Positions 1-64,000 of a stretch of 64,000 nucleotides of DNA are shown in pieces. The stretch covers positions 6,888 through 70,887 of the IMG/VR virus record IMGVR_UViG_2671180612_000005; one strand, 5' to 3'. The notes beneath the pieces are model-generated. The model saw only the letters and a list, made by a program, of their open reading frames with translations. It made no database searches and had not been told where the DNA came from. The DNA comes from a virus. Lineage: Duplodnaviria; Caudoviricetes. A program made the position numbers and the translations under genes. Positions within the stretch are counted from its first letter, which is position 1. Each line of letters begins with the position of its first letter.

Positions 1-40
1 GCATGCGCAGGCGACGTGCCGGCATGACTACGGTCCGTCC

Positions 41-430
41 ATGCACGGCGACGTCCTCGACGCCCTGAACGACGTCCTCGGCGTCGGCGACGGGACCGAT
101 CCCCTCCCCGCCGTCGCGGCTCTTTCCGGCGAGCTGACGGGCTACGCGATGCACGTCGCCGACGCGTCGGGAGCGCCGCACGAAACCGTGCTCCAATGCG
201 TCACCGCCTACGGCCGGGTCTACGGCGAGCAGGACTGGATGCGCGTGGACTGGCATCGGATCGACCCGAACGGCGAACTCGCGACCGTCTGCCACCGCGA
301 TCTGAAAAAGATCGCTCGCCGCTTCATGGCGCTCGCGGATCTGCCAGACGGACGGCGGGAACGGGTCTCCGCCGTCGCGAAGGCGATCGTCGACATGGTG
401 GTGCTGCAGCGCATACGGGACGCGATATAA
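41..430 (+). CDS. Hypothetical protein (start uncertain)
   Basis: 129 aa ORF with high-GC3 codon pattern. Confidence 0.55.
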   Translation: MHGDVLDALNDVLGVGDGTDPLPAVAALSGELTGYAMHVADASGAPHETVLQCVTAYGRVYGEQDWMRVDWHRIDPNGELATVCHRDLKKIARRFMALADLPDGRRERVSAVAKAIVDMVVLQRIRDAI

Positions 431-449
431 CGCGGCATAAGATTCTCGT

Positions 450-477
450 TTGTGACAGTAATTGGTATATTTATTAT
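450..477 (+). promoter_or_regulatory. Possible sigma70 promoter
   Basis: AT-rich gap; TTGTGA-N16-TATTAT upstream of the 547 ATG. Confidence 0.4.
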
Positions 478-546
478 TGGTTAACGAAGGCGCATAGTTC
501 GATCACGGCACGCAGATGCCGACACCCAGCATCGAAGGACACACCC

Positions 547-894
547 ATGGCCAAGCGCACCTCTTCCGAGATCCGCACCGAGAAGCACAAGAAGACCCTG
601 CTCGCTTCCGACCGCGAGTTCCGCGTCGCGACCCACCTCAGCTTCCGCCAGCGCATCGAGCGCCTCGAGGACGAGCTCAAGACATGCCTGCCGCACGAGG
701 TCGAGACGATCCACCAGGACATCGCCGACGTCCGGAAGGAGGCCCGTCGGATGGGCGTGACCGCGAAACAGATGGCCGGCGCCGAGAAGGCGTACGCCGA
801 GTGGGACGCCGAGACGTGGCCGGCCCGCGCCGCCGCCATCCGCGAGCGCGCCAAGGCGAACCGCTCCGACGATCTCGAAGACATCGCCGCCTGA
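547..894 (+). CDS. Hypothetical phage early protein
   Basis: GAAGGA RBS then ATG 547 (MAKRTSSEIRTEK...). Confidence 0.75.
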   Translation: MAKRTSSEIRTEKHKKTLLASDREFRVATHLSFRQRIERLEDELKTCLPHEVETIHQDIADVRKEARRMGVTAKQMAGAEKAYAEWDAETWPARAAAIRERAKANRSDDLEDIAA

Positions 895-900
895 TCCGAC

Positions 901-927
901 AGGGCCCGCTCCGGCGGGCCCTCTTCG
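901..927 (+). terminator. Hairpin, possible intrinsic terminator
   Basis: AGGGCCCGC-TCCG-GCGGGCCCT followed by CTTC. Confidence 0.5.
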
Positions 928-949
928 CATCCGATCGAGGATTCACCAG

Positions 950-1198
950 ATGGCCAGTACCTCTCTCTTCACCGCCGCCCACGCCGCCGCGAAGGCCGTC
1001 CACAAGGCCGGCGACGACTACAAGGCCACCTTCGGCCGGGCCTACCGCGACCTCCAGCAGCCCGGCGCCGCCGAGCGGATCGTCGCCGACATCCGCCGCC
1101 GGGCGAACCCGCTCCTGCTGAGCGACTCCCCCCGCTTCGCAATGCTCAGGCACCTCGCCGGCATCGTCGAGGACTTCAGCACCGGGAGGGCTGCATGA
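950..1198 (+). CDS. Small phage early protein
   Basis: GAGGA RBS; ATGA overlap with next gene. Confidence 0.75.
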   Translation: MASTSLFTAAHAAAKAVHKAGDDYKATFGRAYRDLQQPGAAERIVADIRRRANPLLLSDSPRFAMLRHLAGIVEDFSTGRAA

Positions 1199-1833
1199 CG
1201 AACGCGCCTCTCCTTCTACCGCCCAGCGTCACGGTCGCCCTGAACGGCGGCGCCGACCACGCGTCCGACGTCACCGTGTCCGCGGTCGCCAACGCGCTTG
1301 CACGCCGCAAGGGCTTCAACGAGCTGACGCTCCGGATGCCGGCCGACGACGGCCACATGCTGCTCAACCGCCAGCCGTGCACCGTGCGGCTTGTCGAAGG
1401 CACGTGGCATGCGCGTGTGCGGTCCGGCGACGCCGCGACCTCGACGAAGGCCGAGGGCAAGCACGTCGCCCTCTCTCGCCTCATCGCGGTACTCGCCGAG
1501 AAGACCGTGGCCGCCGACGCGGCCAAGCCGCTGCGCACGTTCGTCCTGCGCCTCGAGCCCGGGTACGGGAAGATTCGGACAGCCGCGACGGAGCAGCACC
1601 GCCGCGTCCCGAACGTCGTCGAGATGCTCGCCCGCCACGGCTGGGTGCCGACGCCGGCGATGCCGGCTTGGAAGAACGCCCAAGGTAAGTGGTCCCGGCC
1701 GGAGCCGGTCAGGAAGCCGAACGGCATGATCGCCACCATCGAGGAGCCGGGCGCCGCCCACATCGCGGACCGGCTCGTCGCGAGACGCGTGGTTGAGCCG
1801 ATCGTCACCGCACAGGAAGGAGAAGCCGCATGA
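1195..1833 (+). CDS. Hypothetical protein
   Basis: 212 aa, coupled to both neighbours. Confidence 0.7.
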   Translation: MTNAPLLLPPSVTVALNGGADHASDVTVSAVANALARRKGFNELTLRMPADDGHMLLNRQPCTVRLVEGTWHARVRSGDAATSTKAEGKHVALSRLIAVLAEKTVAADAAKPLRTFVLRLEPGYGKIRTAATEQHRRVPNVVEMLARHGWVPTPAMPAWKNAQGKWSRPEPVRKPNGMIATIEEPGAAHIADRLVARRVVEPIVTAQEGEAA

Positions 1834-2363
1834 GCGCGATCGCCAAGAAGCCCCGGATGCCGGAGACCCGCGGATTCGGCCGTCCCGTCGATCCCGAAAC
1901 GGCCGGCTTCATTGTCGACGTCCCGACTTGGCGGTACGACCTCGCCAAGGTCCACGTCTACGAAGAACTCTCGCCGGGAGTCCGCGAGCTGCGCTTCACG
2001 ACGACGAAGTCCGTCTGGAGCGTCGTCGCCGCGCCGGCGGAGGCCGAGCTCAACCGCCGCCTGAAGGAACGTAAAATCAAGGTCTCGCGCTGGAAGCCCG
2101 GCCACAACCACCTCGAACGACTGCTCGGCCTCGAGTTGCTCGTCCTTCTTTTCGCGACTGAGACCAGGCTGTCGAACGAGATCAGGGCTGCGACCCTGAA
2201 CTGGATGTCGATGAAGCCTGAGGAGCGCTGGTGGCTTGCGAAGAAGGGCATCGCCGCCGACGGCTACCGCGGCTGGCGAGAGGCGATCGGCGTGGCGCTG
2301 ACGGAGAAGACGGCGACGGCCCTGCCGGTCGAAGGCGTCCCGATAGAAAGGCTGCCGGCATGA
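1830..2363 (+). CDS. DUF3780-family protein
   Basis: Motifs GFG, ELNRRLK..WK.G.N.LERLLGLEL, NW..MKPEERWWL, RGWREA. Confidence 0.8.
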   Translation: MSAIAKKPRMPETRGFGRPVDPETAGFIVDVPTWRYDLAKVHVYEELSPGVRELRFTTTKSVWSVVAAPAEAELNRRLKERKIKVSRWKPGHNHLERLLGLELLVLLFATETRLSNEIRAATLNWMSMKPEERWWLAKKGIAADGYRGWREAIGVALTEKTATALPVEGVPIERLPA

Positions 2364-3112
2364 GCGACGCGGCCGAACTGACCCCCTACCGCTACCGGAT
2401 CCTGCAGCGTGTCCGCGAATTCTCTCGGCGCGATCGAGGTCAAGGCATGTCCACGCACCCGATGGCAAAGGCCTACCACGCCCTCGAGATCGGCGGCTTC
2501 ATCTCGATCGAGCGCGGCGTCGGCATCTACCCCGACTACACCCTGACGGCGAAAGGCGTCTCGGCTCTCGCGGCGTTGGAGGCCGACGGGGCATACGACC
2601 GGACGAACCGGCAGCGCGACGCGATCAGAGAATGGCTCGACCGCAGACGAGGTGCCCGCGTCCGTCTTACAGCGACGCCGAGCGAAACGGCACGCGCCAG
2701 CTACACCGCGAAGGGCGCGAACGGCCGCGGCTACCCCACGGAGCCTGGTCTGCACGTCTGGTACGACGAGGCCGCCTTCGACGAGGCCGCCCGGCTCCTC
2801 GGCACGCAGACGCCGGGAGCTCTCTTTGCGCTCTCGGACACGGCCCGGATCTTGCTGGACGGCAGCGTGCTGCACCTCGTGCGCGGCCTCATCGACGATT
2901 TCGGGCGGATAGAGCTCGCCGAGCGATACATGATGCAGTGCCTTGTCGACGGAAGCTGGGTGTCGGCACCGACGGAGCGTGGCGTGAAGCGCTGTCTCAA
3001 GCTACGGACGGAGCGCGCCTGCCGACCCGACCAGGCGCTCGTCCATGCTGCACCGGCGCCGCGCACGGCCGAGGACGACGTCGAGGATGCGGCGATCGGC
3101 GCAGGCTTCTGA
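2360..3112 (+). CDS. Hypothetical protein
   Basis: ATG 2360 overlaps the previous stop. Confidence 0.7.
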   Translation: MSDAAELTPYRYRILQRVREFSRRDRGQGMSTHPMAKAYHALEIGGFISIERGVGIYPDYTLTAKGVSALAALEADGAYDRTNRQRDAIREWLDRRRGARVRLTATPSETARASYTAKGANGRGYPTEPGLHVWYDEAAFDEAARLLGTQTPGALFALSDTARILLDGSVLHLVRGLIDDFGRIELAERYMMQCLVDGSWVSAPTERGVKRCLKLRTERACRPDQALVHAAPAPRTAEDDVEDAAIGAGF

Positions 3113-3306
3113 TGTCGGACAGCGCCGCTCTCTATCACGCCGCTCTCGCAGAGGCGTACCGCCGGACCCGAGGCCGCTATCCCGCGCTCGACGGCCTGGA
3201 CTACGACGACCTCCTCATGCTGTCCGCTCTCGACGACATGATCGCGACCGTCGTCGGCGAGATCGGCTATGCGGACATCGAGCCGATCCTGCCGCAGCCC
3301 GACTGA
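3112..3306 (+). CDS. Small hypothetical protein
   Basis: TGATG overlap; MSDSAALYHAAL... Confidence 0.6.
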   Translation: MSDSAALYHAALAEAYRRTRGRYPALDGLDYDDLLMLSALDDMIATVVGEIGYADIEPILPQPD

Positions 3307-3338
3307 GCGGATTCGCCTCAATTCTGTCGCATAGCATG

Positions 3339-3366
3339 TTGACACCGCGAGGTGCTGTCGTATATG
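3339..3366 (+). promoter_or_regulatory. sigma70-type promoter
   Basis: TTGACA(3339)-N16-TATATG upstream of the 3416 gene. Confidence 0.65.
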
Positions 3367-3415
3367 TATACGACATGGGTGAAGGCATTGGGCCTGCCCT
3401 TCTGGAGACGCTCCG

Positions 3416-4276
3416 ATGACCACGACCGCCACCACCATCTCCCTCGCCGCTGTCATGACCGCCGCCTGGGCCTCCGCCCGCGCCGCGGCCGCCCGCTTCG
3501 GCGGCAAGGCCCGCCACTTCTTCCGCGCCGCCCTCGCCACCGCCTGGGCCGACGCCCGCAAGCCGGCCGCTCCGGTCCGCGAACGCATCGAGGTCGGGCG
3601 CGAGGGCTACGTCCGCGCCGATCTTGAGTACACGAACTACATCCGGGGCGGCGGCGCGATCACGCCGACGGTCTCCGTCTACCGCGACTACGGCGACGTG
3701 CGGCGGATGCAGTACACGTCCGAGGGCATGTCCGGGTCGCGGAGGAGCGGCTGGATCTCGTGGCAACTGGAAGCAAACCGGCTGTATCGGATGGACGGAG
3801 TGAACGTGTCGTCGACGCGGGCCGTCACGTACTACGTCTCCACGTTCGACGGCGTCACGAAGATCGTTCCGGCGAGCACGATCGAGACCGTGAAGCGCGC
3901 CCTCTTCCCCGTCGGCTACGAACTGGCCCAGGTCCGCGCCGAGCAGGCCCGCGTCGCCGAGGAAGCGCGTCAGGCGCGTCTCGTCGTCGAGGAGCGCGAG
4001 CGCCTGGAGCGTATGAAGATCGAAGCCGCCCGCCGCGAGGCCGAGCTCGCCGAGAAGAAGGCCACGCTTACCGCCGAGGCGGCGAAGGTCGAGACCGAAG
4101 GCCAGCAGGTCGTCGAAGGCCTGCCGCTGCTGACCGGCTCGCCGAAGCAGGTCGCCTGGGCGCTCCGCATCCGCGACGCCGTCCAGAAGCGCGAGCCGAA
4201 GAACGCGGCGCTGAAGCGGGCGAAGAAGGCCAGCTACTGGATCGAGAACTACCGCACCGTCCTCGGGGGCTTCTAA
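3416..4276 (+). CDS. Phage early protein (N-terminal AW..AR..F..AL..AW module, coiled coil, C-terminal LPLLTGSPKQVAWA motif)
   Basis: GGAGA RBS; motifs typical of phage hypothetical proteins. Confidence 0.8.
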   Translation: MTTTATTISLAAVMTAAWASARAAAARFGGKARHFFRAALATAWADARKPAAPVRERIEVGREGYVRADLEYTNYIRGGGAITPTVSVYRDYGDVRRMQYTSEGMSGSRRSGWISWQLEANRLYRMDGVNVSSTRAVTYYVSTFDGVTKIVPASTIETVKRALFPVGYELAQVRAEQARVAEEARQARLVVEERERLERMKIEAARREAELAEKKATLTAEAAKVETEGQQVVEGLPLLTGSPKQVAWALRIRDAVQKREPKNAALKRAKKASYWIENYRTVLGGF

Positions 4277-4278
4277 TC

Positions 4279-4629
4279 ATGACCATGACCCCAACGACCG
4301 ACTGGAAGGAGAGCGCCGCGGCGCTCTTCGGTCCCGACTGGATCGCCCCCCTCTCCGTCGTCCTCGGTTGCTCCCGCAGGACGATCGAGCGTTGGCGCGA
4401 CCGCGTCTCGCCCGTCCCCGCGCACGTCCCGCCGATGCTCGCCGCCGGCGTTCCGACCACAAGCGGCTTCTCGTCCGACCTCTACGGTCGAAAAGTCCTG
4501 CGCCTGGTCGCGGAAGGGCTGGACCTCGCGATGCTCCGGGACAGCCTGCGCGCCGAGCTCGCCGCGATCGACGAGTACGAGCGTCGCCTCGCCGCCGGAG
4601 ACGCGCTCGCGAAGATCGCCGCCGGCTGA
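4279..4629 (+). CDS. HTH-like DNA-binding protein
   Basis: FGPDWIAPLSVVLGCSRRTIERW. Confidence 0.65.
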   Translation: MTMTPTTDWKESAAALFGPDWIAPLSVVLGCSRRTIERWRDRVSPVPAHVPPMLAAGVPTTSGFSSDLYGRKVLRLVAEGLDLAMLRDSLRAELAAIDEYERRLAAGDALAKIAAG

Positions 4630-4693
4630 TCCGGCCGTTCACCTCACGGTAAGCGATCCCTTCGATCCTCGCGGCAGGATCGAAGGGAAGACG

Positions 4694-5452
4694 ATGACGA
4701 CACCTGCCGAATACGACTACGCCCTGCTGAATAGACTCGCCGAACAGGGCTTCGACGGCGCCCGCACGATGCCTAATTCGGCGCGGGCCCCCGACCGATT
4801 CAACGACATGAACCGCAAGGGCTGGATCCCGAGAAACCCGGGCGCCTCCATCCTGACCGTCGCCGGCCGGAAGGCCCTCGCCGCGATGGAGGCGGACCGC
4901 ACGCTGGACATCGGCCGCATCGACCGGGCGCTCGACATCGAGAAGCGCATCGAGGCGCATGTCGCCGTCATCGATCCGTGGCTCGGAGTGGAGTTCTACC
5001 CTGCCGAGCGTGGGACCGCCGACGTCGCGCCCGTGCGAGAGGGTCGAGACATCTACGGCGCTCAGGTCTCCTATCAAATCGAGACCGTCGAGGAGGCGCA
5101 GGAGCACTTCGACGCGTTGGACCTCGTCGAGCATTTCTTCATGCCGCTCGCCGTCGAACAGTCGAGGCACGACGGCATGGACGTCTTCCGGTTCGTGGGC
5201 CTGCTCGCCCGACCGAAGAAGCACAACGGCCGACAGGTCGCCCGCTTCCCCCGCCTCGCCGAGGAGCGGTTCCACGTCCTCCGGCATCCGACCTACGACG
5301 CCCTGCTCAGGGCTCCGAGCCGCCGCGCCCTGCTTGAGCTCGCCGAGGCGTACAGGCCGCCGGCTGATCCGATCGAGGAGCCGCCCGAGCCGACGCCTGA
5401 AGAGATCGAGCAGGACCGCAGAGACGCGTCCGCGTTCGCGTACCTGTTCTGA
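4694..5452 (+). CDS. Hypothetical protein
   Basis: 252 aa ORF with AAGGGA RBS. Confidence 0.7.
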   Translation: MTTPAEYDYALLNRLAEQGFDGARTMPNSARAPDRFNDMNRKGWIPRNPGASILTVAGRKALAAMEADRTLDIGRIDRALDIEKRIEAHVAVIDPWLGVEFYPAERGTADVAPVREGRDIYGAQVSYQIETVEEAQEHFDALDLVEHFFMPLAVEQSRHDGMDVFRFVGLLARPKKHNGRQVARFPRLAEERFHVLRHPTYDALLRAPSRRALLELAEAYRPPADPIEEPPEPTPEEIEQDRRDASAFAYLF

Positions 5453-5596
5453 CGCGCATCCGACCGGAACGCCGCCCTGCATCGACGCAGCGCAGCCATA
5501 GACACCTGCACGTGTCGGACGACCGGCCGACGCGTCGCACCGTATCCTCCAGTATATCCTGATCCCCTTCGCAGCACCGCCCTCGCCGCCGCCGCT

Positions 5597-5717
5597 CCCG
5601 TCGGCCATGCACACGCCCGCCTGTCGCCGCGCCGCCGTCTGCATCCTGCCCACGCGGAAAGGTGTATGCATCCTGCCCACGCATGCGAACGCCCGTGCGC
5701 CCGTCGGCCATGCACAC
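5597..5717. repeat. Short direct repeats
   Basis: CCCGTCGGCCATGCACAC x2 (~5597, ~5700); TGCATCCTGCCCACGC x2 (~5640, ~5667). Confidence 0.7.
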
Positions 5718-5723
5718 AGACCG

Positions 5724-6065
5724 TCAACGGCCGCGCCGACGCTTCTTCTCGCTTTCCCGCCTGCTCTCCAGCACGAGCATCACGACGAGGACGACGGCGA
5801 CGTAGCCGATCAGGGTGATCCCCGTCAGGCTCCAGAGGTGCCACCGTTCGCGGTCGATCCTGATCTCGACCATGCCCAACGGCGGCACGAACACGCACGC
5901 GAAGAACAGCAGCGTCAGCGCGACGAAGACGAGCGTCGCCGTGGTCGAGATCGGAGAGGCGCGCCATTCCGCCAGGTACTCGGCACGCTTGCCCGCGTCG
6001 GTCGCGAACGCCCAGACGCCGACACCGACCATCGCCGCCAGCATCAGCAGGAAGACGAAGCCCAT
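5724..6065 (-). CDS. Small membrane protein (about 3 TM)
   Basis: Hydrophobic segments, basic C-terminus. Confidence 0.7.
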   Translation of the reverse strand: MGFVFLLMLAAMVGVGVWAFATDAGKRAEYLAEWRASPISTTATLVFVALTLLFFACVFVPPLGMVEIRIDRERWHLWSLTGITLIGYVAVVLVVMLVLESRRESEKKRRRGR

Positions 6066-6069
6066 CGCG

Positions 6070-6300
6070 CTACCGCTCCACAGACGTGTTGAAGCGGACG
6101 CTCGCCCAGGCCAGCACGCCCGCCGCCAGAAGCACGGCGATGGACAGCAGGTAGCGCTCGTCGCCGATCGTCACGCAGTTCTCGACCCGGCCGCACGCCT
6201 TCGCGACCTTGGCGTCGATCCTGTCCAAGGCGCCGATGCCCATCCAGAGGACGAACGCGAACACGGCGAACGGGACGACTCGGGTGTAGAAGGTCTGCAT
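6070..6300 (-). CDS. Small membrane protein (2 TM)
   Basis: GAGGAG RBS; MQTFYTRVVPFAV... Confidence 0.65.
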   Translation of the reverse strand: MQTFYTRVVPFAVFAFVLWMGIGALDRIDAKVAKACGRVENCVTIGDERYLLSIAVLLAAGVLAWASVRFNTSVER

Positions 6301-6335
6301 GCGTGGCTCCTCGACGCCGCACGATACCGGCCGGA

Positions 6336-6605
6336 CGGCAGGGCGCAAGGCGCCGGCCGGCCGACACGCAGCCGCACACGACGCAGCGCCGCCGTTCCTG
6401 CCCGACGCAGCCGTAGCCGACCAGGACGCAGCCAGAGTGGGCAGGCGGCGGCAGGGCGCAAGGCGCCGCCGCCTGCGAGCGCAGCCATGCATGGGCAGGA
6501 CGCAGCCGAACGAGGCAGGACGGCGGACGCGCCTAGTGCAGGATGCAGACGGGACAGGACGATCGCTGACGCCGATGCCGGACGCAGACGGAAGACTCCG
6601 CAGCC
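6336..6605 (+). repeat. Cluster of CGCAGCC repeats plus a 20-bp direct repeat
   Basis: CGCAGCC at 6367, 6406, 6427, 6480, 6501, 6599; CGGCAGGGCGCAAGGCGCCG at 6336 and 6449. Confidence 0.7.
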
Positions 6606-6765
6606 GATGTCGGGATGATCCCCCGGGCCAGGCTCCGCCCCATCCACGCACGCCCGCCCCATATCCCGTGCGCCCGCCTGCCCGCCTGCGCGCCCGCCCG
6701 TTCTCCATCCCGCATGCCCGCTGCCCAAGGGTCCGCATACCGTGCACACCCATCGCATCCAGCCC

Positions 6766-6800
6766 CATACGTCCGATAACGTTCGCTTATCGGACGTATG
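6766..6800. repeat. Perfect 14-bp inverted repeat with 7-bp spacer
   Basis: CATACGTCCGATAA-CGTTCGC-TTATCGGACGTATG. Confidence 0.9.
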
Positions 6801-7414
6801 CCGACGAGGCCGAAACGCCTGCGCCGCAAGGGTTTCGGGCATGCGCGCACGTCCGAGCGCCGCCGTATCGGGGCCGCCGCCGACCCCCCGCCGCCGCCCG
6901 GGGCCGCCCGCCGGGGGGAGGGGGTTCGCCGTCGTGATAGAGGGCACATGACCCCTCTGAAGACACGCACCGTTTTCAAAATTCCGGCCCCCTCCCCGTA
7001 TGCGTGGCAAACACTTTTCCCGTCTGCCTCCTGCACACGTTCCCCTCTGCCGCCGCTCCTCCCCTTTCCCCCGCCGCTCCGGGCGATTCCGCCGCCGAAT
7101 CCGCCCCGTCCGCCGCCCTGTGTGCATGGAGCGATTGCAGTCGAAAAAACGCGCCGATTGCAGTTGTCTGCATGGGACGCCGAAACCCTTGCGCCACAAA
7201 GGCTCCAGCCGCCCCTCGCCGCCCGCGTCCGGATTCATCTGACTCGGGTTTCGTGACTCTGGGCCCGAAAACGGACTGAATCGGCCTGATTGCAGTTGTT
7301 TGCATGGGGCGGGACGCCGCCGGACACGGAAACGGCCCCGCAGGACGAATCCTCGGGGCCTCTGGTGGCTGTTTCGGCGTCGAGCCGCGAAAGGGACGGA
7401 TCCGCTCTCACGGG

Positions 7415-8275
7415 TCAGAAATCGAGTCTGCGGGCGCGCTCCTCTTCCGTCTCCTCGGTCGGCATCGGGTCGAGCTGGACGGCTTCCCATCCGGCCGGGA
7501 ATTCGCCGTCGCCCGTCCAGGCGCAGACGCCGGCGCTGAGGTTCTCGCCGAGATGAAACCGGAGTTCGTCGATCTTGAGAATGGCGTCGTCGGACGGCTG
7601 CTCGTTACTGGGTCCGTACGCCTGCGCGATCCAGGTGCCGTGCAGGAGCACGGTGGCCTGCGACCGGCCGTCGGCGTCGCGAAGGGAGAAGACTCCGCTT
7701 GTCGGTTCCAGGCCGTCGAAGCTGACGCTGCCGACGCAATGCTGCATGACGCGCCCCTCCTCCTGCCGCTGCGCCTTCGTCCGCAGGTGCTGCCAGGTCC
7801 ATCCGTTGTCGTCGTAGCGGTGCACGACCTCGGCCTCGGCGGCGACGATCTGGGCCGCTTCCTGCATTCCGAGATGCCAGGCGCGCTGCCGGCGGTCGAT
7901 CTCCGAGAACGACATGCGGGTTATGGCGTCCCAGACCTCCGGCTCGGTCCTCTCGACATGCGCGATCCAGTCGCCGATCGGGTCCAGATCCCATCCCGGG
8001 GGAATGTGCAGGACGGCGGCCTTCGCGGCTTCGGCCGACATGCGCTCCAGAACGCGGCTCTGCGCGAACGTCCTGGCGGCGAGATGGGCATACTGCTTTC
8101 CGTACGCGTACGGCTGGGGAGCGACTTCAAGGTAGTGCGGATACGTCCGCGTCGCGACGGCCTTGGCGATCTGTCGGACGACATGGAGCACCACGGGACT
8201 TTCGATGTCTCCGAACGGCGGCCGGCGCAGACGGGAATGGATCCAGAGGACGTCGGTCAAGCGGGGGTCGGACAT
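7415..8275 (-). CDS. PcfJ-like domain protein
   Basis: QEEGRVMQHCVGS...VFSLRDADGRSQAT; start may be further upstream. Confidence 0.7.
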   Translation of the reverse strand: MSDPRLTDVLWIHSRLRRPPFGDIESPVVLHVVRQIAKAVATRTYPHYLEVAPQPYAYGKQYAHLAARTFAQSRVLERMSAEAAKAAVLHIPPGWDLDPIGDWIAHVERTEPEVWDAITRMSFSEIDRRQRAWHLGMQEAAQIVAAEAEVVHRYDDNGWTWQHLRTKAQRQEEGRVMQHCVGSVSFDGLEPTSGVFSLRDADGRSQATVLLHGTWIAQAYGPSNEQPSDDAILKIDELRFHLGENLSAGVCAWTGDGEFPAGWEAVQLDPMPTEETEEERARRLDF

Positions 8276-8347
8276 GTGCAGGCCTTTCGCCATCTGTCTC
8301 CGGCCATGCGCCGGCGCATCATGCATACGCCGTAGCGACGCAAGATC

Positions 8348-9109
8348 TCAGGGTATCGACCGTCCGGGCTCGTAGGCACCGATCTGGCGGATGAGCCGGA
8401 GGATCGCGGCGTTGTGCTCGTCGCCGAGCCTGGCGTTCCGTGGCCCCGCCTCGTTGGCCAGCGAAATCCGGCCGCCTCCGACGACGAACTCCACAGTCGC
8501 GTGCGAGACGCCGGCCGGATCGCGGAGCGAGAATATCAGGCAGTCGCGATCGTAGTTCCCGCCGCCGACGCAGTGCGCCATGCTCGCCCCTTCGGCGTCG
8601 AGGAGTTCGGGCGTGTCCAAAAGATGCCAGGTCCAGCCGCCGTCGAGGCGCAGGATGACGTGACCGGGCGTCGCGGCCCTGCCGATCGTTCTGGCGGCGG
8701 CCTTCGCGATGCGGGCGTGCCGGCGCTCGGCATGGGCGCGGATCGCCGGCCAGTCCATGCGCGGAATCTTCCCGTAGAGCCTCGGGTCGCGCTCCCGCGT
8801 GCTCAGCACCCAGTCGCGCACCATCCGTAGGTCGCGCTGGTCGAAGCGGTAGAAGAACCCGGCTTCGACGGCGCGGTGCTGCCATTCGGCGATCTCGGAT
8901 GGCAGGTCCTCGGGCGCCGGTAGGCCTCGGCGGCCGTAGATGCGGCACGGCACAAGGCGCAGGCCGCACGTGTTGCGGGCGACGGCGCGGCACATCGCCT
9001 TCGCGACGGCGCCGGCGGTCGCCGGGTCGATCCGGCCGTAGGCGGACAAAACGCGGAAGGCAGTCCGGATATCGCCCAGACGGACCTCGTGATGGGAGTG
9101 GTCTCGCAT
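8348..9109 (-). CDS. PcfJ-like domain protein
   Basis: LDAEGASMAHCVGGGNY...IFSLRDPAGVSHATVE. Confidence 0.75.
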   Translation of the reverse strand: MRDHSHHEVRLGDIRTAFRVLSAYGRIDPATAGAVAKAMCRAVARNTCGLRLVPCRIYGRRGLPAPEDLPSEIAEWQHRAVEAGFFYRFDQRDLRMVRDWVLSTRERDPRLYGKIPRMDWPAIRAHAERRHARIAKAAARTIGRAATPGHVILRLDGGWTWHLLDTPELLDAEGASMAHCVGGGNYDRDCLIFSLRDPAGVSHATVEFVVGGGRISLANEAGPRNARLGDEHNAAILRLIRQIGAYEPGRSIP

Positions 9110-9203
9110 GCAGGCTCGTCCGCCTTCGTGTTCCGGCCTGTGCCGATCGAGAGGAGGCTATGACGATGGCGCCGAGAAGCGCAAGCTCGAGGTCCGGGTG
9201 CGG

Positions 9204-9803
9204 TTAACCGTCCGCTTTGACTCGCTCCGCATTCTCACCGCTCGGGGCGCGTCCGCGTCGTCGAAGGAGGAATGCGGACAATCCGCTGACGCACGCGGAC
9301 GTATAGGGGATCGTCAAATTCCAGTGCATTCCATGCAGTGCGACTTGGCCCCATCGATGCACGACGTCGCGGTCAGGGGCGTCGATCCAGCGCAAGACCT
9401 CGGTCTCGTTCGTCGCATCGATCGGCTCCACGCCGATCAGATACGTCGTCTGCTTCATCCCGGAAACGGTGAGACCGACCCCGTATCCGGCGGCGACGGC
9501 AAGGCACACAACTACGACCGTGCCGATGCCGCGGGCACTTATGATGGGTTTCCCGGTCGCATATCTACGGCGGACCCACATGCCCAGCGCGGCTCCGATG
9601 GCAGAGAGCCAGAAGCCCTGCCCGATTGCCGGAATCAGGAGATCCTTGTCGGTTTGGAACGCAAGCGTCCAGGCTGCCACCCACCCGATCACGGTGGAGA
9701 CGAGGAACACCAGAACGCGCCAAGCGCGATGATCGAACCACGATCCCGATACGGCGGTGGCCGCGCCCGAGATCAGCAACGCTGCGATCGAGATCAATCC
9801 CAT
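9204..9803 (-). CDS. Membrane protein
   Basis: Four to five hydrophobic segments. Confidence 0.6.
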   Translation of the reverse strand: MGLISIAALLISGAATAVSGSWFDHRAWRVLVFLVSTVIGWVAAWTLAFQTDKDLLIPAIGQGFWLSAIGAALGMWVRRRYATGKPIISARGIGTVVVVCLAVAAGYGVGLTVSGMKQTTYLIGVEPIDATNETEVLRWIDAPDRDVVHRWGQVALHGMHWNLTIPYTSACVSGLSAFLLRRRGRAPSGENAERVKADG

Positions 9804-9841
9804 TCCGTCCTACTCCCACCGCATGGTCTTATCTGCCCCGG

Positions 9842-10207
9842 TCACGGCTTCTTGGATTCCCTCAGTCGTTTTGCGGCCGCTTCGAACGCGTCCGCCAGTT
9901 CCACGCGTGCCGCCTTCCGGTCGTCTTTGGTCTCGCTCCGCATCTCTCGTAGAGCCCGATTCTGGGCGCTGTGATATCCTGCGGCAGAGTAGTTCAGCGC
10001 TGCCGCGACCATGGCGTCGACGAACTTCGGGGCGTCTTCGATCGTCATCCAGACGTCGGCCGTCAACGACCCGTTCGCCGTCCAGAGGGACATCTTACGG
10101 TCATGATAGTAGGAACGGCTGGGCTCGATTGGGCCCGATCCGAAAAATTGGCGATGTGAGGGGTACGTCAGCAGAACCGTAATTGAAGCGTCTTTTTTAG
10201 ATGCCAT
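9842..10207 (-). CDS. Hypothetical protein
   Basis: GGAGGA RBS before ATG 10207. Confidence 0.6.
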   Translation of the reverse strand: MASKKDASITVLLTYPSHRQFFGSGPIEPSRSYYHDRKMSLWTANGSLTADVWMTIEDAPKFVDAMVAAALNYSAAGYHSAQNRALREMRSETKDDRKAARVELADAFEAAAKRLRESKKP

Positions 10208-10265
10208 CGAATCCTCCCGAAGCTTTCCCGTCGGCAGGATGGCAGGGTTCGGCCGCTGCGTGGAG

Positions 10266-10757
10266 TCAGACGACACCGCGCAACTGCTCCCAGTTGTCCT
10301 CATACGGGTCCAGCCATCCTGCCCCGCGCTCGATCGAGATGCCGGTTCGATCGAAGTTCGGAAGGAAGCGCCGGTGATCCGTCGAGTTGCGCATCCTACC
10401 ACCCTTTCCCGGTGTCGAGAGCCAAACCCGATACGACTCGCGAATGGTCTCGGCGACTACTGCGCTTGGCAGCACCCAACATCTCGGATGCGCCTTCAGA
10501 TCGACGCCAAAATCGACGAAGCAGTAGAACAACAGTTCGCCGACGATCGCCTCGTGCTTTTTGCCCATGTGCCAACCACCGTCCCCGCCAAGCTCACGAC
10601 GGGACTTCACCTGTAGTGATGCAAGGCGGTCGCCGACGGCGTCCGTGACGACGATGTCCGTGTTGGGCACGCCGACGGGCGCGAGCGCGGCGATGAAGTC
10701 GCGTCGCAGGAGCTGGCTCATCACGTAGTGCTCGCCGGCGGCGCCCGTAAGATTCAT
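10266..10757 (-). CDS. PD-(D/E)XK-family endonuclease
   Basis: GAAGEHYV..L...PNTDIVV...LQVKS. Confidence 0.75.
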   Translation of the reverse strand: MNLTGAAGEHYVMSQLLRRDFIAALAPVGVPNTDIVVTDAVGDRLASLQVKSRRELGGDGGWHMGKKHEAIVGELLFYCFVDFGVDLKAHPRCWVLPSAVVAETIRESYRVWLSTPGKGGRMRNSTDHRRFLPNFDRTGISIERGAGWLDPYEDNWEQLRGVV

Positions 10758-10767
10758 TCCGTCCTCC

Positions 10768-12030
10768 TCACTTCGCGACCGGGATTTCCGCCAGCCGCGT
10801 CGTCCATGCGGGGCTCTTCATCGCACGCTTCGTGTCGAAGGATCGAGCGCCGATGCCGGCGGCGCCGAGCGCGACGGCCTCGCGACCGAACCTGGCGTTC
10901 AGAGTGTCCATCGCCGACATCAGGTCCGCTCCCCGGCCGTCGATCGCCGCGAACATGTCCGTCTGTTCCCGCCCCTGATCCGTCAGGTCCTCGAGCATCA
11001 CGCCGCACTTCGTGTAGACGCCGCCGGGTTGCCACATGCTCTCCACCATGCGGCTCGCCCACTTCACGATCATGCGGGTATCGTTCGTTGGTGGCGACAG
11101 GCGGCAGGACCGCTGCGCGCTAGGCGCGTTCGCCTTCCGGCCGTTCCCGTGCGCGAAGCCGATCAGCCGGCCGGCGACGCTGCCTTGCTCCCGGATCTTC
11201 TCGGCCGCCCTCGCCGCCCGCCGCGCCATGGCCTCGCGCAGGCTGTCCAGGTCGGTGACGGGCTCGCCGAACATACGCGTCACGGCCGTCGCCTGGCGCT
11301 TCTCAGGCTCGACCACGAGCTGCTCGTCTCCGATCCCGTTCAGCTCCCGCACCAGCCGCTCCAGCACGACCGTGCCGACGCTGCGCGCCTGGTGCGGGTC
11401 CATCGCCGCCAGATCGGCCGTCGTCCGGATCCCGAGCGGGCGCAGACGCTCCGCCAGAGCGCGGCCGATGCCCCATACCTCTTCGACGGGCCAGTTCTGG
11501 AAGAGGCGCTTGCGCAGCTCGAAGTCGTGGAGGTCGATCACGCCGCCGAAGACCTTCTCGCCCGCCTTAGCCAGCCCGTTAGCGACCTTGGACAGGGTGC
11601 GGGTCGGGCCGAGGCCGATGCGCGTCGGCAGGCCGGTGTCCCGCTTGATCTTGGCGATCACCGCCAAGGCCGTCGCCGTATCGCCGAGGCCGTCCGGGCG
11701 GACCGGCAGCCGGAACCACGACTCGTCGATTGAGTAGATCTCGATCTGGTCCGAAAACTCGGCGATCACGGCGTTGAAGCGCCGGTTCATGTCGCTGTAG
11801 AGCTCGTAGTTCGAGGACCGCAGTTCGAAGCCGTGCTTGCGGATCAGGTCGCGCATCTTGAAGACGGGGGCGCCCATCTTGACGCCGAACGCCTTCGCCT
11901 CGGCCGACCTCGCGATCGCGCAGTGGTCGCCGTTCGATAGGACGAGGACGGGCACGCCGCGGAGCTTCGGATCGAAGACGCGCTCGGACGAGACGTAGAA
12001 GTTCTCGACGTCGACCAAGGCCCACGTCAT
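10768..12030 (-). CDS. umuC: Y-family DNA polymerase (UmuC-like)
   Basis: LVDVENFYVSSE, VLSNGD, SSNYELY, YSIDE, C-terminal SPAWTT. Confidence 0.95.
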   Translation of the reverse strand: MTWALVDVENFYVSSERVFDPKLRGVPVLVLSNGDHCAIARSAEAKAFGVKMGAPVFKMRDLIRKHGFELRSSNYELYSDMNRRFNAVIAEFSDQIEIYSIDESWFRLPVRPDGLGDTATALAVIAKIKRDTGLPTRIGLGPTRTLSKVANGLAKAGEKVFGGVIDLHDFELRKRLFQNWPVEEVWGIGRALAERLRPLGIRTTADLAAMDPHQARSVGTVVLERLVRELNGIGDEQLVVEPEKRQATAVTRMFGEPVTDLDSLREAMARRAARAAEKIREQGSVAGRLIGFAHGNGRKANAPSAQRSCRLSPPTNDTRMIVKWASRMVESMWQPGGVYTKCGVMLEDLTDQGREQTDMFAAIDGRGADLMSAMDTLNARFGREAVALGAAGIGARSFDTKRAMKSPAWTTRLAEIPVAK

Positions 12031-12464
12031 CGCTGGTGATCCCGGACGCTGGCACGGACGACGCCGAAAATCTCGACGGTCTCGTCGCAGATGCAGATCG
12101 GGTACGTCAGGCGGCTGTTGCGGTGCTCCAGATACGCGACGCCCGACTTAATGCAGAGCTGCCGGCAGACGAACCCGCCCTCGACGGTCGCGATCACGAT
12201 GGAGCCGTTGCGCTGCCTGGCGTCCCGGTCTACGACGACGATGTCGTGGTCCTCGATCCCGGCCTCGACCATGCTCGATCCGGATATCCGGAAGACGAAG
12301 GCCGCCGGCCGGTCGATGCGCAGGAGCTCGATCAGCGAGAGGGCGTCGTCTTCCCAGTCCTGAGCCGGCGAGGGAAAGCCGGCACCGGCGGACGCGACGA
12401 CGCGGAGGCGGAAGCCGGGCGGTATGGCCGTGATCGGATGGGGACGGTTCGAGAGATGGAGCAT
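12027..12464 (-). CDS. umuD: UmuD-like S24 peptidase
   Basis: AGFPSPA cleavage motif, GSSM; Arg at the expected catalytic Lys position (FVCRQL); overlaps umuC. Confidence 0.88.
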   Translation of the reverse strand: MLHLSNRPHPITAIPPGFRLRVVASAGAGFPSPAQDWEDDALSLIELLRIDRPAAFVFRISGSSMVEAGIEDHDIVVVDRDARQRNGSIVIATVEGGFVCRQLCIKSGVAYLEHRNSRLTYPICICDETVEIFGVVRASVRDHQR

Positions 12465-12503
12465 GCTAGATTCCCAGGGCGCGACTCGGTCAACCTAGCG
12501 ATC

Positions 12504-12518
12504 GAACATATCGTGAAC
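12504..12518. promoter_or_regulatory. Alphaproteobacterial LexA (SOS) box
   Basis: GAAC-ATATCGT-GAAC 40 bp upstream of umuD. Confidence 0.85.
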
Positions 12519-12624
12519 ATTGCGAATAGGAATAGATGCCGATCTGCCGCTGTGGATTTCGGTGAAAAGATCTTGTTTTCCTGCCACCTACGGATGCTGC
12601 GCAGTTGGAGAGCCTTCGCGTCCC

Positions 12625-13128
12625 ATGACTACCCGTACGGAGAAGCCGGCCGCCCTCGATCCGGAATTTGCGAAGCTCGTGGAGCGCCTGGCGCCCCTCC
12701 ACGCCATGTTGATGGCCTGCCCGCCGATCTCAGATGCTGACCCCAAGTCCAAGCCGCCGGAAGCCGCCGGCGTCTATCTCTTCACCAACGCGGACGGCCC
12801 GCTCTACGTCGGCCGGACGCGCAACCTGAGGAAACGGCTGTCCGGTCATCGGAAGGAGTATTCGAAGACGCAGTCGGCGGGCTTCGCCTTCCTCCTGGCA
12901 CGCAAGGCTACCGGCTGGGACAAGCCGACCTACCAGCAGGGCGAAGGCTCGCGGAAGTGGCTCGAGGAGAATCCGGAGTTCATGGCGGCGTTCGAGCTGG
13001 CGAAGGGCCAGGTCCGGACGATGACGTTCCGCTACGTCGAGATCGAGGATGCGATCACGCAGTCGATGTTGGAGATGTATGCCGCCTTCGTGCTGAAGAC
13101 GCCTCACAACAAGTTCGAGACGACCTGA
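12625..13128 (+). CDS. GIY-YIG nuclease
   Basis: AGVYLF...LYVGRTRNLRKRL..H...E...N. Confidence 0.85.
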   Translation: MTTRTEKPAALDPEFAKLVERLAPLHAMLMACPPISDADPKSKPPEAAGVYLFTNADGPLYVGRTRNLRKRLSGHRKEYSKTQSAGFAFLLARKATGWDKPTYQQGEGSRKWLEENPEFMAAFELAKGQVRTMTFRYVEIEDAITQSMLEMYAAFVLKTPHNKFETT

Positions 13129-13309
13129 TCGCGGTGGCGACCTCTCCTATCGCTATGGTCAGCGCGTGAACTCGTCCGGCTGGACGCCGAAGTTACGTGC
13201 CAGGACAGACTCCTCTGCATGCGTGATTGGCCGGCCGTACTCCAGCGTCCGAATGGACGTGACGTGCAGCCCCGTGCCTCGCTGAAGAACTATCCGTCGT
13301 GGACCGACA

Positions 13310-14434
13310 TCACCGATCGTTATCGAAATAGTCGTCGTCGTATTCATCGTACGGCTCTCCGAAGTCGAGCGACGTGAGGATCTCGACCCTTACGACGTTG
13401 TGGAACAGGCGGTCGTACTGGACGAAGAAGCGGCCTTTCACTTCGTCGTCCCATTCATCCCGACCGTGCGCACGCCCGCCGTCCTCATCCTCGATCTGAC
13501 CGACCCAATCGACCTCCAGGCCGACAAGGGCCTGGAACCTGGCGGTCATGGCGACGATCGGTCCGTGGACTGATAAGACCTTCCAATTTTCCGTCAGCCC
13601 GATCTCCCGGAGTTCCGTCCCGTCGACCGTGGCCGCCTCCAGGCTCGTGCCACGGTAGACGAATTCCGCCGTCCGCAGCGCGACGTCCATTCGATGGAAG
13701 AGCTGGTCGATGAAGTCCTGCTCGTCCACGATCCGATCGATCAGCGCGACGACCTCGGGGTCCTTCGCCTCGGCGAGCATGGCGAGGAACGCCGGCAGGC
13801 CCTTGACGGGTACGAGCATAGGCGTCGAACCGGCATGTGCGAGCATCGCCTCGTCGAGGGTGACGATATGCACGTCGGCATTGTTCTCCCACGCCCACGT
13901 CCTGGCTGCATCGACGATGAAGGCGTCCGGAAACTCCTTGCTCTCCCGCGCCTCGAACGGCGCCTGGCGAGCCATGTATCGCTCGAGGATCCCGGGCAGC
14001 TCGATCGTATCGAGGTCGTGCTGCACGGCACGGTATTGCCACAGGAGGCGCAGGACGAACCTGGACCTAACGGAGGTCACGGCGGCGGAGACGTCGATCG
14101 AGGGCCCGATCGCGACGGCGTCCAGCGGGAAACGCTTGTTCCATGACTCAATGTGCTTGGCGTTCTTGCGCTGCTCCCGCGCCATCTCCTCCATCTGCTC
14201 CGTCAGCCACCGGGTCACCTCGAACAGGATCAGCAGATCGAAGTGGAGCACCAGGTCGAACTCCTCGACAGCGGCCTTCAGCTCGTTAAAGAGCCGGCTG
14301 TCCAAGTTCACCCGCTCCTTGATGAAGACGTTGCTGTCGATGAGGAAGTGGCGGCTGCGTGGGCCGACGGGCGCGGCGATCAGCTCGGCCATCTCAAGCT
14401 GCTCTTCGACTACGACTGCGACTGCGTCCGACAT
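13310..14434 (-). CDS. PIN-domain protein (DUF4935-like)
   Basis: LIDSNVF, PF...KEFPDAFI, IVTLD; acidic C-terminal domain. Confidence 0.8.
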   Translation of the reverse strand: MSDAVAVVVEEQLEMAELIAAPVGPRSRHFLIDSNVFIKERVNLDSRLFNELKAAVEEFDLVLHFDLLILFEVTRWLTEQMEEMAREQRKNAKHIESWNKRFPLDAVAIGPSIDVSAAVTSVRSRFVLRLLWQYRAVQHDLDTIELPGILERYMARQAPFEARESKEFPDAFIVDAARTWAWENNADVHIVTLDEAMLAHAGSTPMLVPVKGLPAFLAMLAEAKDPEVVALIDRIVDEQDFIDQLFHRMDVALRTAEFVYRGTSLEAATVDGTELREIGLTENWKVLSVHGPIVAMTARFQALVGLEVDWVGQIEDEDGGRAHGRDEWDDEVKGRFFVQYDRLFHNVVRVEILTSLDFGEPYDEYDDDYFDNDR

Positions 14435-14557
14435 GCCGACTCCGACCGATACCCACCGAGGCTAGCATCGGCGACAGCTTGGGTCACTCCATCGCCCGTC
14501 GTGGACTCGAAGACTCGTTCGTCCGATCATCCAGCACGGCAATCCGGAGAATCGCTC

Positions 14558-14935
14558 ATGCGCCCTGCCCTCGTCGTCCTGCTGGTGGTCGCTTCCGGTC
14601 CCACCGCCGCCGCGCCCGGCTGCGTCCTTCCGACCGTCGAGGTGAAGCTCCAGGCCGGCAGTGTCCCGACGCGGAACCTCGCCGCCATGTCGGACGGAGA
14701 CCTGAAGATCTTCCTTCGGGGCTACGCCGACGGCCTGCGCACCCTGCCCTTCCTCTCCGTGCCGGCGGCGTGCGACGAGGCCGTGAAGGCCTGCCTCAAG
14801 GCGAGGACCGACGACGAGCGGGTGATCGACCTCCGGCGGTTCATGGCGGACAACCCCGGCGATTTCGACAACCCGGCTGCGGTGACAGTCTACGAGGTCG
14901 TCCTGGCGAACTGCGTGCACGGAGAAGCGGAATGA
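14558..14935 (+). CDS. Exported protein
   Basis: Signal-peptide-like N-terminus, several Cys. Confidence 0.65.
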   Translation: MRPALVVLLVVASGPTAAAPGCVLPTVEVKLQAGSVPTRNLAAMSDGDLKIFLRGYADGLRTLPFLSVPAACDEAVKACLKARTDDERVIDLRRFMADNPGDFDNPAAVTVYEVVLANCVHGEAE

Positions 14936-15339
14936 GGACGATGCTGGCGATCGCCGTGCTCGCGATGGCGACCGATGCCGGCGCGGCTTCAATGGTCTGC
15001 GAGAGCTACGGCCTCGGCACCGACGGTCTGAAGGCCAACCGCCGCTTCGTCCGGATTACGACGGACGGGACCGACGCCCTCCTGGTGACCCGCGCCGAGG
15101 GCGAGGCGCCGGCTGAGGACGCGGAAACGGTGCGATTCGGAACGGTCTGGAGGTCGGACGACGGGCTGCGGGTCGTCGCCTCGTCGATATCCCGGCCTGC
15201 CGAGAACTCGCTAGATTCGCCCGTACGACTGCTGGACGCCGATTTCGCACGCGGCAATTTCCGGGAAGAGACCATGGGCGGGCTTATCGACTTCGACGCC
15301 GTCGTCGCTGATGGCAAGGAGTGCAGGCGTTTAGACTAG
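14932..15339 (+). CDS. Exported protein
   Basis: Signal-peptide-like MRTMLAIAVLAM; ATGA overlap. Confidence 0.65.
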   Translation: MRTMLAIAVLAMATDAGAASMVCESYGLGTDGLKANRRFVRITTDGTDALLVTRAEGEAPAEDAETVRFGTVWRSDDGLRVVASSISRPAENSLDSPVRLLDADFARGNFREETMGGLIDFDAVVADGKECRRLD

Positions 15340-15616
15340 CCTGCGACCATCCTGATCGGCACGACGAAGGACCGCACCAAGACGGCATGCTGCGCCGACA
15401 TGATCGGCGGGCGGTTTTTGATCGTGCGCAGCAGCACGACGTGCAGTCGCGCGTCCCGTTTGACGTACCGCAATGTGTGGCCAGCTGGGTTGCGGAAGGC
15501 TAGGTGTCAGGAGAAATTATGATAGTTGTGGATGCTTATACAATTCTACCGCCAGACGAACGTCGAACCGAAGGTTGTAGCTTGTAGAACCGGAAGGTCG
15601 GCAATATCGTCACTGA

Positions 15617-18600
15617 ATGGCTAACAGTTCCCTTTTCACAATCCTCCACATCAGCGACTTCCACTACTCCTCCCGACGAATCCGGGAGCAGAAACCGATC
15701 GTTGACGCGCTCGTGGCCGACCTTCGGAGCATATGCATAGGCCACCGCAAACCAGATCTCGTAATGTTCACTGGCGACCTAGTTCAGGCTGCGGGAACGG
15801 ATCTCCACGACGTCGCCTACGATTTCCTTTTGGACCGAGTTTCCAAAGCGACAGGCTGCAGCGACGAGCGCATCTACATCGCGGCTGGCAATCACGATCT
15901 TTCTTGGGTGGGTTTGCAGAAGTTCGAGACCGAAACTCGGGAGTGGCGGGCGCTCGTTGGCAAGCAGGACGAAACCGAAAAATTCAACGAGTTGCACGAA
16001 GCCCGGGCCTTTGACGCCGCTGTCGCCGAGAAATTTGCGAATTACCTAGACCTCGAAAAGTTTCTTAGCACGGGTTTTCGAGGTAGCGCACGTAAGCTCA
16101 CCAACGCATTCGTCACGGTCGATCACATCGAAGCGCTGAACGTAGATGTCGTAACGTTCAACACGGCCGTACTATCGACCGGCGGCCACAAGTCGCATGA
16201 CAGAGACGAGCGCAATCTAGTCGTTCCGGAATATGCCGTTATGGATGCGGTCGGCGTCCTCAAGGAAGGCTCGCTGCGCATCTTCGTCACGCACCATCCG
16301 CTCGCGCATCTCAGCGAACAGTCGGCCCGCTATCTCGAAGCCGAGATTACGAAGCACGCGCAGATCCATCTGTTCGGCCACATGCACGATCCGCAACCGC
16401 GCAACATCGTCGGACTTCGCGGAGAGGTCATGACGGATCAGGCCGGCGCGATCTTCACCAGCCGCAAGGAGTACTACAACGGCTATTCCCTGATCACCCT
16501 CGACCGCAGCAACGGTCACGCGGAGATCCTCGTCCGATCGTACTTCAAGGACCGCGACGAGTTCGACGAGGGCACCGACGTCGTAAGGGAGGGACGTTGG
16601 TGGCCCTCCCAGGAGGCACGCGAACACTTCCGCAAGATCGCCGCTCCGGTAGACGAAGCCGCGTTTCGCGATCATCTGCGTGGACCGGCTCTCGAGGCGC
16701 TGCTCGGCCGCGAGAACGCGAGCCATGGCGATCTCGAGTCGCACGATCGGTTCGTTGCCCCACCGCTGAGGCGCACGTTCATCCAGGAAGAGTCGGGGGA
16801 CGACACGAAGGTCCAGGCCGAAACGCCGATCCAATTCAAGGAGGTCGTCGAAGGCGACGCGAATCTAATCCTCTACGCACGCGCCGAGTACGGGCGCACC
16901 ACGCTTCTGCGCGAATTACGCTACCGCCTGCTTAGCGATGCGCCGATGGTGAGGTTCCCGAGGGTGCCGGTCCTGATCGACTTCGCCGACATCAGCGTGA
17001 ATGCCGATAATATGCTGAGGAAAGCTAAGGCCGGGTGCGAGGAAACGCCTGATGCGAACGACCTCGAGTCGCTCCTCAAGCTTGGACACGCCTGCGTCAT
17101 GATCGACGATGTGATGTTCCACGACGGCAAGCGCATGAAGGTCGTTCGTGACTTCGTTGAACGGTATCCGAAGGCGAGATACGTAATCTCCAGTCCTCAG
17201 TATTCCGCTACGAAGATGGGGGCTTCGATTGACCCGGAGCTGCCGGTCAGGTTCGAGTTCGTGGAGGTTCTCGAACTCCGCCGCAACGACATGCGCCAGC
17301 TGCTCGCCAAGGATGATCGCTGCACCGATGTCGAGGGTTGGCTGGATCGGCTGCAGGACGAGTTCCGCGAGATCAATCTGCCGTTCACGGCGGCCAACGG
17401 CTCGATCCTAATCGAGATCCTGGCAGAGAAATATAACTTCTCACCAATCAACCGTTCCGTGTTGATGGAACAGTTCGTGGACTCGACACTCAGGAAAGCC
17501 GCGATCGATCAAAGCCGACGCGAAACGTTCGACTACACTAACAAGACAAGTCTGCTTTCGTCCATTGCGGCATGGATGGCGCGAAACGACGACTACATTC
17601 CAAGCCGCGAAGCGGTCCGGACCGAGATGAGAAGTTACATAGAGAACGTCGGCCTCATCCAACCGGTCGACGATCTCCTCGCCGAATTCCTGTCGGCACG
17701 CATCTTCGTTGAGCGGTCGGAGGCAAGAATTAGCTTCAGATACCGCGGCGTTTTGGAGTACTTTATCGCGCTCCGCATGACTACGGACCCTGAGTTCAAG
17801 GAATGGGTCGTCTCGGACGAACACTATCTAAGGTACGTCAACGAGATACAGTACTACGCCGGCAAACTGAGAAACGACGTTGCGCTGATCACTCAGATCG
17901 CGGAACGTCACAAACGAATTCTGGCCGAAACATGGACCGGCCTCGAAAAGCTGGATCTCAACCAGTTCGATTCGATCGTCTTGCCTAGGGATGACGAGGA
18001 CTCCGTTTCAGTACTTGAACGCGAAATCGCCTCGCCCCCGCTGTCCGAGGCGGAGAAGGATGCCGAGCTGGAGACGGAAATACCGACAGATGCCGAAGAC
18101 CGACAGGAGGTCTTTCGTCCGAGCATCACGGAGGATGGAGACAAGATCCTACTGTCGCTCTTCCTTTATTCGGGACTGATCAAGAACATGGAGTTGATTC
18201 CCGACGCGACGAAGCGTGAGCATCTGTCTGAGATCTGGCGTGGTTGGGCGATCCTCCTTGTAGCGTCGCTGAGGCTGGCGCCGCGGCTCGCAAAGGAACG
18301 GCGTATCAGGATCAACGGAGCCCTCTACGAAGTCCAGGCTCCGCATGGCATGAGCGACACAACTCTTCTACGCAAGATGATGCTCATGCTGCCGCACGTG
18401 CACGTGAAGCTGCTGTCCGGGGCATTGGGAACTGAAAAGCTCGAACGACAGCTGTCTGAACCATCGCCGAACGGAGAGAACGAGCCGAAGATCTACGAGT
18501 TCTTCCGAACGAGCTTGGTCGCCGACCTTCGACTTCCGGCGACACCGGTCACCGCAACGGCGCTAACGGAGAAGTTCCGAAACAACCGATACTTGTTGTT

Positions 18601-18808
18601 GTCGTTTATAGTCCACCTGAGTGAGCTGCGGCGGCTCGATCGGGTTCGGAAGGAGCATTTTGTAAAGCTCGAAGCGCCGATTGCCAAGGCGATCGCCGGC
18701 TTGCGAAGTTCGTCGCCCGAAGGTAGGAGAAAGGAGACTGACAAGGAACTCGCACGTCTTACACGCGAACGTCTCTTGGTCACGATGAAGAAGGAACGGG
18801 AAACGTAG
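15617..18808 (+). CDS. Calcineurin-like metallophosphoesterase fused to STAND/NACHT NTPase (probable anti-phage defence)
   Basis: DFH, GD, GNHD, HH, GHMH; Walker A-like ARAEYGRTT, Walker B VMIDD, winged-helix-like F.Y..VLEYFIA; lower GC. Confidence 0.85.
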   Translation: MANSSLFTILHISDFHYSSRRIREQKPIVDALVADLRSICIGHRKPDLVMFTGDLVQAAGTDLHDVAYDFLLDRVSKATGCSDERIYIAAGNHDLSWVGLQKFETETREWRALVGKQDETEKFNELHEARAFDAAVAEKFANYLDLEKFLSTGFRGSARKLTNAFVTVDHIEALNVDVVTFNTAVLSTGGHKSHDRDERNLVVPEYAVMDAVGVLKEGSLRIFVTHHPLAHLSEQSARYLEAEITKHAQIHLFGHMHDPQPRNIVGLRGEVMTDQAGAIFTSRKEYYNGYSLITLDRSNGHAEILVRSYFKDRDEFDEGTDVVREGRWWPSQEAREHFRKIAAPVDEAAFRDHLRGPALEALLGRENASHGDLESHDRFVAPPLRRTFIQEESGDDTKVQAETPIQFKEVVEGDANLILYARAEYGRTTLLRELRYRLLSDAPMVRFPRVPVLIDFADISVNADNMLRKAKAGCEETPDANDLESLLKLGHACVMIDDVMFHDGKRMKVVRDFVERYPKARYVISSPQYSATKMGASIDPELPVRFEFVEVLELRRNDMRQLLAKDDRCTDVEGWLDRLQDEFREINLPFTAANGSILIEILAEKYNFSPINRSVLMEQFVDSTLRKAAIDQSRRETFDYTNKTSLLSSIAAWMARNDDYIPSREAVRTEMRSYIENVGLIQPVDDLLAEFLSARIFVERSEARISFRYRGVLEYFIALRMTTDPEFKEWVVSDEHYLRYVNEIQYYAGKLRNDVALITQIAERHKRILAETWTGLEKLDLNQFDSIVLPRDDEDSVSVLEREIASPPLSEAEKDAELETEIPTDAEDRQEVFRPSITEDGDKILLSLFLYSGLIKNMELIPDATKREHLSEIWRGWAILLVASLRLAPRLAKERRIRINGALYEVQAPHGMSDTTLLRKMMLMLPHVHVKLLSGALGTEKLERQLSEPSPNGENEPKIYEFFRTSLVADLRLPATPVTATALTEKFRNNRYLLLSFIVHLSELRRLDRVRKEHFVKLEAPIAKAIAGLRSSSPEGRRKETDKELARLTRERLLVTMKKERET

Positions 18809-18847
18809 CTTCATCGCGGAAGGTCGGGTGTCGATCTTACTACTTTT

Positions 18848-19060
18848 TCACTCCGACTTCACTGAATAGGCGTGGATCGTGCCGCCGCACGTCGGGCACC
18901 TGACGTTCAGATGTCTGTGGTCGTGCTGGTCCCGGAAGTCGCCTTCCTGGAAGTCCCCGTCAGCGCGGACACACTCGATCGCCGTCCGGCAGTGGGAGCA
19001 GGTGCCGGCGAAGGGATTGTGCTCGGGCAGCCTACCCATTCGGGCGACCTTGATCGTCAT
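18848..19060 (-). CDS. Small zinc-ribbon protein
   Basis: CSHC...CPTC; GAGGAG RBS. Confidence 0.7.
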   Translation of the reverse strand: MTIKVARMGRLPEHNPFAGTCSHCRTAIECVRADGDFQEGDFRDQHDHRHLNVRCPTCGGTIHAYSVKSE

Positions 19061-19224
19061 GGCGCCGCCCTCCTCGCCGCGAACGCCGCCGCAAGCATCC
19101 GCTCGGCCTCGACGATCTCCACAGGATCCGCCGACATGCCGGCGACGATCCTGGCGGCGACGATCATTTTGAAGGGGAGGATGCCCCTCCGGGCCCCGCT
19201 CTCGCGCAGCTCCTCGTAGCGCTT

Positions 19225-20031
19225 CTAGTCCATGGGCAGCGTCGACGTGCCGACGGCGGCCGGATCGCCAGAGGCGTAGACGCCCGGAGCGTAGTTCGAG
19301 GTCCAGACCCGCCGGGTGACGCCCTCCTGGGCGACGTCGTAGGACGATGCCTCGCCCTCGATCGACGCCGATCCGAAGCCTTCGATGGGATACTCGACCT
19401 CCTCGACGATCCGCCGCGACGGCGTGCCCGGAATGTCGAACCCGCGCACCTTCTCGATCTCGGTTTCCGGTACGATGAACCAATCGGCGGCTAGAATGTC
19501 GGTGCTGGATGCCGACCACCCCATCAAGATCTTGTCGTCGGCGGTCTTCATCAGCAGGTACGGCAGCACGTCCGCCTTCCCGCCGTTCCGTTCGGCGAAC
19601 GCCCTAGTGTGCGGATTCCAGAACTTGTCCGCGGGCAGGTCGACCTGACGGTCACCGCTACAGATCCAAAGGCGCGGCTCGTCGCCAGCGCCCGGCAGCT
19701 TGTTGCCGTTCCAGCCCAGCCGGGAGACCCGGTCGCCGACCTGCATCATCCGCAGCGCGCCGCCGAAATCCATGGTCCTGACGCAGACGGTCCCGGAGTC
19801 GCCGAGCTCGGCCAACTCGCGATCCAGCTCTCGCCAGATGGCGGGACTGTTGGCCGAATAACCCTCGCGATGCAGACGGTCGGCGATACGACGAACGTTG
19901 ACGGATCGAACATCGGTCCCCTTCTTGTCGAACCACGGGTTCTTAGCCATCCACTCGGTCTCGAACGCACTTGGCACGACGGGCGGCGTGGTGGTGCCCA
20001 ACGTCGCCATTACGTTCTCTTCGTTGCTCAT
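19225..20031 (-). CDS. DUF2829 (Tad2-like) domain fusion protein
   Basis: MDFGGAL..G.RVSRLGWNG...PYLLMKTAD...GWSASSTDILAADW. Confidence 0.85.
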   Translation of the reverse strand: MSNEENVMATLGTTTPPVVPSAFETEWMAKNPWFDKKGTDVRSVNVRRIADRLHREGYSANSPAIWRELDRELAELGDSGTVCVRTMDFGGALRMMQVGDRVSRLGWNGNKLPGAGDEPRLWICSGDRQVDLPADKFWNPHTRAFAERNGGKADVLPYLLMKTADDKILMGWSASSTDILAADWFIVPETEIEKVRGFDIPGTPSRRIVEEVEYPIEGFGSASIEGEASSYDVAQEGVTRRVWTSNYAPGVYASGDPAAVGTSTLPMD

Positions 20032-20046
20032 CTTGCTCTCCTCTCC

Positions 20047-20979
20047 TCAACGACCCGCGATCGCCCGGGCGATCTGCGCCGGCACGCCATGCTGGATTTC
20101 GATTCTCATGACCGGGCCGTGGCCCGTCTTCCTGACGTTCCGGGCGACGTGCTCCGTGACGATCGCCATCGCTTCGACATCGTCGAGCCAGCGCGGTTGC
20201 CCGTATTCGGTGACCGCCGCGCCGACGCGCACGGTCGCGTCGGCGATCCGGGCCGCATACTTCTCCGCCGGCGGCGTGTTGGCGCGGCCCTGCGCCTGCA
20301 TGCGGCGCACGCCTGCGATCTGCACGGTGACGTGCGGTCGGCCGGCGGGATCGCGCAGCGAGACGATCGCGCCGCCGCGGCCGAGCCTGTCGTAGCTGCC
20401 CTGCCCGACGCAGTGGCCCATGGCATCGCCTTCAGCGTCTCGCTCCGCATCCGTCCGGACCCACACCCATGCCCAGCCGTCGTCGTACCGGTGGAGGACC
20501 GGGCACGAAGCCAGGTCGACCGCGGCGGCCTCGGTCTTCCGCTTCGCGAGGGCGGCATGCCAGCGGTCCTGGGCCTGCCAGAGAGCCTGATAGTTCATGC
20601 GCGGAAGCTTTGCGTAGCGGCGAGGATCGTCCTGGCGGACGGAACGGATCCAGTCCACAATCGGCAGGACGCCGTACTGCGTTGGCGTCAGGGGCCACCC
20701 TGACGAGGACGGACCATCCAACCTTTCCATCGCGTCCGCCGCGATGGCGACCATCTCGCGGAGCTCCTTCGGATAGCGGTAGCCGCGACAGGACTGGCAG
20801 CGCTCTTCGGGCCTCGCGGGAAGATCTCCTCGGACCATGGCGCGAGCGAACGTCTTCGTCACCGAGACGAGAATGGCTTCGTCCGGGCTCCCCGCTTCGG
20901 CGTAGAACTCCCGGAACGTGTAGGCCCAGATTCGACCGACATCGGCGACAATACGGGGATGGGTGGCGACATCGCTCAC
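20047..20979 (-). CDS. PcfJ-like domain protein
   Basis: RDAEGDAMGHCVGQGSY...IVSLRDPAGRPHVTVQ. Confidence 0.75.
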   Translation of the reverse strand: MSDVATHPRIVADVGRIWAYTFREFYAEAGSPDEAILVSVTKTFARAMVRGDLPARPEERCQSCRGYRYPKELREMVAIAADAMERLDGPSSSGWPLTPTQYGVLPIVDWIRSVRQDDPRRYAKLPRMNYQALWQAQDRWHAALAKRKTEAAAVDLASCPVLHRYDDGWAWVWVRTDAERDAEGDAMGHCVGQGSYDRLGRGGAIVSLRDPAGRPHVTVQIAGVRRMQAQGRANTPPAEKYAARIADATVRVGAAVTEYGQPRWLDDVEAMAIVTEHVARNVRKTGHGPVMRIEIQHGVPAQIARAIAGR

Positions 20980-20983
20980 CTCC

Positions 20984-21544
20984 TCAGCCCTCCGATCCGT
21001 CGAGGCCGATCGCGTGCTTCACGCTCTCGACGACGCGCCGATTCCCCTGCTCGTAGCCGTTCTGGAAGACGGCGCGCAGCGTTTCTGGGAATTCGAGACC
21101 ACCGACCCGGAACCACTTGCCCGGACGGGTCTCGAAGTCCTCGAGCCGCGCCGTCCTCCAGGTGCCGACGACGCCGTAGGCCCGCCGCACGATGCCGCGC
21201 TGCTCGTCCTTCTCCTCGCCGACGACCCGGACGGCCGCGTCCTCGCAGACGACGTAGCCCGACGGAACGTCCGCCGGCACGACGAGATCGTCCTGGCCGA
21301 GTCCGCCGCCCTCGGTCCAGATCATTTCGAACGCCGGCTCGCCGCGACGGGGGCGGACGAGTAGGAGCATGAATGCGATCGGTGCGGTGTGCGTCATCGG
21401 CTCCTCGATCGGCGCCGGATTCGGATCGTCGCCGGGCTCCAGGAAGGGGTCGTCGCCGCGCCCCTCGACGACGGCGGCCGCAAGGATGTCTTCGCGCTCG
21501 ATCTCAGCGGTGGTCAGCGTGGTTTGGGCGTCGGTGTCGGACAT
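20984..21544 (-). CDS. Hypothetical protein
   Basis: 186 aa, GAGG RBS. Confidence 0.6.
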   Translation of the reverse strand: MSDTDAQTTLTTAEIEREDILAAAVVEGRGDDPFLEPGDDPNPAPIEEPMTHTAPIAFMLLLVRPRRGEPAFEMIWTEGGGLGQDDLVVPADVPSGYVVCEDAAVRVVGEEKDEQRGIVRRAYGVVGTWRTARLEDFETRPGKWFRVGGLEFPETLRAVFQNGYEQGNRRVVESVKHAIGLDGSEG

Positions 21545-21601
21545 GGGTGCCTCGATGGCGCAAGGGGATCGAGGCGGCCGCCGGAGCAGCCGCCGGCGGG
21601 A

Positions 21602-22459
21602 TCAGCGGAAGGTGATGGTGGGCTCTGCTCCGAAGTTCTGACCGACCCTCCTCCGACGGGTCTCGAGGACGCGAAGGTACGTGCGCATCGCGGCCTCTTG
21701 GGAAACCAGGAGATCCCGGTCGATGTCGGCCAGACGACGGTAGTCGGCGGACTTCACGAACGCCGCCAGGTCAAAGAGGCGCTTGTCGAGCTCGAGCGCT
21801 TCGGCGTCGAGACGCTTCCAGAGGACCTCCCTCGTCTCGCCGCCGTTCTCAAGCTGCGCCTTCTCGGCATCGGTCAGGCCGTCCTTCGGTGTCGGCACCG
21901 GCGGGACGTAATCGGGCGCGTAATCCAAGATGGTGACACCGGAAGCCGCTCTCGCCGCCGCCTGGTCCTTCGTCAAGGCCGCCTGTTCGATCGCCGCGCT
22001 CTCGCCCTCGTGCAGCTGCGGCTCCGCCGGCGACGTGCCGAACTGGAGCAGATCCGCGACGGCGCGCAGGCGATCGACCGAAATGCCGGACACGGAGATC
22101 GAGACGCCGGCGCCGGAGACCTGGACGGCGGGCGGAGCCGATTGCGATGCTCCCGCCGACGACTTCCCGAACACCCGGACGACATCGTCGTCGCGGCTGA
22201 TCGTGTAGAAGCTCGGCGACGCGTGGATGCGGAACTTCACCTTGGCGCCGGACGCGTCCCCGGCGTGGACCGGGAACGTGATCTCTTCCGGATGCCGGTG
22301 GCGCTGCATGTGGAAGAGGAGGTCGTGCAGGACGACCTGCACCTGCCGATCCGGGATGCCAAGGGCGGCCGCCACTTCAGGACGGCGGGAGAGGATGTAG
22401 GCATCGGTGTTGCACGCCAGCGTGTGGCGGCCGATGACGACGGGCTTCAGGGTGGTCAT
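21602..22459 (-). CDS. Hypothetical protein with C-terminal crAss001_48-like helical domain
   Basis: RLDAEALELDKRLFDLAAFV...L...DRDLL..Q..AM..Y..VL..R. Confidence 0.65.
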   Translation of the reverse strand: MTTLKPVVIGRHTLACNTDAYILSRRPEVAAALGIPDRQVQVVLHDLLFHMQRHRHPEEITFPVHAGDASGAKVKFRIHASPSFYTISRDDDVVRVFGKSSAGASQSAPPAVQVSGAGVSISVSGISVDRLRAVADLLQFGTSPAEPQLHEGESAAIEQAALTKDQAAARAASGVTILDYAPDYVPPVPTPKDGLTDAEKAQLENGGETREVLWKRLDAEALELDKRLFDLAAFVKSADYRRLADIDRDLLVSQEAAMRTYLRVLETRRRRVGQNFGAEPTITFR

Positions 22460-22486
22460 GATCGCAGGTCTCGTTCGTTGGCGCTT

Positions 22487-22828
22487 TTACGCAGCGCGGT
22501 CGGTGGAATCGGGAATGCGGCGGATGGTCTGGTGCCGCGTCCCGTGGGCAGCGAGCGCGTTGAGGATCCCGAGCAGTTGCCGCTCGCGGTATGCGCCTTC
22601 GCCCATCATGTTGCGGTCGAGGTCCGAAAGTTCGAACGCGATGTTCGCGGCCAGGTCCTCCAGGTCGACGTGGCTCTGCCAACGGACCTCCGGCAGCGTC
22701 CCGCCGGCGGCCCCGAGATACGCCTCGACGACGTCCATCCCGCCCGGCGTCATGCCGTGCGACGTCAGGATCTGGCGATCGAGTTCCTCGACCGCCCTGC
22801 CCGTCGCCGCGATGGAGAGAGCGATCAC
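22487..22828 (-). CDS. Hypothetical protein (5' end possibly deleted)
   Basis: Frame stays coding-like upstream to about 22900 with no clear start. Confidence 0.5.
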   Translation of the reverse strand: MIALSIAATGRAVEELDRQILTSHGMTPGGMDVVEAYLGAAGGTLPEVRWQSHVDLEDLAANIAFELSDLDRNMMGEGAYRERQLLGILNALAAHGTRHQTIRRIPDSTDRAA

Positions 22829-22898
22829 GGATGCGGCCTTCCGGACGACGCGGATCTTCCGGCCGTCGACGGCGAGGTGCGGGACGGCGCCGACGATG

Positions 22899-23510
22899 AC
22901 CGCAGACGAGCTTCTCCGACAGCGTCGCGTTGGCCGACCAGAGAGGCCACCGGCAGCCCGAAGCGGCGACGACCGGCCGGGCCAGCGCCGTCGGGCGGAA
23001 GGCCTCCGCGAGGATCCGGTCGCGCTCGACCCGAAGACGCGCCTTCTCGGCGGCGACCTCGTCCAGCTGCTTCATCGTCAGGACCTTGTCGGCGAAGGCC
23101 CGCGTAGAGTCCGCCGGCAGGAGCGGAAGGACGACGGCCGTCCTCGCGGTCTTGGACCTCTTCGGCGGCATCGGCGACGGGATGGGACGCGGCGCCAGGG
23201 TCGTGATCGCGGTCCCGGACTTGCGCAGCGACGGCAGCACGGTCCGCCGGGGCACGCCGAAGCGCGACGAGATCTCCTCCGCGGACCGACCCTTCTCGGC
23301 CAGACGGCGGGCTTCGTCGAGCTTGGCGCCGACGAGGGTCAGGACCTTGGCCCGCTGCCGCAGCTGGATGCCCTTGCGGTGACACAAGCCGATGATCGCG
23401 TTGCGGGTCGTGCCGGGGAATTCCGAGGCGATCTCCGACGCGCTGCGGCCGGCGTCGGCCATCCGGCGGATTCTGGCGACGTCGTCTTCGTTCCAGGGGA
23501 TGTTGGCCAT
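22899..23510 (-). pseudogene. gcrA: GcrA-like regulator, C-terminus apparently truncated
   Basis: W...GRSASEIASEF..TTRNAIIG..HR and CRWP...VCG, then out-of-frame Arg-rich run to 22377. Confidence 0.7.
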
Positions 23511-23537
23511 GGTCGATATCCTTTCGTGGGTTGGGGA

Positions 23538-23957
23538 TCAGTCGGCGTCCATGCCGACGAGGCCGCGGTTGCCCCCCCTCTCCCGCCTGACGGCGACGCG
23601 GGTCTCGCGGGTCATGAAGCGGGGGCCGGAACGACCCCGCGGCTTCGGGCGGGCCTCGCCCGGCTTCTTCGGGTACGTCGTGACTACGGTTCCCTCGACA
23701 AGGATGGCCAGGACGCCGCCGATCTCGGCGATCCCGTCCTGCGGTGCGTTCACGTCGAAGAGACTGCCGACGATCCGCCGGCGCATGTCGTGGACGGGCA
23801 GTCCCATCTCGGCGCCGAGGTGATGGAGCAGTTCCCCGTCGTCGAGGCCGCCGAGGCGGTCCCGCACGGCTTCGACGCCGATGCGCTCCACCCGGTCGAT
23901 CCAGCGCAACATGGCGTGGTCCGAGACCTTGAAGCGTACGTACCGGCGGGCGCTCAC
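23538..23957 (-). CDS. Hypothetical protein (VSDHAMLRWIDR motif, possible RelE-like fold)
   Basis: GTG start overlapping the upstream stop. Confidence 0.6.
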   Translation of the reverse strand: MSARRYVRFKVSDHAMLRWIDRVERIGVEAVRDRLGGLDDGELLHHLGAEMGLPVHDMRRRIVGSLFDVNAPQDGIAEIGGVLAILVEGTVVTTYPKKPGEARPKPRGRSGPRFMTRETRVAVRRERGGNRGLVGMDAD

Positions 23958-24187
23958 GCGACCGCTCCGTCGATGCCGAGGAACGCCAGGTAGACATCCA
24001 TCGCCTCGATCATCCCGACGGGGACGACCGGCCCACGCCGGACGGCCTCGTCGATGCGGGACCGGGCGACGGAGGCCGGAACGCCGGCCTCCTGCGCGAT
24101 GCGCTCGATCGGGGTGCCGACCCGGTCGAGATACCGGGCGCGGGCCGTCTGCTCCGCGTCCCAATCGGGAAGGTCGGGGCCGGTCAT
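23954..24187 (-). CDS. Small HTH-like protein
   Basis: GTPIERIAQEAGVP. Confidence 0.55.
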   Translation of the reverse strand: MTGPDLPDWDAEQTARARYLDRVGTPIERIAQEAGVPASVARSRIDEAVRRGPVVPVGMIEAMDVYLAFLGIDGAVA

Positions 24188-25647
24188 GCCGTCCTCGTCC
24201 CGTCCAGCGTTCCCCTGAGGTCCTTCATCATCTTCAAGGACCGCTGCTCGGCCGCGATGCGCGTCTCGATCGAGGCGATCTCCGCGTCGAGGGCGACGAC
24301 CAGGGCGGGCGCCGCGGTCTTCGGCGAGGAGGCGGCCCGTCCGCGCACGAGAGACCGCTTCTTCTTGACCGCGGCGGTGGTGCGGCCGAGGTGCCCCGCG
24401 ATCTCCACGAGGGACTTCCCGGCCGCGTCGGCCGTCGAGAGGTATTTCAGGTCGGCGTCCGTCCACGGAGCGCCGAAGGGATTCTGTTCGGTGGTGTCGG
24501 CGGACATGGTCGTCTCCTGTTCGGCTTCGGTTTGGGTCTGCTGGACGACTTCGGGCTTGGCGTCCCGGATATCGTCCACCACGGGCGCCTGCTCCGGCAG
24601 GGCCTCGGGGACCTCGTGGACGATCTCGGGCGCGGACTGGGCAATCTCGTCCGCCGGCGTCGCGACGTCGGACGGGTAGAGAAGCTTCAGCGGCTCGGCA
24701 TCGAGGTCGCGGGGAGCCGGATACGGCATGTCGACGCCGTAGCGGCCTGACACGTAGGACCGAGTCGCGTTCGGGGTCCGGCCGTCCTTCGCGAGCATGG
24801 CATCGATCTGCGCGATGGTGAGGGGAACGATCCGCGAGATGCGCAGCGACGTCGCGCCCTCTGCGTGCAGCTCCAGGACCCGGCTCTTCGTCGCCATGGT
24901 CGAATAGCCGGTGCTGCGGTCCGAGATGGCATCCTGATGCCTCCGGCGGATCTTCGCGATCTCGCGGTCGACCTGCACGACGCCGCAGCCGAGGACCTTC
25001 GCGATCGTGCGCGAGTCCTTGCCATCGGCCCAGAGCTTCTCGATGCCGACCATCATGTCGACGGTCCACCCACCCTCCCCGGTGCGACCTGGATCCTCGG
25101 AAACGTTCGGAGCATCGGGACCGGCGGCGGCGCGAGCCTTCGCGATCTCGCGGACCTTCAGGCCCAGGTACGTCGCCCTGTTCTGGACGCTCGCCCTCTG
25201 CTGCCCGAGCCCGATCGCGATGTCGGCGACGGCATGCCCGGCCAGCATCCTGGTCCGGATCGTCTCGTCCTCCTGGGGCGTGAAGAAATGCCGGGCATCG
25301 ATGGACTTCCGGGCGTTGACGACGGTCCCGAGCGGGATCCTCGGCGTCTCGACCTCGAAGCCCGCCTGCTGCAGCACGACGGCCGCCTGATCCTTCGAAA
25401 CGCCGACGCGCTGGGCGATGCGGCTGAGACGGTACTTCTCGACGCGGTGCAGCTCGACGATGCGGTCGCGCTGGAACTGCGTCAGCTGCTGCGACGCGCC
25501 GAGGCGGGTCATACGGGTCTGCACGGCGCCGACGGAGACGCCGAACTGGTCGGCGACGACCGGACCCGGCGTCTTGAGGAGGGAATGGAGGCGGAGGGCT
25601 TCGTCCTCCTCCGCGGTCCACTGCTTGTAGCCTGCACGGACGCCCAT
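24184..25647 (-). CDS. Multi-HTH (Myb/GcrA-like repeat) DNA-binding protein
   Basis: Repeated WT.EED-type helices followed by IA..LG motifs. Confidence 0.7.
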   Translation of the reverse strand: MGVRAGYKQWTAEEDEALRLHSLLKTPGPVVADQFGVSVGAVQTRMTRLGASQQLTQFQRDRIVELHRVEKYRLSRIAQRVGVSKDQAAVVLQQAGFEVETPRIPLGTVVNARKSIDARHFFTPQEDETIRTRMLAGHAVADIAIGLGQQRASVQNRATYLGLKVREIAKARAAAGPDAPNVSEDPGRTGEGGWTVDMMVGIEKLWADGKDSRTIAKVLGCGVVQVDREIAKIRRRHQDAISDRSTGYSTMATKSRVLELHAEGATSLRISRIVPLTIAQIDAMLAKDGRTPNATRSYVSGRYGVDMPYPAPRDLDAEPLKLLYPSDVATPADEIAQSAPEIVHEVPEALPEQAPVVDDIRDAKPEVVQQTQTEAEQETTMSADTTEQNPFGAPWTDADLKYLSTADAAGKSLVEIAGHLGRTTAAVKKKRSLVRGRAASSPKTAAPALVVALDAEIASIETRIAAEQRSLKMMKDLRGTLDGTRTA

Positions 25648-26036
25648 CAGAGTGCCCCCTGCTCGGCCGTAGCCTCGGTCAGGTCGACGCGGTACGCCGC
25701 CTTGTTCTTGAACGGCGCTAGGAACGCGTCGTCGAGCGCGACGCCGGCGTCGGCGGCGACCTTCTCGGCGACCTGCTTCCACTGCGTCCCGCCCGGGATC
25801 AGGTTCCGAGTGGCGACGCAGCCGACGCCCTTCGTGGGCTTGTCGGAGAGCTTCACGAACTCCGCCGGCGCCTTCTCGAGCTCCTCGAAGCGCTTGCGCA
25901 TCTGGCGGATCATCTGGAGGCTGTCGGCGACGGTCAGGCCGGAGAGGAGGTCCTCGGCGGTGACCAGGAGGGCGTTCAGGCCCTCGACGGTCACATCGTA
26001 GTTCTCGCGGTGCGAGAGGTTGGCTCTGGCGGACAT
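25647..26036 (-). CDS. Hypothetical protein
   Basis: MSARANLSHRENY...; TGATG overlap. Confidence 0.65.
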   Translation of the reverse strand: MSARANLSHRENYDVTVEGLNALLVTAEDLLSGLTVADSLQMIRQMRKRFEELEKAPAEFVKLSDKPTKGVGCVATRNLIPGGTQWKQVAEKVAADAGVALDDAFLAPFKNKAAYRVDLTEATAEQGAL

Positions 26037-26123
26037 GGGGGTGCCCTGTGTTGGAGTTGTCGCTACTGGTTCGTTGGCCGTTTTACACGCGACGTCGGGA
26101 CGGCCAGCCCGCGCCACTTCGTG

Positions 26124-26465
26124 TCAGGCTGCGCGGGCGGAAGTCGCTCGCACGAAAAGCTGGAAGTCATCCGCGTGCGTGCCGGACGAGAGCCGTGCGA
26201 CCGCGGCCAGGAGCCGGATTTCGGACTCCTGGTACGGGTACAGCCCGACCAGCATGTCCTCGACCCTCTTGTTCGGCGTGTTGACGCCGGACTCGGTCTG
26301 GGAGATCAGAGGTCCCGAGCAGCCGATGCGCCGGGCGAACTCTGCCCGGGTCATGTCGGCGTCGGAACGCAGACGGCGCATGAACGACCCGAAGATCTGC
26401 CGGTTCAGCAGGTTGGGATCGCTCGTGGTCAGCGTCTCGGTCGCGGTTTCGGGGGTAGCGGACAT
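26124..26465 (-). CDS. XRE-family HTH regulator
   Basis: FGSFMRRLR...MTRAEFARRIGCS..LISQTESG..TP. Confidence 0.85.
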   Translation of the reverse strand: MSATPETATETLTTSDPNLLNRQIFGSFMRRLRSDADMTRAEFARRIGCSGPLISQTESGVNTPNKRVEDMLVGLYPYQESEIRLLAAVARLSSGTHADDFQLFVRATSARAA

Positions 26466-26529
26466 TCCAGGTCTCCGTCTTAACGAATTCGTAGCAGGTT
26501 CATTGTCAGGTGTCACTAGGGTAGTTAAC

Positions 26530-27570
26530 CTATTCGCGAGATTCGACGAGTTTGACGCCGAAACGCTCCTCGAGGGCGGCGATCCCTTCCGCGAGCGACA
26601 GGTCGCCTTCCGACAGGAGCCACTCCGCGACCGCGAGCTGCAGGGCGAAACCGTCGCTGAGGTCGGGCTTGCCCGAACGCCGGCGGACGGTGTCGAGGGC
26701 CTGGCGGATCATGCCTTCGCCCGACGCGGTGACGGTGAGGACGAGGCGGCGGTGCGAGCCGGTCTTCGGTTCGCCGTCCCGAAGCCGCCGGCAGTGCTCC
26801 ACGAGGTCCCTGACGCCATGGGTCTCGGCGAACGCGACAGCGTCCTTGTGAAGGCTCTCGTCCTTCAGGCCGGCGATTTCCTTCGCCTTCGTCCACCCGA
26901 GCTTCTCGATCCTTGACCGCAACGGCGAACCCGACAGCCGACGGCCGATGCGCAGGATGTACATGGCCTTACGGCCCGCGACGCCGGCTTCGGTTTCGAG
27001 GAACGCCGCGACGGCCGAACGCTCGTCCGCGTAGCCGAGACGCCGATGGACGCCGCCGTTGACCAGGGCGGCGAGCGCCTCGCCCAACGCCATGAAGTCG
27101 GCCGAACCGGCCAGGTCCTGCGCACGGGCCAGAAGGGCGCGGTCGTCGTCGCCGAGCTCGACGCCGTCCGACCGGCGGGCGACGGCGAAGCGGTCTATGC
27201 TCGGCTCCGAGAGAGCGGGCTCGGGATCCTCGATGGGATCGACGGACGCCGGCCGGCGAGCATCCTCCGCGAAATGCTCCTCGACGAGCGCCGTAACGAT
27301 GTCCGCCGGCGGCGCCACCTCCTCCGGCGGCGTCAGGGCGTCGATCGCCGCGTGGACTCGCTCCCAGGTCTGGTTGTCGCTGCCCCAGTTCATGAGGTCC
27401 TGGACGGACCACCTCGTCGAGCCGACGTCGGCGGCGACGCGGCGAAGGTCCTCGTCCTCGAGCGCGACCAGGCGCATGCGCAGGGCCTTCGACTGGGGCG
27501 ACATGCGTCGGGCCATGGCGCCGAAGGCGGGCGACCGGGGGGCGGAGGGGGAGAAGCCGAGGTTGCTCAT
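26530..27570 (-). CDS. Putative DNA-binding protein (DUF3102-like region)
   Basis: FMALGEAL...GY...FLE...RKAMY...LGWTKAKEIA. Confidence 0.55.
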   Translation of the reverse strand: MSNLGFSPSAPRSPAFGAMARRMSPQSKALRMRLVALEDEDLRRVAADVGSTRWSVQDLMNWGSDNQTWERVHAAIDALTPPEEVAPPADIVTALVEEHFAEDARRPASVDPIEDPEPALSEPSIDRFAVARRSDGVELGDDDRALLARAQDLAGSADFMALGEALAALVNGGVHRRLGYADERSAVAAFLETEAGVAGRKAMYILRIGRRLSGSPLRSRIEKLGWTKAKEIAGLKDESLHKDAVAFAETHGVRDLVEHCRRLRDGEPKTGSHRRLVLTVTASGEGMIRQALDTVRRRSGKPDLSDGFALQLAVAEWLLSEGDLSLAEGIAALEERFGVKLVESRE

Positions 27571-27893
27571 GCGAGGTCTTCCAGAAGGTCGGCCTCGACG
27601 ACGCCGTACTGGCGGAGCGTTCGGCCGGAGGCGTCGACGAAGCGCACGTGAAGGACGCCGCGGCGGGAGGTCTGCGCCGCGGTCGAGGTGATGCGGTCCA
27701 TCAGGGCCGGCGAGATGGCGAACGAGGCGCGGCTCGTCGACTTGCACTCGACGACGAGAATCTGGCTGGCGACGTCGCCCTTCTCGGGTCCGGCGCCGGA
27801 CATAGCCGTCAGGCGGCCGCCGATGGAGGCGGCGACGTCGCGTTCGTGGCGGCGGGCGTTGCGCAGGCCGGGCGGGAGGCGGGAGAACGGCAT
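27567..27893 (-). CDS. Holliday-junction resolvase-like PD-(D/E)XK nuclease
   Basis: HERDVA...SGAG.EKGDV...VECKST. Confidence 0.75.
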   Translation of the reverse strand: MPFSRLPPGLRNARRHERDVAASIGGRLTAMSGAGPEKGDVASQILVVECKSTSRASFAISPALMDRITSTAAQTSRRGVLHVRFVDASGRTLRQYGVVEADLLEDLA

Positions 27894-28042
27894 CAGAAGC
27901 CGGCCTCGTCGAAATCATCGTCGGCGCAGCCGTCGCAGACGAAATCGCCGTCCCGAACCTCGTAATCCTCGGCGGCATAGATCTCCGCGCCGCAGGAGCA
28001 ACAGAAAAGGATGCGGTCGCCCTCGTCGATGTCGTCGATCAT
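27893..28042 (-). CDS. Small acidic zinc-finger protein
   Basis: CSCG...CDGC. Confidence 0.6.
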   Translation of the reverse strand: MIDDIDEGDRILFCCSCGAEIYAAEDYEVRDGDFVCDGCADDDFDEAGF

Positions 28043-29127
28043 GCCGCTGCCTTCCATTCGCCGGCGCCCTTGCCTCGCTCGACGCGCCAAGCGCTGATGG
28101 CGGCGTCGTAGATCGTCTGCTGGAGCGCCGGATCGGCGCGCAGGTGGTCGGCCCTGTCGCGGAGCGTCCTGAACGTCGCCGTCGAGAAGGCGCCGAGATC
28201 GCAGCGGACGGTGGACGGGCGGGCGGTGAGACCCCGCTTGTCGGTGAAATCGAGGATGTCGTCGGCCTGGTCGATGGCGCCGAGTCCGAGCGGGTGCGAC
28301 GGATCCAAGATCATCGTCGCCTTGCCCTCCTTCGTCCCGCTGCCGAGCTTCGACTTCAGGCGCTGGAAGGTCATCTCCAGGCGCATCGCGGCCTCGTCGC
28401 CGAAAGCGTCCTTGCCGTAGTGCGTGAAGCCGTCCATCGAGACGGTGAAGCTGGGGAAGTAGTTGAGCCCCTCCCCGCCGGGGATCGTCCTGACGTCGCC
28501 GCGGACGACGAAACGCTGCCTGTACTGGTTCACGACCACGAGCGTGACCGTCCGGCCGGCGTTGCGGGCCTCGACGATGGCGCTGCCGACACGGGTCAGG
28601 AATTCGTTGACGAGCCTTGCGCGGACGCCTGGGATCGTGTCGCCGATCGACCGCATCGACATCGCCGACGGCATCATGGCCGCCACGCTGTCCACGATGA
28701 CGATCGAGACGTCCGAAGCCCGGACGAGCTCCTCCGACGTGTTCATGGCGTCCTCGGCCGTCTCCGGCCGCGAGAGGATCACCCTCGACGGGTCGACGCC
28801 GTGCAGGGCGGCCCATTCGAAATCCTGCGTCCCCTCGACGTCGACGCGGGCGACCTTGTGCTCCGGCCAGATCCGCTGCGCCGAGGCGGTGATACGGTCG
28901 CAGAGCGAGCTCTTCCCCGATCCCTGCCGTCCGACGACCTGAGTGATGGCGCTGGCGGGGATCCCGCCCATGCACATCCTGTCGAGCTCGTAGATCCCGG
29001 TCGGGATGTGGCGGCGGTGGTCGACGTCGGGACGGGACGCGTCGAGGATCGTGTGGCCGAGCCCGGCCCTACCGAGCTTCGCCAGGACGTCGGCGGAGGT
29101 CCGGACGGCCGGCGCCGCGGCCTTCAC
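28039..29127 (-). CDS. recA: Phage RecA/UvsX-like recombinase
   Basis: IPTGIYELD..GGIP, GRQGSGKS, DVE, IVDSVAAM, NQ.R, PGG. Confidence 0.85.
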   Translation of the reverse strand: MKAAAPAVRTSADVLAKLGRAGLGHTILDASRPDVDHRRHIPTGIYELDRMCMGGIPASAITQVVGRQGSGKSSLCDRITASAQRIWPEHKVARVDVEGTQDFEWAALHGVDPSRVILSRPETAEDAMNTSEELVRASDVSIVIVDSVAAMMPSAMSMRSIGDTIPGVRARLVNEFLTRVGSAIVEARNAGRTVTLVVVNQYRQRFVVRGDVRTIPGGEGLNYFPSFTVSMDGFTHYGKDAFGDEAAMRLEMTFQRLKSKLGSGTKEGKATMILDPSHPLGLGAIDQADDILDFTDKRGLTARPSTVRCDLGAFSTATFRTLRDRADHLRADPALQQTIYDAAISAWRVERGKGAGEWKAAA

Positions 29128-29606
29128 GGGCGCACCTGCAGGACGTGGCGGGCGATCTCCACCCGAGCCGCGTAGAGCTGCCCCGCTGGCGAGATCGCCG
29201 GGTCGAACAGCCTCCTACCGTCGACGAGGCGGTGCGCCAGGACGACGGCCTCGACGAGCCGGCCGTACACGCAGACCTCGGCGACGGTGTAGCGCGGCCG
29301 ACGGGTCGATGCCTCGACGGCCAAGGCGGAAGGCATCTGACCGTCGGCGATCCAGCGGTACAGGCTTCTGGCGGCGACGCCGAGGAGCGAGGCGAAGACG
29401 TCGACACCGACGGACAGGACCTGACGGACGGCGCCGTCGCCGAAGCGGAGGCTGCGTAGGTCGGCGTGGCGCAGGACTGCGTCGTGGTCGCAGGTGACGG
29501 GCAGGAGTGGCGAGAGGGAACGGTCCGTCGTCGAAAGGTCCAACCGCTTCGCACGGCGGCGGAGGGAGCCGAGAGCCCTGGCCCGGTATGCTGCGTCCTC
29601 CCTCAT
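29124..29606 (-). CDS. HTH (excisionase/MerR-like) protein
   Basis: FASLLGVAARSLYRWIADGQMP. Confidence 0.65.
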   Translation of the reverse strand: MREDAAYRARALGSLRRRAKRLDLSTTDRSLSPLLPVTCDHDAVLRHADLRSLRFGDGAVRQVLSVGVDVFASLLGVAARSLYRWIADGQMPSALAVEASTRRPRYTVAEVCVYGRLVEAVVLAHRLVDGRRLFDPAISPAGQLYAARVEIARHVLQVRP

Positions 29607-30177
29607 GCGACCCCCTTCGACGTTCGCGACGGAGGATACGCATGCGGATCGATACGATCAACGGTTATCGTCATACGGTCGGTTATTCTGTTCCGAAGGC
29701 TGGTCGGCTTCGCCTCCTCCCGCGATGTTCGTCATCCAGGGATAGGGCCTTCGGCCCGAGAAGAACGATGACCGGAGGAAGGGAGCGCCTCCCTGGTTCC
29801 AGCTCCCGGCTTCCTGTGGGCGATTCCGCTTCCGTTCGGACAAGGTCTCGGATTCGAACGGAAGAGGGCTGAGATCGGCTTTAAAGAGGTCGGACTACCT
29901 CTGTCCGGAGAGCGATCCTGAGGTCTCCTGGATGGCTTCCCTGCCCATCCGGGCCGCCTACGCGAGTCGGAGTCGCTGACCCCTGGAATCGACTCCGGCG
30001 ACGGTAGGTAAGATTTCGGTTTCGGAGAGGCGACTAGGACCGCCCGGCGGAGCCTACCTTCCAGCCTCCCAGGAGCCAGAGCAGCTATATGTGGAACATT
30101 TCAGCTCCAAACCGTTGATATCGTTGAATCTGACCCCTCAAAACGTGACATTCCTGCCACAGTCAGAATACACCTTT

Positions 30178-31485
30178 TCAGACGGGCTCCTCGATCCCGA
30201 TCCACGGCATCTTCGCTCGATCCGCCGCTTCCATCATGGCGTCCCTCAGGACGTCCCTCTGCGACCGCTGGACGAGGAAGGAGTCGTGGATGGGAAGGCA
30301 CGTCACGCCCTTCCTCATCAGGCTCGTCAGGACGAACTCGGCCATCTCCGCATCCCGGAGCATGAACGTCGCTCCCGCGTCCGAGAAGAACAGGTTCTCG
30401 ATCTGCCAGTGCACCTGCCGGATCCTGTTCAGGAGGCTCGTCGCCCGGATCCTCGCCTCCCTCGATCTCGGGATCGCGCCGATCCTCTTGTTCCCCGCGA
30501 CCGACTTCATCGCCTCGTCGAACGATTTGGCGTTCAGGGCGGTCATCATCGCCGCCTTGACCAGCTTCCGGTCCCAGCCGCCGCCGATGTCGTAGCTGTC
30601 TTGCGGTGGCATCAGGCCCACCATCGCGTATGCCATCGTCGGATGGATCGTCGCGTAGTCGAGCTCGCAGACCGCCTCGCCGCCGATGAGGATCTTCCGT
30701 CGCTCCGCCTTCTTCAGGACCTGCCAGGCGCCGCCGGTGGCGTAGAACCGCCCGCCGCGTGAAAGGTCGAGGTTGAAGATCCGGACGAGGCAAGCCGATC
30801 CCGTAGAGACGTCGGCCTCGCGCAGCCACTCGTTCAGTCCCTCGGCGATGCGCCGCCACTTCTTCGTCTCGGCGGTCTCCCTGAAGTCGATCAGCTCGCC
30901 CGTCTTGTCGCGAAGCTGGACGAGGCTCTTCGGATCCGGCCTCTGCGCCTTCGGAACGCCGACCTTGGCGATCACGCCGGCGACGATGTCGAGGAGCGCC
31001 TTCGTCGGGCGGAAGCAGCTCCTCCAGCCCTCGACGCCGGGCTTCTGGCGCCAGTCGTCGATCAGATCGAGGGCCTTAAGGTGCTCGATGCCCTGCATGA
31101 CCAGACGCCACGTGTAGACCTTCGACGGCTCGCGCTGCACGAATTCCGGATCGCGGAGCGCGGCGGCCTTGTCCTTGTTCCGGTCGAGGACCTTCTTCCA
31201 GACGTAGTGCTCGGCCCGGGCCGAGTAGCTGATCCAGCGGCCGCTGACCTTCGCCGCGAAATACGCCGCCAAGGCGATCGCGGCGGTCGTCTCGGCGCAT
31301 TCCAGTACCTCGCACAGGGCGAGCCAGAAGGGCCGGTGCTCGTACCGCATGGAAAGCGGGATCTGGGAGTGTTCGTACGGCTCGCCGACGGTCGGCCCGA
31401 TGTCCTCCATCGGGATCGGGAAATCCTGGTCGTCGCCGTAGGCCGGATAGAACGGAGTGGGGGAAAGGAGGGGTTGGGGGTGCAA
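30178..31485 (-). CDS. Small family-A polymerase superfamily protein (T7-RNAP-like motifs)
   Basis: RGGRFY, ELDY, RKLVKAAMMTA, IHDSF; start uncertain. Confidence 0.7.
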   Translation of the reverse strand: MHPQPLLSPTPFYPAYGDDQDFPIPMEDIGPTVGEPYEHSQIPLSMRYEHRPFWLALCEVLECAETTAAIALAAYFAAKVSGRWISYSARAEHYVWKKVLDRNKDKAAALRDPEFVQREPSKVYTWRLVMQGIEHLKALDLIDDWRQKPGVEGWRSCFRPTKALLDIVAGVIAKVGVPKAQRPDPKSLVQLRDKTGELIDFRETAETKKWRRIAEGLNEWLREADVSTGSACLVRIFNLDLSRGGRFYATGGAWQVLKKAERRKILIGGEAVCELDYATIHPTMAYAMVGLMPPQDSYDIGGGWDRKLVKAAMMTALNAKSFDEAMKSVAGNKRIGAIPRSREARIRATSLLNRIRQVHWQIENLFFSDAGATFMLRDAEMAEFVLTSLMRKGVTCLPIHDSFLVQRSQRDVLRDAMMEAADRAKMPWIGIEEPV

Positions 31486-31682
31486 TTTCTCGGCTCACTG
31501 GTGGCCGGCTGGTCAGGCCGGTTTGTAAAACGGGGTATCTCAGGACGCCCGATTCGCTCAGCATGCCGATTGTTGACGCGAGAGTCGATACCCCCTAGTA
31601 TTCCGCAGAGAATCGGGGGGTCTCACTGGCCTCCGGTCTCCGAAAGCCGCCCCCCGGATTGGTCTCCGGATCAGGGCGGCTT

Positions 31683-31919
31683 TCACATTTCGGGGTGTCG
31701 CCTCTCGTGCCGCGCCCGCGCCTTCGCGACGACGCGGATCTGGTGTTTTTCCGCCTTCAGGACGGCGAGCACGACCCGCCTGCCCCACCGTTCCTCCGCC
31801 GCCTCCCGGCCATGGCTCGCGATCAGAGACCGGACCTTCTCGGGCTTCGGGACGAAGGTCACCCTGTCGCTCCACAGGGACTCGTTGCCGTGCCAGGCGT
31901 GCAGGCTCGCATCCGACAT
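31683..31919 (-). CDS. Hypothetical protein
   Basis: GGAGG RBS, TGATG overlap. Confidence 0.55.
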   Translation of the reverse strand: MSDASLHAWHGNESLWSDRVTFVPKPEKVRSLIASHGREAAEERWGRRVVLAVLKAEKHQIRVVAKARARHERRHPEM

Positions 31920-32173
31920 CAGGACCTCCCCACCAGCTCGTCGAGCGCGCCGACCTTGGCCCGACAGTCCGCGCCGGCATCCCGCAGCCGCGCCGTCCAC
32001 GCGACGAGGTCGGCCTGGGTGGAGGCGTCCGGATCCGGGGCGCCGGGCTCTGCCGCGCAGGACCGGAGCTCGAGCGGGATGCGTTCGGCCAGCGGGACGG
32101 CCGTCGTGACCGTGCGCGTCGTCTGGCATCCCGCGAGGGCGAGCACGACGGCGATCGCCGCGACCGTCCTCAT
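31919..32173 (-). CDS. o-spanin (Rz1-like lipoprotein)
   Basis: Lipobox LAGC, Pro-rich middle, AGADCR. Confidence 0.8.
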   Translation of the reverse strand: MRTVAAIAVVLALAGCQTTRTVTTAVPLAERIPLELRSCAAEPGAPDPDASTQADLVAWTARLRDAGADCRAKVGALDELVGRS

Positions 32174-32544
32174 GCGACAGCTCCCGGCCGGTCGGGCTCG
32201 CACGTGATGCGGACGCGGTCCGGATGCGCCACCAGGGCGGGATCGGCGATGAGCTCCACCGCGACGGCCGACGCGACGAGGTGGCAGGCGTTCCGGTCTG
32301 CCGTGGAGACCCGCCGACGGATCTGACCGTCCACGAGGACGAGGAGCTGCCATACGTCCGGCCGGCGGCCGTTGAACAGTTCGTCCTGCCGGCGTACCGG
32401 CCGTGGAGATTCGGTCGGCGCCGGCGGAACCGAATCCGCGTAGGCGCTATTCACCATGGCAAGGAAGCAAGCGGCCGACGCGACGATCCCCCTGTCGCCC
32501 CGGCTCCGACCCCTCCCCCGGAGGGCCAATTCACGTTTCCGCAT
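32170..32544 (-). CDS. Hypothetical protein within lysis cassette
   Basis: ORF coupled to o-spanin start. Confidence 0.45.
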   Translation of the reverse strand: MRKRELALRGRGRSRGDRGIVASAACFLAMVNSAYADSVPPAPTESPRPVRRQDELFNGRRPDVWQLLVLVDGQIRRRVSTADRNACHLVASAVAVELIADPALVAHPDRVRITCEPDRPGAVA

Positions 32545-32602
32545 TTCGAAATGCCCTCATCTGCGAAGGCCGTCTCATTCCCCCTCGGACGGCCTTCTCG
32601 TT

Positions 32603-32956
32603 TCAGCGATCCGGACCGCGCAGGCGCCGGAGGTATTCCTTGGTGACGGGTGCGAGCGGTCCGTCCCGGGCGGTGCCCTTGGCGGCCGCGGCGGCGACAA
32701 TCGCGTCCTCGAGCTCCTTCCGGTCGCGGACGCGCTGGGCCCTCATGCCAGCGAGGACGACGTCCCGCCGGACCGCTTCGGCTTTAAGGATGGTGATGGT
32801 CTTCTCGGACTCGGCTTGCGCCCCGGCGATGCCGGCGATCTCGCTCCGGAGCGTCTTCCGTTCGGCCTGGTCGGCGCGTCCGGAGACGAAGAGGAACGCC
32901 GCGGCGACGGCCGCGACGAGGATGGCGCTCCAGTGGCGCAGCGCGAGGGCGATCAC
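32603..32956 (-). CDS. i-spanin (Rz-like)
   Basis: N-terminal TM, coiled coil, C-terminal DGPLAPV. Confidence 0.7.
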   Translation of the reverse strand: MIALALRHWSAILVAAVAAAFLFVSGRADQAERKTLRSEIAGIAGAQAESEKTITILKAEAVRRDVVLAGMRAQRVRDRKELEDAIVAAAAAKGTARDGPLAPVTKEYLRRLRGPDR

Positions 32957-33201
32957 GCGGCGCTCCGATGCCGGCGGACGGCCTCGACGAGCGCGGCTTG
33001 GGCGGCCGGCTGTGTCATTCGGCTCCACGACCTGTCCTCGAGGACGGCGATCGCCTCGCACGGCGTGAGACCGCCGCGGGCGTCGAGACGGTCGAGCGTC
33101 TGATGGTGGTTCACCTGCGCCTGCGCTTCGTGCGGCGCGATCATCGACCATGGGATCGACGGGACGGCGCGGTCCAAGATCGCGAAGAGACGGTCGCTCA
33201 T
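32953..33201 (-). CDS. Small phage hypothetical protein
   Basis: IPW..IAPHEAQA..NH.QTL.RL..RGGL. Confidence 0.7.
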   Translation of the reverse strand: MSDRLFAILDRAVPSIPWSMIAPHEAQAQVNHHQTLDRLDARGGLTPCEAIAVLEDRSWSRMTQPAAQAALVEAVRRHRSAA

Positions 33202-33737
33202 CCGGCGATCCCTTCCAGACAGAGCTTCCGCTCCTCGACCCGGCGCCTGGTCAGGCCCTTCACCTCGCGGCCGCCGGCGCGGTTCCATCGCAGGAGGGCG
33301 TCGCACGCGCCGCGGACGTCGCCTGCGTTGATGCGCTTGGCCATGGAGCTTCCGCAGAAGCCGCGCTGGCCGTAGCCGACGTTGTAGGTGACGGAGAGCA
33401 TCGCCACCCTCACCTTCACCGGTAGGGTCTCGGGCGAGACGAGGCAGGCGTTCATACCCTTCTCGAAGGTCAGGAGGCTAGCCACGAGCATGTCGTCGCA
33501 TTCCGCCTTCGTGCGGCTGTCGCCCATCTTCACGCCGCGGGTCTCGCCGTAGCAGACGGTCGGGATGCCCACGATGTCCTTGTAGGCTTCCGTCCGGAGG
33601 CCCTCGAAGTCTCCGATCAGCGCGACCGCCATCGCTGTCATCGCGGCGCCGCCGGTCAGGACGCGACCGGAGGTGGTCTTCGGCACGATCTTGGGCACCG
33701 CCTTCGGCGCCGACTTGAAGAGATCCAGGATCCTCAC
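33198..33737 (-). CDS. GH24 lysozyme (endolysin, possibly SAR type)
   Basis: FEG-8-D-5-T (FEGLRTEAYKDIVGIPTVCYG), YNVG, GLTRRR..E. Confidence 0.92.
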   Translation of the reverse strand: MRILDLFKSAPKAVPKIVPKTTSGRVLTGGAAMTAMAVALIGDFEGLRTEAYKDIVGIPTVCYGETRGVKMGDSRTKAECDDMLVASLLTFEKGMNACLVSPETLPVKVRVAMLSVTYNVGYGQRGFCGSSMAKRINAGDVRGACDALLRWNRAGGREVKGLTRRRVEERKLCLEGIAG

Positions 33738-33958
33738 TGCTGCTTTCCCCCGTTCGACAGATTGGCTTGGGCGACCAGCCTCGCGACGAAGGCACCGCCG
33801 GCGGCCGCGCCCCCGAGGAGTCCCAGGAGGTGGTCGGGAATGACGTCGGTGAAGAAGGGCAGCGCGTACTCGGCGACCGAGAGCAGGAAGGCCGCGCCCA
33901 TGAAGCGGATCGACCAAGCCTTCCGGAGGATGGACTTCCAGTCCTCGACGAACCTCAT
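33734..33958 (-). CDS. Holin
   Basis: DWK..LRKAWSIRF, 2 TM, ARLVAQ; directly upstream of endolysin. Confidence 0.75.
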   Translation of the reverse strand: MRFVEDWKSILRKAWSIRFMGAAFLLSVAEYALPFFTDVIPDHLLGLLGGAAAGGAFVARLVAQANLSNGGKQQ

Positions 33959-34410
33959 GGCGTTCTCTCCCACCCCTGCAGGCCCTTCCCGAGGACGTCC
34001 CTGCATGCGAGCTCGAGGAGCGCCGTCGCGGTCGCCTCCGCGTCGCTCGTAAATCTTCCAAAGACGAATTGCTGATGGTCGTGGGCGGCCTTCAGCCACC
34101 CGTCGCGGGTCATCCACGTGTCCGCCGAGAACCGCCGGCGGAACTCCTTCGAGCCGACGTGAACGAGGTCGACGCCGCACAACCCGCAGAGCGTCCGAAG
34201 CAACGTCAGCATCGGCACGGTCGCCCGTCCGGACCAGACGACGAAGCGGGCGACGTCGACGGCTTCGAACATCTGCGCGTAGGCGCGGGCCAGCGTCCGT
34301 GGATCGGCGGCGTCGTCGACGAGGATCTCCCTCGTCGACCTCATCCGACCGTAGTACTCGGTCGCGACACCGATGGTGCCGTCGCCGAAATGGATGGCTG
34401 ACCCCTTCAC
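33955..34410 (-). CDS. Hypothetical protein (possibly degenerate RuvC-like)
   Basis: GTG start with GGGGGA RBS; coupled to holin. Confidence 0.5.
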   Translation of the reverse strand: MKGSAIHFGDGTIGVATEYYGRMRSTREILVDDAADPRTLARAYAQMFEAVDVARFVVWSGRATVPMLTLLRTLCGLCGVDLVHVGSKEFRRRFSADTWMTRDGWLKAAHDHQQFVFGRFTSDAEATATALLELACRDVLGKGLQGWERTP

Positions 34411-34495
34411 GCATCCCCCGATGCAAACAGGTCCCCCGACCTGATGTGGGATGGATACGTGTCGTCCTAACCTACTACAAGGGTTAGTTTTTCCG

Positions 34496-34918
34496 TTAAG
34501 AAGCGAGACTCCGGCGGTGACGGTCGCGGGCGGTCCGGCGACGGTCGGCGAGGGTCACTGGCGGCTCCTGGACGCGTGCCCGGCAGACGACGTCCCAGTA
34601 CGTTTCCGCCTTGCCGGTCAGGTCCTGGTACCGCTTTGCGACGGACGGATGCATGTCCGCGAACTTCAGGCGGTCGGACAGTTTAAGGACGACGGGATCG
34701 ACCCAACGCTCGCGAGAAAGGGCTCCGGTGCGGCCGGCCTTCTCCATCGCCTCGAGTCCGGTCCCGATCTGCGAGACGAGGTATTCCCGCGAAACGACGA
34801 CCCCCTTCCGGGCCAGGTGCTGCAACAAATCCGCGACCGTAAGCCTTCCCGTCAGAACGTCTTGCTGGATCAGAGGGGACAAATCATGGATCACGTGCTC
34901 GATCAATTTCGCGCCCAC
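34496..34918 (-). CDS. Hypothetical protein (lower GC)
   Basis: 3' part of a long ORF; GTG start after the bidirectional promoter. Confidence 0.45.
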   Translation of the reverse strand: MGAKLIEHVIHDLSPLIQQDVLTGRLTVADLLQHLARKGVVVSREYLVSQIGTGLEAMEKAGRTGALSRERWVDPVVLKLSDRLKFADMHPSVAKRYQDLTGKAETYWDVVCRARVQEPPVTLADRRRTARDRHRRSLAS

Positions 34919-34934
34919 CTCGTAAACACTCCAG

Positions 34935-34984
34935 TTCGAGTTCGCCCTACGCGCATGTATACCCGTCGGCAGGGGGAACTCGAA
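34935..34984. promoter_or_regulatory. Bidirectional late promoter
   Basis: TTCGAG-N17-TATAC on both strands, centred on GTATAC. Confidence 0.7.
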
Positions 34985-34987
34985 ACG

Positions 34988-35464
34988 ATGTCCGACACCA
35001 CACTCATCAGAACCGTGCCGCCGCACCCGCAGCGGACCATGGAATGGTATGCGGCCTTGGCCTTGATCGGCTGGGGCCTGGTACTTCTGCAGCCGCAGTC
35101 GCTTTTCCAGCGCGAAGCCTTCCAGGCGTTCGGCCACGTCGTGGCGGAGAACGCGCTCGGGTGGACCATGCTCGCCGTCGGCATCATGCGCGCCGCCGCG
35201 CTCTACGTGAACGGCCGCTGGCGGAGGACGCCCTTCTTCCGCGCCGCCGGCGCGATGGTGGGATCGGCAATCTGGTGCGGCCTCGTCGCCCTTTTCGTCG
35301 CGACCGACGTCTCGGTCTTCGTCCAGCGAGGCGGGACCCTCTCGACGTTCTTCTGGGACTACCAGACCTCCACCGCCATCGTCGTCTACGGCCTCCTGGC
35401 CGCATTCGAGAGCCTCAGCGCGTACCGCTGTGGCAAGGACATCGTCCGCGTCTCCCGACGCTGA
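34988..35464 (+). CDS. Phage membrane protein (4 TM)
   Basis: R..EW..A..LIGWG...VNGRWRRTP..R. Confidence 0.75.
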   Translation: MSDTTLIRTVPPHPQRTMEWYAALALIGWGLVLLQPQSLFQREAFQAFGHVVAENALGWTMLAVGIMRAAALYVNGRWRRTPFFRAAGAMVGSAIWCGLVALFVATDVSVFVQRGGTLSTFFWDYQTSTAIVVYGLLAAFESLSAYRCGKDIVRVSRR

Positions 35465-35491
35465 TCGCATTCGCATAGGGGGAGCGAAGAC

Positions 35492-35812
35492 ATGTTGGGC
35501 ATTCCGAACGAACTCTGGGTCGTGCTGTTGGGCACGGCGCTGCCGGCGCTTTTCGTGTTCCTGGGCACGGTCGTGCAGAAGCGCCGGCCCGATCCGATCG
35601 GCACCGCGGCCATCCGCCAGGAGCCGATCTACGTGATGGCGGCCGGCGACCGCGTGGTGTTCGAGGGCATCCGCGACGCCATCCAAGGTGTTGTCGACTG
35701 CGTCGAGGACGGCGGCCGCACTGCGAAGCGCGGCATCGACGCGGTGGAGGATCTGGCGCGGGCGATCGAGCTGCTCGCGGCGGAAGCGCGGGCGAGGCGC
35801 GTCAATGTCTAG
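35492..35812 (+). CDS. Small membrane-anchored protein
   Basis: N-terminal TM, GGGGAG RBS. Confidence 0.65.
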   Translation: MLGIPNELWVVLLGTALPALFVFLGTVVQKRRPDPIGTAAIRQEPIYVMAAGDRVVFEGIRDAIQGVVDCVEDGGRTAKRGIDAVEDLARAIELLAAEARARRVNV

Positions 35813-36572
35813 GAAGCTCGCCAACGACTATCGACGCGCCCGCATCCAGCGGCGCGTCGCCGCCGGCGACGATCCCGAACAGATCCAGAAGGACGAGGCC
35901 GCCGCCTACGTCGGCATCGATCAGGTCGTGCCGTCGGAAGCGCAGCTCTATTCCGTCTACGAGTTCGCGAGCGAGCACGAGGAGAACGCCCGGATCTACG
36001 AGCTGTTCGAGACGCAGGTCGGCGTCGCGGTCCTGTCCGGCATGACGGAGGACCAGATGGCGGCCTGCGTGCTCTCGCCGACGGACGGCCTGCCGATCTC
36101 GACGTCGCGCTTCCTGGACATCTTCGGGGACTACCTGGAGCACGCCGAGGCGCGGATCATCCTGCGCAACAACTCGGAGCTCTTCCAGACCGCCCTGACC
36201 GGCGAGAAGGGCGACCGCGTCAGGGCGCAGGTCTTCATCGCGGAGAGGAAGGCGGGCTGGATACAGAAGAAGGAGACCAAGGCCGAGATCACGCTGCAGG
36301 CCAAGATCGAGACCGAGGAACGCGTCACGGTGACCCGCACGAACGTCTTCGCCGCCCTCGACAAGCTCGCCGACCAGCTGCGCGACAGCGGCAAGACGAT
36401 CGACGCCGAGGGCTTCCTGCGCGACGCCGATGCGGAGAACGCGCTGATCCCGACACTGACCGCCTTCGACGACGGCCTCTCGAACGGCAAGGCCACGATG
36501 CTGAACGTGAAGAAGACGGCGGTCCTCCCGCCCCTTCCGAAGAAGCCGAAGTGGGACGCCGAAGCGAAGTAG
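35805..36572 (+). CDS. Putative terminase small subunit
   Basis: Directly upstream of TerL; LFQTA..G..RAQVF...KAGW. Confidence 0.65.
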   Translation: MSRKLANDYRRARIQRRVAAGDDPEQIQKDEAAAYVGIDQVVPSEAQLYSVYEFASEHEENARIYELFETQVGVAVLSGMTEDQMAACVLSPTDGLPISTSRFLDIFGDYLEHAEARIILRNNSELFQTALTGEKGDRVRAQVFIAERKAGWIQKKETKAEITLQAKIETEERVTVTRTNVFAALDKLADQLRDSGKTIDAEGFLRDADAENALIPTLTAFDDGLSNGKATMLNVKKTAVLPPLPKKPKWDAEAK

Positions 36573-36576
36573 GCGC

Positions 36577-36605
36577 TTCGAGATGGATCATCCGCTCGCT
36601 ACAAT
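36577..36605 (+). promoter_or_regulatory. Late promoter motif
   Basis: TTCGAG-N17-TACAAT. Confidence 0.7.
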
Positions 36606-36626
36606 GGCGTAACGGGGGATTTTACG

Positions 36627-38099
36627 ATGACCGAACTGAGCGGAGGGCTGTCCGCGGAGGACCTGGCGGCGGTTCTTGCCGATCCGGAGATGGACGTCTG
36701 CACGAAGGCGGCGATCCAGATGCAGTCCGACTTCCTGAAGAAGGCGCGGCCGAAGCAGATCATGCCGGGCGGCGACTGGGACGTCTGGGTCTTGAGATGC
36801 GGGCGCGGCTTCGGGAAGAACTTCTGCGGCAGCCACAACTTCGGCATCGCCGCCCTGAAGAACCCCGGGTCGCGCATGGCGGTGCTGTCGCCGACGGCCG
36901 CGACGCTCCGCCGAGACGCGTTCGAGGGCAAGGACGGTCTGGCGAAGGTGATCCCGGCATACGCCATCGCCGAACACCACAAGTCCTACAACGAGATCCA
37001 CCTCCACAACGGAACGATCCTGCAGGGCTTTCCGATGGAGAGCCCGGACCGTCTTCGCGGGCCCAGCTTCCATGCGGGATGGCTCGACGAAGTCTGCGCC
37101 GCCGGTGCCAAAGCGCAGGAAGCCTGGGACATGTACAACTTCTGTCTCCGCCTCGGCGAGAAGCCGTGGACGATGATCACGACGACGCCGAAGCCGATGC
37201 GCCTGATCCGCGACATCGAGGCCGACAAGTTCACGAAGCTGACGATCGGCACGACGCTCGAGAACCTCGCGAACCTGCCGCCGACGCAGCAGCGCCGCCT
37301 CCTGCGGTACATGAACACGCCGCTCGGCCGCCAGGAGATCTTCGCCGAGATCCTGGACGAGTCCGACCTCAAGAACCCGATCAAGAGGAAATGGTGGGCG
37401 CAATGGGACCAGCCCCGCGTTCCTCCGCCGGCGCACATCGTCGTTAGCTTCGACACCGCCTTCAAGTCGAAGAAGGAGTCGGATTCGACCGCCTGCACCG
37501 TCTGGGGCGCCCTGCGGGTGGGCGTGCGCCGAAAGGGCGTCATCCGTCCGGAATGGGTCACCCTCCTGCTCGATTCCTGGAAGAAGAAGTTGGATTTCCC
37601 GCACCTCAAGCGCGCCGCCTACCTCGAGCGCGAGAAGTGGATCGGGATGGCCGGCGAGGCATGCGAGGTCACGACGCTGATCGAGGACAAGGGCTCCGGA
37701 CAGAGCCTGATCCAGGAGCTGAACGCCGCCGGCGTGCCGTGCGTGCCGTACAATCCCGGCCACGACTCCAAGCTCATGCGCGCCCACGCCGTCAGCGATC
37801 TGTTCGCCGAGGGAGCCGTCTTCGCCCGCGTCTACGACCATCCGCAGGACGGACGGATCTTCGTGCCGACGGCCGACGAGGTGATCACGGAATGCGAGAA
37901 GTTCGGCGACGAGGGCGTGCCGTCGGACGACTACGTCGACTCGACGAGCCAGGCCCTGACGTTCCTGCGCAACGAGGGTTGGTTGGGCAAGGAGTCGGAC
38001 CGCGAGTTCCACCAGGCGATCTCGGCCGAGCCCCCCGAGGAGAAGGACGATAACGGCTGGGACGACGACGAGGACGAGACGGAGCCGCTCTACGCGTGA
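36627..38099 (+). CDS. terL: Terminase large subunit
   Basis: GRGFGK, LRGP..WLDE, TTTP, SFDTA, IEDKGSG, DDYVDS. Confidence 0.95.
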   Translation: MTELSGGLSAEDLAAVLADPEMDVCTKAAIQMQSDFLKKARPKQIMPGGDWDVWVLRCGRGFGKNFCGSHNFGIAALKNPGSRMAVLSPTAATLRRDAFEGKDGLAKVIPAYAIAEHHKSYNEIHLHNGTILQGFPMESPDRLRGPSFHAGWLDEVCAAGAKAQEAWDMYNFCLRLGEKPWTMITTTPKPMRLIRDIEADKFTKLTIGTTLENLANLPPTQQRRLLRYMNTPLGRQEIFAEILDESDLKNPIKRKWWAQWDQPRVPPPAHIVVSFDTAFKSKKESDSTACTVWGALRVGVRRKGVIRPEWVTLLLDSWKKKLDFPHLKRAAYLEREKWIGMAGEACEVTTLIEDKGSGQSLIQELNAAGVPCVPYNPGHDSKLMRAHAVSDLFAEGAVFARVYDHPQDGRIFVPTADEVITECEKFGDEGVPSDDYVDSTSQALTFLRNEGWLGKESDREFHQAISAEPPEEKDDNGWDDDEDETEPLYA

Positions 38100-38152
38100 T
38101 CGCCGTTGAGGTTCGAGTGATGAACTTGTAAAAGACCGTACGACGGGGGAGA

Positions 38153-40501
38153 ATGCACATGGGAAGCAAGGAGTTCGGCGAGTTCGCGCCGGTGGATCCG
38201 CTAGACATGTTCCGCGACATGGAGGAGGTCGAGCTCGAGGACCTCGACGCGGCGTCGTCCGACGCGGACGAGCCCGAGGACCACTTCGCGAACCTCGTTA
38301 CGACGCTCGACGTGGACGATCTGAAGAAGATCGCCTCCGAGCTCGTCGACCGCGTCGATACCGACATCGAGGAACGGGACAGGCACGACCGCTTCATGCT
38401 GAAGGGCATGGAAGCGATGGGCATCGATAGGGACGAAATCCGCACGGGTGCATTCGCCGGTTCGTCGACCGTACGACATCCCCTCCTCGCGCAGGCCTGC
38501 GTCGACTTCCAGTCCCGCATCACACGCGAGCTGCTGCCCGCCGGCGGCGCCGTCCGCGCCGTTCCGAGCGAGGGCTACGACGAGGCGTCCGGATCGCTTC
38601 GCCGCGCCGAGGTCTACGCCAACCGGCGCATCCTGTCGTCCGGCGGCTGCGGCTATTCGGAATCGCTCGAGCAGGCGTTCATCCGTCTTCCGCTGGCCGG
38701 CAGCGTCATCCGCAAGGTCCGTCAGGGTCCCGACGGGGCCGTGTCCGAGACGATCGCGACCGGAGATTTCGCTGTCCCGTATTCCGCGACGACGCTCCAG
38801 TCCTCGCCCCGGAACACGCACATCCTGCGCCTGCACAAGCACGAGGTGGACCTCAACTTCCGCAGCGGCCTGTGGAAGCGCTTCGATCTCGACGAGCGCG
38901 GCGACGAGAGTCGCCGTCCCGAGTCGCAGTCGAAGAAGCACGCCCAGCGCGTCACCGGACAGTCGAAGTCCAGCGAGGACGACGATCGCTACGTCTTCTA
39001 CGAGGTCCATTGCTGGTGGGCCGTCGAGGACGAGGAGGAGGAGCGCCCTTACGTCGTCGTGATCCATCCCGACACCGAGACCGTGTGCATGGTCCGGCGG
39101 AACTGGGATCCCGCCGACGGCGCGATGCAGCCGATCCAGCACTTCGTCCACTATCGCTACCTCCCGTGGGAGGGCTTCTGGGGCATCGGCCTCTTCCACC
39201 TCATCGGCGGCCTGTCGTCGGCCGCGACCGGCTCGCTGCGGGCCCTGATGGATTCGGCCGTCCTCCAGAACATGCCGACCGGTCTGGCCGACAAGAGCGC
39301 CGGCGTCACGAAGGGCGGCAAGCTGAAGCTCGAGCCGCTCGGCTTCACGAACGTCACGCTTCCGACCACCGGCGGCGACAGGGACATCCGCAAGCACTTC
39401 ATGCCCCTGCCCGTCGCCGGGCCGTCGGCGACGCTGTTCTCGCTCCTGCAGTTCATGGTGTCCGAGGGCAGCGAGTTCGCCTCCGTCGCGATCAAGGGCC
39501 TGGCGGACGCGTCCGAGCAGGCGCCGGTGGGAACCACGATGGCGCTCGTCGAGCAGGGCTCGATCGTGTTCGCTTCGATCCACCTGCGTCAGCATCGGAG
39601 CTTCGCGCAGGAACTCCGTCTGTTCCAGCGCGTGACCCGCGACTGGATGCCGGCGGAGGGCGACGACGGCGTCCAGAAGGAGGACTTCGACGACGTCCTG
39701 ATCCTCGTGACGGCCTCCGACCCGTCCACTTGGTCGTCGGTCCAGCGCGTGACCCAGGCCCAGGCCGTCGTCCAGATGGCCCAGCTCGCCAACTCTCTCG
39801 GCGTGAAGGTCGATCTGCGCTCGGCGTTCATCACCATGTCCAAGGCGCTCGGCGTCGAGGATCCGGAGGCCATGTTCCCCAAGGAGGAGCAGCCGCAGCC
39901 GCCCCCGCCGATGCAGCCCCAGGAGGAGTTCGCGGCCATTCTGCGCGGGCAGCCGACGCGGGCGTATCCGGGCCAGAACCACGATGCCCACAAGGCGTTC
40001 TACGAGCAGGTCCTGCAGGATCCGTCCTACGCCAAGGCGCTGGAGAAGGCCCTGCCGTCCGTCCTCGCCTGCCATGCCGACCACACGGCGCAGGGCGTCC
40101 TGGACGAGATCGCCCGCATCACGGGCCAGCAGCCGCCCGAGGTCGACCCGATGCTGTGGCAGTCCGCCATGGTCGCGGCCGAGGCGGCCGCCCGTCTCGC
40201 GCAGACCCGTCGCGCCTCCGATCCGGCCGTCGTCGCCGTGCAGGAGGACGCGAAGACGCGGATCGAGATCGAGAACCGCAAGCTGCAGCAGCGCGACACG
40301 CAGATCATCCAGACCGGCGAGCTCAAGTTCGCCGAGCTGGCGAGCCGCGAGCGCATCGCCGTGGCCGAGATCGAGGCGAAGGCGGCGAACCTCGTAACCG
40401 AGGCGTCGATGCAGCGCGAGGAGGCCGAGCGACGTTCGGCCGACGCCCGCGAGAAGGCGGCGTTCGACGCCGCGAACAAGGCACCGGAGGTCGTCCTTTG
40501 A
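38153..40501 (+). CDS. Portal protein
   Basis: HPLLAQACVDFQS, LPLAGS..RK, FWGIGL.HLIGGL, APVGTT.AL. Confidence 0.9.
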   Translation: MHMGSKEFGEFAPVDPLDMFRDMEEVELEDLDAASSDADEPEDHFANLVTTLDVDDLKKIASELVDRVDTDIEERDRHDRFMLKGMEAMGIDRDEIRTGAFAGSSTVRHPLLAQACVDFQSRITRELLPAGGAVRAVPSEGYDEASGSLRRAEVYANRRILSSGGCGYSESLEQAFIRLPLAGSVIRKVRQGPDGAVSETIATGDFAVPYSATTLQSSPRNTHILRLHKHEVDLNFRSGLWKRFDLDERGDESRRPESQSKKHAQRVTGQSKSSEDDDRYVFYEVHCWWAVEDEEEERPYVVVIHPDTETVCMVRRNWDPADGAMQPIQHFVHYRYLPWEGFWGIGLFHLIGGLSSAATGSLRALMDSAVLQNMPTGLADKSAGVTKGGKLKLEPLGFTNVTLPTTGGDRDIRKHFMPLPVAGPSATLFSLLQFMVSEGSEFASVAIKGLADASEQAPVGTTMALVEQGSIVFASIHLRQHRSFAQELRLFQRVTRDWMPAEGDDGVQKEDFDDVLILVTASDPSTWSSVQRVTQAQAVVQMAQLANSLGVKVDLRSAFITMSKALGVEDPEAMFPKEEQPQPPPPMQPQEEFAAILRGQPTRAYPGQNHDAHKAFYEQVLQDPSYAKALEKALPSVLACHADHTAQGVLDEIARITGQQPPEVDPMLWQSAMVAAEAAARLAQTRRASDPAVVAVQEDAKTRIEIENRKLQQRDTQIIQTGELKFAELASRERIAVAEIEAKAANLVTEASMQREEAERRSADAREKAAFDAANKAPEVVL

Positions 40502-40731
40502 GCGACGCACGCCGTCTCATGGAGCGTGTCCAGGAACTCCTCCTGGAACGCAAGGCCTCGATCGCCGCCGGGGTTCTCGACGGCTCCCTGCCCGACCATT
40601 CCCAGTATCTGGCGCAGTGCGCCGAGATCCGGGCGCTCGACACAGTGTGGGTCAGCGTCCTCGGCTCCTACGAGGCCATGACGGCCGAGGGAGAGATCGA
40701 AGAAGAACCCGAAGAAGGAGAAGACAGTTGA
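40498..40731 (+). CDS. Small head-module protein
   Basis: TTG start overlapping portal stop. Confidence 0.6.
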   Translation: MSDARRLMERVQELLLERKASIAAGVLDGSLPDHSQYLAQCAEIRALDTVWVSVLGSYEAMTAEGEIEEEPEEGEDS

Positions 40732-41138
40732 ACACCCAGTCCCCCGTCCTCGCCGTCGGCGGTCCCGTCTCGGCCCTGCCGAAGACCGATCCGCGTTTCC
40801 CGCCCGTCTCCGACGTGCCCATCCCGCTCGGCCATCGCCTCGTCGTCCAGCACGCCAAGGTCTCGCAGACCTACGCAGGCACGTCGATCATCAAGCACGT
40901 CGCGCAGGTCGAGGCCGAGGCTTACCAGTGCACCGAGGCGAAGGTTCTGAAGGTCGGCGACGACGCCTGGCGCAACCGCGAGACCGGGGTCGAATGGGTG
41001 GGCGGCGCCAAGCTGCGCCCCGGGGACGTCGTGCTCATTCCGATGACGAAAGGGCTCCGCTTCACGCGCGACGACTGCACCCTCCAGATGATCGAGGACA
41101 TCGTGCCGCTCGCCCTACTGGAGCGGCCGTCGGCCTGA
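40728..41138 (+). CDS. GroES-like co-chaperonin
   Basis: PLGHRLVV...II...AKVLKVGDDA...PGDVV...IED; start uncertain. Confidence 0.8.
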   Translation: MNTQSPVLAVGGPVSALPKTDPRFPPVSDVPIPLGHRLVVQHAKVSQTYAGTSIIKHVAQVEAEAYQCTEAKVLKVGDDAWRNRETGVEWVGGAKLRPGDVVLIPMTKGLRFTRDDCTLQMIEDIVPLALLERPSA

Positions 41139-41157
41139 TCGACTGCGTCGGACGAAG

Positions 41158-41183
41158 AAAAGCGGCCTCCGGGCCGCTTTTTT
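41158..41183 (+). terminator. Intrinsic terminator (possibly bidirectional)
   Basis: AAAAGCGGCC-TCCG-GGCCGCTTTTTT. Confidence 0.85.
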
Positions 41184-41195
41184 CGTTCGGGGGTA

Positions 41196-41225
41196 TTCGA
41201 GTTGGACGTGGCGACATCGTAAATA
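41196..41225 (+). promoter_or_regulatory. Late promoter motif
   Basis: TTCGAG-N18-TAAATA. Confidence 0.55.
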
Positions 41226-41266
41226 GTCAGGAGACGGATGATCGGATGATACCGGGGAGCTTACGC

Positions 41267-41503
41267 ATGAGCGACGGAACCGAGACGAAGGCGCCGAGGA
41301 AGGCCAAGGCGCCGGCGAAACCGAAGGACGAGGCCGCGGCGGTCGAGGCCGAGGCCGTCGAGGACGACTACGTCGCGCCGCGTTCCCGGGCCCGCATCGC
41401 TCGCGCCGACGCGTCGGTGCAGGCCATCCGCAAGAAGATGTCGATCTCCGACCAGGGCGGCGAGGGCCTCGTCCTGACGCCAGAGCTGAAGCTCACGATG
41501 TGA
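41267..41503 (+). CDS. Small hypothetical protein
   Basis: GGGGAG RBS; MSDGTETKAPRK... Confidence 0.65.
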   Translation: MSDGTETKAPRKAKAPAKPKDEAAAVEAEAVEDDYVAPRSRARIARADASVQAIRKKMSISDQGGEGLVLTPELKLTM

Positions 41504-41563
41504 TCCGGACCGCGGGCCGCACGACCGGATAACGGGGCCCGCGATTTTTTTCGACGACGCCGC

Positions 41564-41593
41564 TTCGAGATGGACGGGGCGGCGTCGTACACT
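41564..41593 (+). promoter_or_regulatory. Late promoter motif
   Basis: TTCGAG-N18-TACACT; 26-bp identity with 43208-43233. Confidence 0.7.
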
Positions 41594-41666
41594 TCCGTCA
41601 TCGAAGGGATCGGGGGATCCCGCAGGCGCAGCGAGCGCCGGACAGTTCGAGCCGGGGGATCGATCC

Positions 41667-42182
41667 ATGCCGCAGTCCAAGGGCCTCAGGGCCGTCCGCC
41701 ACACGTCGGGCTACATCCGCACGAGCGAGGTGAAGGGCGGCATCGCGTCCGGCTACAACACCGACATCTTCCTCGGCGACCCGCTGAAGATCGCCGCCGA
41801 CGGCACGTACGTCCGCTCGGACGGCGCCGTCGTGGACGGCATCTTCATGGGCGTCCACCTCGTCGACTCGCGCAACGAGTACCGCGTCGAGAAGAGCTGG
41901 GTCGCCGGCACCGTCACGACCGACGTGAAGCTCCTCGTCGCGACCGAGACCTCGGGTCTCGAATGCGAGATCTCCACCGACGCCGCCGCGCCTTCCAACA
42001 TCGTGGGCAAGGCGTGCAATCTCACGATGACCGCCGGATCGCACCTCAACGGTTCGTCCGCCGTCGTCCTCAACGTCGCCTCGGCAGCTACCCCCGGCAC
42101 CGCCGTCCGCGTCAAGGGATTCTCGAAGAAGGTCGGCAACGTGCCGGGCGACGTCGCGATCCTCGTCGTCGAAATCCTGTAA
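41667..42182 (+). CDS. Capsid-associated (decoration-like) protein
   Basis: GLRAVR..IASGYNTDIFLGD; directly upstream of MCP. Confidence 0.7.
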   Translation: MPQSKGLRAVRHTSGYIRTSEVKGGIASGYNTDIFLGDPLKIAADGTYVRSDGAVVDGIFMGVHLVDSRNEYRVEKSWVAGTVTTDVKLLVATETSGLECEISTDAAAPSNIVGKACNLTMTAGSHLNGSSAVVLNVASAATPGTAVRVKGFSKKVGNVPGDVAILVVEIL

Positions 42183-42206
42183 TCCGGTCGAGGGGGAAAC
42201 CGACCC

Positions 42207-43133
42207 ATGTCCAACATCATCACGACCGCCAACTTCCGGCGCAGGGTCCTGCCGATCCTCGACCGCTCGTTCGACGACCACACGGCCAAGGGGCCTGAAG
42301 AGTGGAAGAGCTGGTACGACGTCGAGGACGGCGCCGCGGCCGCCTTCGAGGAGGAGTCCGGCCTGACCGGCTTCGGTCTTCCGACCGAGCTCGGCGAAGG
42401 CGAAGCGATCACCTACGACATCGCCAAGGACGGATTCGTCACGCGCTTCCTCTGGTCCGAGTTCGGCTCCGGCTTCAAGATCACCAAGCGGATGATCGAG
42501 GACGGCCAGGGCGAGAGCCTCACGACCAAGCTATCGAAGATGCTCGGCGTCTCGTTCCGCGAGGCCCGCGAGCTCATCCACGCCTACCTGCTCAACTCCG
42601 CCTTCACCCGCGTCCGCCCGGACTTCGACAAGAAGCCGATCATCGCGACGGACCACCCGATGGCGGGCTTCGGCATGGGCGGGCAGGTCTGGTCGAACCG
42701 GCTTCCCGACGCGCAGTTCTCCGAGGCGGCGCTCGAGGACGCGGATATCTTCATCTCGAAGGCGACCGACCAGCGCGGCCTGAAGATCTCGCTGAAGGCC
42801 AAGGACATCGTGATCCCGTCGGAGCTCAAGTACGACGCGGTCCGGATCCTGCGATCCAACGGCCAGGTCAACACGCCGAACAACACGGCGAACGCGCTCA
42901 AGATCGAGGGCACGTACGGCACGGACGCGAAGGTCCTACGGTACCTGACCTCCTCGACCGCCTGGTTCATCATGACCGATGCGGACCGTGGTTTCATCCA
43001 CAAGACCCGCAACGCCCTCGAGCGCGGCATGCACGGCGACTTCGAGACCGGCAACACGGCCTATAAGGCGACCGAGCGCTACGGCGTGAACATCGGCGAC
43101 GTCCACAAGGTCTACGGCTCCGTCGGAGCCTGA
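42207..43133 (+). CDS. Major capsid protein
   Basis: AFEE..LTGFG..EG..I.YD, GF.IT..IED, YLT...AWF, DFETGN..YKATERY. Confidence 0.9.
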   Translation: MSNIITTANFRRRVLPILDRSFDDHTAKGPEEWKSWYDVEDGAAAAFEEESGLTGFGLPTELGEGEAITYDIAKDGFVTRFLWSEFGSGFKITKRMIEDGQGESLTTKLSKMLGVSFREARELIHAYLLNSAFTRVRPDFDKKPIIATDHPMAGFGMGGQVWSNRLPDAQFSEAALEDADIFISKATDQRGLKISLKAKDIVIPSELKYDAVRILRSNGQVNTPNNTANALKIEGTYGTDAKVLRYLTSSTAWFIMTDADRGFIHKTRNALERGMHGDFETGNTAYKATERYGVNIGDVHKVYGSVGA

Positions 43134-43169
43134 GCTCGGCGCGGTTGGGGGACCGCGCAGGGAGGAAGG

Positions 43170-43205
43170 AAGGGCCGGTGCCGCGAGGCCCCGGCCTTTT
43201 TCTTT
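43170..43205 (+). terminator. Intrinsic terminator after MCP
   Basis: GGCCGG...CCGGCC followed by TTTTTCTTT. Confidence 0.75.
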
Positions 43206-43213
43206 GCCGCCGC

Positions 43214-43242
43214 TTCGAGATGGACGGGGCGGCACGTAATTT
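43214..43242 (+). promoter_or_regulatory. Late promoter motif
   Basis: TTCGAG-N17-TAATTT. Confidence 0.7.
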
Positions 43243-43262
43243 CGCGTCGGGGGATCAACGAC

Positions 43263-44759
43263 ATGGCGGACGTGGAAGTCCAGGACCTGCCGCAGACGCA
43301 GCTCGACGGTTTCGCCCTCGTCGAGATCGGCGGAGCTCTGTACCGCCGGTCGACCAACGGATTCGGCGTCGATCCCGAGCTCGTCGCGACCGTCGAGGAC
43401 CTGTCGGCCGACGTGGTGCAGCTCTTCGACGACGTCGCGGACGTGCGCGAGGAGCTGGAGGGCAAGGCCGACGCGGGAGAGACCGCGGTCACCTTCGCGC
43501 AGCTCGGGACCGACCTCGCCGACGTCGCCGGCGACGTGACGCAGCTCTTCGACGACGTGGCCCAGATCCGGGAGGACCTGGAGGGCAAGGCCGACGACGC
43601 TGACGTCGATGCGCTGGCCGCATCGGTCGCCGACCATGAAACCCGCATCGTCACGCTCGAAGCCGCGGCGAACGTCGCCGCACGGCTGAAGGGCGCGAAC
43701 GTACGCACGGTCGGCCCGGGCGGAGACTGGACGACGCTCTCGGCCGCGATCGCCGCGCTCCGCGTCGCTAACCGGGATCCGGACGCCCGCGTCACCGTCA
43801 ACATCGCCGCCGGCATCTACGTCGAGAACCTGACATTCCAGCCCGGCGAGGACTGGAGCTGGGTGGACTTCTTCGGCCCCGCCGGGGTCGAAGTCCAGCC
43901 CTCCGCCGTCGCCGTCTCGGGCAATTCGAGGGACTATCGCCACGCCTGGACCGTGCCCAACGGCGCCGTCTTCTCCGTCGGCGACCAGGTGGACGTCAGG
44001 CTGATCGTGGCGCAGTCGAACAGCGCCGAGTACCAGAACGTAGGCAACTGCCTCATCACGGCGGTCGCCGGCAACGTCGTCACCCTGCGCGTGCGGACGC
44101 TGACCAGCTTCATCCCCGCGAACCCGGCTAACTATTTGCTGATGAAGGTCCCGGTCCAGGTCCGGACGTCGCAGACGATGGAGCTCAAGGGCGTCCGGTC
44201 GCCGACCTTCTTCAACGTCGGATTCCGTCCGAACGGCTCGCCGACGGCGAACGCCGCCTTCGGCGTCATCCGCGTCTCGTCGGGTGGCGTCCTGCGCACG
44301 ATCCGGCGCGAGGTCACGACCGACAACCCGCGCTGCGACCTTTTCGTCTGCCACGGCGGGCCCGGCATCACCGTCGACCGGTACGGCATGCTCCGCGGCT
44401 CATTCTCGAGCTGCAACAACGACGCTTCTGGCATCATCGCGGTCCAGTCGGAGCTCCAGCTCGGGCGCGTCCAGACGAACGCGAACGGCGACGGCTGCTA
44501 CGTCATCTTCTCGAAGCTGAACCAGTACGGCAACGCCGGCTCTCCTCAGGAGGCCCTGTTCTGCGGGAACGGCAACTCCGGTCTCATCGGGATCCGGCAG
44601 GCCGACGGTCACGTCTACGGCGGCGTCGCTCTCGGCAACCAGAACGACGTCTTAGTGGACGTCAACGCCCGTCTGACCGTCGGCAGCTTCATCGCGAGCG
44701 TCTACTCGCCGCCGGCGAACACACTGAACAACAAGAATTCGTTCATCGCGACGTATTGA
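43263..44759 (+). CDS. Tail spike/fibre-like protein with 41-aa duplicated stalk and Asn/Gly-rich beta-helix-like C-terminus
   Basis: QLFDDVA..RE.LEGKAD x2; TVGPGGDW.TL..AI; AGIY.E. Confidence 0.7.
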   Translation: MADVEVQDLPQTQLDGFALVEIGGALYRRSTNGFGVDPELVATVEDLSADVVQLFDDVADVREELEGKADAGETAVTFAQLGTDLADVAGDVTQLFDDVAQIREDLEGKADDADVDALAASVADHETRIVTLEAAANVAARLKGANVRTVGPGGDWTTLSAAIAALRVANRDPDARVTVNIAAGIYVENLTFQPGEDWSWVDFFGPAGVEVQPSAVAVSGNSRDYRHAWTVPNGAVFSVGDQVDVRLIVAQSNSAEYQNVGNCLITAVAGNVVTLRVRTLTSFIPANPANYLLMKVPVQVRTSQTMELKGVRSPTFFNVGFRPNGSPTANAAFGVIRVSSGGVLRTIRREVTTDNPRCDLFVCHGGPGITVDRYGMLRGSFSSCNNDASGIIAVQSELQLGRVQTNANGDGCYVIFSKLNQYGNAGSPQEALFCGNGNSGLIGIRQADGHVYGGVALGNQNDVLVDVNARLTVGSFIASVYSPPANTLNNKNSFIATY

Positions 44760-44760
44760 G

Positions 44761-44988
44761 GTGGAAGCCGTGCTTTTCCTGATCCACGCCGAGCGGCCAG
44801 GCCTCGTCCTCTCGACGCATGCCGACAGCCAGCTTCCCGATCTGCTCGCGCTGCCGGCGGACACGTACACCGTCTGCCGCGTCGTCGATCCGATTCCCGA
44901 GCCGCCCGTCGCCTTCCCTCCCTCGACGGCGCTGCGACCGGTGCCGGCCGTCTACGAGGTCGTCGAACGTACGGAGGCGTCCGCATGA
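44761..44988 (+). CDS. Small hypothetical protein
   Basis: GTG start, coupled to next gene. Confidence 0.45.
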   Translation: MEAVLFLIHAERPGLVLSTHADSQLPDLLALPADTYTVCRVVDPIPEPPVAFPPSTALRPVPAVYEVVERTEASA

Positions 44989-45656
44989 GCACCCGCCTCG
45001 ACTACGACGAGCTCTTCGAAGAGGCGTCCGGCCGCATCGGCGGCGAGGCCGTGGCAGGCTTCACCGCCCGCGAAGGCCGCCTCGCGCTCCGGCTTCTGTT
45101 CTCGGACTGGGCGAACCGCGGCTGTCAGATGTGGCAGCTCGACGAGATCGTCGTGCCGTTGGCCGCGGCGACCACCCTTCCCGCCGACACGACCGACGTC
45201 GTCGAGGCGTTCGTCCGCATCGACGGTCGGGACCGTACCATTCAGCGGATCGGCCTGACGTCCTGGGTCGACGTCGAGGAGAAGAGCGCCGCAGGCCGCC
45301 CGTGCTCGTACCTCGTCGAGCGGCGCCGCGACGCGCCCGTCCTCCGCATCTCTCCCCTGCCCGACTTCGCAGGCGAGCTGCACGTCTGGCGGATCCGCGA
45401 GGCGACCGCAGTGTCGTCGATGTCGGACTTGGTCGACGTCCCGGAGCGCTTCCTCGCCTCCGCCGCGGCGGGGCTGGCGTACCAGCTCGGCCTGAAGCGG
45501 CTCGCGAAGCAGGCGGCCGAGAAGAACGAGAACCTCCGCTTCCTCATCCAGACGCTCAAGGCCGAGTACGAGCAGCTGCTCCTGAACGCGCTCGAAGCCG
45601 ACCGCGAAACGGCGACGATCCGGTTCGCGGTCGACATGGGAGGCTACTTTGACTGA
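44985..45656 (+). CDS. Head-tail adaptor-like virion protein
   Basis: L.LLFSDWANRG..WQ, GRP, P.PD, DVPERF...GLAY.L. Confidence 0.75.
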   Translation: MSTRLDYDELFEEASGRIGGEAVAGFTAREGRLALRLLFSDWANRGCQMWQLDEIVVPLAAATTLPADTTDVVEAFVRIDGRDRTIQRIGLTSWVDVEEKSAAGRPCSYLVERRRDAPVLRISPLPDFAGELHVWRIREATAVSSMSDLVDVPERFLASAAAGLAYQLGLKRLAKQAAEKNENLRFLIQTLKAEYEQLLLNALEADRETATIRFAVDMGGYFD

Positions 45657-46269
45657 CTTCAACGAGCTGGCCCTCGCGATCCCGCGCTGGCTGAACTCCG
45701 ACGAGGACGAGCTCGTCGACGAACTCCCGTCCATCATCCGGTCGGCCGAGGAGCGCCTGAGCCGCGATCTGCAGCACCGTGCGCTCTATGCCGAAGCGAC
45801 CGGCACGATCTACGCCGGCCAGTCTGCGCTCTCCATCCCGACCGATCTGATCGGCGTCCGCCGACTCGCGATCGTCGACGCGGGCGAGACCGTCGTGCTG
45901 CGCCGTCGGACGATATCCTTCCTCGACGAGTTCGCGCCGCGAATCTCGCTTGTCGGTCGGCCGAAGTTCTACGCGGTCCGGTCCACGAACTCCTGGCGCG
46001 TCGCCCGCACGCCCGACGCGGACTATCCGTTCGAGCTTCTCTACAAGCGTCGGCTGGTCGGTCTGTCGCCTCAGAACCCGACGAACTGGCTGTCGGAGAA
46101 CGCCTACGACGCCCTCCTCCACGCCGCCTGCGCACGGGCCGCGTCCTTCCTGCACGACGACGAGAAGGCGGCGACGAAGGCCCTGCACGAGGACGAGTAC
46201 GGCCGCTTCGTCTCCGCGCTGAACGCCGAGTCCGAGGAGGACGAGTACCAGCCGGGAGAAGCCGCATGA
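45649..46269 (+). CDS. Phage adaptor protein
   Basis: EL..AI..WL...I..AEERL.RDL, G.PKFYA, TNWL..NA.DALL. Confidence 0.75.
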   Translation: MTDFNELALAIPRWLNSDEDELVDELPSIIRSAEERLSRDLQHRALYAEATGTIYAGQSALSIPTDLIGVRRLAIVDAGETVVLRRRTISFLDEFAPRISLVGRPKFYAVRSTNSWRVARTPDADYPFELLYKRRLVGLSPQNPTNWLSENAYDALLHAACARAASFLHDDEKAATKALHEDEYGRFVSALNAESEEDEYQPGEAA

Positions 46270-46874
46270 GCACCGCGACGCAGCGCAACCGCCTCGAGCT
46301 CATGGACTACGGATCGAACCTGGACACCTGGGGCGACAAGCTCAACCGGAACTTCCGCAATATCGACGCGGCCTTGGACGGCAGCCTCGCGGTCGACCTG
46401 ACGGCCGGCGGACACGTTCTGGTCGCCTCCGACTTCGTCGAGGACGAGGCGCGCCGGCGCGTGCTCCGGACGACCGGCGGCGGCAAGCTGACGATTCCCG
46501 CCGTGGAGAAGGTCTACTACGTCCTGGCGCAGGATCCCTTCAGCGCGACCGACGGCACGACGACGGTGCAGGTTCCCGCCGGCTTCTCCGTCCTCCTGGC
46601 GCAGCCCCTGTCGGTGCACTCGTCGGCGAAGAACACGAGCGTCGCGGTCTTTGCGTATCCGGCGGCGATCGGGGCTTCGCACCTGTCCGGCCTGGTGCTC
46701 GTCGCCGGCACGGTCCCGGCCGTCATCCCGCCGGGCGGCTACGTCGACGTCAAGGCCACGGCCGCCGCGCAGGTCGGCAACGTCCGCTTCGCCGCCGGCG
46801 CGTCGGCGCGCCTCGTCGGATCGGCGTCGGGCATCGTCGTCATGAGCGAGACCGCAGGGGTGACCCGTGTCTGA
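46266..46874 (+). CDS. Tail-associated virion protein
   Basis: RLELM..G.N..TWG...N.N...ID.A. Confidence 0.65.
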   Translation: MSTATQRNRLELMDYGSNLDTWGDKLNRNFRNIDAALDGSLAVDLTAGGHVLVASDFVEDEARRRVLRTTGGGKLTIPAVEKVYYVLAQDPFSATDGTTTVQVPAGFSVLLAQPLSVHSSAKNTSVAVFAYPAAIGASHLSGLVLVAGTVPAVIPPGGYVDVKATAAAQVGNVRFAAGASARLVGSASGIVVMSETAGVTRV

Positions 46875-47568
46875 GGTCCGTGACGCCACGCCCCTGAATA
46901 GGTTCGAGCTGACCCGCACCGGCGAGGGCGTCGGGATCTGGGCGGCGGTCGGCGTCAATGCCGTGCTGTCCTCGATCGACGAGGCGATGGACGGCGCCGC
47001 CACCATCGCGTCCGGCAGCATCGTCGCCCGCACCGGTTCGTCCGACGACCTGCGCCGGCGCGTCTGGCACGTGGTAGGCGATGCGCGGACGATCTTCGTG
47101 CCGGAGTTCGCCGGCGTCCGTTTCGTCTCATGCGACGCGGCCGGCGTCGTCCTGCGCACATCGCGCAGCTTCGTCGAGCTGCCGGCCGGCCTGTCCACGG
47201 TGCACATGCTCGACGGGACGATCCGGCGCGTCGTCGATCGCGATCCCATCGCCGTGGACGTGCCGACGGCGAATCCAGTGAAGCGCCGGACGGTCTCGCT
47301 GATGTCGACGCTTGCGGACGCGGTGCTCCCGGCGCCGACGCCGGGCGACTGGATCGTCGTCTCGGCCGGGCCGAACGGCTCGACGATCACCGGTCCCATC
47401 CAGAGCCGGATCCAGCGCCGCGGCCTGGCGACGCTCGGCCGGACGCTGACCACCGGAGGCCGCCGCATCGTCGCGGCATTCTGGGACGGGGACACGACCT
47501 CCGTCCGCATCGGCGCCGGTCGGACGGCGCGCTTCGTCGCCTACGAGGGGACCTGGATCCAGTGCTGA
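46867..47568 (+). CDS. Tail-associated protein, paralogous to the preceding gene
   Basis: RFEL...G...W....N.....IDEA.DG. Confidence 0.6.
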   Translation: MSEVRDATPLNRFELTRTGEGVGIWAAVGVNAVLSSIDEAMDGAATIASGSIVARTGSSDDLRRRVWHVVGDARTIFVPEFAGVRFVSCDAAGVVLRTSRSFVELPAGLSTVHMLDGTIRRVVDRDPIAVDVPTANPVKRRTVSLMSTLADAVLPAPTPGDWIVVSAGPNGSTITGPIQSRIQRRGLATLGRTLTTGGRRIVAAFWDGDTTSVRIGAGRTARFVAYEGTWIQC

Positions 47569-49517
47569 GACACTTCAAGACGTTCCCGGGCGTCGTCACG
47601 GATGACACGCCGTATGCCAGCCAAGGCTTCGCCACCGCCTCCAACCATATCAGGTGGGTGGAGGGGAAGGCGGAGATGCGCGGCGGCTACGTCGACGCCT
47701 GCCCGGGCTTCCTCGTCCCCGGTAAGACCCGGTCGCAGAGGCAGTGGACCACCGTCCGCGGCCAGGCCCTCACGGCGCTCGGCTCGACGGAAGGGATTTT
47801 CGTCGTCGTCGAGAAGCGCGTCCACGACGTCACTCCCACCCTCGCGAGCTTCGACGGCACGATCCAGGGATCCAGGATCTTCGCCCCCGGCCACGGCGTC
47901 CGTCCGGGTCAGCTCGTCCACGTCCGCGGCGGCGGCGTCGGCTCGACCCTCGTCCTGCCGGCCGATCCCTTCCGCACTGCGGCCGGCCTGTCCCAGGTCC
48001 TCGTCTCGGCCGGCGGTCACGGCCTGCCGGACAACACGCTCCTGAAGATCGCCGGCGCGACGCCCGTCGACGGCGAGAACGTCAACGGCCTGCGCACGGT
48101 CCTCGCGGCCGGACCCGACACGCTCGTCCTCCACCTCGACGAGGTCGCGGCCTCGACCGCCTCCGCCGGCGGGACGCCGACGGTCGACGCCTATCGGGCC
48201 TGCCGCGTCGTCTCGGTCGAGGCCGATGCCTTCATCGTCGATACCGTCGGCAACGGCGACGTGACCGTCGTGCCGACACTCCTCCCGGGCCGCGAGGACG
48301 GCGTCCTTCCGGGCGGCTACGGCGTCGGCGGCTACGGCGTCGGCCCTTTCGGCGCGAACATAAGCTACGACACGCGGGCGGCGTTCCTGCCCCGTGTATG
48401 GAGCCTCGACACGTTCGGCGAGACGCTCGTCGCGGCGCCGATCGGCGGGCCGCTCTTCCGGTGGGATCCCAATCCCTCGAAGCGCGCCGTCGTCGTGCCG
48501 AATGCCCCGGCGCATATCGACTGGCTCTGCGTCACCGCGGAACGGGTGCTCATGGCGTTCGGGTGCACGCACCTCGACGGCGTCTACGACCCGTTGGCGG
48601 TGCGTTGGTGCAACGTGGGCGACTTGGACATGTGGACGCCGTCGAGCGCGAACAATGCTGGCGACGACCGCTTCGGCCGCGGAAGCTACATCGTCGCGGG
48701 CTTCGCGACCGATGCCGGCGTCGTCGTGTGGACGGACACGGCCGTCTACGGCGGGAGCGCGACCGGCGATCCGTCGCAGTTCTACCGGTTCGATACGATC
48801 TCGGACAACTGCGGCCTGGTCTCGCCGAACGCCGTCGTCGTGCGCGCCGACGGCGAGTGCTGGTGGCTGGGTCCGGGCAACGTCGTCTACGGCATGGCAG
48901 GAGGCAAGCCCCGAGAGGTCGACTGCCCCGTCACGTCGTGGCTGACCGTCGATCCGGTTCAGGCCTACAAGGCCTTCGCGTGCACCGACTCCAGGTTCTC
49001 AGCCGTTACCTTCTACGCCGGCGACCGGTACATCCGCTTGGACACGAAGGAGGCCGCGGCGAATCCCCGGCTCGGCTGGAGCGTCGGAACGCACGACATG
49101 ACGACGTCCGGCGACCTGTCGGTGATGGGATATGCCATGGCGGTTCGGGCGGACGGTAAAGTCGTGGCGCAGGACGTCGGGACATCGTTCGACGGCGAGC
49201 CAATCACGGCCTTCGTCCGCTTCGCGCCGTCGGAACTCGCCGACGAGAACGGCGACGGGGAGTTCTGCGTGAACCTGAACCGGGTGCACCTGGACTGCAG
49301 GCTGACCGGCGCGATCAAAGTGCGGGTCATCTCGAAGCGCTGGCCCGAGCTTCCGGACCGCGTGAAGGGCCCGTGGATCTTGACACCGGAGAAGCTGAGG
49401 TTCGATCCGAGGGTTCAGGGCCGCCAGTTCGCGCTCGAGGTCTTCTCGGACGGAACGGCCGACGCCTGGCGCCTCGGGCTGCCGAGGGTCGACACGTCGC
49501 AGGGGCCGCGTCGATGA
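47562..49517 (+). CDS. Tail nozzle / stabilisation protein
   Basis: PGVV.D.T.Y, WSLDTFGE.L, DPLAVRW, VWTDTA.Y, R..GRQ, WRLG..R.D. Confidence 0.75.
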   Translation: MLRHFKTFPGVVTDDTPYASQGFATASNHIRWVEGKAEMRGGYVDACPGFLVPGKTRSQRQWTTVRGQALTALGSTEGIFVVVEKRVHDVTPTLASFDGTIQGSRIFAPGHGVRPGQLVHVRGGGVGSTLVLPADPFRTAAGLSQVLVSAGGHGLPDNTLLKIAGATPVDGENVNGLRTVLAAGPDTLVLHLDEVAASTASAGGTPTVDAYRACRVVSVEADAFIVDTVGNGDVTVVPTLLPGREDGVLPGGYGVGGYGVGPFGANISYDTRAAFLPRVWSLDTFGETLVAAPIGGPLFRWDPNPSKRAVVVPNAPAHIDWLCVTAERVLMAFGCTHLDGVYDPLAVRWCNVGDLDMWTPSSANNAGDDRFGRGSYIVAGFATDAGVVVWTDTAVYGGSATGDPSQFYRFDTISDNCGLVSPNAVVVRADGECWWLGPGNVVYGMAGGKPREVDCPVTSWLTVDPVQAYKAFACTDSRFSAVTFYAGDRYIRLDTKEAAANPRLGWSVGTHDMTTSGDLSVMGYAMAVRADGKVVAQDVGTSFDGEPITAFVRFAPSELADENGDGEFCVNLNRVHLDCRLTGAIKVRVISKRWPELPDRVKGPWILTPEKLRFDPRVQGRQFALEVFSDGTADAWRLGLPRVDTSQGPRR

Positions 49518-49744
49518 GGATCCCCAACTCGCCAAGGACCGGGATCGCGGCGCTGGATCGGTTTCTCTCGGACCTGGTCGCGGCGCTGCGGAAGCCCGAG
49601 TCGGAGAGCTACCTGCCGACTGTCCCGTTCGAGGCCGTGGACAGCGTCGGCGTCGGCCGGTCGGGATATCTCTTTCAATGTCCGGATCACCCGGATGGGT
49701 ACCGCTTGGGCGTGACGACGGGTACGGAGGTCCGTTGGATCTGA
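49514..49744 (+). CDS. Small virion-associated protein
   Basis: ATGA overlap. Confidence 0.55.
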   Translation: MRIPNSPRTGIAALDRFLSDLVAALRKPESESYLPTVPFEAVDSVGVGRSGYLFQCPDHPDGYRLGVTTGTEVRWI

Positions 49745-49803
49745 GCCTGTGGCTTGCCGGCCGGTAGGTTCTCGCACAACGTGTGTGTAAGGAGGACCTG
49801 ACC

Positions 49804-50535
49804 TTGGCGACAACGAATCAGCAGCAGCAACGCGAGATCCTGAAGCTGGCCATCGGCCAGCTGGACACCATGCTGACGCTCGCAACGACGATGCGGATCC
49901 AGCAGTACCTACTCCGCAAGAATGCTTCCGGCTTCCGCGACTTCGAGGAGGAAGTCGCGCACCTCGACGACCAGATCGCGATTCACGGAACAGGCGTTCT
50001 TGCGGACCGTCAGAACATTCTCAGGCGTCCGAACCGATGGGACGACGACAACTTCATGCCGGAGGACGTACCGCTGGGTTCGCATGAACTCGGGGCATAC
50101 ATCGACAGTTTTCCTCTTGATGCTGCAGGTTCCTCGTACGTCTTCACACTGCTGGAGGTTTTCGGGAACGATGTCGCCGCCATCGTCAGTCCCGGCTCGA
50201 TCTCGCGCAACAAGGCTTGGCACGAGGACGTGAAGGGTTTCGCCGATCTCCGTGATCCGAACCAAGTCACAACGGCGCAAGCCGCATTCGGGAAGCACTT
50301 CGGAATTGCTGGTCCCGACGTGCCGGAGATCGCGGCGCGTCGCATGGTCGAGCTCAAACGGATCCGAAACGAGTTCGCGCATGATGGCTCGGGGCGAGTG
50401 GATTTCGAGGGCTTCCTCAAGGATGTCGTGGCCATCGTTTGCCACATTGTCTTCCTGACTACGGACGAGGATCGCCTGTCGTCGTATCCTTGGGAGGACC
50501 ACATGAAACAGTTCGATCCTCAGACGAAAGTCTGA
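49804..50535 (+). CDS. HEPN-domain protein (moron)
   Basis: RNEFAH RxxxxH motif; lower GC; AGGAGG RBS before TTG. Confidence 0.7.
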   Translation: MATTNQQQQREILKLAIGQLDTMLTLATTMRIQQYLLRKNASGFRDFEEEVAHLDDQIAIHGTGVLADRQNILRRPNRWDDDNFMPEDVPLGSHELGAYIDSFPLDAAGSSYVFTLLEVFGNDVAAIVSPGSISRNKAWHEDVKGFADLRDPNQVTTAQAAFGKHFGIAGPDVPEIAARRMVELKRIRNEFAHDGSGRVDFEGFLKDVVAIVCHIVFLTTDEDRLSSYPWEDHMKQFDPQTKV

Positions 50536-50537
50536 CC

Positions 50538-50566
50538 TTCGAGTTAGACCTTTCGGTTGGTAGTTT
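50538..50566 (+). promoter_or_regulatory. Late promoter motif
   Basis: TTCGAG-N17-TAGTTT. Confidence 0.65.
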
Positions 50567-50586
50567 CTCCCCATTGGGGGGTGCCG

Positions 50587-50910
50587 GTGGGTCTCGACGA
50601 AATCTTTGCACGCGCCGACGCTTTGAGAGCCGAGCGCGGAGGCCGATCGGACACGATCGTCACCTCCGTGCCGATCGGCTCCTTCGTCGTGCCCGCGGCC
50701 GACGTCAGCGCGATCGGCGCCGGCGACACGAAGACGGGCGGCGAGGTCCTCGGCCTCGTTGATTCCGCCCTGCCCCGGACCGCGTCCGACGCGCCGTTCC
50801 AAGAAATCAAAATATCCCGTGGCGAGCACGTGCTCCCGCCGGCGGCCGCCGAGGCGCTGGGCGAGGAAGGCCTGTGGGCTCTGATCGAACGACTGAAGGG
50901 ACCGCGCTGA
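50587..50910 (+). CDS. Small virion/DNA-transfer-associated protein
   Basis: GRSDTI...GSFVVPA.DVS.IG.G; start uncertain. Confidence 0.65.
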   Translation: MGLDEIFARADALRAERGGRSDTIVTSVPIGSFVVPAADVSAIGAGDTKTGGEVLGLVDSALPRTASDAPFQEIKISRGEHVLPPAAAEALGEEGLWALIERLKGPR

Positions 50911-53900
50911 TGGCCACGACCGGAGCTGCCGCGACCGCCACGGGCTTCAAATGGCAGGACTACGTGCCGGACCTCATCGCCGGTCCCGCGACCACGCAGG
51001 GGACGACCGGCGCGACGTCGGGCACGGGCCAGACGCAGGAAGCTGGCTCGACGACGGACTCGCGCAGCTACACCGGGGCGTTCGAGGGACTCGCCGGCGC
51101 CGTTGGCGCGGGAGCGACGACGCTTGTCGGACAGTACCTTGGTCCGAACGGTCAGCCCCAGGTTCCCGGCGAGTACCAGAAGGCGGTCGACGCCGTCTCG
51201 GGTCTGACGACGAACGGCACGGCCGGTGCGCAGGGCTATTCCGACAAGCTCGGACAGCTCCAGCAGACCTCTAACGCCCAGTGGCTCGGCTCGCTCGGGA
51301 ACGTGAACGTGCGCGATGTCGGCACGGGGACGTGGAGCAAGTCGGCATACGACCAGTACGCCAATCCGTACCAGTCAGCAGTCTACGACAGCCAGATGAC
51401 CGCGCTGACGAAGAGCCAGGCCGAGGAGAAGGCCGCTCTCGACGCCAAGCTCGCAAAGGCCGGGTCCTTCGGTAGCCGCGGCCAGATCGCGGCTGGACAG
51501 CTTGCGGCAGACCAGGCGTCGCTCAAGACGCAGACCGGCGCCAAGCTCCTTTCTGACGGCTACGACAAGGCGTTCGCCGCCTTCACCTCGGACCAGGGCC
51601 GCAAGCTGGACGCCGACAAGGCCAACCAGGGCGCCGACGTCTCGCGCGAGCAGATCGAGAGCGGGAACGCGTCGACGGCCATCGGCGCGAACCAGAACGC
51701 CGACAAGTTCGAGCTGGAGAAGCTCAAGACCGGCGTCGCGAACGAGCTCAGCATCGCAAATTCAAAGATGTCGGCGGCCGAGCTGATGGCTCAGCTCGCG
51801 CAGGGCAAGTTCGAGATGGCCGTGAAGCAGTCCGGTTTGCCGTTGGAGCGGCTGACTGCGCTCGCGCAGATTCTGAACGTCGGCACGACGACCTCGACGA
51901 AGACCAACCAGTCGACGACGAACACGCAGTCGAACGAGCAGTCGAAGACTAACCTGACGAAGCAGACGCAGCAGGAGGGCTTGTCCGACGCCGAGAAGAA
52001 GGAGCTCGAGAACGGGGGAACGAAGACGCCGGGCACCACGACCCCCGGCGGCACGACCACGCCCGGCACGACGACTCCGAGCACTGGCGGCAATCTGCCC
52101 GGCTACGAGCAGCCGTATCCCGCGCCTACGAAGCCGTCGACGGTGCCGACCGGCGCCGTCTGGACGCCTCCCAAGACCGGTTCGCCGACGGGGACGCAGG
52201 GCACGTGGGTCGATCCGAAGACGGGCGACGTCTACAACCAGAGCGGAACGAAGACGACGACCGGCACGGGCCAGACGACGATCGGCGGCCAGGCGCCCGG
52301 TTCGACGGAGCCGCCGCAGAAGCCGTCGACGATTCCGGCCGGAGTCGTGTGGGATCCGTCGATCAACGGCTGGAAGAACCCGACGACGGGGACCGTCTGG
52401 GGCGCCGACGGCAAGGAGTACAAGCTCGAGAACGGTTCGTGGAAGCCCGTCGCCGGCACCACGACGCAGGGTACGACCACGCCCGGAGGAACGACCACGC
52501 CCGGCACCACGTCTCCCGGGGGGACGACCACGCCCGGCACGACCGACCCGACCACGCCTCCGACGACCGGCACCCCGGTGACTCCGCCCCCCGGCTCGAC
52601 CGTGAATCCGGACGGCTCCTACAACGACCCGAACGGCAACCTGTTCGACAAGGACGGAACCGCCATTCCGTCCGTCAGCTACACGCCGACGGCGACGTCG
52701 CCCGACGTCAAGGTCTCGGCGTCGGCGCTGGCCTCGTCGTCGTTCGCCTTCACCCGCCCCGACCTCGTCGCGGCGGGACGCGAACCGCTGGCCATCACGC
52801 CGGCCCAGGCGAATCAGATCGCGTCGTCCATCAACCTCCTGTCCTCGAAGCCGGCCTCCGCTTCCGCGCCCGTGTTCGAGGGCGGAAGCAATCCGTCCAT
52901 CAGCCAGACCTACACTTGGACGACGGACAAGGAGCAGGCCATTTCCGCGACGGTCGACGCGATCGACGGCGGCGCCTACGTCGTCAGCCTGCCCGCCTCG
53001 CGCTTCGGCCCCATCGCCGGCAGCGAGGCCTGGCAGGTGCAGTCCTACCGCTACGAGCCGACGAGCGGGAAGGTGAGCATGGGCGACGGCGCGGGGTCGA
53101 ACTTCAGCGAGACGAACGCCGTCACCGGACCCTTCGCGGACTTCATCAAGGGCGTCACCGGCATGGCGAAGGTCAACATCGACCAGGCGCTCGCCGGCGG
53201 AGCGTATGCGGGCGGCGGCGTGCAGACGCCCGTCGGCATGTATGCCGACGGCGGCGTCGTGCGCGGGGACGATCCCCTCGCCCGCATCGCCGCGTCGTAC
53301 CGGAACGGCGGCCTCGTGGGCTACGCGGACGGCGGTCTCGTCGGGTCCGGCTTCGACACGCTCGGCCTGCCGATGGACTCCGGATACCTCGGCCGGGTCG
53401 ACGCCTTCCGCCGGCGCCCGACGAGGAAGCCCGACCTCGCGACCATGGACCTCGCGACCGCGATCTCCTCGCCCGCGACCCGCATCGACCCCGACGCCGC
53501 TCTCGAGAAGGGTCTTGGCCGCTTCGTAAACCGCGTCACCGCCGACGGCGCCGCGCTGATCGAGATCCCGGACGAGGTCGCGAAGCCGAAGGCCTCCACG
53601 CCCGACTTCAAGGAGTCGGACGAGCTGTTCGACCAGTCCAAGGAGTTCCTGGACGATTCGGCCGACACGGCTAGGTCGCTCGCCGACATCGACCTGGCCG
53701 GGTTCTCGTTCGACCCGCTCGCCACCACCCGCCTCGGCGAGGGCACCGGCGACGAGCGCTACGACGCCCTGATGGCCCAGCTCGCGGCCAAGGAGAACTC
53801 GCCGTTCGCCGCCATCGGTAAGGGTTACATGGCGCGCCAGGCCCGCGATCTCGGCATTGCGGCGAAGCGCTTCGACGCCGGTCAGACGGTCGCGAACTTC

Positions 53901-54761
53901 GAGGCGGACAAGCTGAAGTCGATCGCGACGGCGGAAGCGGGCCTCGCCGGCAAGTCGGCCGAGCTCGCCGGGCTCGACATGCAGCGCGACCTGGACAAGG
54001 ACAGCTACCAGGCCCGCCTTGACACCCTGCTGCTCGGTCCGGAAGTGGCACGCGCCCAGATCGCCGCGTCGAAGGCCACGGCTTCGACAGGCGACGCCGG
54101 CGGCCTGCAGACCGTGTGGGGCAAGGACGCGGACGGCAACCCCGTCGCGCTCCAGCAGACCAAGGACGGCAAGCTGCGCCGGCTCGAGACGCCGGACGGC
54201 GTGAATCCCACGTCGCTCTACGAGAAGGCTTTCGAGACCGAGGGCGGGAAGAAGGCCGGCGGCATCGCCGCGCAGGCTATCGCCGACGCACCCAAGGCGC
54301 TGACCGCGGCCGACACGATGATGGGGACGATCGACGGGATCCTGAACGACGGCAATCTCGGATCGGCGACGGGTCTTTCGGGCAAGATCCTGGGCGCCAT
54401 TCCCGGGACGGCGACTTACGGCACGAAGTCCCGCATGAAGCAGCTCGAGGGCCAGGCCTTCCTGCAGGCGTTCGAGAGCCTCCGCGGCGGCGGCGCGATA
54501 ACCGAAATCGAGGGTCTCAAGGCCACTCAGGCCATCGCGGCGCTCGATTCGGCGCAGAGCGAGGACGACTACCGCCGCGCTCTGAACGGTCTCAAGGAGG
54601 TCGTCATGCAGGGTCGCGCCCGGGCGCAGGCCAAGCTCGAGAACCGCCCGTTCGAGGAGACCTCGGGGGCGGCTCCGGCTGCCGGCAGCGCGTCGGCGGC
54701 GGGTCCGGACTTCTCCTCGATGAGCGACGAGGACCTCGAACGAATCGCGAGGGGTGGCTGA
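50910..54761 (+). CDS. Large internal virion (ejection/DNA transfer) protein
   Basis: Y.NPY...V, AGSFGSR, TTTPG repeats, C-terminal GQAFLQAFESLRGGGAITEIEG. Confidence 0.8.
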   Translation: MATTGAAATATGFKWQDYVPDLIAGPATTQGTTGATSGTGQTQEAGSTTDSRSYTGAFEGLAGAVGAGATTLVGQYLGPNGQPQVPGEYQKAVDAVSGLTTNGTAGAQGYSDKLGQLQQTSNAQWLGSLGNVNVRDVGTGTWSKSAYDQYANPYQSAVYDSQMTALTKSQAEEKAALDAKLAKAGSFGSRGQIAAGQLAADQASLKTQTGAKLLSDGYDKAFAAFTSDQGRKLDADKANQGADVSREQIESGNASTAIGANQNADKFELEKLKTGVANELSIANSKMSAAELMAQLAQGKFEMAVKQSGLPLERLTALAQILNVGTTTSTKTNQSTTNTQSNEQSKTNLTKQTQQEGLSDAEKKELENGGTKTPGTTTPGGTTTPGTTTPSTGGNLPGYEQPYPAPTKPSTVPTGAVWTPPKTGSPTGTQGTWVDPKTGDVYNQSGTKTTTGTGQTTIGGQAPGSTEPPQKPSTIPAGVVWDPSINGWKNPTTGTVWGADGKEYKLENGSWKPVAGTTTQGTTTPGGTTTPGTTSPGGTTTPGTTDPTTPPTTGTPVTPPPGSTVNPDGSYNDPNGNLFDKDGTAIPSVSYTPTATSPDVKVSASALASSSFAFTRPDLVAAGREPLAITPAQANQIASSINLLSSKPASASAPVFEGGSNPSISQTYTWTTDKEQAISATVDAIDGGAYVVSLPASRFGPIAGSEAWQVQSYRYEPTSGKVSMGDGAGSNFSETNAVTGPFADFIKGVTGMAKVNIDQALAGGAYAGGGVQTPVGMYADGGVVRGDDPLARIAASYRNGGLVGYADGGLVGSGFDTLGLPMDSGYLGRVDAFRRRPTRKPDLATMDLATAISSPATRIDPDAALEKGLGRFVNRVTADGAALIEIPDEVAKPKASTPDFKESDELFDQSKEFLDDSADTARSLADIDLAGFSFDPLATTRLGEGTGDERYDALMAQLAAKENSPFAAIGKGYMARQARDLGIAAKRFDAGQTVANFEADKLKSIATAEAGLAGKSAELAGLDMQRDLDKDSYQARLDTLLLGPEVARAQIAASKATASTGDAGGLQTVWGKDADGNPVALQQTKDGKLRRLETPDGVNPTSLYEKAFETEGGKKAGGIAAQAIADAPKALTAADTMMGTIDGILNDGNLGSATGLSGKILGAIPGTATYGTKSRMKQLEGQAFLQAFESLRGGGAITEIEGLKATQAIAALDSAQSEDDYRRALNGLKEVVMQGRARAQAKLENRPFEETSGAAPAAGSASAAGPDFSSMSDEDLERIARGG

Positions 54762-57513
54762 CATGCAGATCACGGCAGAACAGGCCGCCGCCGAGCTCGC
54801 CCGTCGTCGCGGCACCGTGCAGGCACCGGCACCCGTCGCGGCCCCCGCCATCACCGCGGAGGCCGCTGCAGCCGAACTCGCACGCCGGAAGGAGGCGGCC
54901 GCCGCGGCCCAGGCAGAGATCGAGAAGCGGCGCATCGCCGACCCTCGGTCTTTCCGCGACTTCCAGCTGCGTGCGGCCACCGAGGATCGCGGCGGCATGG
55001 ACGCGTTCCAGCAAGGCGCGGCGCAGGGCATGTCGCTCGGCCTGATGGACGAGCTGACCGGCGCCCTGCTGACGCCCGTCGAACTCGGCATCGGGGCGTT
55101 CTCCGGCGAGGACGAGGACAAAGGGATCCTTGATCGGATCGCGGACAGCTACGGCCGCGCCCGCGACCTGTCCCGCCGGTCCATGGATACGGCCCGGGAG
55201 AACCACGGCGGCGCGGCTCTCGCCGGCGAGCTGTCCGGCGGCCTGATGACCGGAGCCGCGTCCGTCGCGACCGCCCTACCCGCCGCGACGACGCGCCTGG
55301 CCAAGGTCGGCGTGGCCGCGGCCGACGGCGCGCTTCAAGGCGGCATCGCCGGCTTCGGCTCGGGCGAAGGCCTCGGCGACAGCGTCGAACGCGCCGGTAC
55401 GGGTGCCGTGCTCGGCCTCGGTCTCGGCGCCGGCGTCTCGGCGGCCGCACCGGTCATCGGAAAGACGGTATCGGCCGGGAGGACGGCGATCGTCCCGTTC
55501 ACGAAGTCGGGCCAGGAGCGCCTGGCGGCGGAGAAGCTCGGCTCGGGCGCTTCCGATCTGGTCGGCCTGCGTGCGGCTCTCGCCTCGCCGACGCCGGACC
55601 TCGTGCCGGGATCGGCTCCGACGACGTTCCAGCTGACGGGCGATATGGGAGTCGGCGGACTGGAGCGGGCTGCGGCGACGCGTGCCCCTGCCCCGTTCCA
55701 GGATCGTCGTGCGGCGCAGAACAGCGCACGCCTCGGCACCATGGGCGGCGTCGAGACCGGCGGCGCGGCGGAGTCCGTGGCGGCCGCGGCGCGCCTCGGC
55801 TTCGACGACCTCGACCGATCGACGCAGAGCCTGCTCGACGACGCGACGAACACCGCCCGCCGGGCGACGGACGCGGTCGGACCGGGCATGACGCCGGACG
55901 TCGCGGGCGACACCATGCGGCTCGGGCTCGAGGCGGACCGGCGCGTCGTGAAGGACGCCGAGCGCGGCCTGTGGGATTCGGTCGATCCGGACGGGACGCT
56001 GACGCTCGGCCTGCCCGGCCTGCGCTCGCGTGCGAACGATCTGGTGGCGACGCACTCGAAGTTCGCCAAGCCGATGGAGGGCGACGAGGCCGACATAATC
56101 GGATCGATCAAGGGCATCGGCGATCAGATGCCGTTCTCCGACGTCCAGGCTCTCAAGTCCCGGATCTACAACGCCGGCAAGAAGGAGCGCATCGACAACG
56201 GCGAGACGCCGGCGCACCGCCGTCTCGGCCTCCTCGGTTCGTCCCTGGTCGACGACCTCGACAACGCCGCGTCCGGCGCGCCCTTCGCGGACGGCAGTCT
56301 GCCGACCTTCGACCAGGCGGCCCGCGACCGACTTTCGGCCGCCAACAAGGCGACGAAGGACCGGTTCGAGACGTTCGACAACCCGACGCTCGGGCCGATC
56401 CGCGCCCGCCCGATGGATTCCTCGCCGTACGACATGCCGGCGTCGGCCGTTCCCGGACGTATCTTCTACGGCGAGCCCAGGTCGTTCGACGCGGTCAACA
56501 CGTTCCGCAAGGCCGTCGGCGATCAGGCCGCCCGCGACGCGCTCCAGGGCTACGTCGTCGACCGTCTGCGCAAGACCGCCCTGTCGGCCGACGGGACGCT
56601 CGACGCGGCGCGCCTGGCCTCGTTCCGGCAGCAGCACGCCGACGCGTTGCGCGCCTTCCCGGATCTCGACCGGAAGTTCGCGGACGCCGGCACGGCCTCG
56701 ACGGCCATGGCCGAGGTCGCGGCTTCGCGCACGAAGAGCCTCGCGGATTACGAGAAGGGCGTCCTCGGCTCGCTGATGAAGCTGGACGATCCGGCCGACG
56801 TGACGAAGACGATCGGCGGCATCTTCAACTCGCGCGACGGCGTGTCCCGCATGACGAAGATCGCGGGCGCGGTGGCCGGCGATCCGGACGCGCAGCAGGG
56901 CCTCCGCCGGGCGGTGGTCGACCACATGAAGGGGAAGCTCGTCTCGAACACCGAGGCGGCGACGTCCGGCGAGGCGCTCCTGAAGAGCGACGCCTTCCAG
57001 ACGTTCGTCGGCGGCAACCGCGCCACGCTGAAGGCGGCGGGCTTCACGGACGCGGAGCTTGACACGTTCGGCGCGATCGCGGCCGACATCCAGCGGTCGA
57101 ACCGGTCGCTGACGGCCGTCAAGATTCCGGGGCAGTCGAACACGGCGCAGGACGTCGGCTCAGTTTTGAGCCGCGTCCTCCAGGCGTCGGGATCGAAGGG
57201 CGGCGGGCTCGGGCTCGGCGGCGTCGGCTTCCTCGCCGGCGGGCTGCCGGGCGCCGTCGCGGGCGGTCTGACGGCCGGCGCGGCTAAGATGCTGTCGATC
57301 ATGAAGCAGAACGGGCTGTCGCGGGTCGAGGACATCCTCGAGGACGCCCTTCTCAATCCGGACCGCGCCAGAATCCTGCTGCAGCGCCTCGATCCGAACG
57401 CGTCTCCCGTCGAATGGGAGAAGATCGCGAACGCCTTCGCCCGCGCCGGCACGACCGCCACCAACATTGAGTCCGGCGCAGAGCCGCGCTCCCGCGCACC
57501 GTTCCAGAACTGA
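54754..57513 (+). CDS. Internal virion (ejection) protein
   Basis: QGMSLGLMDEL, Gly/Ala-rich hydrophobic segments; position. Confidence 0.75.
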   Translation: MADMQITAEQAAAELARRRGTVQAPAPVAAPAITAEAAAAELARRKEAAAAAQAEIEKRRIADPRSFRDFQLRAATEDRGGMDAFQQGAAQGMSLGLMDELTGALLTPVELGIGAFSGEDEDKGILDRIADSYGRARDLSRRSMDTARENHGGAALAGELSGGLMTGAASVATALPAATTRLAKVGVAAADGALQGGIAGFGSGEGLGDSVERAGTGAVLGLGLGAGVSAAAPVIGKTVSAGRTAIVPFTKSGQERLAAEKLGSGASDLVGLRAALASPTPDLVPGSAPTTFQLTGDMGVGGLERAAATRAPAPFQDRRAAQNSARLGTMGGVETGGAAESVAAAARLGFDDLDRSTQSLLDDATNTARRATDAVGPGMTPDVAGDTMRLGLEADRRVVKDAERGLWDSVDPDGTLTLGLPGLRSRANDLVATHSKFAKPMEGDEADIIGSIKGIGDQMPFSDVQALKSRIYNAGKKERIDNGETPAHRRLGLLGSSLVDDLDNAASGAPFADGSLPTFDQAARDRLSAANKATKDRFETFDNPTLGPIRARPMDSSPYDMPASAVPGRIFYGEPRSFDAVNTFRKAVGDQAARDALQGYVVDRLRKTALSADGTLDAARLASFRQQHADALRAFPDLDRKFADAGTASTAMAEVAASRTKSLADYEKGVLGSLMKLDDPADVTKTIGGIFNSRDGVSRMTKIAGAVAGDPDAQQGLRRAVVDHMKGKLVSNTEAATSGEALLKSDAFQTFVGGNRATLKAAGFTDAELDTFGAIAADIQRSNRSLTAVKIPGQSNTAQDVGSVLSRVLQASGSKGGGLGLGGVGFLAGGLPGAVAGGLTAGAAKMLSIMKQNGLSRVEDILEDALLNPDRARILLQRLDPNASPVEWEKIANAFARAGTTATNIESGAEPRSRAPFQN

Positions 57514-57523
57514 GGATATCGAC

Positions 57524-57952
57524 ATGATGCCGTTCCAGTCCGCCCCGCCCGCCGGCGGCACCGCTTCCCCCCTCGCCGAGGCCCTCGCCAAGGAAGGTTT
57601 GATGGCCCCGATTCAGACCGCCAGCCCGGGTCCGGCCGCGATGAGGTCCGCGCCTCCGCTCGGTGCCGGCTTCATGCCCGCGCCCGCGATGCCGGGTGCG
57701 ATACCCGGAGGCATGCCGGCGCCGGGGATGCAGCAGCCGCAGCCGCCCGCCGGTGGCGTTCCAGGGATGCCGTTCCAGCAGATGGGCGGACCGAACATGG
57801 GTCAGGGGATGCCGGGAAGCACCGGTCAGGCCGGGGCGATGGTGCCGAAGCCCGGCATGCCCTTCGCGGGCGCGCCAGGCCCAGCCGCGGCCGCTCCGGG
57901 AGGTTCGGCGGCGGGTGGTGCGCAGCCGCAGCAGCGGCCGCCGTTCGGTTAA
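57524..57952 (+). CDS. Pro/Gly/Met/Gln-rich low-complexity protein
   Basis: GAGGA RBS; MPG/MPF repeats. Confidence 0.65.
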   Translation: MMPFQSAPPAGGTASPLAEALAKEGLMAPIQTASPGPAAMRSAPPLGAGFMPAPAMPGAIPGGMPAPGMQQPQPPAGGVPGMPFQQMGGPNMGQGMPGSTGQAGAMVPKPGMPFAGAPGPAAAAPGGSAAGGAQPQQRPPFG

Positions 57953-58806
57953 GGGCCGGCGTTGTAGATCTGGTGAATGCGGTCGAGAAGCTGCGCGATC
58001 ATGCCTGCACGCCCTTCAGCGTTGTTGAGGTAGGGTATGTACCTAATTGGCTTTAGATCGAACGGTACGTCATCCGCATTCTGTGTCAGAAGGATCGTCT
58101 GCCTTCCGAGAGCGTGAGCGATGCCGGCTTCATAGAGAACGTTGCGATTCTTGCCTGTCAGATCCAGGATCACGATGCGGGACCGGTCGATCAGGGACAC
58201 GATATCTGCCAGGATATGATCGTTCTGCCAGATGTCGTCAGCCCGGTTGCACTTCAATCCGTTGGCTTGCGCCATCGCCTTGATATCGTCGTAGACACCG
58301 GCACAGCGTTGATCGAATGGCATCATGACCGAGATCTGGAGATTCTCGATCTTCTCAGGATCGGCAACCCGGAACAGCGTCGGCCCCTTTCGCTGCGGAC
58401 GATCCAAGCGAAGGATCGTTCGATACAGATCGATATCCTTGATCGCCCAATGCGTTCGACGGAATTCCCATTCATCCATGCCGAAGTCGGCCATGCGAGC
58501 GTAGATGTCGCCGTTCCTTACCGAAGGTATGCCGTGCTCGAAGGCGACCTCGAGACGAACCTCTCCACGTTCGACGTTGGCCGACATTATGCGCCCGACG
58601 CGAGCAACTTCGTCGCCGAAGCCCTCATCCATCATGAGGCACGGTAGCCTCTTCATGTCGTCGAGGCGAAGCGCATTCCCCACCGAGAACTGCGCCTTCA
58701 CTGCTGCCTCCGTGTATTCGAAGACTCGACCAACCTCGAGGCTGGATCGCCCCTCTGCGACCCGCGTGAACCCGACCATCAAATTGAACAAGGACAACCC
58801 CATCAA
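57949..58806 (-). CDS. Nucleoside 2-deoxyribosyltransferase/TIR-like domain protein (moron)
   Basis: VMMPF, RADD, DLTGKN.NVLYEAGIAHA, PFDL; lower GC. Confidence 0.8.
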   Translation of the reverse strand: MMGLSLFNLMVGFTRVAEGRSSLEVGRVFEYTEAAVKAQFSVGNALRLDDMKRLPCLMMDEGFGDEVARVGRIMSANVERGEVRLEVAFEHGIPSVRNGDIYARMADFGMDEWEFRRTHWAIKDIDLYRTILRLDRPQRKGPTLFRVADPEKIENLQISVMMPFDQRCAGVYDDIKAMAQANGLKCNRADDIWQNDHILADIVSLIDRSRIVILDLTGKNRNVLYEAGIAHALGRQTILLTQNADDVPFDLKPIRYIPYLNNAEGRAGMIAQLLDRIHQIYNAGP

Positions 58807-58889
58807 ATCACTGATGGAGCAACGATAACGCCTCGGTTCCAGAACGATAAGAGATCATCGTTCGCTTTAGCTTCCTCGGCGTCGTCGAG

Positions 58890-59283
58890 CTACTCGTCCC
58901 CGACGCTCTCGTAGATCCCCTTCGGCGCCAATCCGGTGCATGCCTCCCAGCTGCTGCTGATCGAGACGCGCCCCGGATCGAGGTCGAACACCCCGAACGG
59001 ACGCCCCTGCGCCTCCCCGACCGCGATCCCCGTCACCGTCGTCCCGCCGACCACCGCGCTCCCGAGCTCGACCTCGGTCTCGAACTCGCACACCGGCGTC
59101 AGCGTGTGGTCCCGCGGGTCCGTCGCCGTCCATTTCAGATGCCAGCTGTCGCGCCCGCTCGGCAGCATGCGCAGCTCGCATACGTGCGGCCCGCATTCGC
59201 GCTGGTAGTGTCCGGAGTATCGGTCCGCGGCCGCCGCCGGCATGGCGCAGGCGAGCAGGAGGGTGGCGAGGATGAGTCGCATG
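58890..59283 (-). CDS. Exported protein
   Basis: Signal peptide MRLILATLLLACAMPAAA. Confidence 0.7.
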
Positions 59284-59306
59284 GTCTTCTCCATGGATGT
59301 CGGGTT

Positions 59307-59641
59307 TCAGATCGGCGTGTGCTTGACGACGGGACGGCCGGCGCCGCAGTCGACGCGGCTGACGCGACCCGCCGCCTCGTCGACGACCCAGAAGCGCGTA
59401 ACCGTGCGCCGCAGCTCGTCGTAGCGTTCGAGGAGGTCGAGGACGCTCTCCATGGCGTCGAGGTCGAGGATGGGCTCGGGACGCTCGGGCATGCGGCGCA
59501 GGCGCATGAGGAGGTCCGACCGCGTCGTCCCGCCGGCGACGAAGACGTCGACGACGTCGCCGGGAGGACGCCGCTGTTCGGGATGGTGCGATCGAAGCCT
59601 TTCGACGCGGCCAGGCGGCGGACGTGGTCTTCGTGGCTCAT
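59307..59641 (-). pseudogene. Small gene, apparently frameshifted
   Basis: ATG 59641 (MSHEDHV...) and the coding-like GDVVDVFVAGG...KHTPI lie in different frames. Confidence 0.35.
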
Positions 59642-60756
59642 GGCTTCGCCTCCTTCGTGTCGCCCTCGTCTTCGTAGATCGCCGCCAGCAACGGCTCGAC
59701 GTCCAGCCGGGACAGGACCGTCGCCGCCGTCCGCGACCGCTCGTCGAACTCGGGGCCGATCGCCTCCGGCCAGACCATCGGTTCCGGCCGCGTCAGGCGA
59801 TGGACGGCGGCGACGGCTTCGACGGGCACGCCGTACCGACCGCAGACGACCGTCCAGGGCCGCATGCCGACTACGTCGCGCCGGATGGCCCATTCGTCCA
59901 CGATCCCGAGTCGGCGCTTCGCCTCCTCCCATCCGATCTCGCCGGCGACCAGCGCGGACAGCGTCGCGACGTGATCGTTCCGCCGGTTCACCTCGACGAC
60001 CATGCCGGGCCGGAAGTTTCGGTTGCCCGTGCCGAGGCCCTTCGGATTGCAGACGATCCGCGTGGCGCCGAACCGGTAGTCGAACGATTCGTGCGTGTGC
60101 CCGTGAATCCAGAGGTCGGGCTGCCCCGAAAGGATGAGCATCTCGAGGTCCGAGGCGAAGCAGGGCGTCAGATAGTGGCCTTGCCAGAGCGGCGCGACGG
60201 AGAACGGGTGCGGCGCGTGATGCGTGACGACGACCGTAGGACCTTCGAAGGGCGTCGCCAGCATCTCGCGCAGCCATTCCCGCGACGCCTGGTGCTTCTG
60301 GATGGACGACGCCGGAGTGAAGCGCGACGCCATCGCCCCGCCCATCGGTTCGTCCTCGTAGATCTGGTGGTAGTCGAGCATGTCGGCGCGGGCGGCGCGC
60401 ATCGACTGGTCGCGGTTCTCGAAGCCGTGTAGCTCGAAGTCAGTCCACAGCGTCGCGCCGAGGAAGCGCGTCCCGCCGATGACGACGGCGTCGTTCTCGA
60501 GGAAATGGACGCGGTCGTCCGAGGCCGCCTGCCCTGCGCGGACGGCGGAGATCAGGCCCAACCCGAAGAATTCGTGGTTGCCCGCCACGACGACGACGGG
60601 CTGCGGGAAGTGCGCCCGCGCCCACGCCACGGCGTCCGCCGGCGAATCGAGGATGTCGCCGGCGAGGACGACGACGTCGGCGTCCACGGGTGCGGGCGCA
60701 CGCGCCTTGTCGGCGTCGGAGGCCATGTGGAGGTCGGAGAGGACGTGGATGCGCAT
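59638..60756 (-). CDS. Metallophosphoesterase with C-terminal extension
   Basis: SDLH, AGD, GNHE, THHAP, HGHTH, CNP.G. Confidence 0.9.
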   Translation of the reverse strand: MRIHVLSDLHMASDADKARAPAPVDADVVVLAGDILDSPADAVAWARAHFPQPVVVVAGNHEFFGLGLISAVRAGQAASDDRVHFLENDAVVIGGTRFLGATLWTDFELHGFENRDQSMRAARADMLDYHQIYEDEPMGGAMASRFTPASSIQKHQASREWLREMLATPFEGPTVVVTHHAPHPFSVAPLWQGHYLTPCFASDLEMLILSGQPDLWIHGHTHESFDYRFGATRIVCNPKGLGTGNRNFRPGMVVEVNRRNDHVATLSALVAGEIGWEEAKRRLGIVDEWAIRRDVVGMRPWTVVCGRYGVPVEAVAAVHRLTRPEPMVWPEAIGPEFDERSRTAATVLSRLDVEPLLAAIYEDEGDTKEAKP

Positions 60757-61736
60757 CAGACCGTCGGCCCTTGCGGCTCGTCGTTCTCGTCGCGGATATC
60801 GGCGGCTTCGCGCGGCCATTCGGCATGGTCTGCCCGCGTCGACGCTATCGGCGGCGACACGCGGGAGAGGAAGATGTCCGGATGGTCCCACGCATGGTCG
60901 ACGGTCGCGGCGTCGTAGCCCGGACGAGGGCCGACCTCGACGTCGAGGACGAGACCGGGGTTGAACTGCCGGTTCTCGATCGTCGGCAGCGACTTCGGCG
61001 AAGCGTGCTTCATGACGTAGCCCCTCGGATTGCAGACCACCCGCGTGCGCCCGAGCATGTAGTCCAAGCAATGGTGGACGTGCCCGTGGATCCAGAGGTC
61101 GGGTTCGAAGCGGCGGATGAGGTCGTCGAGGTCGGAGGCGTAGGCGGCGTCCAGCGCCTTCGTCGCCTTGCCGTCCTCGAGCGAACGGACCGACGGCGCG
61201 TGGTGCGTGATCACGACCGTCGGGCCGTCGAATGGCGTCGAGAGCACTGCTTCGATGGCGCGCAGCTGGCGGTGGTGCGCATCGATGTAATGCCGGATGT
61301 GGCGCGTATGCTTGCGCCCTTCCCAACGAATTGCACGCCAGTCGGTCATGTAGGCCATGAAGTCGCGCTGCGAGGTGTAGCCATCGCCGTAGCTGTTGAA
61401 GTCGGTCCAGAGCGTGGCGCCTACGAAGCGGACGCCGCCAATGATCGTGCTGTCGCCGTCGAGGACCTGGATGCGGTCGCCCATGGTCGTCTTCCGACGG
61501 AAGCGGGCGACCTCGTCGTCGAGCGAGGCGCCGTAGAAGTCGTGGTTACCGGCGACGACGAGCAGCGGCATGTCCGCCGGCGCATTCTTCTCGAGCCAGA
61601 GACGGGCCTGCCCGGAGAGGCGGCCGCCAACGTCGCCGGCGACGATCGCGACGTCGGCCTCGACGCCCTTCGGCAGAGCATACGGTCCGACGTCGTTGTG
61701 GATGTCGCTTTGAATCCAGAGTCGAGTACTGGTCAT
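60756..61736 (-). CDS. Metallophosphoesterase
   Basis: SDIH, AGD, GNHD, THHAP, HGHVH, CNPRGY. Confidence 0.9.
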   Translation of the reverse strand: MTSTRLWIQSDIHNDVGPYALPKGVEADVAIVAGDVGGRLSGQARLWLEKNAPADMPLLVVAGNHDFYGASLDDEVARFRRKTTMGDRIQVLDGDSTIIGGVRFVGATLWTDFNSYGDGYTSQRDFMAYMTDWRAIRWEGRKHTRHIRHYIDAHHRQLRAIEAVLSTPFDGPTVVITHHAPSVRSLEDGKATKALDAAYASDLDDLIRRFEPDLWIHGHVHHCLDYMLGRTRVVCNPRGYVMKHASPKSLPTIENRQFNPGLVLDVEVGPRPGYDAATVDHAWDHPDIFLSRVSPPIASTRADHAEWPREAADIRDENDEPQGPTV

Positions 61737-61792
61737 GCCGGCCTCCTTGCCGATGTCAGGAGCTACGGCGTCGCATACGCCGTAGAAAGATT

Positions 61793-62005
61793 TCAGGGCT
61801 TGGGCGGCGCGTCGCGGCCCTTCAGGATGTCGTCGTAGACGGCGCTCTGCAGGATGCAGAAACCCATGCCGGCGCGCTGGTCCCGCGTGCGGAGCATGCT
61901 CCACACCGAGATGGCCTGGTGGGCGAACTCGATGGCTGGGATGCCCTCGCGGGCTTCGATTTCGGCCACGCGGGCGGCGACGTCGGGCGCAAGAGCAAGG
62001 ATCAT
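61793..62005 (-). CDS. Small hypothetical protein
   Basis: ATGA overlap with the AAA gene. Confidence 0.55.
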   Translation of the reverse strand: MILALAPDVAARVAEIEAREGIPAIEFAHQAISVWSMLRTRDQRAGMGFCILQSAVYDDILKGRDAPPKP

Positions 62006-63576
62006 TGACGCACCTCGAACTTCGAGCGGACCGTGATCATGGTGTCGACGGCGCGGCGCAGGGAACGTAGCGATCCCCCGGTCCAGATACGGCGGAGAAC
62101 GTCCTCCTCGTCGGGGTCGAGCGGCGGCAGAAGGCCCTCCTGGCCGGTCTCGAGCGCGATGTCTTCCACGATTCGACGGACCAGCGTTCCGATGTGCTCC
62201 GGCCCGGGATCCGGCATGCGAAGGATGCGGAAGCGGTCGCGGAGCGGCGCCGTCAGGCCGTCGAGCGAGTTGCAGGTGGCGATGTAGTTGACCTGCGAGA
62301 GGTCGGCCGACATGTCGAGCGCCGTCTCGTGGTAGCGGCTGGACGTGTGAGGCTCGAGGAACGGCAGCAGAGCCGCCTCGAGGTTGCCGCTGCGGTGGTT
62401 TCCCGCCTTCTCGATCTCGTCGAGGATTACGATCGGGTTCGCGATACCGGACTGGCGGATGAGCTCGAGCGGCGTCGACGCTGAGGCGGTCGACCAACGC
62501 GATGGCGTGCCCCCGAAGGAATTGTCGGCCGAGCTGGCGCACGGGTAGATGATCGTGCGCAGGCCGAGAAGCTCGGCGATCGCGATCGCCAGCGAGGTCT
62601 TGCCGGTGCCGGGGCCGCCGACGAGGAGGACAGGCTTGAAGCGGATGGGCTGGCCGTAGCGGAGCTCCGACGCGATCGCACGGATGATCGAGACCGCGTG
62701 CGGCCACTGGCGTTCGAGCGTGGGGGTATGCTGGTACGTGAAGCGGTGGAGCGGCATCGGTGCCGTCAGCGCCTGATACATCTTGCTGATGTCGCGCTTC
62801 TCTGACGTCTTGTGGCCGTCGACGGGGCGAAGGACCTGGTGCGTCGGGAGGGCCGCCGGAGCGCCGGAGCGCAGCTCCTTCACGATCGAGAACGCCTCCT
62901 CCGTATCGGCGTCGTCCAGCGCATCATGCTCGGGAACCTGGTCGTCGAACTCGAGGATGCCCTCGGCCGAGATCTGGTTTGTGACGAACGGCAGGAAGCG
63001 GCTCAGCTGCTCGGCCTGGGTCGCGAGCTCGAGGATGCCGGCGCCAAGGATCTGATTCTGGAAATCCGCATCGGCGTTGATCGGGTCGGCGAAAACTACG
63101 TTGCTCGCGAGGCCGGCTGAGTATGCGCGGCGCCAGACGGTCGCGAGGGGATCGGCGATCGACAGGATCTGCGCGGCCGCGCCGTCGCAGCCGACGAGCG
63201 CGGCGTACCATGCCAAGCGCGTCTTCGTGTGGGGAGGAAACACAGTATGGTGGCCTGGAAGCGCGCCGACGTGCTTCCACACGGCACGGATCGTCGCGGC
63301 CGCGGGGACGACCTCGAGCTTCTCGACGAGCGGGAGGAGCTTGACGGAGAGCGTGTTGTGCGACTGCGACGTGCGCAGGAACTCGGCCCATAGGATCGCG
63401 AAACCGCGGACATCGAGTGCCAGAGAGCCGCTGGTCGGGGGATGGCCGGAGAGCACATCCTCCAGCGCTGGGGGTTCGCCGGCGAGGATCCGGCGGTCGA
63501 GTTCGGCGCGGGCGGCGACGTCGCGGAGATAGCGCTGGGCGTACAGACGGAATTCGTCTGGGGAGTGGTCGGGCAT
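62002..63576 (-). CDS. Lon-like AAA+ ATPase without protease domain
   Basis: GGPGTGKT, NPIVILDEIEK, DLS.V..IATCN, PLRDR. Confidence 0.85.
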   Translation of the reverse strand: MPDHSPDEFRLYAQRYLRDVAARAELDRRILAGEPPALEDVLSGHPPTSGSLALDVRGFAILWAEFLRTSQSHNTLSVKLLPLVEKLEVVPAAATIRAVWKHVGALPGHHTVFPPHTKTRLAWYAALVGCDGAAAQILSIADPLATVWRRAYSAGLASNVVFADPINADADFQNQILGAGILELATQAEQLSRFLPFVTNQISAEGILEFDDQVPEHDALDDADTEEAFSIVKELRSGAPAALPTHQVLRPVDGHKTSEKRDISKMYQALTAPMPLHRFTYQHTPTLERQWPHAVSIIRAIASELRYGQPIRFKPVLLVGGPGTGKTSLAIAIAELLGLRTIIYPCASSADNSFGGTPSRWSTASASTPLELIRQSGIANPIVILDEIEKAGNHRSGNLEAALLPFLEPHTSSRYHETALDMSADLSQVNYIATCNSLDGLTAPLRDRFRILRMPDPGPEHIGTLVRRIVEDIALETGQEGLLPPLDPDEEDVLRRIWTGGSLRSLRRAVDTMITVRSKFEVRQ

Positions 63577-63643
63577 CCGGTTCAATTCCTTCAAAGTGCG
63601 GCCTGTGCCGTCTTGAGAAGGATAAGAACACAGAGAGGTGGAC

Positions 63644-64000
63644 CTAGTCTTTAGGGAGTGGGTCCAATTGTACGCGTGTGCTCGCAATCTGGAAAAAAAG
63701 GCGTTCGCGGGCGTCCATCGCCTGCAATTTCGTCTGCGCTTCGGCGATTCCGACTAGAGCATGGGCGAGTTTCAGCTGCAGCGGACGGCGCATCGTGGTG
63801 TTCCCGCTGATCCACCTCTCCGCGGTGCGGTGGTTCACGCCGAACAGGCTCTTCAGTTCGTAGACCGGGTCGGCGGCGACGGCGGCAAGCCTATCCATCA
63901 GGGCGTGCTGCTGCATGCTCTCCGCGACGGCTTGCATATAGAGATATTCGTCAGGCCAGATATCCGGGTGCTCCCAAAACGGGGCTTTTTCGTCTGCCAT
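63644..64000 (-). CDS. HTH-like protein
   Basis: LFGVNHRTAERWISG. Confidence 0.55.
   Translation of the reverse strand: MADEKAPFWEHPDIWPDEYLYMQAVAESMQQHALMDRLAAVAADPVYELKSLFGVNHRTAERWISGNTTMRRPLQLKLAHALVGIAEAQTKLQAMDARERLFFQIASTRVQLDPLPKD

Follow-up and report, generated by a model that had tools for sequence, protein, structure and literature searches.

Signal sponges such as Tad2 are regarded as free, soluble and short proteins. The gene described here lies on a stretch of 64,000 nucleotides, called the window below, which corresponds to positions 6,888 to 70,887 of the IMG/VR record IMGVR_UViG_2671180612_000005. Its product shares with the described Tad2 proteins (SPO1 gp34.65, HgmTad2/AcrIIA7, SptTad2 and ModTad2) the same profile, the same fold and equivalents of the gcADPR contacts. 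The solved short forms of Tad2 are, however, only 89-104 aa in length, against 268 aa for the window protein, which carries in addition an N-terminal three-helix domain, a predicted disordered tail of 81 residues and a 9-residue insertion. Judged from its sequence, the gene product combines a Tad2-like domain with an N-terminal domain that stems from a protein of the phage head module, herein referred to as X (phrog_28737). Common to X and the window protein is the three-helix domain of about 60 aa with the motif W-x3-N-x-W-[FY], whereas the other features of X, including the acidic N-terminus, the helical hairpin, the C-terminal helix-turn-helix and the length of about 290-345 aa, are missing in the window protein. 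The X gene is located after GroES and before the genes for proteins 'a' and 'b' and the capsid protein; in contrast, the window gene is located outside the head module.

Two fusions of Tad2 are described in print, Acb4-Tad2 of Pasteurella phage Pm86 and Tad2-PF21825 'Sequestin' (10.1101/2025.07.12.664507), and Pm86 was also observed among the tblastn matches of the Tad2 part of the window protein. These two-sponge fusions likewise combine Tad2 and a small domain in one polypeptide. Their partner is PF13876 or PF21825, whereas the partner in this case is neither of the two but the domain derived from the head module, and the PF21825 domain of the window operon is carried by a separate gene. In the main text of the same report (10.1101/2025.07.12.664507), as far as it was available, the word 'capsid' does not occur. 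The first-pass annotation of the window knew of no description of this architecture, and our search of the literature, as far as main text was accessible, likewise found no published account of Tad2 joined to the X domain. As read here, the novelty is the joining of Tad2 to a head-module domain, Tad2 fusions as such being already known.

Systems that bring cargo to the capsid include the T4 internal proteins with a capsid targeting sequence, the Dar proteins of P1, and P22 scaffold-fusion encapsulation. The likeness is one of concept only, in that counter-defence cargo enters the prohead by way of a piece that binds to the scaffold or assembly core, and on the side of the window there is the gene alone. 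In those systems the targeting element is a short N-terminal peptide or a coat-binding C-terminus, whereas the piece found here is a folded central domain.

Organization of the gene and its Tad2 domain

The whole gene (19225..20031, minus strand), as defined by the ORF list, the G+C fraction at third codon positions (GC3) and the sequence, starts with ATG and encodes 268 aa followed by a stop codon. The GC3 of this ORF was 0.85, codon statistics were normal along its entire length, and the G+C-rich third codon positions persisted through the tail. A Shine-Dalgarno-like run, GGAGAGGAGAG, was read 5 nt 5' of the ATG (20036..20046, minus strand), and the stop codon directly before it belongs to the PcfJ-like gene upstream. 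On the same strand, residues 1-19 (19975..20031) form a leader predicted to be disordered (AlphaFold2 pLDDT 32-33), and residues 20-76 (19804..19974) form the three-helix domain (helices 22-30, 41-55 and 63-75), as defined by hhalign, HMM and model. These are followed by a short linker of residues 77-86 (19774..19803), placed by the sequence and the alignments to solved chains, by the Tad2-like (DUF2829) domain of residues 87-187 (19471..19773), supported by Pfam, PDB matches and Foldseek, and by an acidic Gly/Ser-rich tail of residues 188-268 (19228..19470), which is also predicted to be disordered (pLDDT 25-37). Scans of the flanking segments detected no Pfam or PHROG family for the tail. 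Pfam at E<=1 gave nothing for residues 1-86 and 188-268 except one chance-level match to UBA, and hmmscan against PHROGs, phrog_28737 included, gave no match for residues 1-86.

No RNA run was listed for this sequence. One sequencing run of uncertain kind contained a tenth of the sampled words, and yields short contigs on the window. One such contig is identical over 19663-19824, that is, across the junction of both domains. This run may stem from the very source of the window or from a closely related strain, and was counted as neither independent evidence nor evidence of expression.

Two further ORFs follow the fusion gene before the end of its leftward operon of early/middle type, which includes a RecA-like gene among others and is separate from the late genes. 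The distance to the terminase gene, which is on the opposite strand, is 16.6 kb, and the fusion gene is neither within nor beside the head operon. The gene two positions upstream (21602..22459, minus strand; 285 aa) encodes a C-terminal PF21825 domain at residues 215-268 (Pfam E 4.2e-11), and PF21825 is described as the Sequestin sponge family (10.1101/2025.07.12.664507). Next to the fusion gene is PDC-S60 (E 6.5e-91), a candidate defence gene carried by the prophage. The promoter scan of 18600-22600 detected no promoter-like site, and terminator-like sites in this region were found on the plus strand only.

The first-pass annotation had assigned residues about 87-186 to DUF2829, and this assignment held: PF11195 was matched over residues 87-187 at E 9.5e-14, scoring 52.1 bits (cut-off 25) and covering the full profile (1-73). 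Both phrog_872 and phrog_1048 also match this part. Sequence matches in the PDB (E 6e-10 to 7e-6) were AcrIIA7/HgmTad2, SptTad2, ModTad2 and SPO1 Tad2, and the alignments to these solved chains begin at residues 85-87. In the AlphaFold2 model, the pLDDT of the Tad2 domain was 80-96. Foldseek with this model gave 24 matches at E<=1e-3, and all 15 rows listed at E<=1.2e-5 were Tad2; against SptTad2, HgmTad2, ModTad2 and SPO1 Tad2 the E-values were between 3.6e-8 and 1.2e-5, and the TM-scores by target between 0.66 and 0.88.

The residues of SPO1 Tad2 described as contacting gcADPR are W25, N26, W73, T78 and D79. Equivalents of all of these are kept in the window protein as W107, N108, W172, T177 and D178, of which the last three were mapped by phmmer alignment to the SPO1 chain and the first two by the GWNG motif that is common to four other solved chains. 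Alignment with the 11 nearest Tad2 relatives placed the 9-residue insertion after the GWNG motif, beside the pocket loop, and indicated S173 and S176 at positions that are occupied by L and Q in these relatives. HgmTad2 is described as contacting cyclic dinucleotides through R31, S47, F70 and N85 in an insertion-domain pocket (PMC10680739). In contrast to the gcADPR contacts, none of these four is kept here (G116, D131, V155 and M170), with the alignment within the insertion being uncertain. Homology and the kept contacts argue that residues 87-187 quite likely form a homotetramer and sequester signals of the gcADPR type made by the TIR proteins of Thoeris.

The N-terminal domain and its donor family

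The N-terminal segment had been likened in the first-pass annotation to the conserved region of a putative scaffold encoded near GroES and capsid genes. The resemblance was found to be far beyond chance by HMM, by hhalign and by the invariant residues. Comparison of residues 1-86 with phages by tblastn gave 11 weak matches (E 0.04-4), ten of which fall on residues 17-76, while the eleventh, at E 3, is probably a chance match to a Gordonia minor tail protein. In all three of the match neighbourhoods that were examined, the matching ORF is of about 300 aa, directly follows GroES and precedes the capsid gene. When eight GroES-adjacent proteins were aligned with the window ORF by hhalign, a probability of 93.9% and an E-value of 1.5e-7 were obtained over 55 columns. 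An HMM of 55 X proteins, from which the window was left out, had this ORF as its sole match among the six-frame stretches of the window (E 5.2e-18, 61.5 bits), and the match is confined to positions 178-237 of the 314 positions of the HMM. The segment retains W27, N31, W33 and G57, the four residues that are invariant in the domain, together with the nearly invariant R72, at an overall identity of about 30-46% to the X domain. In the models, the helices of residues 20-76 match those of X with a constant offset of 162. The N-domain is whole, starting and stopping at the domain limits of the family. Residues 20-76 almost certainly represent a three-helix domain captured from X.

X is a protein of about 300 aa, of which the W-x3-N-x-W-[FY] domain is the most conserved part. 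It belongs to the head modules of podoviruses of the HTVC023P, CRP-901 and Caulobacter RLK types, and is carried by HTVC023P and HTVC027P, CRP-901 and CRP-902, Pag-Yong1, and the Caulobacter phages RW, RLK, KcrB and GB2A. In GenBank it is labelled hypothetical or 'kinesin-like', and in PHROGs it has no function. By gene order, X is a core gene of the head module. Of the 76 loci with enough sequence upstream, 73 have GroES at a distance of no more than 400 nt, and overlaps arising from over-long start calls explain two of the three exceptions; on the downstream side, the gene for protein 'a' (about 150-170 aa) was found in 66 of 71 loci, and the capsid gene within 2.6 kb in all 54 of 54 loci. 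Among 80 further genome loci, X was detected in 69; ten of the other 11 are without upstream DNA, and the remaining one carries a divergent scaffold-like ORF of 279 aa.

In the AlphaFold2 model of X (mean pLDDT 80.9, and 95-97 for the conserved domain), a disordered acidic N-terminus leads into a long hairpin of helices (54-136 and 139-174); the conserved domain follows, and a disordered linker connects it to a C-terminal helix-turn-helix (275-283 and 290-308). In P22-type scaffolds, the C-terminal helix-turn-helix is the coat-binding element. The gene position between portal and capsid gene and the elongated helical model are both scaffold-like traits. Scaffolding proteins accounted for ten of the 14 named matches within the best 50 in BFVD, although these matches were weak (E 4e-3 to 0.15, TM 0.13-0.29). 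Foldseek of the X model against PDB gave nothing at E<=1e-3, and the wide structure search (VIA) gave only generic helical hairpins with Z<=9.9. The PDB sequence search with the X and domain profiles gave no meaningful match and no solved relative. In the genome papers on X-bearing phages, as far as their text was available, X is left unnamed and no proteomics on X was found. The first-pass annotation had called the donor a putative scaffold; from gene position, predicted shape and the weak BFVD matches, we consider it fairly probable that X is a scaffolding protein.

A profile search of 1.84 billion representatives gave 3016 proteins with the domain at E<=1e-3, and the best 150 of these are mostly 290-350 aa in length with the domain at about residues 180-280. 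Of the 149 representatives among these 150 other than the window protein, five are small proteins that have the domain in tandem, three with signal peptides and two without. Because such small tandem-copy proteins exist, some with signal peptides, the three-helix domain is not strictly a module of capsid proteins.

The head module of the window

The window contains a head module (36627..43133, plus strand) orthologous to that of the X-bearing phages, as indicated by PHROGs and BLASTP, and its proteins are 28-37% identical to those of Caulobacter phage RLK, Pag-Yong1 and CRP-901 (BLASTP). It is composed, all on the plus strand, of genes for TerL (36627-38099) and portal (38153-40501), a small ORF (40519-40731), a GroES-like ORF ending at 41138, the gene for protein 'b' (41667-42182), and that for the major capsid protein (42207-43133). 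Between GroES and 'b', where the relatives carry X and 'a', there is a slot (41139..41666, plus strand), defined by coordinates and the GC3 profile, whose only content is an orphan ORF at 41267-41503 (78 aa, or 85 aa if started from 41246). No relative of this ORF was found in the search of 5.8 billion proteins. By eye its middle resembled the C-terminal tail of X, but the possibility of a shortened X was rejected by hhalign, which gave a probability of 0.2%.

That no such scaffold is evident in this head operon had been noted from the sequence, and HMM searches of the window and of the 70.9-kb record agreed, detecting no X besides the N-domain. Neighbour 'a' was also absent from the 70.9-kb record. 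The search of the whole record with the phrog_28737 family gave no candidates, and this same search missed the N-domain as well. Against 80 viral loci, which were chosen for carrying X, and 70 genome loci, which were those with enough upstream DNA, the head module of the window is the sole one without a scaffold-like gene after GroES. The completeness of the provirus was estimated by CheckV to be 88%, and this provirus without X and 'a' may be defective. By way of the capsid protein, no close relatives of the provirus were found in viral or genome contigs, the best aligned match being 39% identical.

Rarity and possible roles of the fusion

Within the best 150 of the 3016 representatives with the domain, the fusion to Tad2 was absent from the 149 others. 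It was also absent from the 61 viral loci carrying the X domain, and the X domain was absent from the 11 nearest Tad2 relatives. No cluster with the fused architecture was found in the ESM Atlas, where the structure search returned Tad2 clusters only and the feature search gave no usable hit. A word search with the whole protein among 5.8 billion proteins, covering those of 147-469 aa, gave matches of the Tad2 domain only (37-40% of the query), and the same kind of search with residues 1-86 gave only the protein itself. The fusion is a singleton and, since the architecture has been seen once, it may be a non-functional or transient chimera. The codon for M87 is where stand-alone Tad2 proteins begin, and the retention of this Met points to read-through of two formerly neighbouring genes as the origin of the fusion.

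Our working interpretation, which is tentative and has somewhat less than an even chance, is that the gene encodes a chimeric counter-defence protein of the phage in four segments, in which a sponge is joined to an X domain that would bind a partner in head assembly. The N-domain would most probably keep the role it has in X, namely the binding of a protein partner within the head-assembly machinery, for which the capsid protein, the portal, 'b', GroES/GroEL and another copy of the N-domain are candidates. The Tad2 tetramer would thereby be tethered to assembling heads and, hypothetically, act where capsid-sensing TIR cyclases fire or be enclosed in proheads. Some Thoeris systems are described as being triggered by major capsid proteins (PMC12578639). 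That the partner is any component of head assembly is possible but somewhat doubtful, and that the sponge is actually packaged is unlikely; the usefulness of a few injected copies of a tetrameric sponge for small molecules is doubtful. The first-pass annotation had proposed targeting to procapsids. Against this weigh the placement in an early/middle-type operon, the nature of the borrowed piece, which is the central domain and not the C-terminal helix-turn-helix, and the occurrence of the domain in small tandem proteins with signal peptides. The published fusion partners of Tad2 are other sponges, which speaks for ligand binding. It is unlikely that the X domain is either a head-targeting device docking Tad2 tetramers on the procapsids of a phage that does without the full scaffold or itself a ligand-binding domain.

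An add-on of purely architectural nature would serve the self-association that the domain may have in X, scaffolds being active as oligomers, and would stabilize or cross-link Tad2 tetramers or tune their solubility, with no link to the capsid. Among the nearest Tad2 relatives there are many unrelated extensions at the N-terminus, 50-190 aa in length, and one solved AcrIIA7 chain of 158 aa bears an extension of about 45 aa. The tandem copies in small proteins suit a unit of packing or association and, as X is lost from this phage, hetero-association with X is not the role of the N-domain here. Tad2 is, however, described as forming tetramers unaided, and four invariant residues, including two tryptophans of exposed type in and after helix 1, are kept at about 30-46% identity, which suggests a specific contact rather than generic helices; we regard this alternative as rather unlikely. 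The N-domain could instead be a second sponge for small molecules, so that two sponges would be fused in the protein as they are in Acb4-Tad2 and Tad2-Sequestin. The families fused to Tad2 proved to be sponges, and sponges are described as short, helical or small, and homo-oligomeric (10.1101/2025.07.12.664507). The N-domain is helical and about 60 aa in length, and its W, N, W and R are conserved. In this reading the Met87 junction would mark where a formerly separate helical protein of about 83 aa, encoded beside Tad2, was joined on, and the operon already has a gene with a Sequestin domain. But there is no sequence likeness of the N-domain to PF21825 or PF13876, and its family gave an hhalign probability of 0.5% against the window's own PF21825 protein. 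Moreover, the domain is unfused to Tad2 in 149 of the best 150 representatives and at 80 of 80 viral-contig loci, and in complete proteins it lies inside the head-module protein of about 300 aa, five representatives being small tandem-domain proteins. A second sponge is improbable.

The same low probability is given to an accident in a decaying or rearranged prophage, by which the head module lost X and 'a' and a fragment of X came in frame before Tad2, leaving the N-domain functionless and Tad2 perhaps produced from Met87. The unique lack of a scaffold-like gene after GroES among the compared head modules, the orphan 78-aa ORF in its slot, the singleton status of the fusion and the CheckV estimate of 88% all fit such an event. 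Coding statistics are nevertheless normal throughout the ORF, the N-domain is whole at the family limits with every invariant residue kept, and the 70.9-kb record holds no further fragment of X. The gene is on the other strand and 21 kb from the slot, so that one simple deletion is no explanation. Very improbable is a decoy, in which the X domain expressed from the prophage would exclude superinfecting podoviruses that depend on X, by binding their assembly partner and so poisoning the building of their heads. Such a fragment would be harmless to the assembly of a prophage that itself lacks X, and the gene adjoins the candidate defence gene PDC-S60, but the decoy leaves the fusion to Tad2 unaccounted for, and the gene belongs to a long leftward operon of lytic type, not to a separate moron cassette, with no promoter-like site nearby.

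If the preferred reading of a sponge tethered to head assembly is true, the combination of a sponge and a head-assembly piece would suggest counter-defence localized to, or carried by, the capsid, which fits the switching-on of Thoeris cyclases by major capsid proteins (PMC12578639). On the unlikely reading of the X domain as a head-targeting device, it would be the first signal sponge found to be spatially targeted or delivered by the virion, and a packaged sponge would reach the next cell before gene expression. This meaning is limited to one case, known from sequence and models. Phages of the HTVC023P type are, according to one paper, the most abundant known group of marine phages; if the X domain binds a ligand, a globally dominant lineage of marine phages would have, in its abundant scaffold, an immune sponge of the late stage. 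Apart from these possibilities, X is now defined by sequence and model as a large unannotated family with 3016 representatives at 50% identity, and the conserved domain of this core head-module family in HTVC023P-type phages gains its first testable handle.

The fusion protein and the origin of its N-terminal domain

The Tad2 fusion ORF (19225-20031, minus strand) was found to be intact, with 268 codons and a GC3 of 0.85, which is coding-typical for a window of 68% G+C. A GGAGAGGAGAG run lies 5 nt ahead of its ATG, immediately past the preceding gene's stop codon. The AlphaFold2 model, with 11 Tad2 relatives as alignment input, predicted that residues 1-19 form a disordered leader, followed by three helices (residues 22-30, 41-55 and 63-75; pLDDT about 50-80), a linker of ten residues, a confident alpha/beta domain (residues 87-187; pLDDT 80-96), and an acidic disordered tail (residues 191-268; pLDDT 25-37). 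The tail region (residues 188-268; 19228-19470, minus strand) holds a short E-x-x-Y-P-x-E-G motif, which was aligned by MAFFT with the C-terminal ends of two of the nearest Tad2 relatives, P0004 and P0005.

A tblastn search with residues 1-86 against 50,697 phage records gave 11 weak matches (E 0.04-4), 10 of which had residues 17-76 as their common span. The three matches inspected (Planktothrix phage Pag-Yong1, Caulobacter phage RLK, and Roseobacter phage CRP-901) all sit in an ORF of about 300 aa, located directly 3' of GroES, with the capsid gene two small ORFs further on. These proteins, referred to as X, belong to phrog_28737, with no function assigned in PHROGs. The first-pass annotation had proposed a likeness of the N-terminal segment to a putative scaffold encoded near GroES and capsid genes, and had suggested profile comparison together with inspection of gene neighbourhoods; the likeness was borne out by both. 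Comparison of eight X proteins with the fusion protein by hhalign gave a probability of 93.9% over 55 columns. An HMM of 314 positions, built from 55 full-length X proteins of viral contigs with the window sequence excluded, was run against all six-frame stretches of the window, and its sole match was the fusion ORF (E 5.2e-18, 61.5 bits, HMM 178-237). In a 47-sequence alignment, all four invariant residues (W27, N31, W33, and G57) and the nearly invariant R72 are kept in the fusion protein. Shifted by a constant 162 residues, the helices predicted for its N-domain fall on the three domain helices of the X model. The profile methods settle that the N-domain is homologous to the X domain.

Residue 87 of the fusion protein is Met, located ten residues past the last N-domain helix and at the start point of stand-alone Tad2 proteins. 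As judged from sequence, a Met at this junction is what read-through joining two adjacent genes would leave. The same Met would also allow internal initiation at residue 87.

Protein X and the head module of the provirus

For the context of X, we used 80 viral-contig loci, which were chosen for carrying X and so inform on its surroundings, not on its frequency. Synteny in these loci is strict. GroES was at most 400 nt upstream of X in 73 of the 76 loci with room for it, and two of the three loci without the call were overlaps from over-long start calls. Of the two small proteins encoded between X and the capsid gene, 'a' and 'b', the former was found within 400 nt downstream of X in 66/71 loci, and the capsid gene within 2.6 kb downstream in 54/54. 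The frequency of X was estimated from 80 genome loci picked via the capsid protein: X was present in 69, and 10 of the remaining 11 are without upstream DNA. In the eleventh, L130, a Paracoccaceae MAG prophage belonging to the same head lineage, the X slot is occupied by a 279-aa acidic helical ORF (8097-8936, plus strand); it gave no match to the X HMM, and may be a scaffold that has diverged and differs in its central region.

Modelled by AlphaFold2 from a 46-sequence alignment (mean pLDDT 80.9), X is predicted to consist of a disordered acidic N-terminus, a long helical hairpin (54-136 and 139-174), the three-helix domain (pLDDT 95-97), a disordered linker, and, at the C-terminus, a helix-turn-helix. 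This predicted layout is that of a scaffolding protein and, taken with gene position, suggests that X is a scaffold. Sequence and structure searches of PDB with X gave nothing specific; a BFVD search gave family members and then weak matches, with scaffolding proteins making up 10 of the 14 named among the top 50. In GenBank the X proteins are labelled hypothetical or 'kinesin-like', and X is left unnamed in the accessible text of the HTVC023P-type and CRP-901-type phage genome papers.

The head module of the window encodes TerL, portal, a small ORF, a GroES-like ORF, a 171-aa protein ('b'), and the capsid protein, and is orthologous to that of X-bearing phages (identities: portal 32%, GroES and 'b' 37% each, capsid protein 31-34%). 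The gap between GroES and 'b' (41139-41666, plus strand; about 530 nt), where X and 'a' are located in related phages, holds only a well-coding orphan ORF (78 aa if begun at 41267, 85 aa if begun at 41246, ending at 41503; plus strand; GC3 about 0.93). This ORF was ruled out as an X derivative, having no likeness to X. Neither X nor 'a' was found in the window or in the other 6.9 kb of the provirus record (70,887 bases), in agreement with the earlier remark that no scaffold is evident in the head operon. X and 'a' have been lost from an otherwise orthologous head module, and the provirus therefore carries the X domain solely as a fusion to Tad2.

The Tad2 domain and the surroundings of its gene

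The assignment of about residues 87-186 to DUF2829 in the first-pass annotation was upheld: PF11195 (Tad2-like, formerly DUF2829) spans residues 87-187 over its whole profile (Pfam, E 9.5e-14). PDB sequence matches were AcrIIA7/HgmTad2, SptTad2, ModTad2, another Tad2, and SPO1 Tad2 (E 6e-10 to 7e-6), and the same structures were recovered by Foldseek of the fusion model (E down to 3.6e-8, TM by target 0.66-0.88). The contacts of SPO1 Tad2 with 1''-3' gcADPR include W25, N26, W73, T78, and D79 in the accessible part of the Tad2-defining paper; PDB-chain alignments indicated that all five equivalents are kept (W107, N108, W172, T177, and D178). For HgmTad2, mutation of R31, S47, F70, and N85 lowered cyclic-dinucleotide binding, according to the accessible part of PMC10680739, and none of these four is kept when mapped from the PDB-chain alignment. 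With this residue pattern a gcADPR-type sponge is a reasonable reading and a CBASS sponge of HgmTad2 type is not predicted; the conserved residues suggest sponge activity of the fusion protein. A 9-residue insertion straight after the GWNG motif is missing in all 11 nearest Tad2 relatives, which carry L and Q in place of S173 and S176.

The fusion ORF is the third from last in a long leftward operon that extends from about 31.5 to 18.8 kb and includes a RecA-like gene. Upstream of it lie, in order, a PcfJ-like gene (20047-20979, minus strand), a 186-aa ORF without known function, and a 285-aa protein (21602-22459, minus strand) with PF21825 (crAss001_48 / 'Sequestin') at residues 215-268 (E 4.2e-11). 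A second PcfJ-like protein is encoded at 7415-8326 (minus strand); both match PF14284 just under the Pfam cut-off (E 2e-5 and 9e-5). About 210 residues ahead of the domain in the PF21825 protein are unexplained; with this protein the operon holds another sponge-type domain that bears a long extension, only two genes away from the Tad2 fusion. Downstream are two small ORFs: one of about 36 aa, joined by an ATGA overlap to the last ORF of the operon (18848-19060, minus strand; 70 aa), which carries two CxxC pairs (zinc ribbon). The weak PADLOC match of the latter to the type IV Cas8/Csf1 model (E 5e-4) is probably due to the zinc ribbon alone. Next comes a convergent plus-strand gene for a 1063-aa calcineurin-like phosphoesterase and STAND NTPase protein (15617-18808; PADLOC candidate defence system PDC-S60, E 6.5e-91), also resembling the NCBIfam DS8 anti-phage protein below cut-off; local G+C is lower here (0.58), and a terminator-like hairpin lies at 18820-18838. 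Left of this defence gene, a PIN_12 protein (13310-14434, minus strand) and a UmuD-like (Peptidase_S24) and UmuC-like (IMS family) pair (10768-12464, minus strand) may be cargo or host flank of the provirus record. The fusion gene lies outside the head operon, in an accessory prophage region of counter-defence and defence genes.

Possible roles of a singleton fusion

Tad2 was absent from all 149 other top representatives (best 150 of 3016 X-domain proteins), from 61 viral loci recovered with the domain, and from 19 recovered earlier (ORF inspection), and none of the 80 genome loci carries an X-domain–Tad2 fusion. The N-terminal extensions of the 11 nearest Tad2 relatives differ and are unrelated to the X domain, and the ESM Atlas has clusters in which Tad2 comes with a Sequestin or Acb4 domain, none like this fusion. 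The fusion is a singleton, unique among the representatives, loci, and relatives compared; it belongs to the already known multi-domain Tad2 proteins as a novel variant. On a related phage contig binned in a Nitrospira MAG, a stand-alone 100-aa Tad2 (L142, 319-618, plus strand) is located about 9 kb from the capsid gene, indicating that Tad2 occurs elsewhere in the phage lineage without fusion.

Some phages use scaffold-binding signals to bring counter-defence proteins into their heads, which gives a precedent for a head-linked sponge. If the N-domain keeps the partner-binding function of X, the sponge would be linked to head assembly, in line with the procapsid targeting proposed in the first pass. 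Such a link has appeal, since major capsid proteins trigger some Thoeris cyclases, as described in the accessible text of PMC12578639. We hold this head-assembly tether as a tentative reading, with somewhat less than an even chance, and packaging proper of the fusion protein as quite unlikely. That the N-domain acts as an architectural or oligomerisation module is rather unlikely.

A second sponge in the N-domain would fit the published rule for Tad2 partners, including PF21825 'Sequestin', which sequesters 3'cADPR and is often fused to Tad2 (10.1101/2025.07.12.664507, accessible part), and is improbable in our estimate; a functionless chimera in a decaying prophage is given the same low weight. 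An assembly decoy against X-dependent competitors appears the most doubtful. The overall reading of the fusion, as a sponge tethered to head assembly, is plausible but unproven.

As a by-product, a very large unannotated domain family was defined, one that an ecologically dominant phage lineage carries in its core head module. The X-domain profile matched 3016 of 1.84 billion representatives at E<=1e-3 and 743 at E<=1e-10; the best 150 are mostly 290-350 aa in length, with the domain at about residues 180-280 and a median of about 60 residues past it. Among the 149 of these other than the fusion protein, five small proteins of 145-211 aa (P0055, P0115, P0121, P0017, and P0022) carry two tandem copies, and three of the five have N-terminal signal peptides and conserved cysteines, indicating that the X domain also exists outside head-module proteins.

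Follow-up and report, generated by a model that had tools for sequence, protein, structure and literature searches.

Operator dyads occur in the divergent control regions of phages. Bidirectional promoters, characterized by Warman, Grainger and colleagues, have shared or overlapping -10 elements, with transcription start sites lying on either side of these elements or within them (PMC12825309; bioRxiv 10.1101/2020.01.31.928960). That account gives divergent start separations of 18, 10, and 23 bp as the commonest, and describes simultaneous binding in the two directions as sterically impossible, with competition arising only when one direction is strongly activated (PMC12825309). In a report on Caulobacter crescentus, the housekeeping sigma factor, sigma-73, is assigned a -35 element of TTGaCg and a -10 element of GCtANAWC with a terminal C (PMC13004042).

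The window analyzed here is a stretch of 64,000 of the 70,887 bases of an IMG/VR provirus record (67% G+C), and the candidate divergent promoter region considered is a 50-bp dyad within a 69-bp non-coding gap. The initial annotation described the arms of this dyad as TTCGAGTTC (34935-34943) and GAACTCGAA (34976-34984), centered on the palindrome GTATAC (34957-34962). The arms are exact reverse complements at exactly those positions, and arms and palindrome have a common midpoint at 34959.5. A repeat search extends the arms to 14 nt, TTCGAGTTCGCCCT and AGGGGGAACTCGAA, with 13 of 14 positions paired (93%) and 22 nt between them, and also reports an overlapping 28-nt palindrome (75%) at the same place. 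The annotated pattern TTCGAG-N17-TATAC(C/A) likewise holds, as TTCGAG-N17-TATACC on the + strand and TTCGAG-N17-TATACA on the - strand, so written that the two -10-like hexamers overlap on opposite strands by 4 bp, with TATA as the common part. On the + strand, the right arm contains the ribosome-binding site GGGGGA (34972-34977) that backs the ATG of the rightward gene at 34988.

Several other identities for the dyad were considered at the level of its letters. No T-run follows either arm and a terminator scan does not list the dyad, which thus lacks the marks of an intrinsic terminator, and a search of 34300-35600 on both strands with Rfam covariance models returned no match at E values up to 1. 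The alphaproteobacterial LexA box is GTTC-N7-GTTC; the left arm has only GTTC-N2-GTTC, and this identity was rejected. GANTC methylation sites were also rejected as dyad content, none being present within it. A second copy of TTCGAGTTC at 17252, inside a 1063-aa ORF (15617-18808), was read as chance.

Genes around the dyad were defined from codon-position G+C, family searches, and relatives, the last including X1 and X2, contigs of two public runs (about 88-90% identical; sequence words shared, 0.06). The gene map and family matches confirm that orientation flips at this point, as had been claimed, with lysis genes to the left and terminase and head genes to the right. The leftward genes form a discrete lysis operon (∼3.3 kb), in which the orphan gene is followed by a 151-aa gene, holin, endolysin, spanin-like ORFs, and a terminator. 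By reading of the translations, one leftward ORF after the endolysin has an i-spanin-like C-terminal half and another has a LAGC lipobox, and a strong terminator-like hairpin closes the operon after these spanin-like ORFs. The rightward unit encodes, in order, a 158-aa protein, a 106-aa protein, the 255-aa product of a terS-positioned gene, TerL, portal, and the major head protein (Table 1).

The start sites on the two sides define the gap between them. The NCBI 140-aa form of the orphan protein begins at 34918, where a C>T difference in both X1 and X2 turns the GTG start into ATG, and an A>G difference at 34906 in both relatives removes an alternative TTG start. Differences of the relatives within the orphan gene fall mainly at third codon positions, as do all three differences common to X1 and X2 in 34988-35038. 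The starts at GTG 34918 and ATG 34988 thus leave 34919-34987 as the non-coding gap.

Table 1. Positions in the window of the dyad, its neighboring genes, a candidate regulator, and the late-gene motif sites.
Feature	Position	Strand	Description
Left arm	34935-34948	+	Perfect 9-nt core 34935-34943; TTCGAG 34935-34940, -35-like, rightward
Right arm	34971-34984	-	Perfect core 34976-34984; TTCGAG 34984-34979, -35-like, leftward
A+T-rich patch TGTATACC	34956-34963		Sole such patch in the gap; contains GTATAC 34957-34962
-10-like TATACC	34958-34963	+	Inside A+T-rich patch
-10-like TATACA	34961-34956	-	Inside A+T-rich patch
Orphan 140-aa protein	34496-34918	-	First gene of leftward operon; GTG start 34918, GGAG 34932-34929 upstream
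151-aa gene	33955-34410	-	Second gene of leftward operon
Holin	33734-33958	-	phrog_1356, E 2.8e-11; start overlaps stop of 151-aa gene
Endolysin	33198-33650	-	Pfam Phage_lysozyme, E 1.8e-36; phrog_7
Strong terminator-like hairpin	31625-31695	-	-40.3 kcal/mol, z -5.4; then UUUC
158-aa protein	34988-35464	+	First gene of rightward operon; phrog_8980 match; four hydrophobic segments (translation reading)
TerL	36627-38099	+	Family search
Portal	38153-40501	+	Family search
Major head protein	42207-43133	+	Family search
D5-like multi-HTH regulator, 532 aa	24187-25782		phrog_323 'transcriptional regulator, D5-like', E 1.3e-21
Late-motif site, terL	36577-36605	+	TTCGAGATGGAT..-N17-TACAAT, then GGGGGA, ATG 36627
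Late-motif site	41196-41225	+	TTCGAGTTGGAC-N18-TAAATA; 12 nt past intrinsic terminator; ATG 41267 downstream
Late-motif site	41564-41593	+	TTCGAGATGGAC..TACACT; 12 nt past T-run; gene at 41667 downstream
Late-motif site	43214-43242	+	TTCGAGATGGAC..TAATTT; past terminator; then GGGGGA, ATG 43263
Late-motif site	50538-50566	+	TTCGAGTTAGAC..TAGTTT, then GGGGGG, GTG

The arm hexamer TTCGAG recurs in the late region. In an unbiased hexamer count it ranks top in the gaps of the rightward block, being present in 9 of 12 gaps (0.86 occurrences expected), with the Shine-Dalgarno hexamer GGGGGA behind it (7 of 12 gaps); this count used an approximate gene map in which the gaps 46875-47129 and 49518-49782 may be coding. 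Five clear sites, all on the + strand and ahead of late genes, have the extended block cgcTTCGAG[AT]T[GA]GAC-N11/12-TAnnnT, the -10 form TAnnnT being found in four of them and lacking its final T in the other (41196, TAAATA). Three of the five lie 12 nt past terminator hairpins with T-runs, a terminator-promoter layout. The order of modules at the late sites is TTCGAG, 17-18 bp, an A+T hexamer, 6-9 nt, GGGGGA, 5-10 nt, and the start codon, which the + side of the dyad matches as TTCGAG-17-TATACC-8-GGGGGA-10-ATG. The distance from TTCGAG to the start codon is 53 nt for the ATG at 34988, 50 nt at terL, and 49 nt at 43263; at 50538 it is also 49 nt, if the gene begins at GTG 50587, as the sequence reads. 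These features fit promoters better than they fit any other signal class. RNA structure was rejected as a feature that unites the late sites: local stems include or adjoin several TTCGAG copies, but the copies take different stem or loop positions and no conserved structure emerges.

Symmetry and content of the dyad differ in their weight against chance. The window contains 65 perfect 9-nt inverted repeats with loops of up to 40 nt, and first-order Markov randomizations give 36.7 ± 8.3; for 14-nt inverted repeats with one mismatch there are 8 matches at 5 loci against 2.4 ± 2.3 (maximum 9; 60 randomizations). Dyad symmetry by itself is weak evidence, and the content of the arms is the stronger evidence. 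The core TTCGAG-N17/18-TA occurs nine times in the window, both strands counted, where a Markov-1 model predicts 1.44. Of these nine, seven are in gaps, namely both arms and the sites at 36577, 41196, 41564, 43214, and 50538, and the remaining two, at 43041 and 33608, are coding. The chance count expected for this core in the 69-bp gap is 0.0009.

Both arms thus carry the core of the late motif (TTCGAG, a spacing of N17-18, and TA), placed in a gap and ahead of a gene with the same orientation. The extended block and TAnnnT are absent: the arms are TTCGAGTTCGCC and TTCGAGTTCCCC, with TATACC and TATACA, reading TTCGAGTTC[GC]CC in place of the [GA]GAC block of the family, and neither -10-like hexamer ends in T. 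A leave-one-out matrix gave 18.6-30.5 bits for held-out members and 6.2-11.8 bits for the arms, with the 99.99th percentile of the background at 9.3-10.1 bits, and the full matrix ranked the arms 15 and 38 of about 128,000 positions. The dyad would on this showing be only a partial member of the late-motif family.

Measured against the E. coli consensus TTGACA/TATAAT, the arms match at 6 of 12 positions (2+4). A sigma-70-like call required TTGACA-N16-18-TATAAT to be matched at 9 or more of its 12 positions, among them the A in position 2 and the T in position 6 of the -10. The consensus scan of 33000-37000 called only 36578-36605 and did not call the dyad, and across 15000-54999 such sites showed no excess over shuffles. 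By direct count from the sequences, the arms equal or exceed three of the five late sites in their agreement with the plain sigma-70 consensus.

No RNA run was among the sequencing runs listed for the stretch. Contigs of both X1 and X2 cross the dyad, with no indels in 34879-35462. Among the differences listed (40 of 174 rows), none common to the two relatives falls in 34934-34986, whereas the flanks within 34854-35174 hold 15 listed common differences over 268 nt, those at 34933 and 34987 being closest. At the density of the flanks about 3 differences would be expected in 53 nt, with a probability of none of ∼0.05, and more would be expected if the gap were neutral; the comparison covers differences common to both relatives, all of which up to 35174 are, from row order, inferred to be listed. 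A third relative is the protein P0002, whose call begins at an upstream start, so that its translation runs across the gap. It reads MFQFPLPTGIQTVRANSNWGVYKVGAK where the - frame of the window reads RFEFPLPTGIHARRANSNWSVYEVGAK, with FQF in place of FEF, which implies a right-arm hexamer of TTCCAG (G-to-C) and, with ANSN kept, no compensating change in the left arm. Several changes are implied in the left half of the spacer, the TATA core is probably intact, and the left arm keeps at least 4 of the 6 positions that can be checked. Across the gap 6 of 27 codons differ, about average divergence. Taken together, the comparison of relatives mildly favors constraint on the block and speaks against any strict requirement that the arms pair or be perfectly symmetric.

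More distant relatives are scarce. The best non-self TerL is 43% identical, marking an isolated lineage, and a search with a 15-sequence TerL alignment yielded 80 viral loci at 34-40% identity. At these loci tblastn found TerL in 80 of 80 and portal in 38 of 80, whereas each of eight other query proteins, all junction genes included, was found in 0 of 80, so these loci are useless for comparing the dyad site. Queries with the orphan protein, the membrane protein, and TerL found no relative in viral contigs, and a two-sequence alignment (A1) found none in genome contigs or metagenome contigs. An exact 18-nt piece of the late motif in one viral contig (L082) lies in a coding region, in a contig with no TerL relative, and was set aside as a chance match.

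The orphan protein has no family in Pfam or PHROG, and its relatives are its own cluster and the single 88%-identical protein P0002. Against 1.84 billion cluster representatives its sole further match is a repetitive 1369-aa protein (E 1.3e-08, 8 short stretches), its atlas matches are all below 0.9, and its AlphaFold model has a pLDDT of 50, with three N-terminal helices predicted at low confidence. The D5-like regulator has additional weak matches to Sigma70_r4_2, HTH_38, and GcrA. A 435-aa protein (30178-31485) belongs, by atlas comparison, to a widespread unnamed family, with no Pfam match even at E 10 and no PDB sequence match at E 1. The nearest relatives of a UmuC-like gene (10771-12030) are from Aureimonas, at 90% identity; this identity and the weak GcrA match of the phage regulator point to Aureimonas, or an alphaproteobacterium close to it, as the probable host.

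The reading preferred here, held tentatively and at a likelihood a little short of even, is that two late operons are headed by overlapping divergent (bidirectional) promoters with the 50-bp dyad at their core. Each operon needs a promoter in or near the 69-bp gap, and the ribosome-binding sites, each within 20 bp of an arm, leave too little space there for separate ones, so two promoters in this gap must overlap. Rightward, the TTCGAG of the left arm would serve as the -35, followed after 17 bp by TATACC and by a start near 34970, just ahead of GGGGGA and the ATG at 34988. Leftward, the TTCGAG of the right arm would be followed after 17 bp by TATACA and by a start near 34949, upstream of the GTG at 34918 and the GGAG that precedes it. 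The A+T-rich patch would be a natural melting point for both directions. Since the -10-like hexamers have TATA in common and each -35 would lie inside the early transcribed region of the other direction, a polymerase bound in one orientation would exclude the other. That the core is a promoter and that both arms fire are points we infer from sequence. Candidates for the polymerase that reads it would be a host sigma-70-type enzyme, alone or with a phage factor such as the D5-like regulator.

The initial annotation had proposed a symmetric bidirectional promoter on which polymerases exclude one another, balancing assembly against lysis. The dyad geometry, the genomic context, and the TTCGAG-N17-TA core partly support the first of these proposals, and the 6 of 12 consensus match, the missing GGAC block, and the borderline matrix score speak against it. 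Mutual exclusion agrees with what the published account reports for promoters with a shared -10, but competition there arises only with one direction strongly activated (PMC12825309). The idea of a balance between assembly and lysis is unsupported, the first two genes on each side being neither lysis nor assembly genes.

A variant of the preferred reading, itself distinctly unlikely, is that the provirus has a promoter class of its own (TTCGAG[AT]T[GA]GAC, 11-12 bp, TAnnnT) that needs a phage-encoded specificity factor, the dyad being a deliberately weakened, two-faced copy at which lysis and packaging compete for one polymerase site. The factor might be, for example, the D5-like multi-HTH protein with its sigma region-4-like segment, and each arm would serve one operon as its -35 and the other as its leader. 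It is rather unlikely that only the rightward promoter (left arm and TATACC) is real, with the right arm kept as ribosome-binding site and 5′ leader and the leftward operon starting elsewhere, or with the mirror image a relic of an inverted duplication of a promoter/ribosome-binding-site module. All five clear family sites lie on the + strand, their module order and distances being those of the + side of the dyad, and the motif was found in no other - strand gap, so only the symmetry points to a leftward promoter. The mirror of GGGGGA on the - strand (GGGCGA) has no in-frame start after it, and the change implied in P0002 alters the right-arm hexamer while the left arm is largely kept at the positions that can be checked. 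However, the leftward operon needs a promoter, no alternative to the dyad was found inside 34988-35464 by consensus scan or matrix, and an exact second TTCGAG at N17 from the same A+T-rich patch would arise by chance about once in 1000. Alternatively, a DNA-binding protein, symmetric or paired, would use the dyad as an operator or activator site whose arms are not -35 elements, and its binding would switch both late operons together; this reading is improbable to about the same degree as a provirus-own promoter class. Exact symmetry is typical of protein sites, and the arm centers, 41 bp or about four helical turns apart, would fall on the same face of the helix, but the half-sites of a simple dimer are not usually 41 bp apart. 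Four further gaps (38112, 41646, 46903, 49628) contain TTCGAG with no -10-like hexamer at N17/18, so the hexamer may be a protein-binding site and not a -35, whereas the five late sites each have a single hexamer, in one orientation, at a fixed -35-like distance from the A+T hexamer. Candidate binders would be the D5-like multi-HTH regulator and the orphan neighbor with its three predicted helices, although the latter has no detectable family and a poor model.

Other kinds of DNA site (cos/pac packaging or recombination), or a chance arrangement with no function, are very unlikely. Many temperate phages have packaging sites between lysis and terminase genes; here, however, 820 bp and two genes separate the dyad from the start of the terS-like gene. 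This G+C-rich window has many perfect 9-nt inverted repeats (65 against about 37 expected), but the arm content makes chance occurrence in the gap a rare event (0.0009 expected), and the two relatives have no listed common differences there. Less probable again is an RNA hairpin in a longer leader that hides the GGGGGA of the gene at 34988 and controls translation or mRNA stability. Folding of the 50 nt gives -24.2 kcal/mol for the + strand (z -3.5) and -25.4 kcal/mol for the - strand (z -4.5), and the right arm pairs across the ribosome-binding site; these z-scores are biased because the stretch was chosen as an inverted repeat, and with flanks they are only -2.2 (+) and -0.85 (-). A hairpin of this kind would need promoters within the opposite genes, where consensus scan and matrix found none, and it has no Rfam match; with no U-run, it is not a terminator. 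The change implied in P0002 is uncompensated, and a hairpin leaves unexplained the identity of the arms with the late-gene motif and the TA at N17.

Set beside the bidirectional promoters, the dyad is alike in being pseudo-symmetric, with -10-like hexamers on opposite strands that overlap at a palindromic TATA, and in lying between divergent mRNA genes with predicted starts on either side and one orientation usable at a time. It differs in that its predicted starts are 21 bp apart and not in the 18, 10, or 23 bp classes, and in that its symmetry includes both -35-like elements over 50 bp, whereas in those promoters symmetry resides in the -10; the -35-like element is the phage's own TTCGAG and not TTGACA, and the dyad is known from sequence alone. 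The late-gene motif of the window shares with the dyad the core TTCGAGnT, the TA at N17, and, on the + side, the distances to GGGGGA and the start codon; unlike that motif, the dyad has hexamers ending in C or A, no preceding terminator, and two inverted copies. With the C. crescentus sigma-73 promoters (PMC13004042), TATACC agrees in fitting TANA.C, the -10 ending in C, but the -35 is a misfit, spacer rules may differ, and the host here is only probably Aureimonas-like. Phage operator dyads are matched in the exact inverted repeat, the short gap, and the divergent genes, one of them encoding a possible helix-turn-helix small protein, but not in the 41-bp separation of half-sites, the neighbor with no DNA-binding family, or the recurrence of the arm sequence as single copies at late genes.

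The dyad is thus best read as an element of an ordinary kind, a bidirectional promoter, in an unusually neat and fully symmetric form. Current understanding would be unchanged, because bidirectional promoters and polymerase competition have already been described. If confirmed, it would provide a compact natural case in which a fully symmetric bidirectional promoter links phage lysis and packaging operons, and a first way into the late promoters of an alphaproteobacterial provirus lineage that has hardly been studied (nearest TerL ∼43% identical). The recurrent late-gene motif is the more useful by-product, as it defines a small and testable regulon.

Five sites in the window, all on the + strand, share the consensus cgcTTCGAG[AT]T[GA]GAC-N11/12-TAnnnT, and this late-gene motif probably represents the late promoter class of the phage. 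Intrinsic terminators stand 12 nt ahead of three of the five members, and the sites at 41564 and 43214 have 25 identical bases in common, with GCCGC...GCGGC flanking the hexamer. Gaps in the rightward block contain four more copies of TTCGAG that lack an A+T hexamer at the N17/18 spacing; the one at 41646 is followed just 2 nt downstream by a GGGGGA ribosome-binding site, and two of the four gaps may be coding. Among the other inverted repeats of the window, that at 6766 is perfect (14-7-14).

Features of the window discussed in the text
Feature	Position	Strand	Remarks
Inverted repeats, 14 nt, at most one mismatch	4656-4690, 6765-6801, 11346-11398, 45599-45633		Other than the 50-bp dyad
UmuD-like (Peptidase_S24) and UmuC-like (IMS) gene pair	10771-12464	-	Inside provirus record
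532-aa protein	24187-25782	-	Several helix-turn-helix segments
435-aa protein	30178-31485	-	Contains PIHDSF and RGGRFY
Terminator-like hairpin, very stable	31625-31695	-	-40.3 kcal/mol; closes lysis operon
151-aa protein	33955-34410	-	
Hairpin with T-run	34467-34487	+	Antisense to lysis operon; between orphan gene stop and next gene
Late-gene motif members	36577-36605, 41196-41225, 41564-41593, 43214-43242, 50538-50566	+	
TTCGAG copies without A+T hexamer at N17/18	38112, 41646, 46903, 49628	+	Rightward-block gaps

Within the leftward lysis operon, the hairpin that follows the orphan gene, the first of that operon, folds weakly when read on the - strand, at -8.1 kcal/mol with a z of -0.5, and lacks a U-run there. 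The very stable hairpin at the far end of the operon is separated from the gene for the 435-aa protein by a gap of 215 bp, which must hold a promoter of its own. Searches of Pfam and of PDB sequences with the 435-aa protein returned no match, and the protein belongs to a widespread unnamed family (phrog_4756; atlas score 0.98) whose members occur in phages and Pseudomonadota. The 151-aa protein, encoded immediately after the orphan gene, had no match in a family search, and by eye its sequence may resemble that of a RuvC-like resolvase. Inside the start of its gene, at about 34378-34385, the window match of contigs from two related public sequencing runs ends leftward in both cases, a position that is likely a mosaic boundary between relatives.

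The UmuC-like protein is 90% identical to its counterpart in Aureimonas genomes, which suggests either that the host belongs to this genus or that the record takes in some host DNA. The 532-aa protein is a candidate late-gene factor, with weak matches to Sigma70_r4_2, HTH_38, and GcrA, and a match to phrog_323, annotated as 'transcriptional regulator, D5-like' (E 1.3e-21).

Follow-up and report, generated by a model that had tools for sequence, protein, structure and literature searches.

Probable late promoters in a temperate podovirus-like prophage, with a sigma-70-type -10 and an asymmetric box predicted to replace the -35

Introduction

Do the copies of TTCGAGWTRGA that precede the late genes of this phage mark its late promoters, and if so, which protein reads them? 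The motif set is borne by a prophage from a high-GC alphaproteobacterium, known from a provirus record of 70.9 kb, from which a stretch of 64,000 nt (the window) was analysed. A first-pass annotation of the window had proposed a late regulon; its claims are taken up below beside the results that bear on them.

Results

The motif occupies the gaps before late genes

Five exact matches to TTCGAGWTRGA were found in the window, against a mean of 0.10 and a maximum of 1 in 100 shuffles. They start at 36577, 41196, 41564, 43214 and 50538, all five intergenic and on the + strand, and 12-13 bases 3' of each lies either TAnnnT or TAAATA. The first-pass annotation had placed the motif in the gaps before terL, ORF 41267 and the capsid, tail and ejection genes, as was found, and all of its spacers and -10 hexamers for these five sites were reproduced. 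A relaxed pattern, TTCGAGWT-N15-16-TANNNH, was then searched on both strands of the window and gave seven matches where 0.10 were expected, namely the five exact sites and two inverted arms at 34935/34984, with none elsewhere. The arms had been listed as further copies of the motif; the two-block pattern is indeed present in both, but their boxes are variants. All seven sites lie in gaps between genes on a GC3-based gene map and are oriented towards the downstream genes, which are late genes of lysis, packaging, head, tail and ejection. Within 35800-57500, five of the seven gaps of at least 50 bases contain a copy. Coordinates of the sites and of the features around them are collected in Table 1.

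Whether the motif is equally common in coding DNA, a question raised in the first-pass annotation, depends on how much of it is counted. The TTCGAG hexamer alone is frequent in coding DNA because TTC-GAG encodes Phe-Glu (80 copies, 14 of them intergenic), whereas the full 11-mer is confined to the gaps. Those 11-mers with one mismatch that fall within genes, at 42750 (-), 51708 and 51810, have no -10 downstream. A candidate at 38112, in which TTCGAG is followed by TAAAAG across a gap of only 11 bases, was dropped for its wrong spacing. An 8-mer count on the intergenic set was dominated by GC-rich stretches in which gene calling had failed.

Table 1. Predicted promoters, terminators and related genes in the window
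Feature	Position	Strand	Details
GcrA-like gene, weaker candidate reader	22893..23510	-	frame lost after residue ~205
77-aa protein	23954..24187	-	single helix-turn-helix, same kind as multi-HTH units; 65% identical in SK2
Multi-HTH protein, candidate box reader, 487 aa	24184..25647	-	several Myb/GcrA-DBD-like and sigma region-4-like HTH units
Terminator-like hairpin ending lysis operon	31643..31685	-	-33.4 kcal/mol, z -3.09
140-aa basic protein, first gene past leftward arm	34496..34918	-	74% identical in SK2
Predicted rightward arm of divergent late promoter	34935..34963	+	box TTCGAGTTCGC, 12-base spacer, N17, -10 TATACC
Predicted leftward arm	34956..34984	-	box TTCGAGTTCCC, N17, -10 TATACA; heads 140-aa gene and lysis cassette
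Membrane-protein gene downstream of rightward arm	start codon 34988	+	
Predicted late promoter before terL	36577..36605	+	box TTCGAGATGGA, N17, -10 TACAAT; ATG 36627
Intrinsic terminator past portal block	41158..41183	+	GC hairpin and T6; T-run ends 12 bases from next box
Predicted late promoter before 78-aa ORF 41267..41503	41196..41225	+	box TTCGAGTTGGA, N18, -10 TAAATA
Intrinsic terminator past ORF 41267..41503	41510..41551	+	
Predicted late promoter before 171-aa protein and major capsid gene	41564..41593	+	box TTCGAGATGGA, N18, -10 TACACT
Intrinsic terminator past capsid gene	43172..43201	+	
Predicted late promoter before 498-aa protein and adaptor/tail genes	43214..43242	+	box TTCGAGATGGA, N17, -10 TAATTT
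Predicted late promoter before 107-aa, 1283-aa and 916-aa ejection-type proteins	50538..50566	+	box TTCGAGTTAGA, N17, -10 TAGTTT; GTG 50587

The inverted arms occupy a 69-base gap (34919-34987) with lysis genes on one side and packaging genes on the other, and they share a central GTATAC where their -10 hexamers overlap. Family searches gave no assignment for the 140-aa basic protein, and an Atlas search gave it no match at 0.9 or above. Several copies of the motif had been said to follow terminators directly; this holds for three of the five exact sites (41196, 41564 and 43214), where the box begins 12 bases past the T-run of a strong intrinsic terminator, and not for the other two. At four sites the box lies 49, 49, 50 or 53 bases from the start codon, and at each a GGGGGA ribosome site stands in between.

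Such a position in 5' regions near start codons would also suit an element acting in RNA, through processing, anti-termination or translational control in read-through transcripts, and the 41564 box is looped out between the halves of a 10-bp inverted repeat, while that at 50538 lies within a 7-pair hairpin. However, no structure is common to the seven sites, the second block, an AT-rich hexamer, has the spacing of a promoter, and Rfam families gave no match across the window. Moreover, since three sites stand directly past strong terminators, little read-through RNA would include the box. Thus we hold an RNA element to be extremely unlikely.

The two blocks have sigma-70 geometry without a canonical -35

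In the second block, which stands at a fixed distance at all seven sites, four hexamers fit TAnnnT (TACAAT, TACACT, TAATTT and TAGTTT), a pattern with a chance per position of about 0.004 in this 67% GC DNA; of the remaining hexamers, one reads TAAATA and the other two, TATACC and TATACA, end in C or A instead of T. Counted from a hexamer at the -35 position, the spacer is 17 or 18 bases at all seven sites, within the 17 +/- 1 of sigma-70 promoters. The -35 itself is not of this type, as TTCGAG shares two of six letters with TTGACA and has no G at position 3, and a consensus promoter scan caught only one of the seven sites, with its register shifted. The description of the sites as sigma-70-like with a non-canonical -35 was thus upheld. 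The TTGACA early promoter with which they had been contrasted was not, since 18800-35100 contains a single consensus-like site (31573, +) where 0.9 are expected by chance.

Two features of a class II activator-dependent promoter are visible in the sequence, namely a box overlapping the -35 and a usable -10. The 12-13 bases that separate the blocks vary across all sites, and the motif lacks the single uninterrupted stretch of about 20 conserved bases of the T7 kind. A search for a T7-type polymerase (PF00940) was without match, as was its control, and is hence uninformative. The box is asymmetric and non-palindromic, which is consistent with a monomeric or tandem-HTH reader. The seven sites are probably the promoters from which a temperate podovirus-like prophage transcribes its late genes; a sigma-70-type -10 would be kept, with an asymmetric box for a phage factor in place of the -35. 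We infer that transcription would start at these sites and that the sigma would be that of the host.

The pattern is not that of a host regulon

Related host genomes, 151 from the family of Aureimonas sp. SK2, were scanned with the two-block pattern. This gave 22 matches in 20 genomes, with at most two per genome, against 55 for the reversed control. The 4.6-Mb SK2 genome has two matches, one of which is the homologue of a phage site. The exact 11-mer has 23 copies in SK2, 22 of them outside the phage site, and 21 of those 22 have no -10 downstream; most fall in stretches with several open frames. On these counts the two-block pattern is phage-specific and not a host regulon. The host-like -10 would fit a host alternative sigma or global regulator that reads the box, the phage having adopted a host promoter class, but both the family-wide scan against its control and the SK2 11-mers argue against it, and we consider such a reader very unlikely.

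Two sites are kept in a degraded relative

SK2 carries a degraded relative of the phage in which two of the sites are kept. At the counterpart of the 50538 site, the box is identical at 11 of 11 positions and the -10 at 6 of 6, against 6 of 12 in the spacer; homology begins at the box, and the gene upstream is unrelated. The rightward arm (TTCGAGTTCGCCC-N8-TGTATAC) is identical to that of the window, and the leftward arm is not conserved (TTTCAGTTCC, with TTTCAG). As this degraded remnant is the only usable relative found, the footprint is based on two sites in one genome pair.

The arms bear on a further reading, namely that the box is an operator through which a phage repressor, serving immunity or late timing, silences constitutive -35-less promoters in the lysogen. 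The box does overlap the -35, a usual operator position, and the inverted copies resemble an operator pair beside the gene for the small basic protein. Against this, in SK2 only the rightward arm is exact, the leftward one having drifted, and five sites have single non-palindromic copies, which would be unusual for repressor dimers. With neither a -35 nor a TGn extended -10, the unaided promoters would also be weak. A repressor as the reader is therefore improbable.

A DNA run (X1) contains a relative about 90% identical, contigs of which cover the region; the contig across the 43214 site has two bases inserted within the -10 hexamer, which would give TAAAAT. A capsid 82% identical (P0002) is carried on a 5.7-kb contig. 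A 24-sequence capsid alignment, too diverse for a genome scan, yielded 80 loci of distant relatives in viral contigs that share the capsid at 31-39% identity, and the motif is missing from all 80. These relatives use other signals, so that no generalisation can be drawn. No close relative was found by megablast of 34400-50600 against phage records, with the capsid in viral contigs and species genomes, with the capsid pair alignment in metagenome contigs, with the multi-HTH protein in phage records and viral contigs, with a tail-protein alignment in metagenome and viral contigs, or with exact DNA patterns in viral contigs. A 16-letter two-block pattern matched at least 119 loci in viral contigs, once in each, and these matches were treated as chance.

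Searches for a sigma factor or a known activator

The first-pass annotation had seen no sigma factor gene, in agreement with a six-frame search of the 70.9-kb record for Sigma70_r2 (PF04542), which was empty at E<=10, although a sigma too divergent for Pfam could escape it; the control was positive in 11 of 14 genomes. A highly divergent or split sigma of the phage's own, as T4 gp55/gp33 or SPO1 gp33/gp34, might nonetheless read both blocks with no part for host sigma-70. A long invariant first block at fixed spacing is typical of a dedicated sigma, there are conserved early proteins without a family (139, 129, 186, 346 and 410 aa), and adjacent small HTH proteins have a faint region-4 likeness. 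However, besides the empty PF04542 search, region-2-like and region-4-like parts never occur in one protein, and the -10 reads TAnnnT as for a primary sigma, not a form that phage or ECF sigmas are known to use. We thus regard a phage sigma as unlikely. Among the scanned ORFs, Pfam, PHROGs and NCBIfam revealed no known family of phage late activators, and none was named as Mor/C, Ogr/Delta, Q, MotA/AsiA, RinA-type or GafA/DUF6456.

Candidate readers of the box

Several HTH proteins are coded for by the early leftward operon. One of them, the multi-HTH protein, has a region-4.2-like helix-turn-helix that scores under curated cut-offs; the structure model of the protein is poor (mean pLDDT 50.3). 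A homologue in SK2 is 46% identical, and when 401 SK2-family genomes were screened under a stricter setting, the protein was found in one. The GcrA-like protein has a PF07750 match above cut-off (43.4 bits summed) and a recognition helix near-identical to that of Caulobacter GcrA. Its frame ends after ..KLVCG, before the conserved C-terminal end, where the intact SK2 homologue continues ..YCETDAALAY.., and none of the six + strand sites has a GANTC between -80 and +120, against a window average of 2.4 per kb. The absence of GANTC sites and the lost 3' end weaken the GcrA-like candidate. Where the first-pass annotation had named a GcrA-like or multi-HTH activator that redirects host sigma-70, the geometry and the confinement to late genes lend partial support to an activator of that kind, but its GcrA-like version has lost ground.

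The multi-HTH protein is the better candidate of the two, and a candidate only; that it reads the box is tentatively possible. Another early helix-turn-helix protein is a somewhat less likely reader, and we doubt that the GcrA-like protein serves as one. On a more specific and rather doubtful reading, the neighbouring genes for the 77-aa, 487-aa multi-HTH and GcrA-like proteins would encode a phage-made sigma-70 cofactor, a region-4-like unit of which would read the 11-base box at the -35 as a monomer and reprogram the host holoenzyme to the late genes.

Discussion

The late promoters would work as follows. Block 1 would be an asymmetric phage-specific box at about -35 to -25, with the core TTCGAGWT, extended to TTCGAGWTRGA in the five structural-gene copies; block 2, 12-13 bases downstream of the box, would be a sigma-70-type -10 (TAnnnT), presumably melted by the polymerase core and primary sigma of the host. 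The early leftward operon would supply a phage DNA-binding protein that takes the box instead of the usual -35 contact, much as a class II activator or a stand-in for sigma region 4 would do. As this reader would replace the -35 contact, late genes would remain silent until it is present. The divergent pair in the 34919-34987 gap would then fire leftwards into the lysis cassette and rightwards into the packaging genes, and further promoter copies would restart transcription past each terminator, giving separate units for terL-portal, the small ORF, scaffold-capsid, tail and the ejection proteins.

In T4 middle promoters, a MotA box at about -30 replaces the -35, some 12 bases from a normal -10, and MotA/AsiA bring about sigma appropriation. 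The T4 geometry is alike, with an asymmetric box for the -35 and about 12 bases to the -10, and T4 has a monomeric phage reader and keeps the host sigma. In contrast, the box sequence here is another one, neither MotA nor AsiA family is present among the scanned ORFs (Pfam, PHROG), and this is a temperate alphaproteobacterial phage with late rather than middle genes under the motif. Promoters served by Mu Mor/C, P2 Ogr/P4 Delta and lambda cII combine a poor -35 with a -10 that can be used, the activator site lying at the -35 or immediately 5' of it, and their activators are dimers or tetramers on dyad or repeated sites. They are likewise phage late or lysogeny promoters; unlike theirs, the sites here are single and asymmetric, and these families were unmatched among the scanned ORFs.

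Two alphaproteobacterial systems may also be compared. Caulobacter GcrA is a monomeric sigma-70 cofactor and activator that holds domain 2 of sigma-70 while bound beside the core promoter, and its box, YGAKTCG with methylated GANTC, is found either near -20, within the spacer, or past the start (PMC9976885). The phage, too, has a GcrA-family protein (PF07750) and further GcrA-DBD-like units. Its box, however, is at -35..-25 with no GANTC nearby, and its GcrA-like gene has lost the 3' end. GafA of the Rhodobacter gene transfer agent is described as a phage-derived activator with sigma-like and other HTH domains that binds near the -10/-35 of late structural promoters and acts via host polymerase, its homologues having DUF6456 and an omega subunit contact (PMC9638019). 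No DUF6456 match was found among the scanned proteins, and the likeness shown is not one of sequence.

The motif set yields a clean, testable transcription map, predicted to comprise seven promoters, four terminators and six or seven late units, for a little-known group of temperate alphaproteobacterial phages, and the short invariant box could be used to fish out its reader. Should the sigma-70 cofactor reading be true, it would provide the first function known to us for the GcrA-like genes of alphaproteobacterial phages, as well as a switch like sigma appropriation outside the T4 group. If the reader were a GcrA-DBD-like protein, this would explain why phages of this bacterial class carry such genes; otherwise, the motif set would be an ordinary but tidy case of phage-specific late promoters.

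Late promoter candidates in the intergenic gaps

The IMG/VR provirus record is 70,887 bases long, of which the window covers bases 6888-70887 (G+C 67%), with a completeness of 88% (CheckV) and a tyrosine-integrase gene at its left end. A gene map drawn from third-position G+C and combined with family scans gave three blocks (see table). The early operon contains one gap of 571 bases with no convincing ORF, Rfam match or tRNA. Accessory genes lie in two stretches of the prophage, and the right-hand set is syntenic in Aureimonas sp. SK2, the host genome of a relative.

The first-pass annotation had proposed a late regulon motif in this region, a box followed by TAnnnT, and all five copies of the box TTCGAGWTRGA were recovered in the window at the positions it had given, all on the + strand, against 0.10 expected, each with a -10 hexamer 12-13 bases further on. 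Two variant boxes form the arms of an inverted pair between the lysis and packaging genes, each spaced 17 bases from its -10 hexamer; the hexamers of the two arms overlap, with GTATAC at the centre. When the pattern was relaxed to TTCGAGWT, 15-16 bases and TAnnnH, only these seven places were found in 128 kb (both strands; 0.10 expected). The bare hexamer TTCGAG is frequent within genes because it spells Phe-Glu (80 copies, 14 of them intergenic), and none of the three one-mismatch 11-mers within genes has a downstream -10. The full pattern is not equally common in coding DNA. All seven matches lie in gaps, each oriented toward the next gene. A lone TTCGAG in the terL-portal gap, with TAAAAG after only 11 bases, was excluded from the site count and is possibly a decayed copy.

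The box is non-palindromic, and the 12-13 bases between the two blocks vary by site, except that CGGGGCGGC is common to 41564 and 43214. At four sites the box lies 49, 49, 50 and 53 bases from the start codon, with a GGGGGA ribosome site between, so that a leader of about 14 bases is predicted; at the other three the distance is 66, 71 and 103 bases. Five of the seven gaps of at least 50 bases between 35800 and 57500 carry a copy. Several copies had been said to follow terminators directly, and this held at 41196, 41564 and 43214, three of the five exact 11-mer sites. At all three, 12 bases separate the end of the T-run from the box, so that the T-runs would occupy the position of an UP element, roughly -47 to -53 relative to the inferred start. 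A 10-bp inverted repeat also encloses the box at 41564 in its loop; no comparable stem was found at the other promoter sites.

Features of the window and of related loci
Feature	Position	Strand	Remarks
Early operon	31410 to 19225	-	RecA-like protein, several helix-turn-helix (HTH) proteins, 487-aa multi-HTH protein, GcrA-like gene
Gap in early operon	29607-30177
Genes with GcrA-DBD/Myb-like units	23954-25647, 22893-23510	-	units: 77-aa protein one, 487-aa protein four to six, GcrA-like protein two
Lysis cassette	34918 to 31683	-	DUF7940 protein, endolysin, Rz1-like LysC protein; strong hairpin at end
Late block	34988 to 57513	+	membrane protein, terL, SU10-type portal, major capsid protein, SU10-type adaptors, large ejection-type proteins
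Accessory genes	10768-20031, 58890-63937		UmuD/UmuC-like, GIY-YIG, PIN_12, two metallophosphatases, AAA ATPase; metallophosphatase-STAND NTPase protein (90% identical in SK2); protein with Tad2-like anti-Thoeris domain
Candidate promoter, arm	34935	+	TTCGAGTTCGC; TATACC
Candidate promoter, arm	34984	-	TTCGAGTTCCC; TATACA
Candidate promoter	36577	+	TACAAT
Candidate promoter	41196	+	TAAATA
Candidate promoter	41564	+	TACACT
Candidate promoter	43214	+	TAATTT
Candidate promoter	50538	+	TAGTTT
Intrinsic terminator	41158-41183		precedes 41196; T-run locus 41177-41195
Intrinsic terminator	41510-41551		precedes 41564; T-run locus 41545-41563
Intrinsic terminator	43172-43201		precedes 43214; T-run locus 43197-43213
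Inverted repeat	41554-41587		ACGACGCCGC / GCGGCGTCGT
Lone TTCGAG	38112-38134
Second intergenic motif GTAAAANNGCCAACGAAC	22473-22490, 26069-26086	-	SK2: L090:14343-14360
Decay loci in SK2	L115:1401-2158; L115 near 4584; L090 near 735		transposases in place of head module
Repeats TGCAT(A/T)AGTA..ATAGGAAGA in capsid-only relatives	L032: 1583, 6055, 10010; L041: 1025, 8611, 9105

Conservation in relatives and in host genomes

Close relatives are very rare, and one was located through the multi-HTH protein in SK2, where the homologue is 46% identical and is surrounded by the entire early and lysis region, gene order preserved (protein identity 45-90%). Tail and ejection genes are found on a separate contig at 68-93% identity. 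This relative is a remnant, a decaying prophage. Its tail genes are adjoined by transposase genes, no head genes were found using the capsid or portal of the window as query, and terL yielded no more than a 32% match, on a different contig. The 651-aa tail-protein homologue in SK2 is broken into two frames.

Two promoters survive in SK2. In the counterpart of the 50538 site all 11 positions of the box and all 6 of the -10 are identical, but only 6 of the 12 in the spacer; the upstream gene is unrelated, and the alignment starts at the box. SK2 also keeps the rightward arm, TTCGAGTTCGCCC-N8-TGTATAC, unchanged; its leftward arm has diverged to TTTCAGTTCC. The gene behind the leftward arm encodes a 140-aa basic protein whose conservation is unusually high (74% identity); the protein matched no family in the family scans, and in SK2 its reading frame contains a TAG stop. 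A second relative, of about 90% identity, is seen only in contigs of a DNA run, one of which covers site 43214; there a two-base insertion would convert TAATTT to TAAAAT with the distance from the box unchanged. Ahead of two early genes stands another conserved intergenic motif, GTAAAANNGCCAACGAAC, 13 and 32 bases from their start codons; SK2 keeps it in this position, and it may serve early or middle control.

The box occurs as an exact 11-mer 23 times in the SK2 genome, its reversed control 9 times. TAnnnT stands behind only two of the 23, one being the phage site, and the majority fall where several reading frames are open; with the relaxed two-block pattern the genome gives two matches. 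Across 151 genomes of the SK2 family the strict pattern gave 22 matches in 20 genomes, at most two per genome, against 55 for the reversed control. Judged by these counts, the two-block pattern is not a host signal.

Among relatives sharing only the capsid (31-39% identity), the motif was absent from all 80 loci. One of these, L074, carries a consensus sigma-70 promoter, TTGACT-N17-TACATT, after its capsid terminator, and two others, L032 and L041, carry repeats just past terminator-like hairpins that are reminiscent of T7-type polymerase promoters. Thus a terminator followed by a restart is common to the group, while the type of promoter is lineage-specific.

Candidate readers of the box

The first-pass annotation saw no sigma factor gene, and our six-frame search of the whole record agreed, finding no sigma region 2 with a positive control. 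The same kind of search gave no T7-type polymerase, but its control was uninformative. Late-activator families familiar to us had no match among the ORFs scanned with Pfam (53, 38, 18 and 15 proteins), PHROGs and NCBIfam.

Three adjoining early-operon genes encode GcrA-DBD/Myb-like helix-turn-helix units. The 487-aa multi-HTH protein matched Sigma70_r4_2 just over the cut-off of the model (E 5.5e-6), region 4.2 of an ECF-sigma model below the cut-off (E 6.2e-6) and, weakly, the GcrA DNA-binding domain; its structure model was too poor for use. The GcrA-family protein matched PF07750 and PDB 5YIU (E 1e-5) and retains the TRNA(I/V)IG recognition stretch. According to PMC9976885, Caulobacter GcrA sits as a monomer on a GANTC-containing box and holds domain 2 of sigma-70. 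No GANTC occurs within -80 to +120 of the six + strand sites. In the stretch 22487-23510 (-) the GcrA-like gene leaves its coding frame after ..KLVCG, whereas the SK2 homologue is intact, with 233 aa and the usual C-terminal end. Past ..KLVCG, frame 0 continues for about 170 Arg/Pro-rich codons and the third-position G+C signal shifts to that of ORF 22487..22828; the break reflects either a frameshift, a swapped module or misassembly. With no GANTC nearby and the frame lost, the multi-HTH protein was therefore ranked ahead of the GcrA-like protein, though both are guesses.

The reading of the seven sites as phage late promoters is well supported, because sequence evidence is joined by one comparative footprint. 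An activator redirecting host sigma-70 had been proposed, either GcrA-like or the multi-HTH protein; we infer that host sigma-70 plus a phage-encoded box reader would most likely drive these promoters. In kind, the sites would be like activator-dependent phage promoters with the box in place of the -35. Their geometry is nearest to that of T4 middle promoters, and their biology may be nearest to GcrA or GafA of alphaproteobacteria (for GafA, PMC9638019), in each case as a likeness only.
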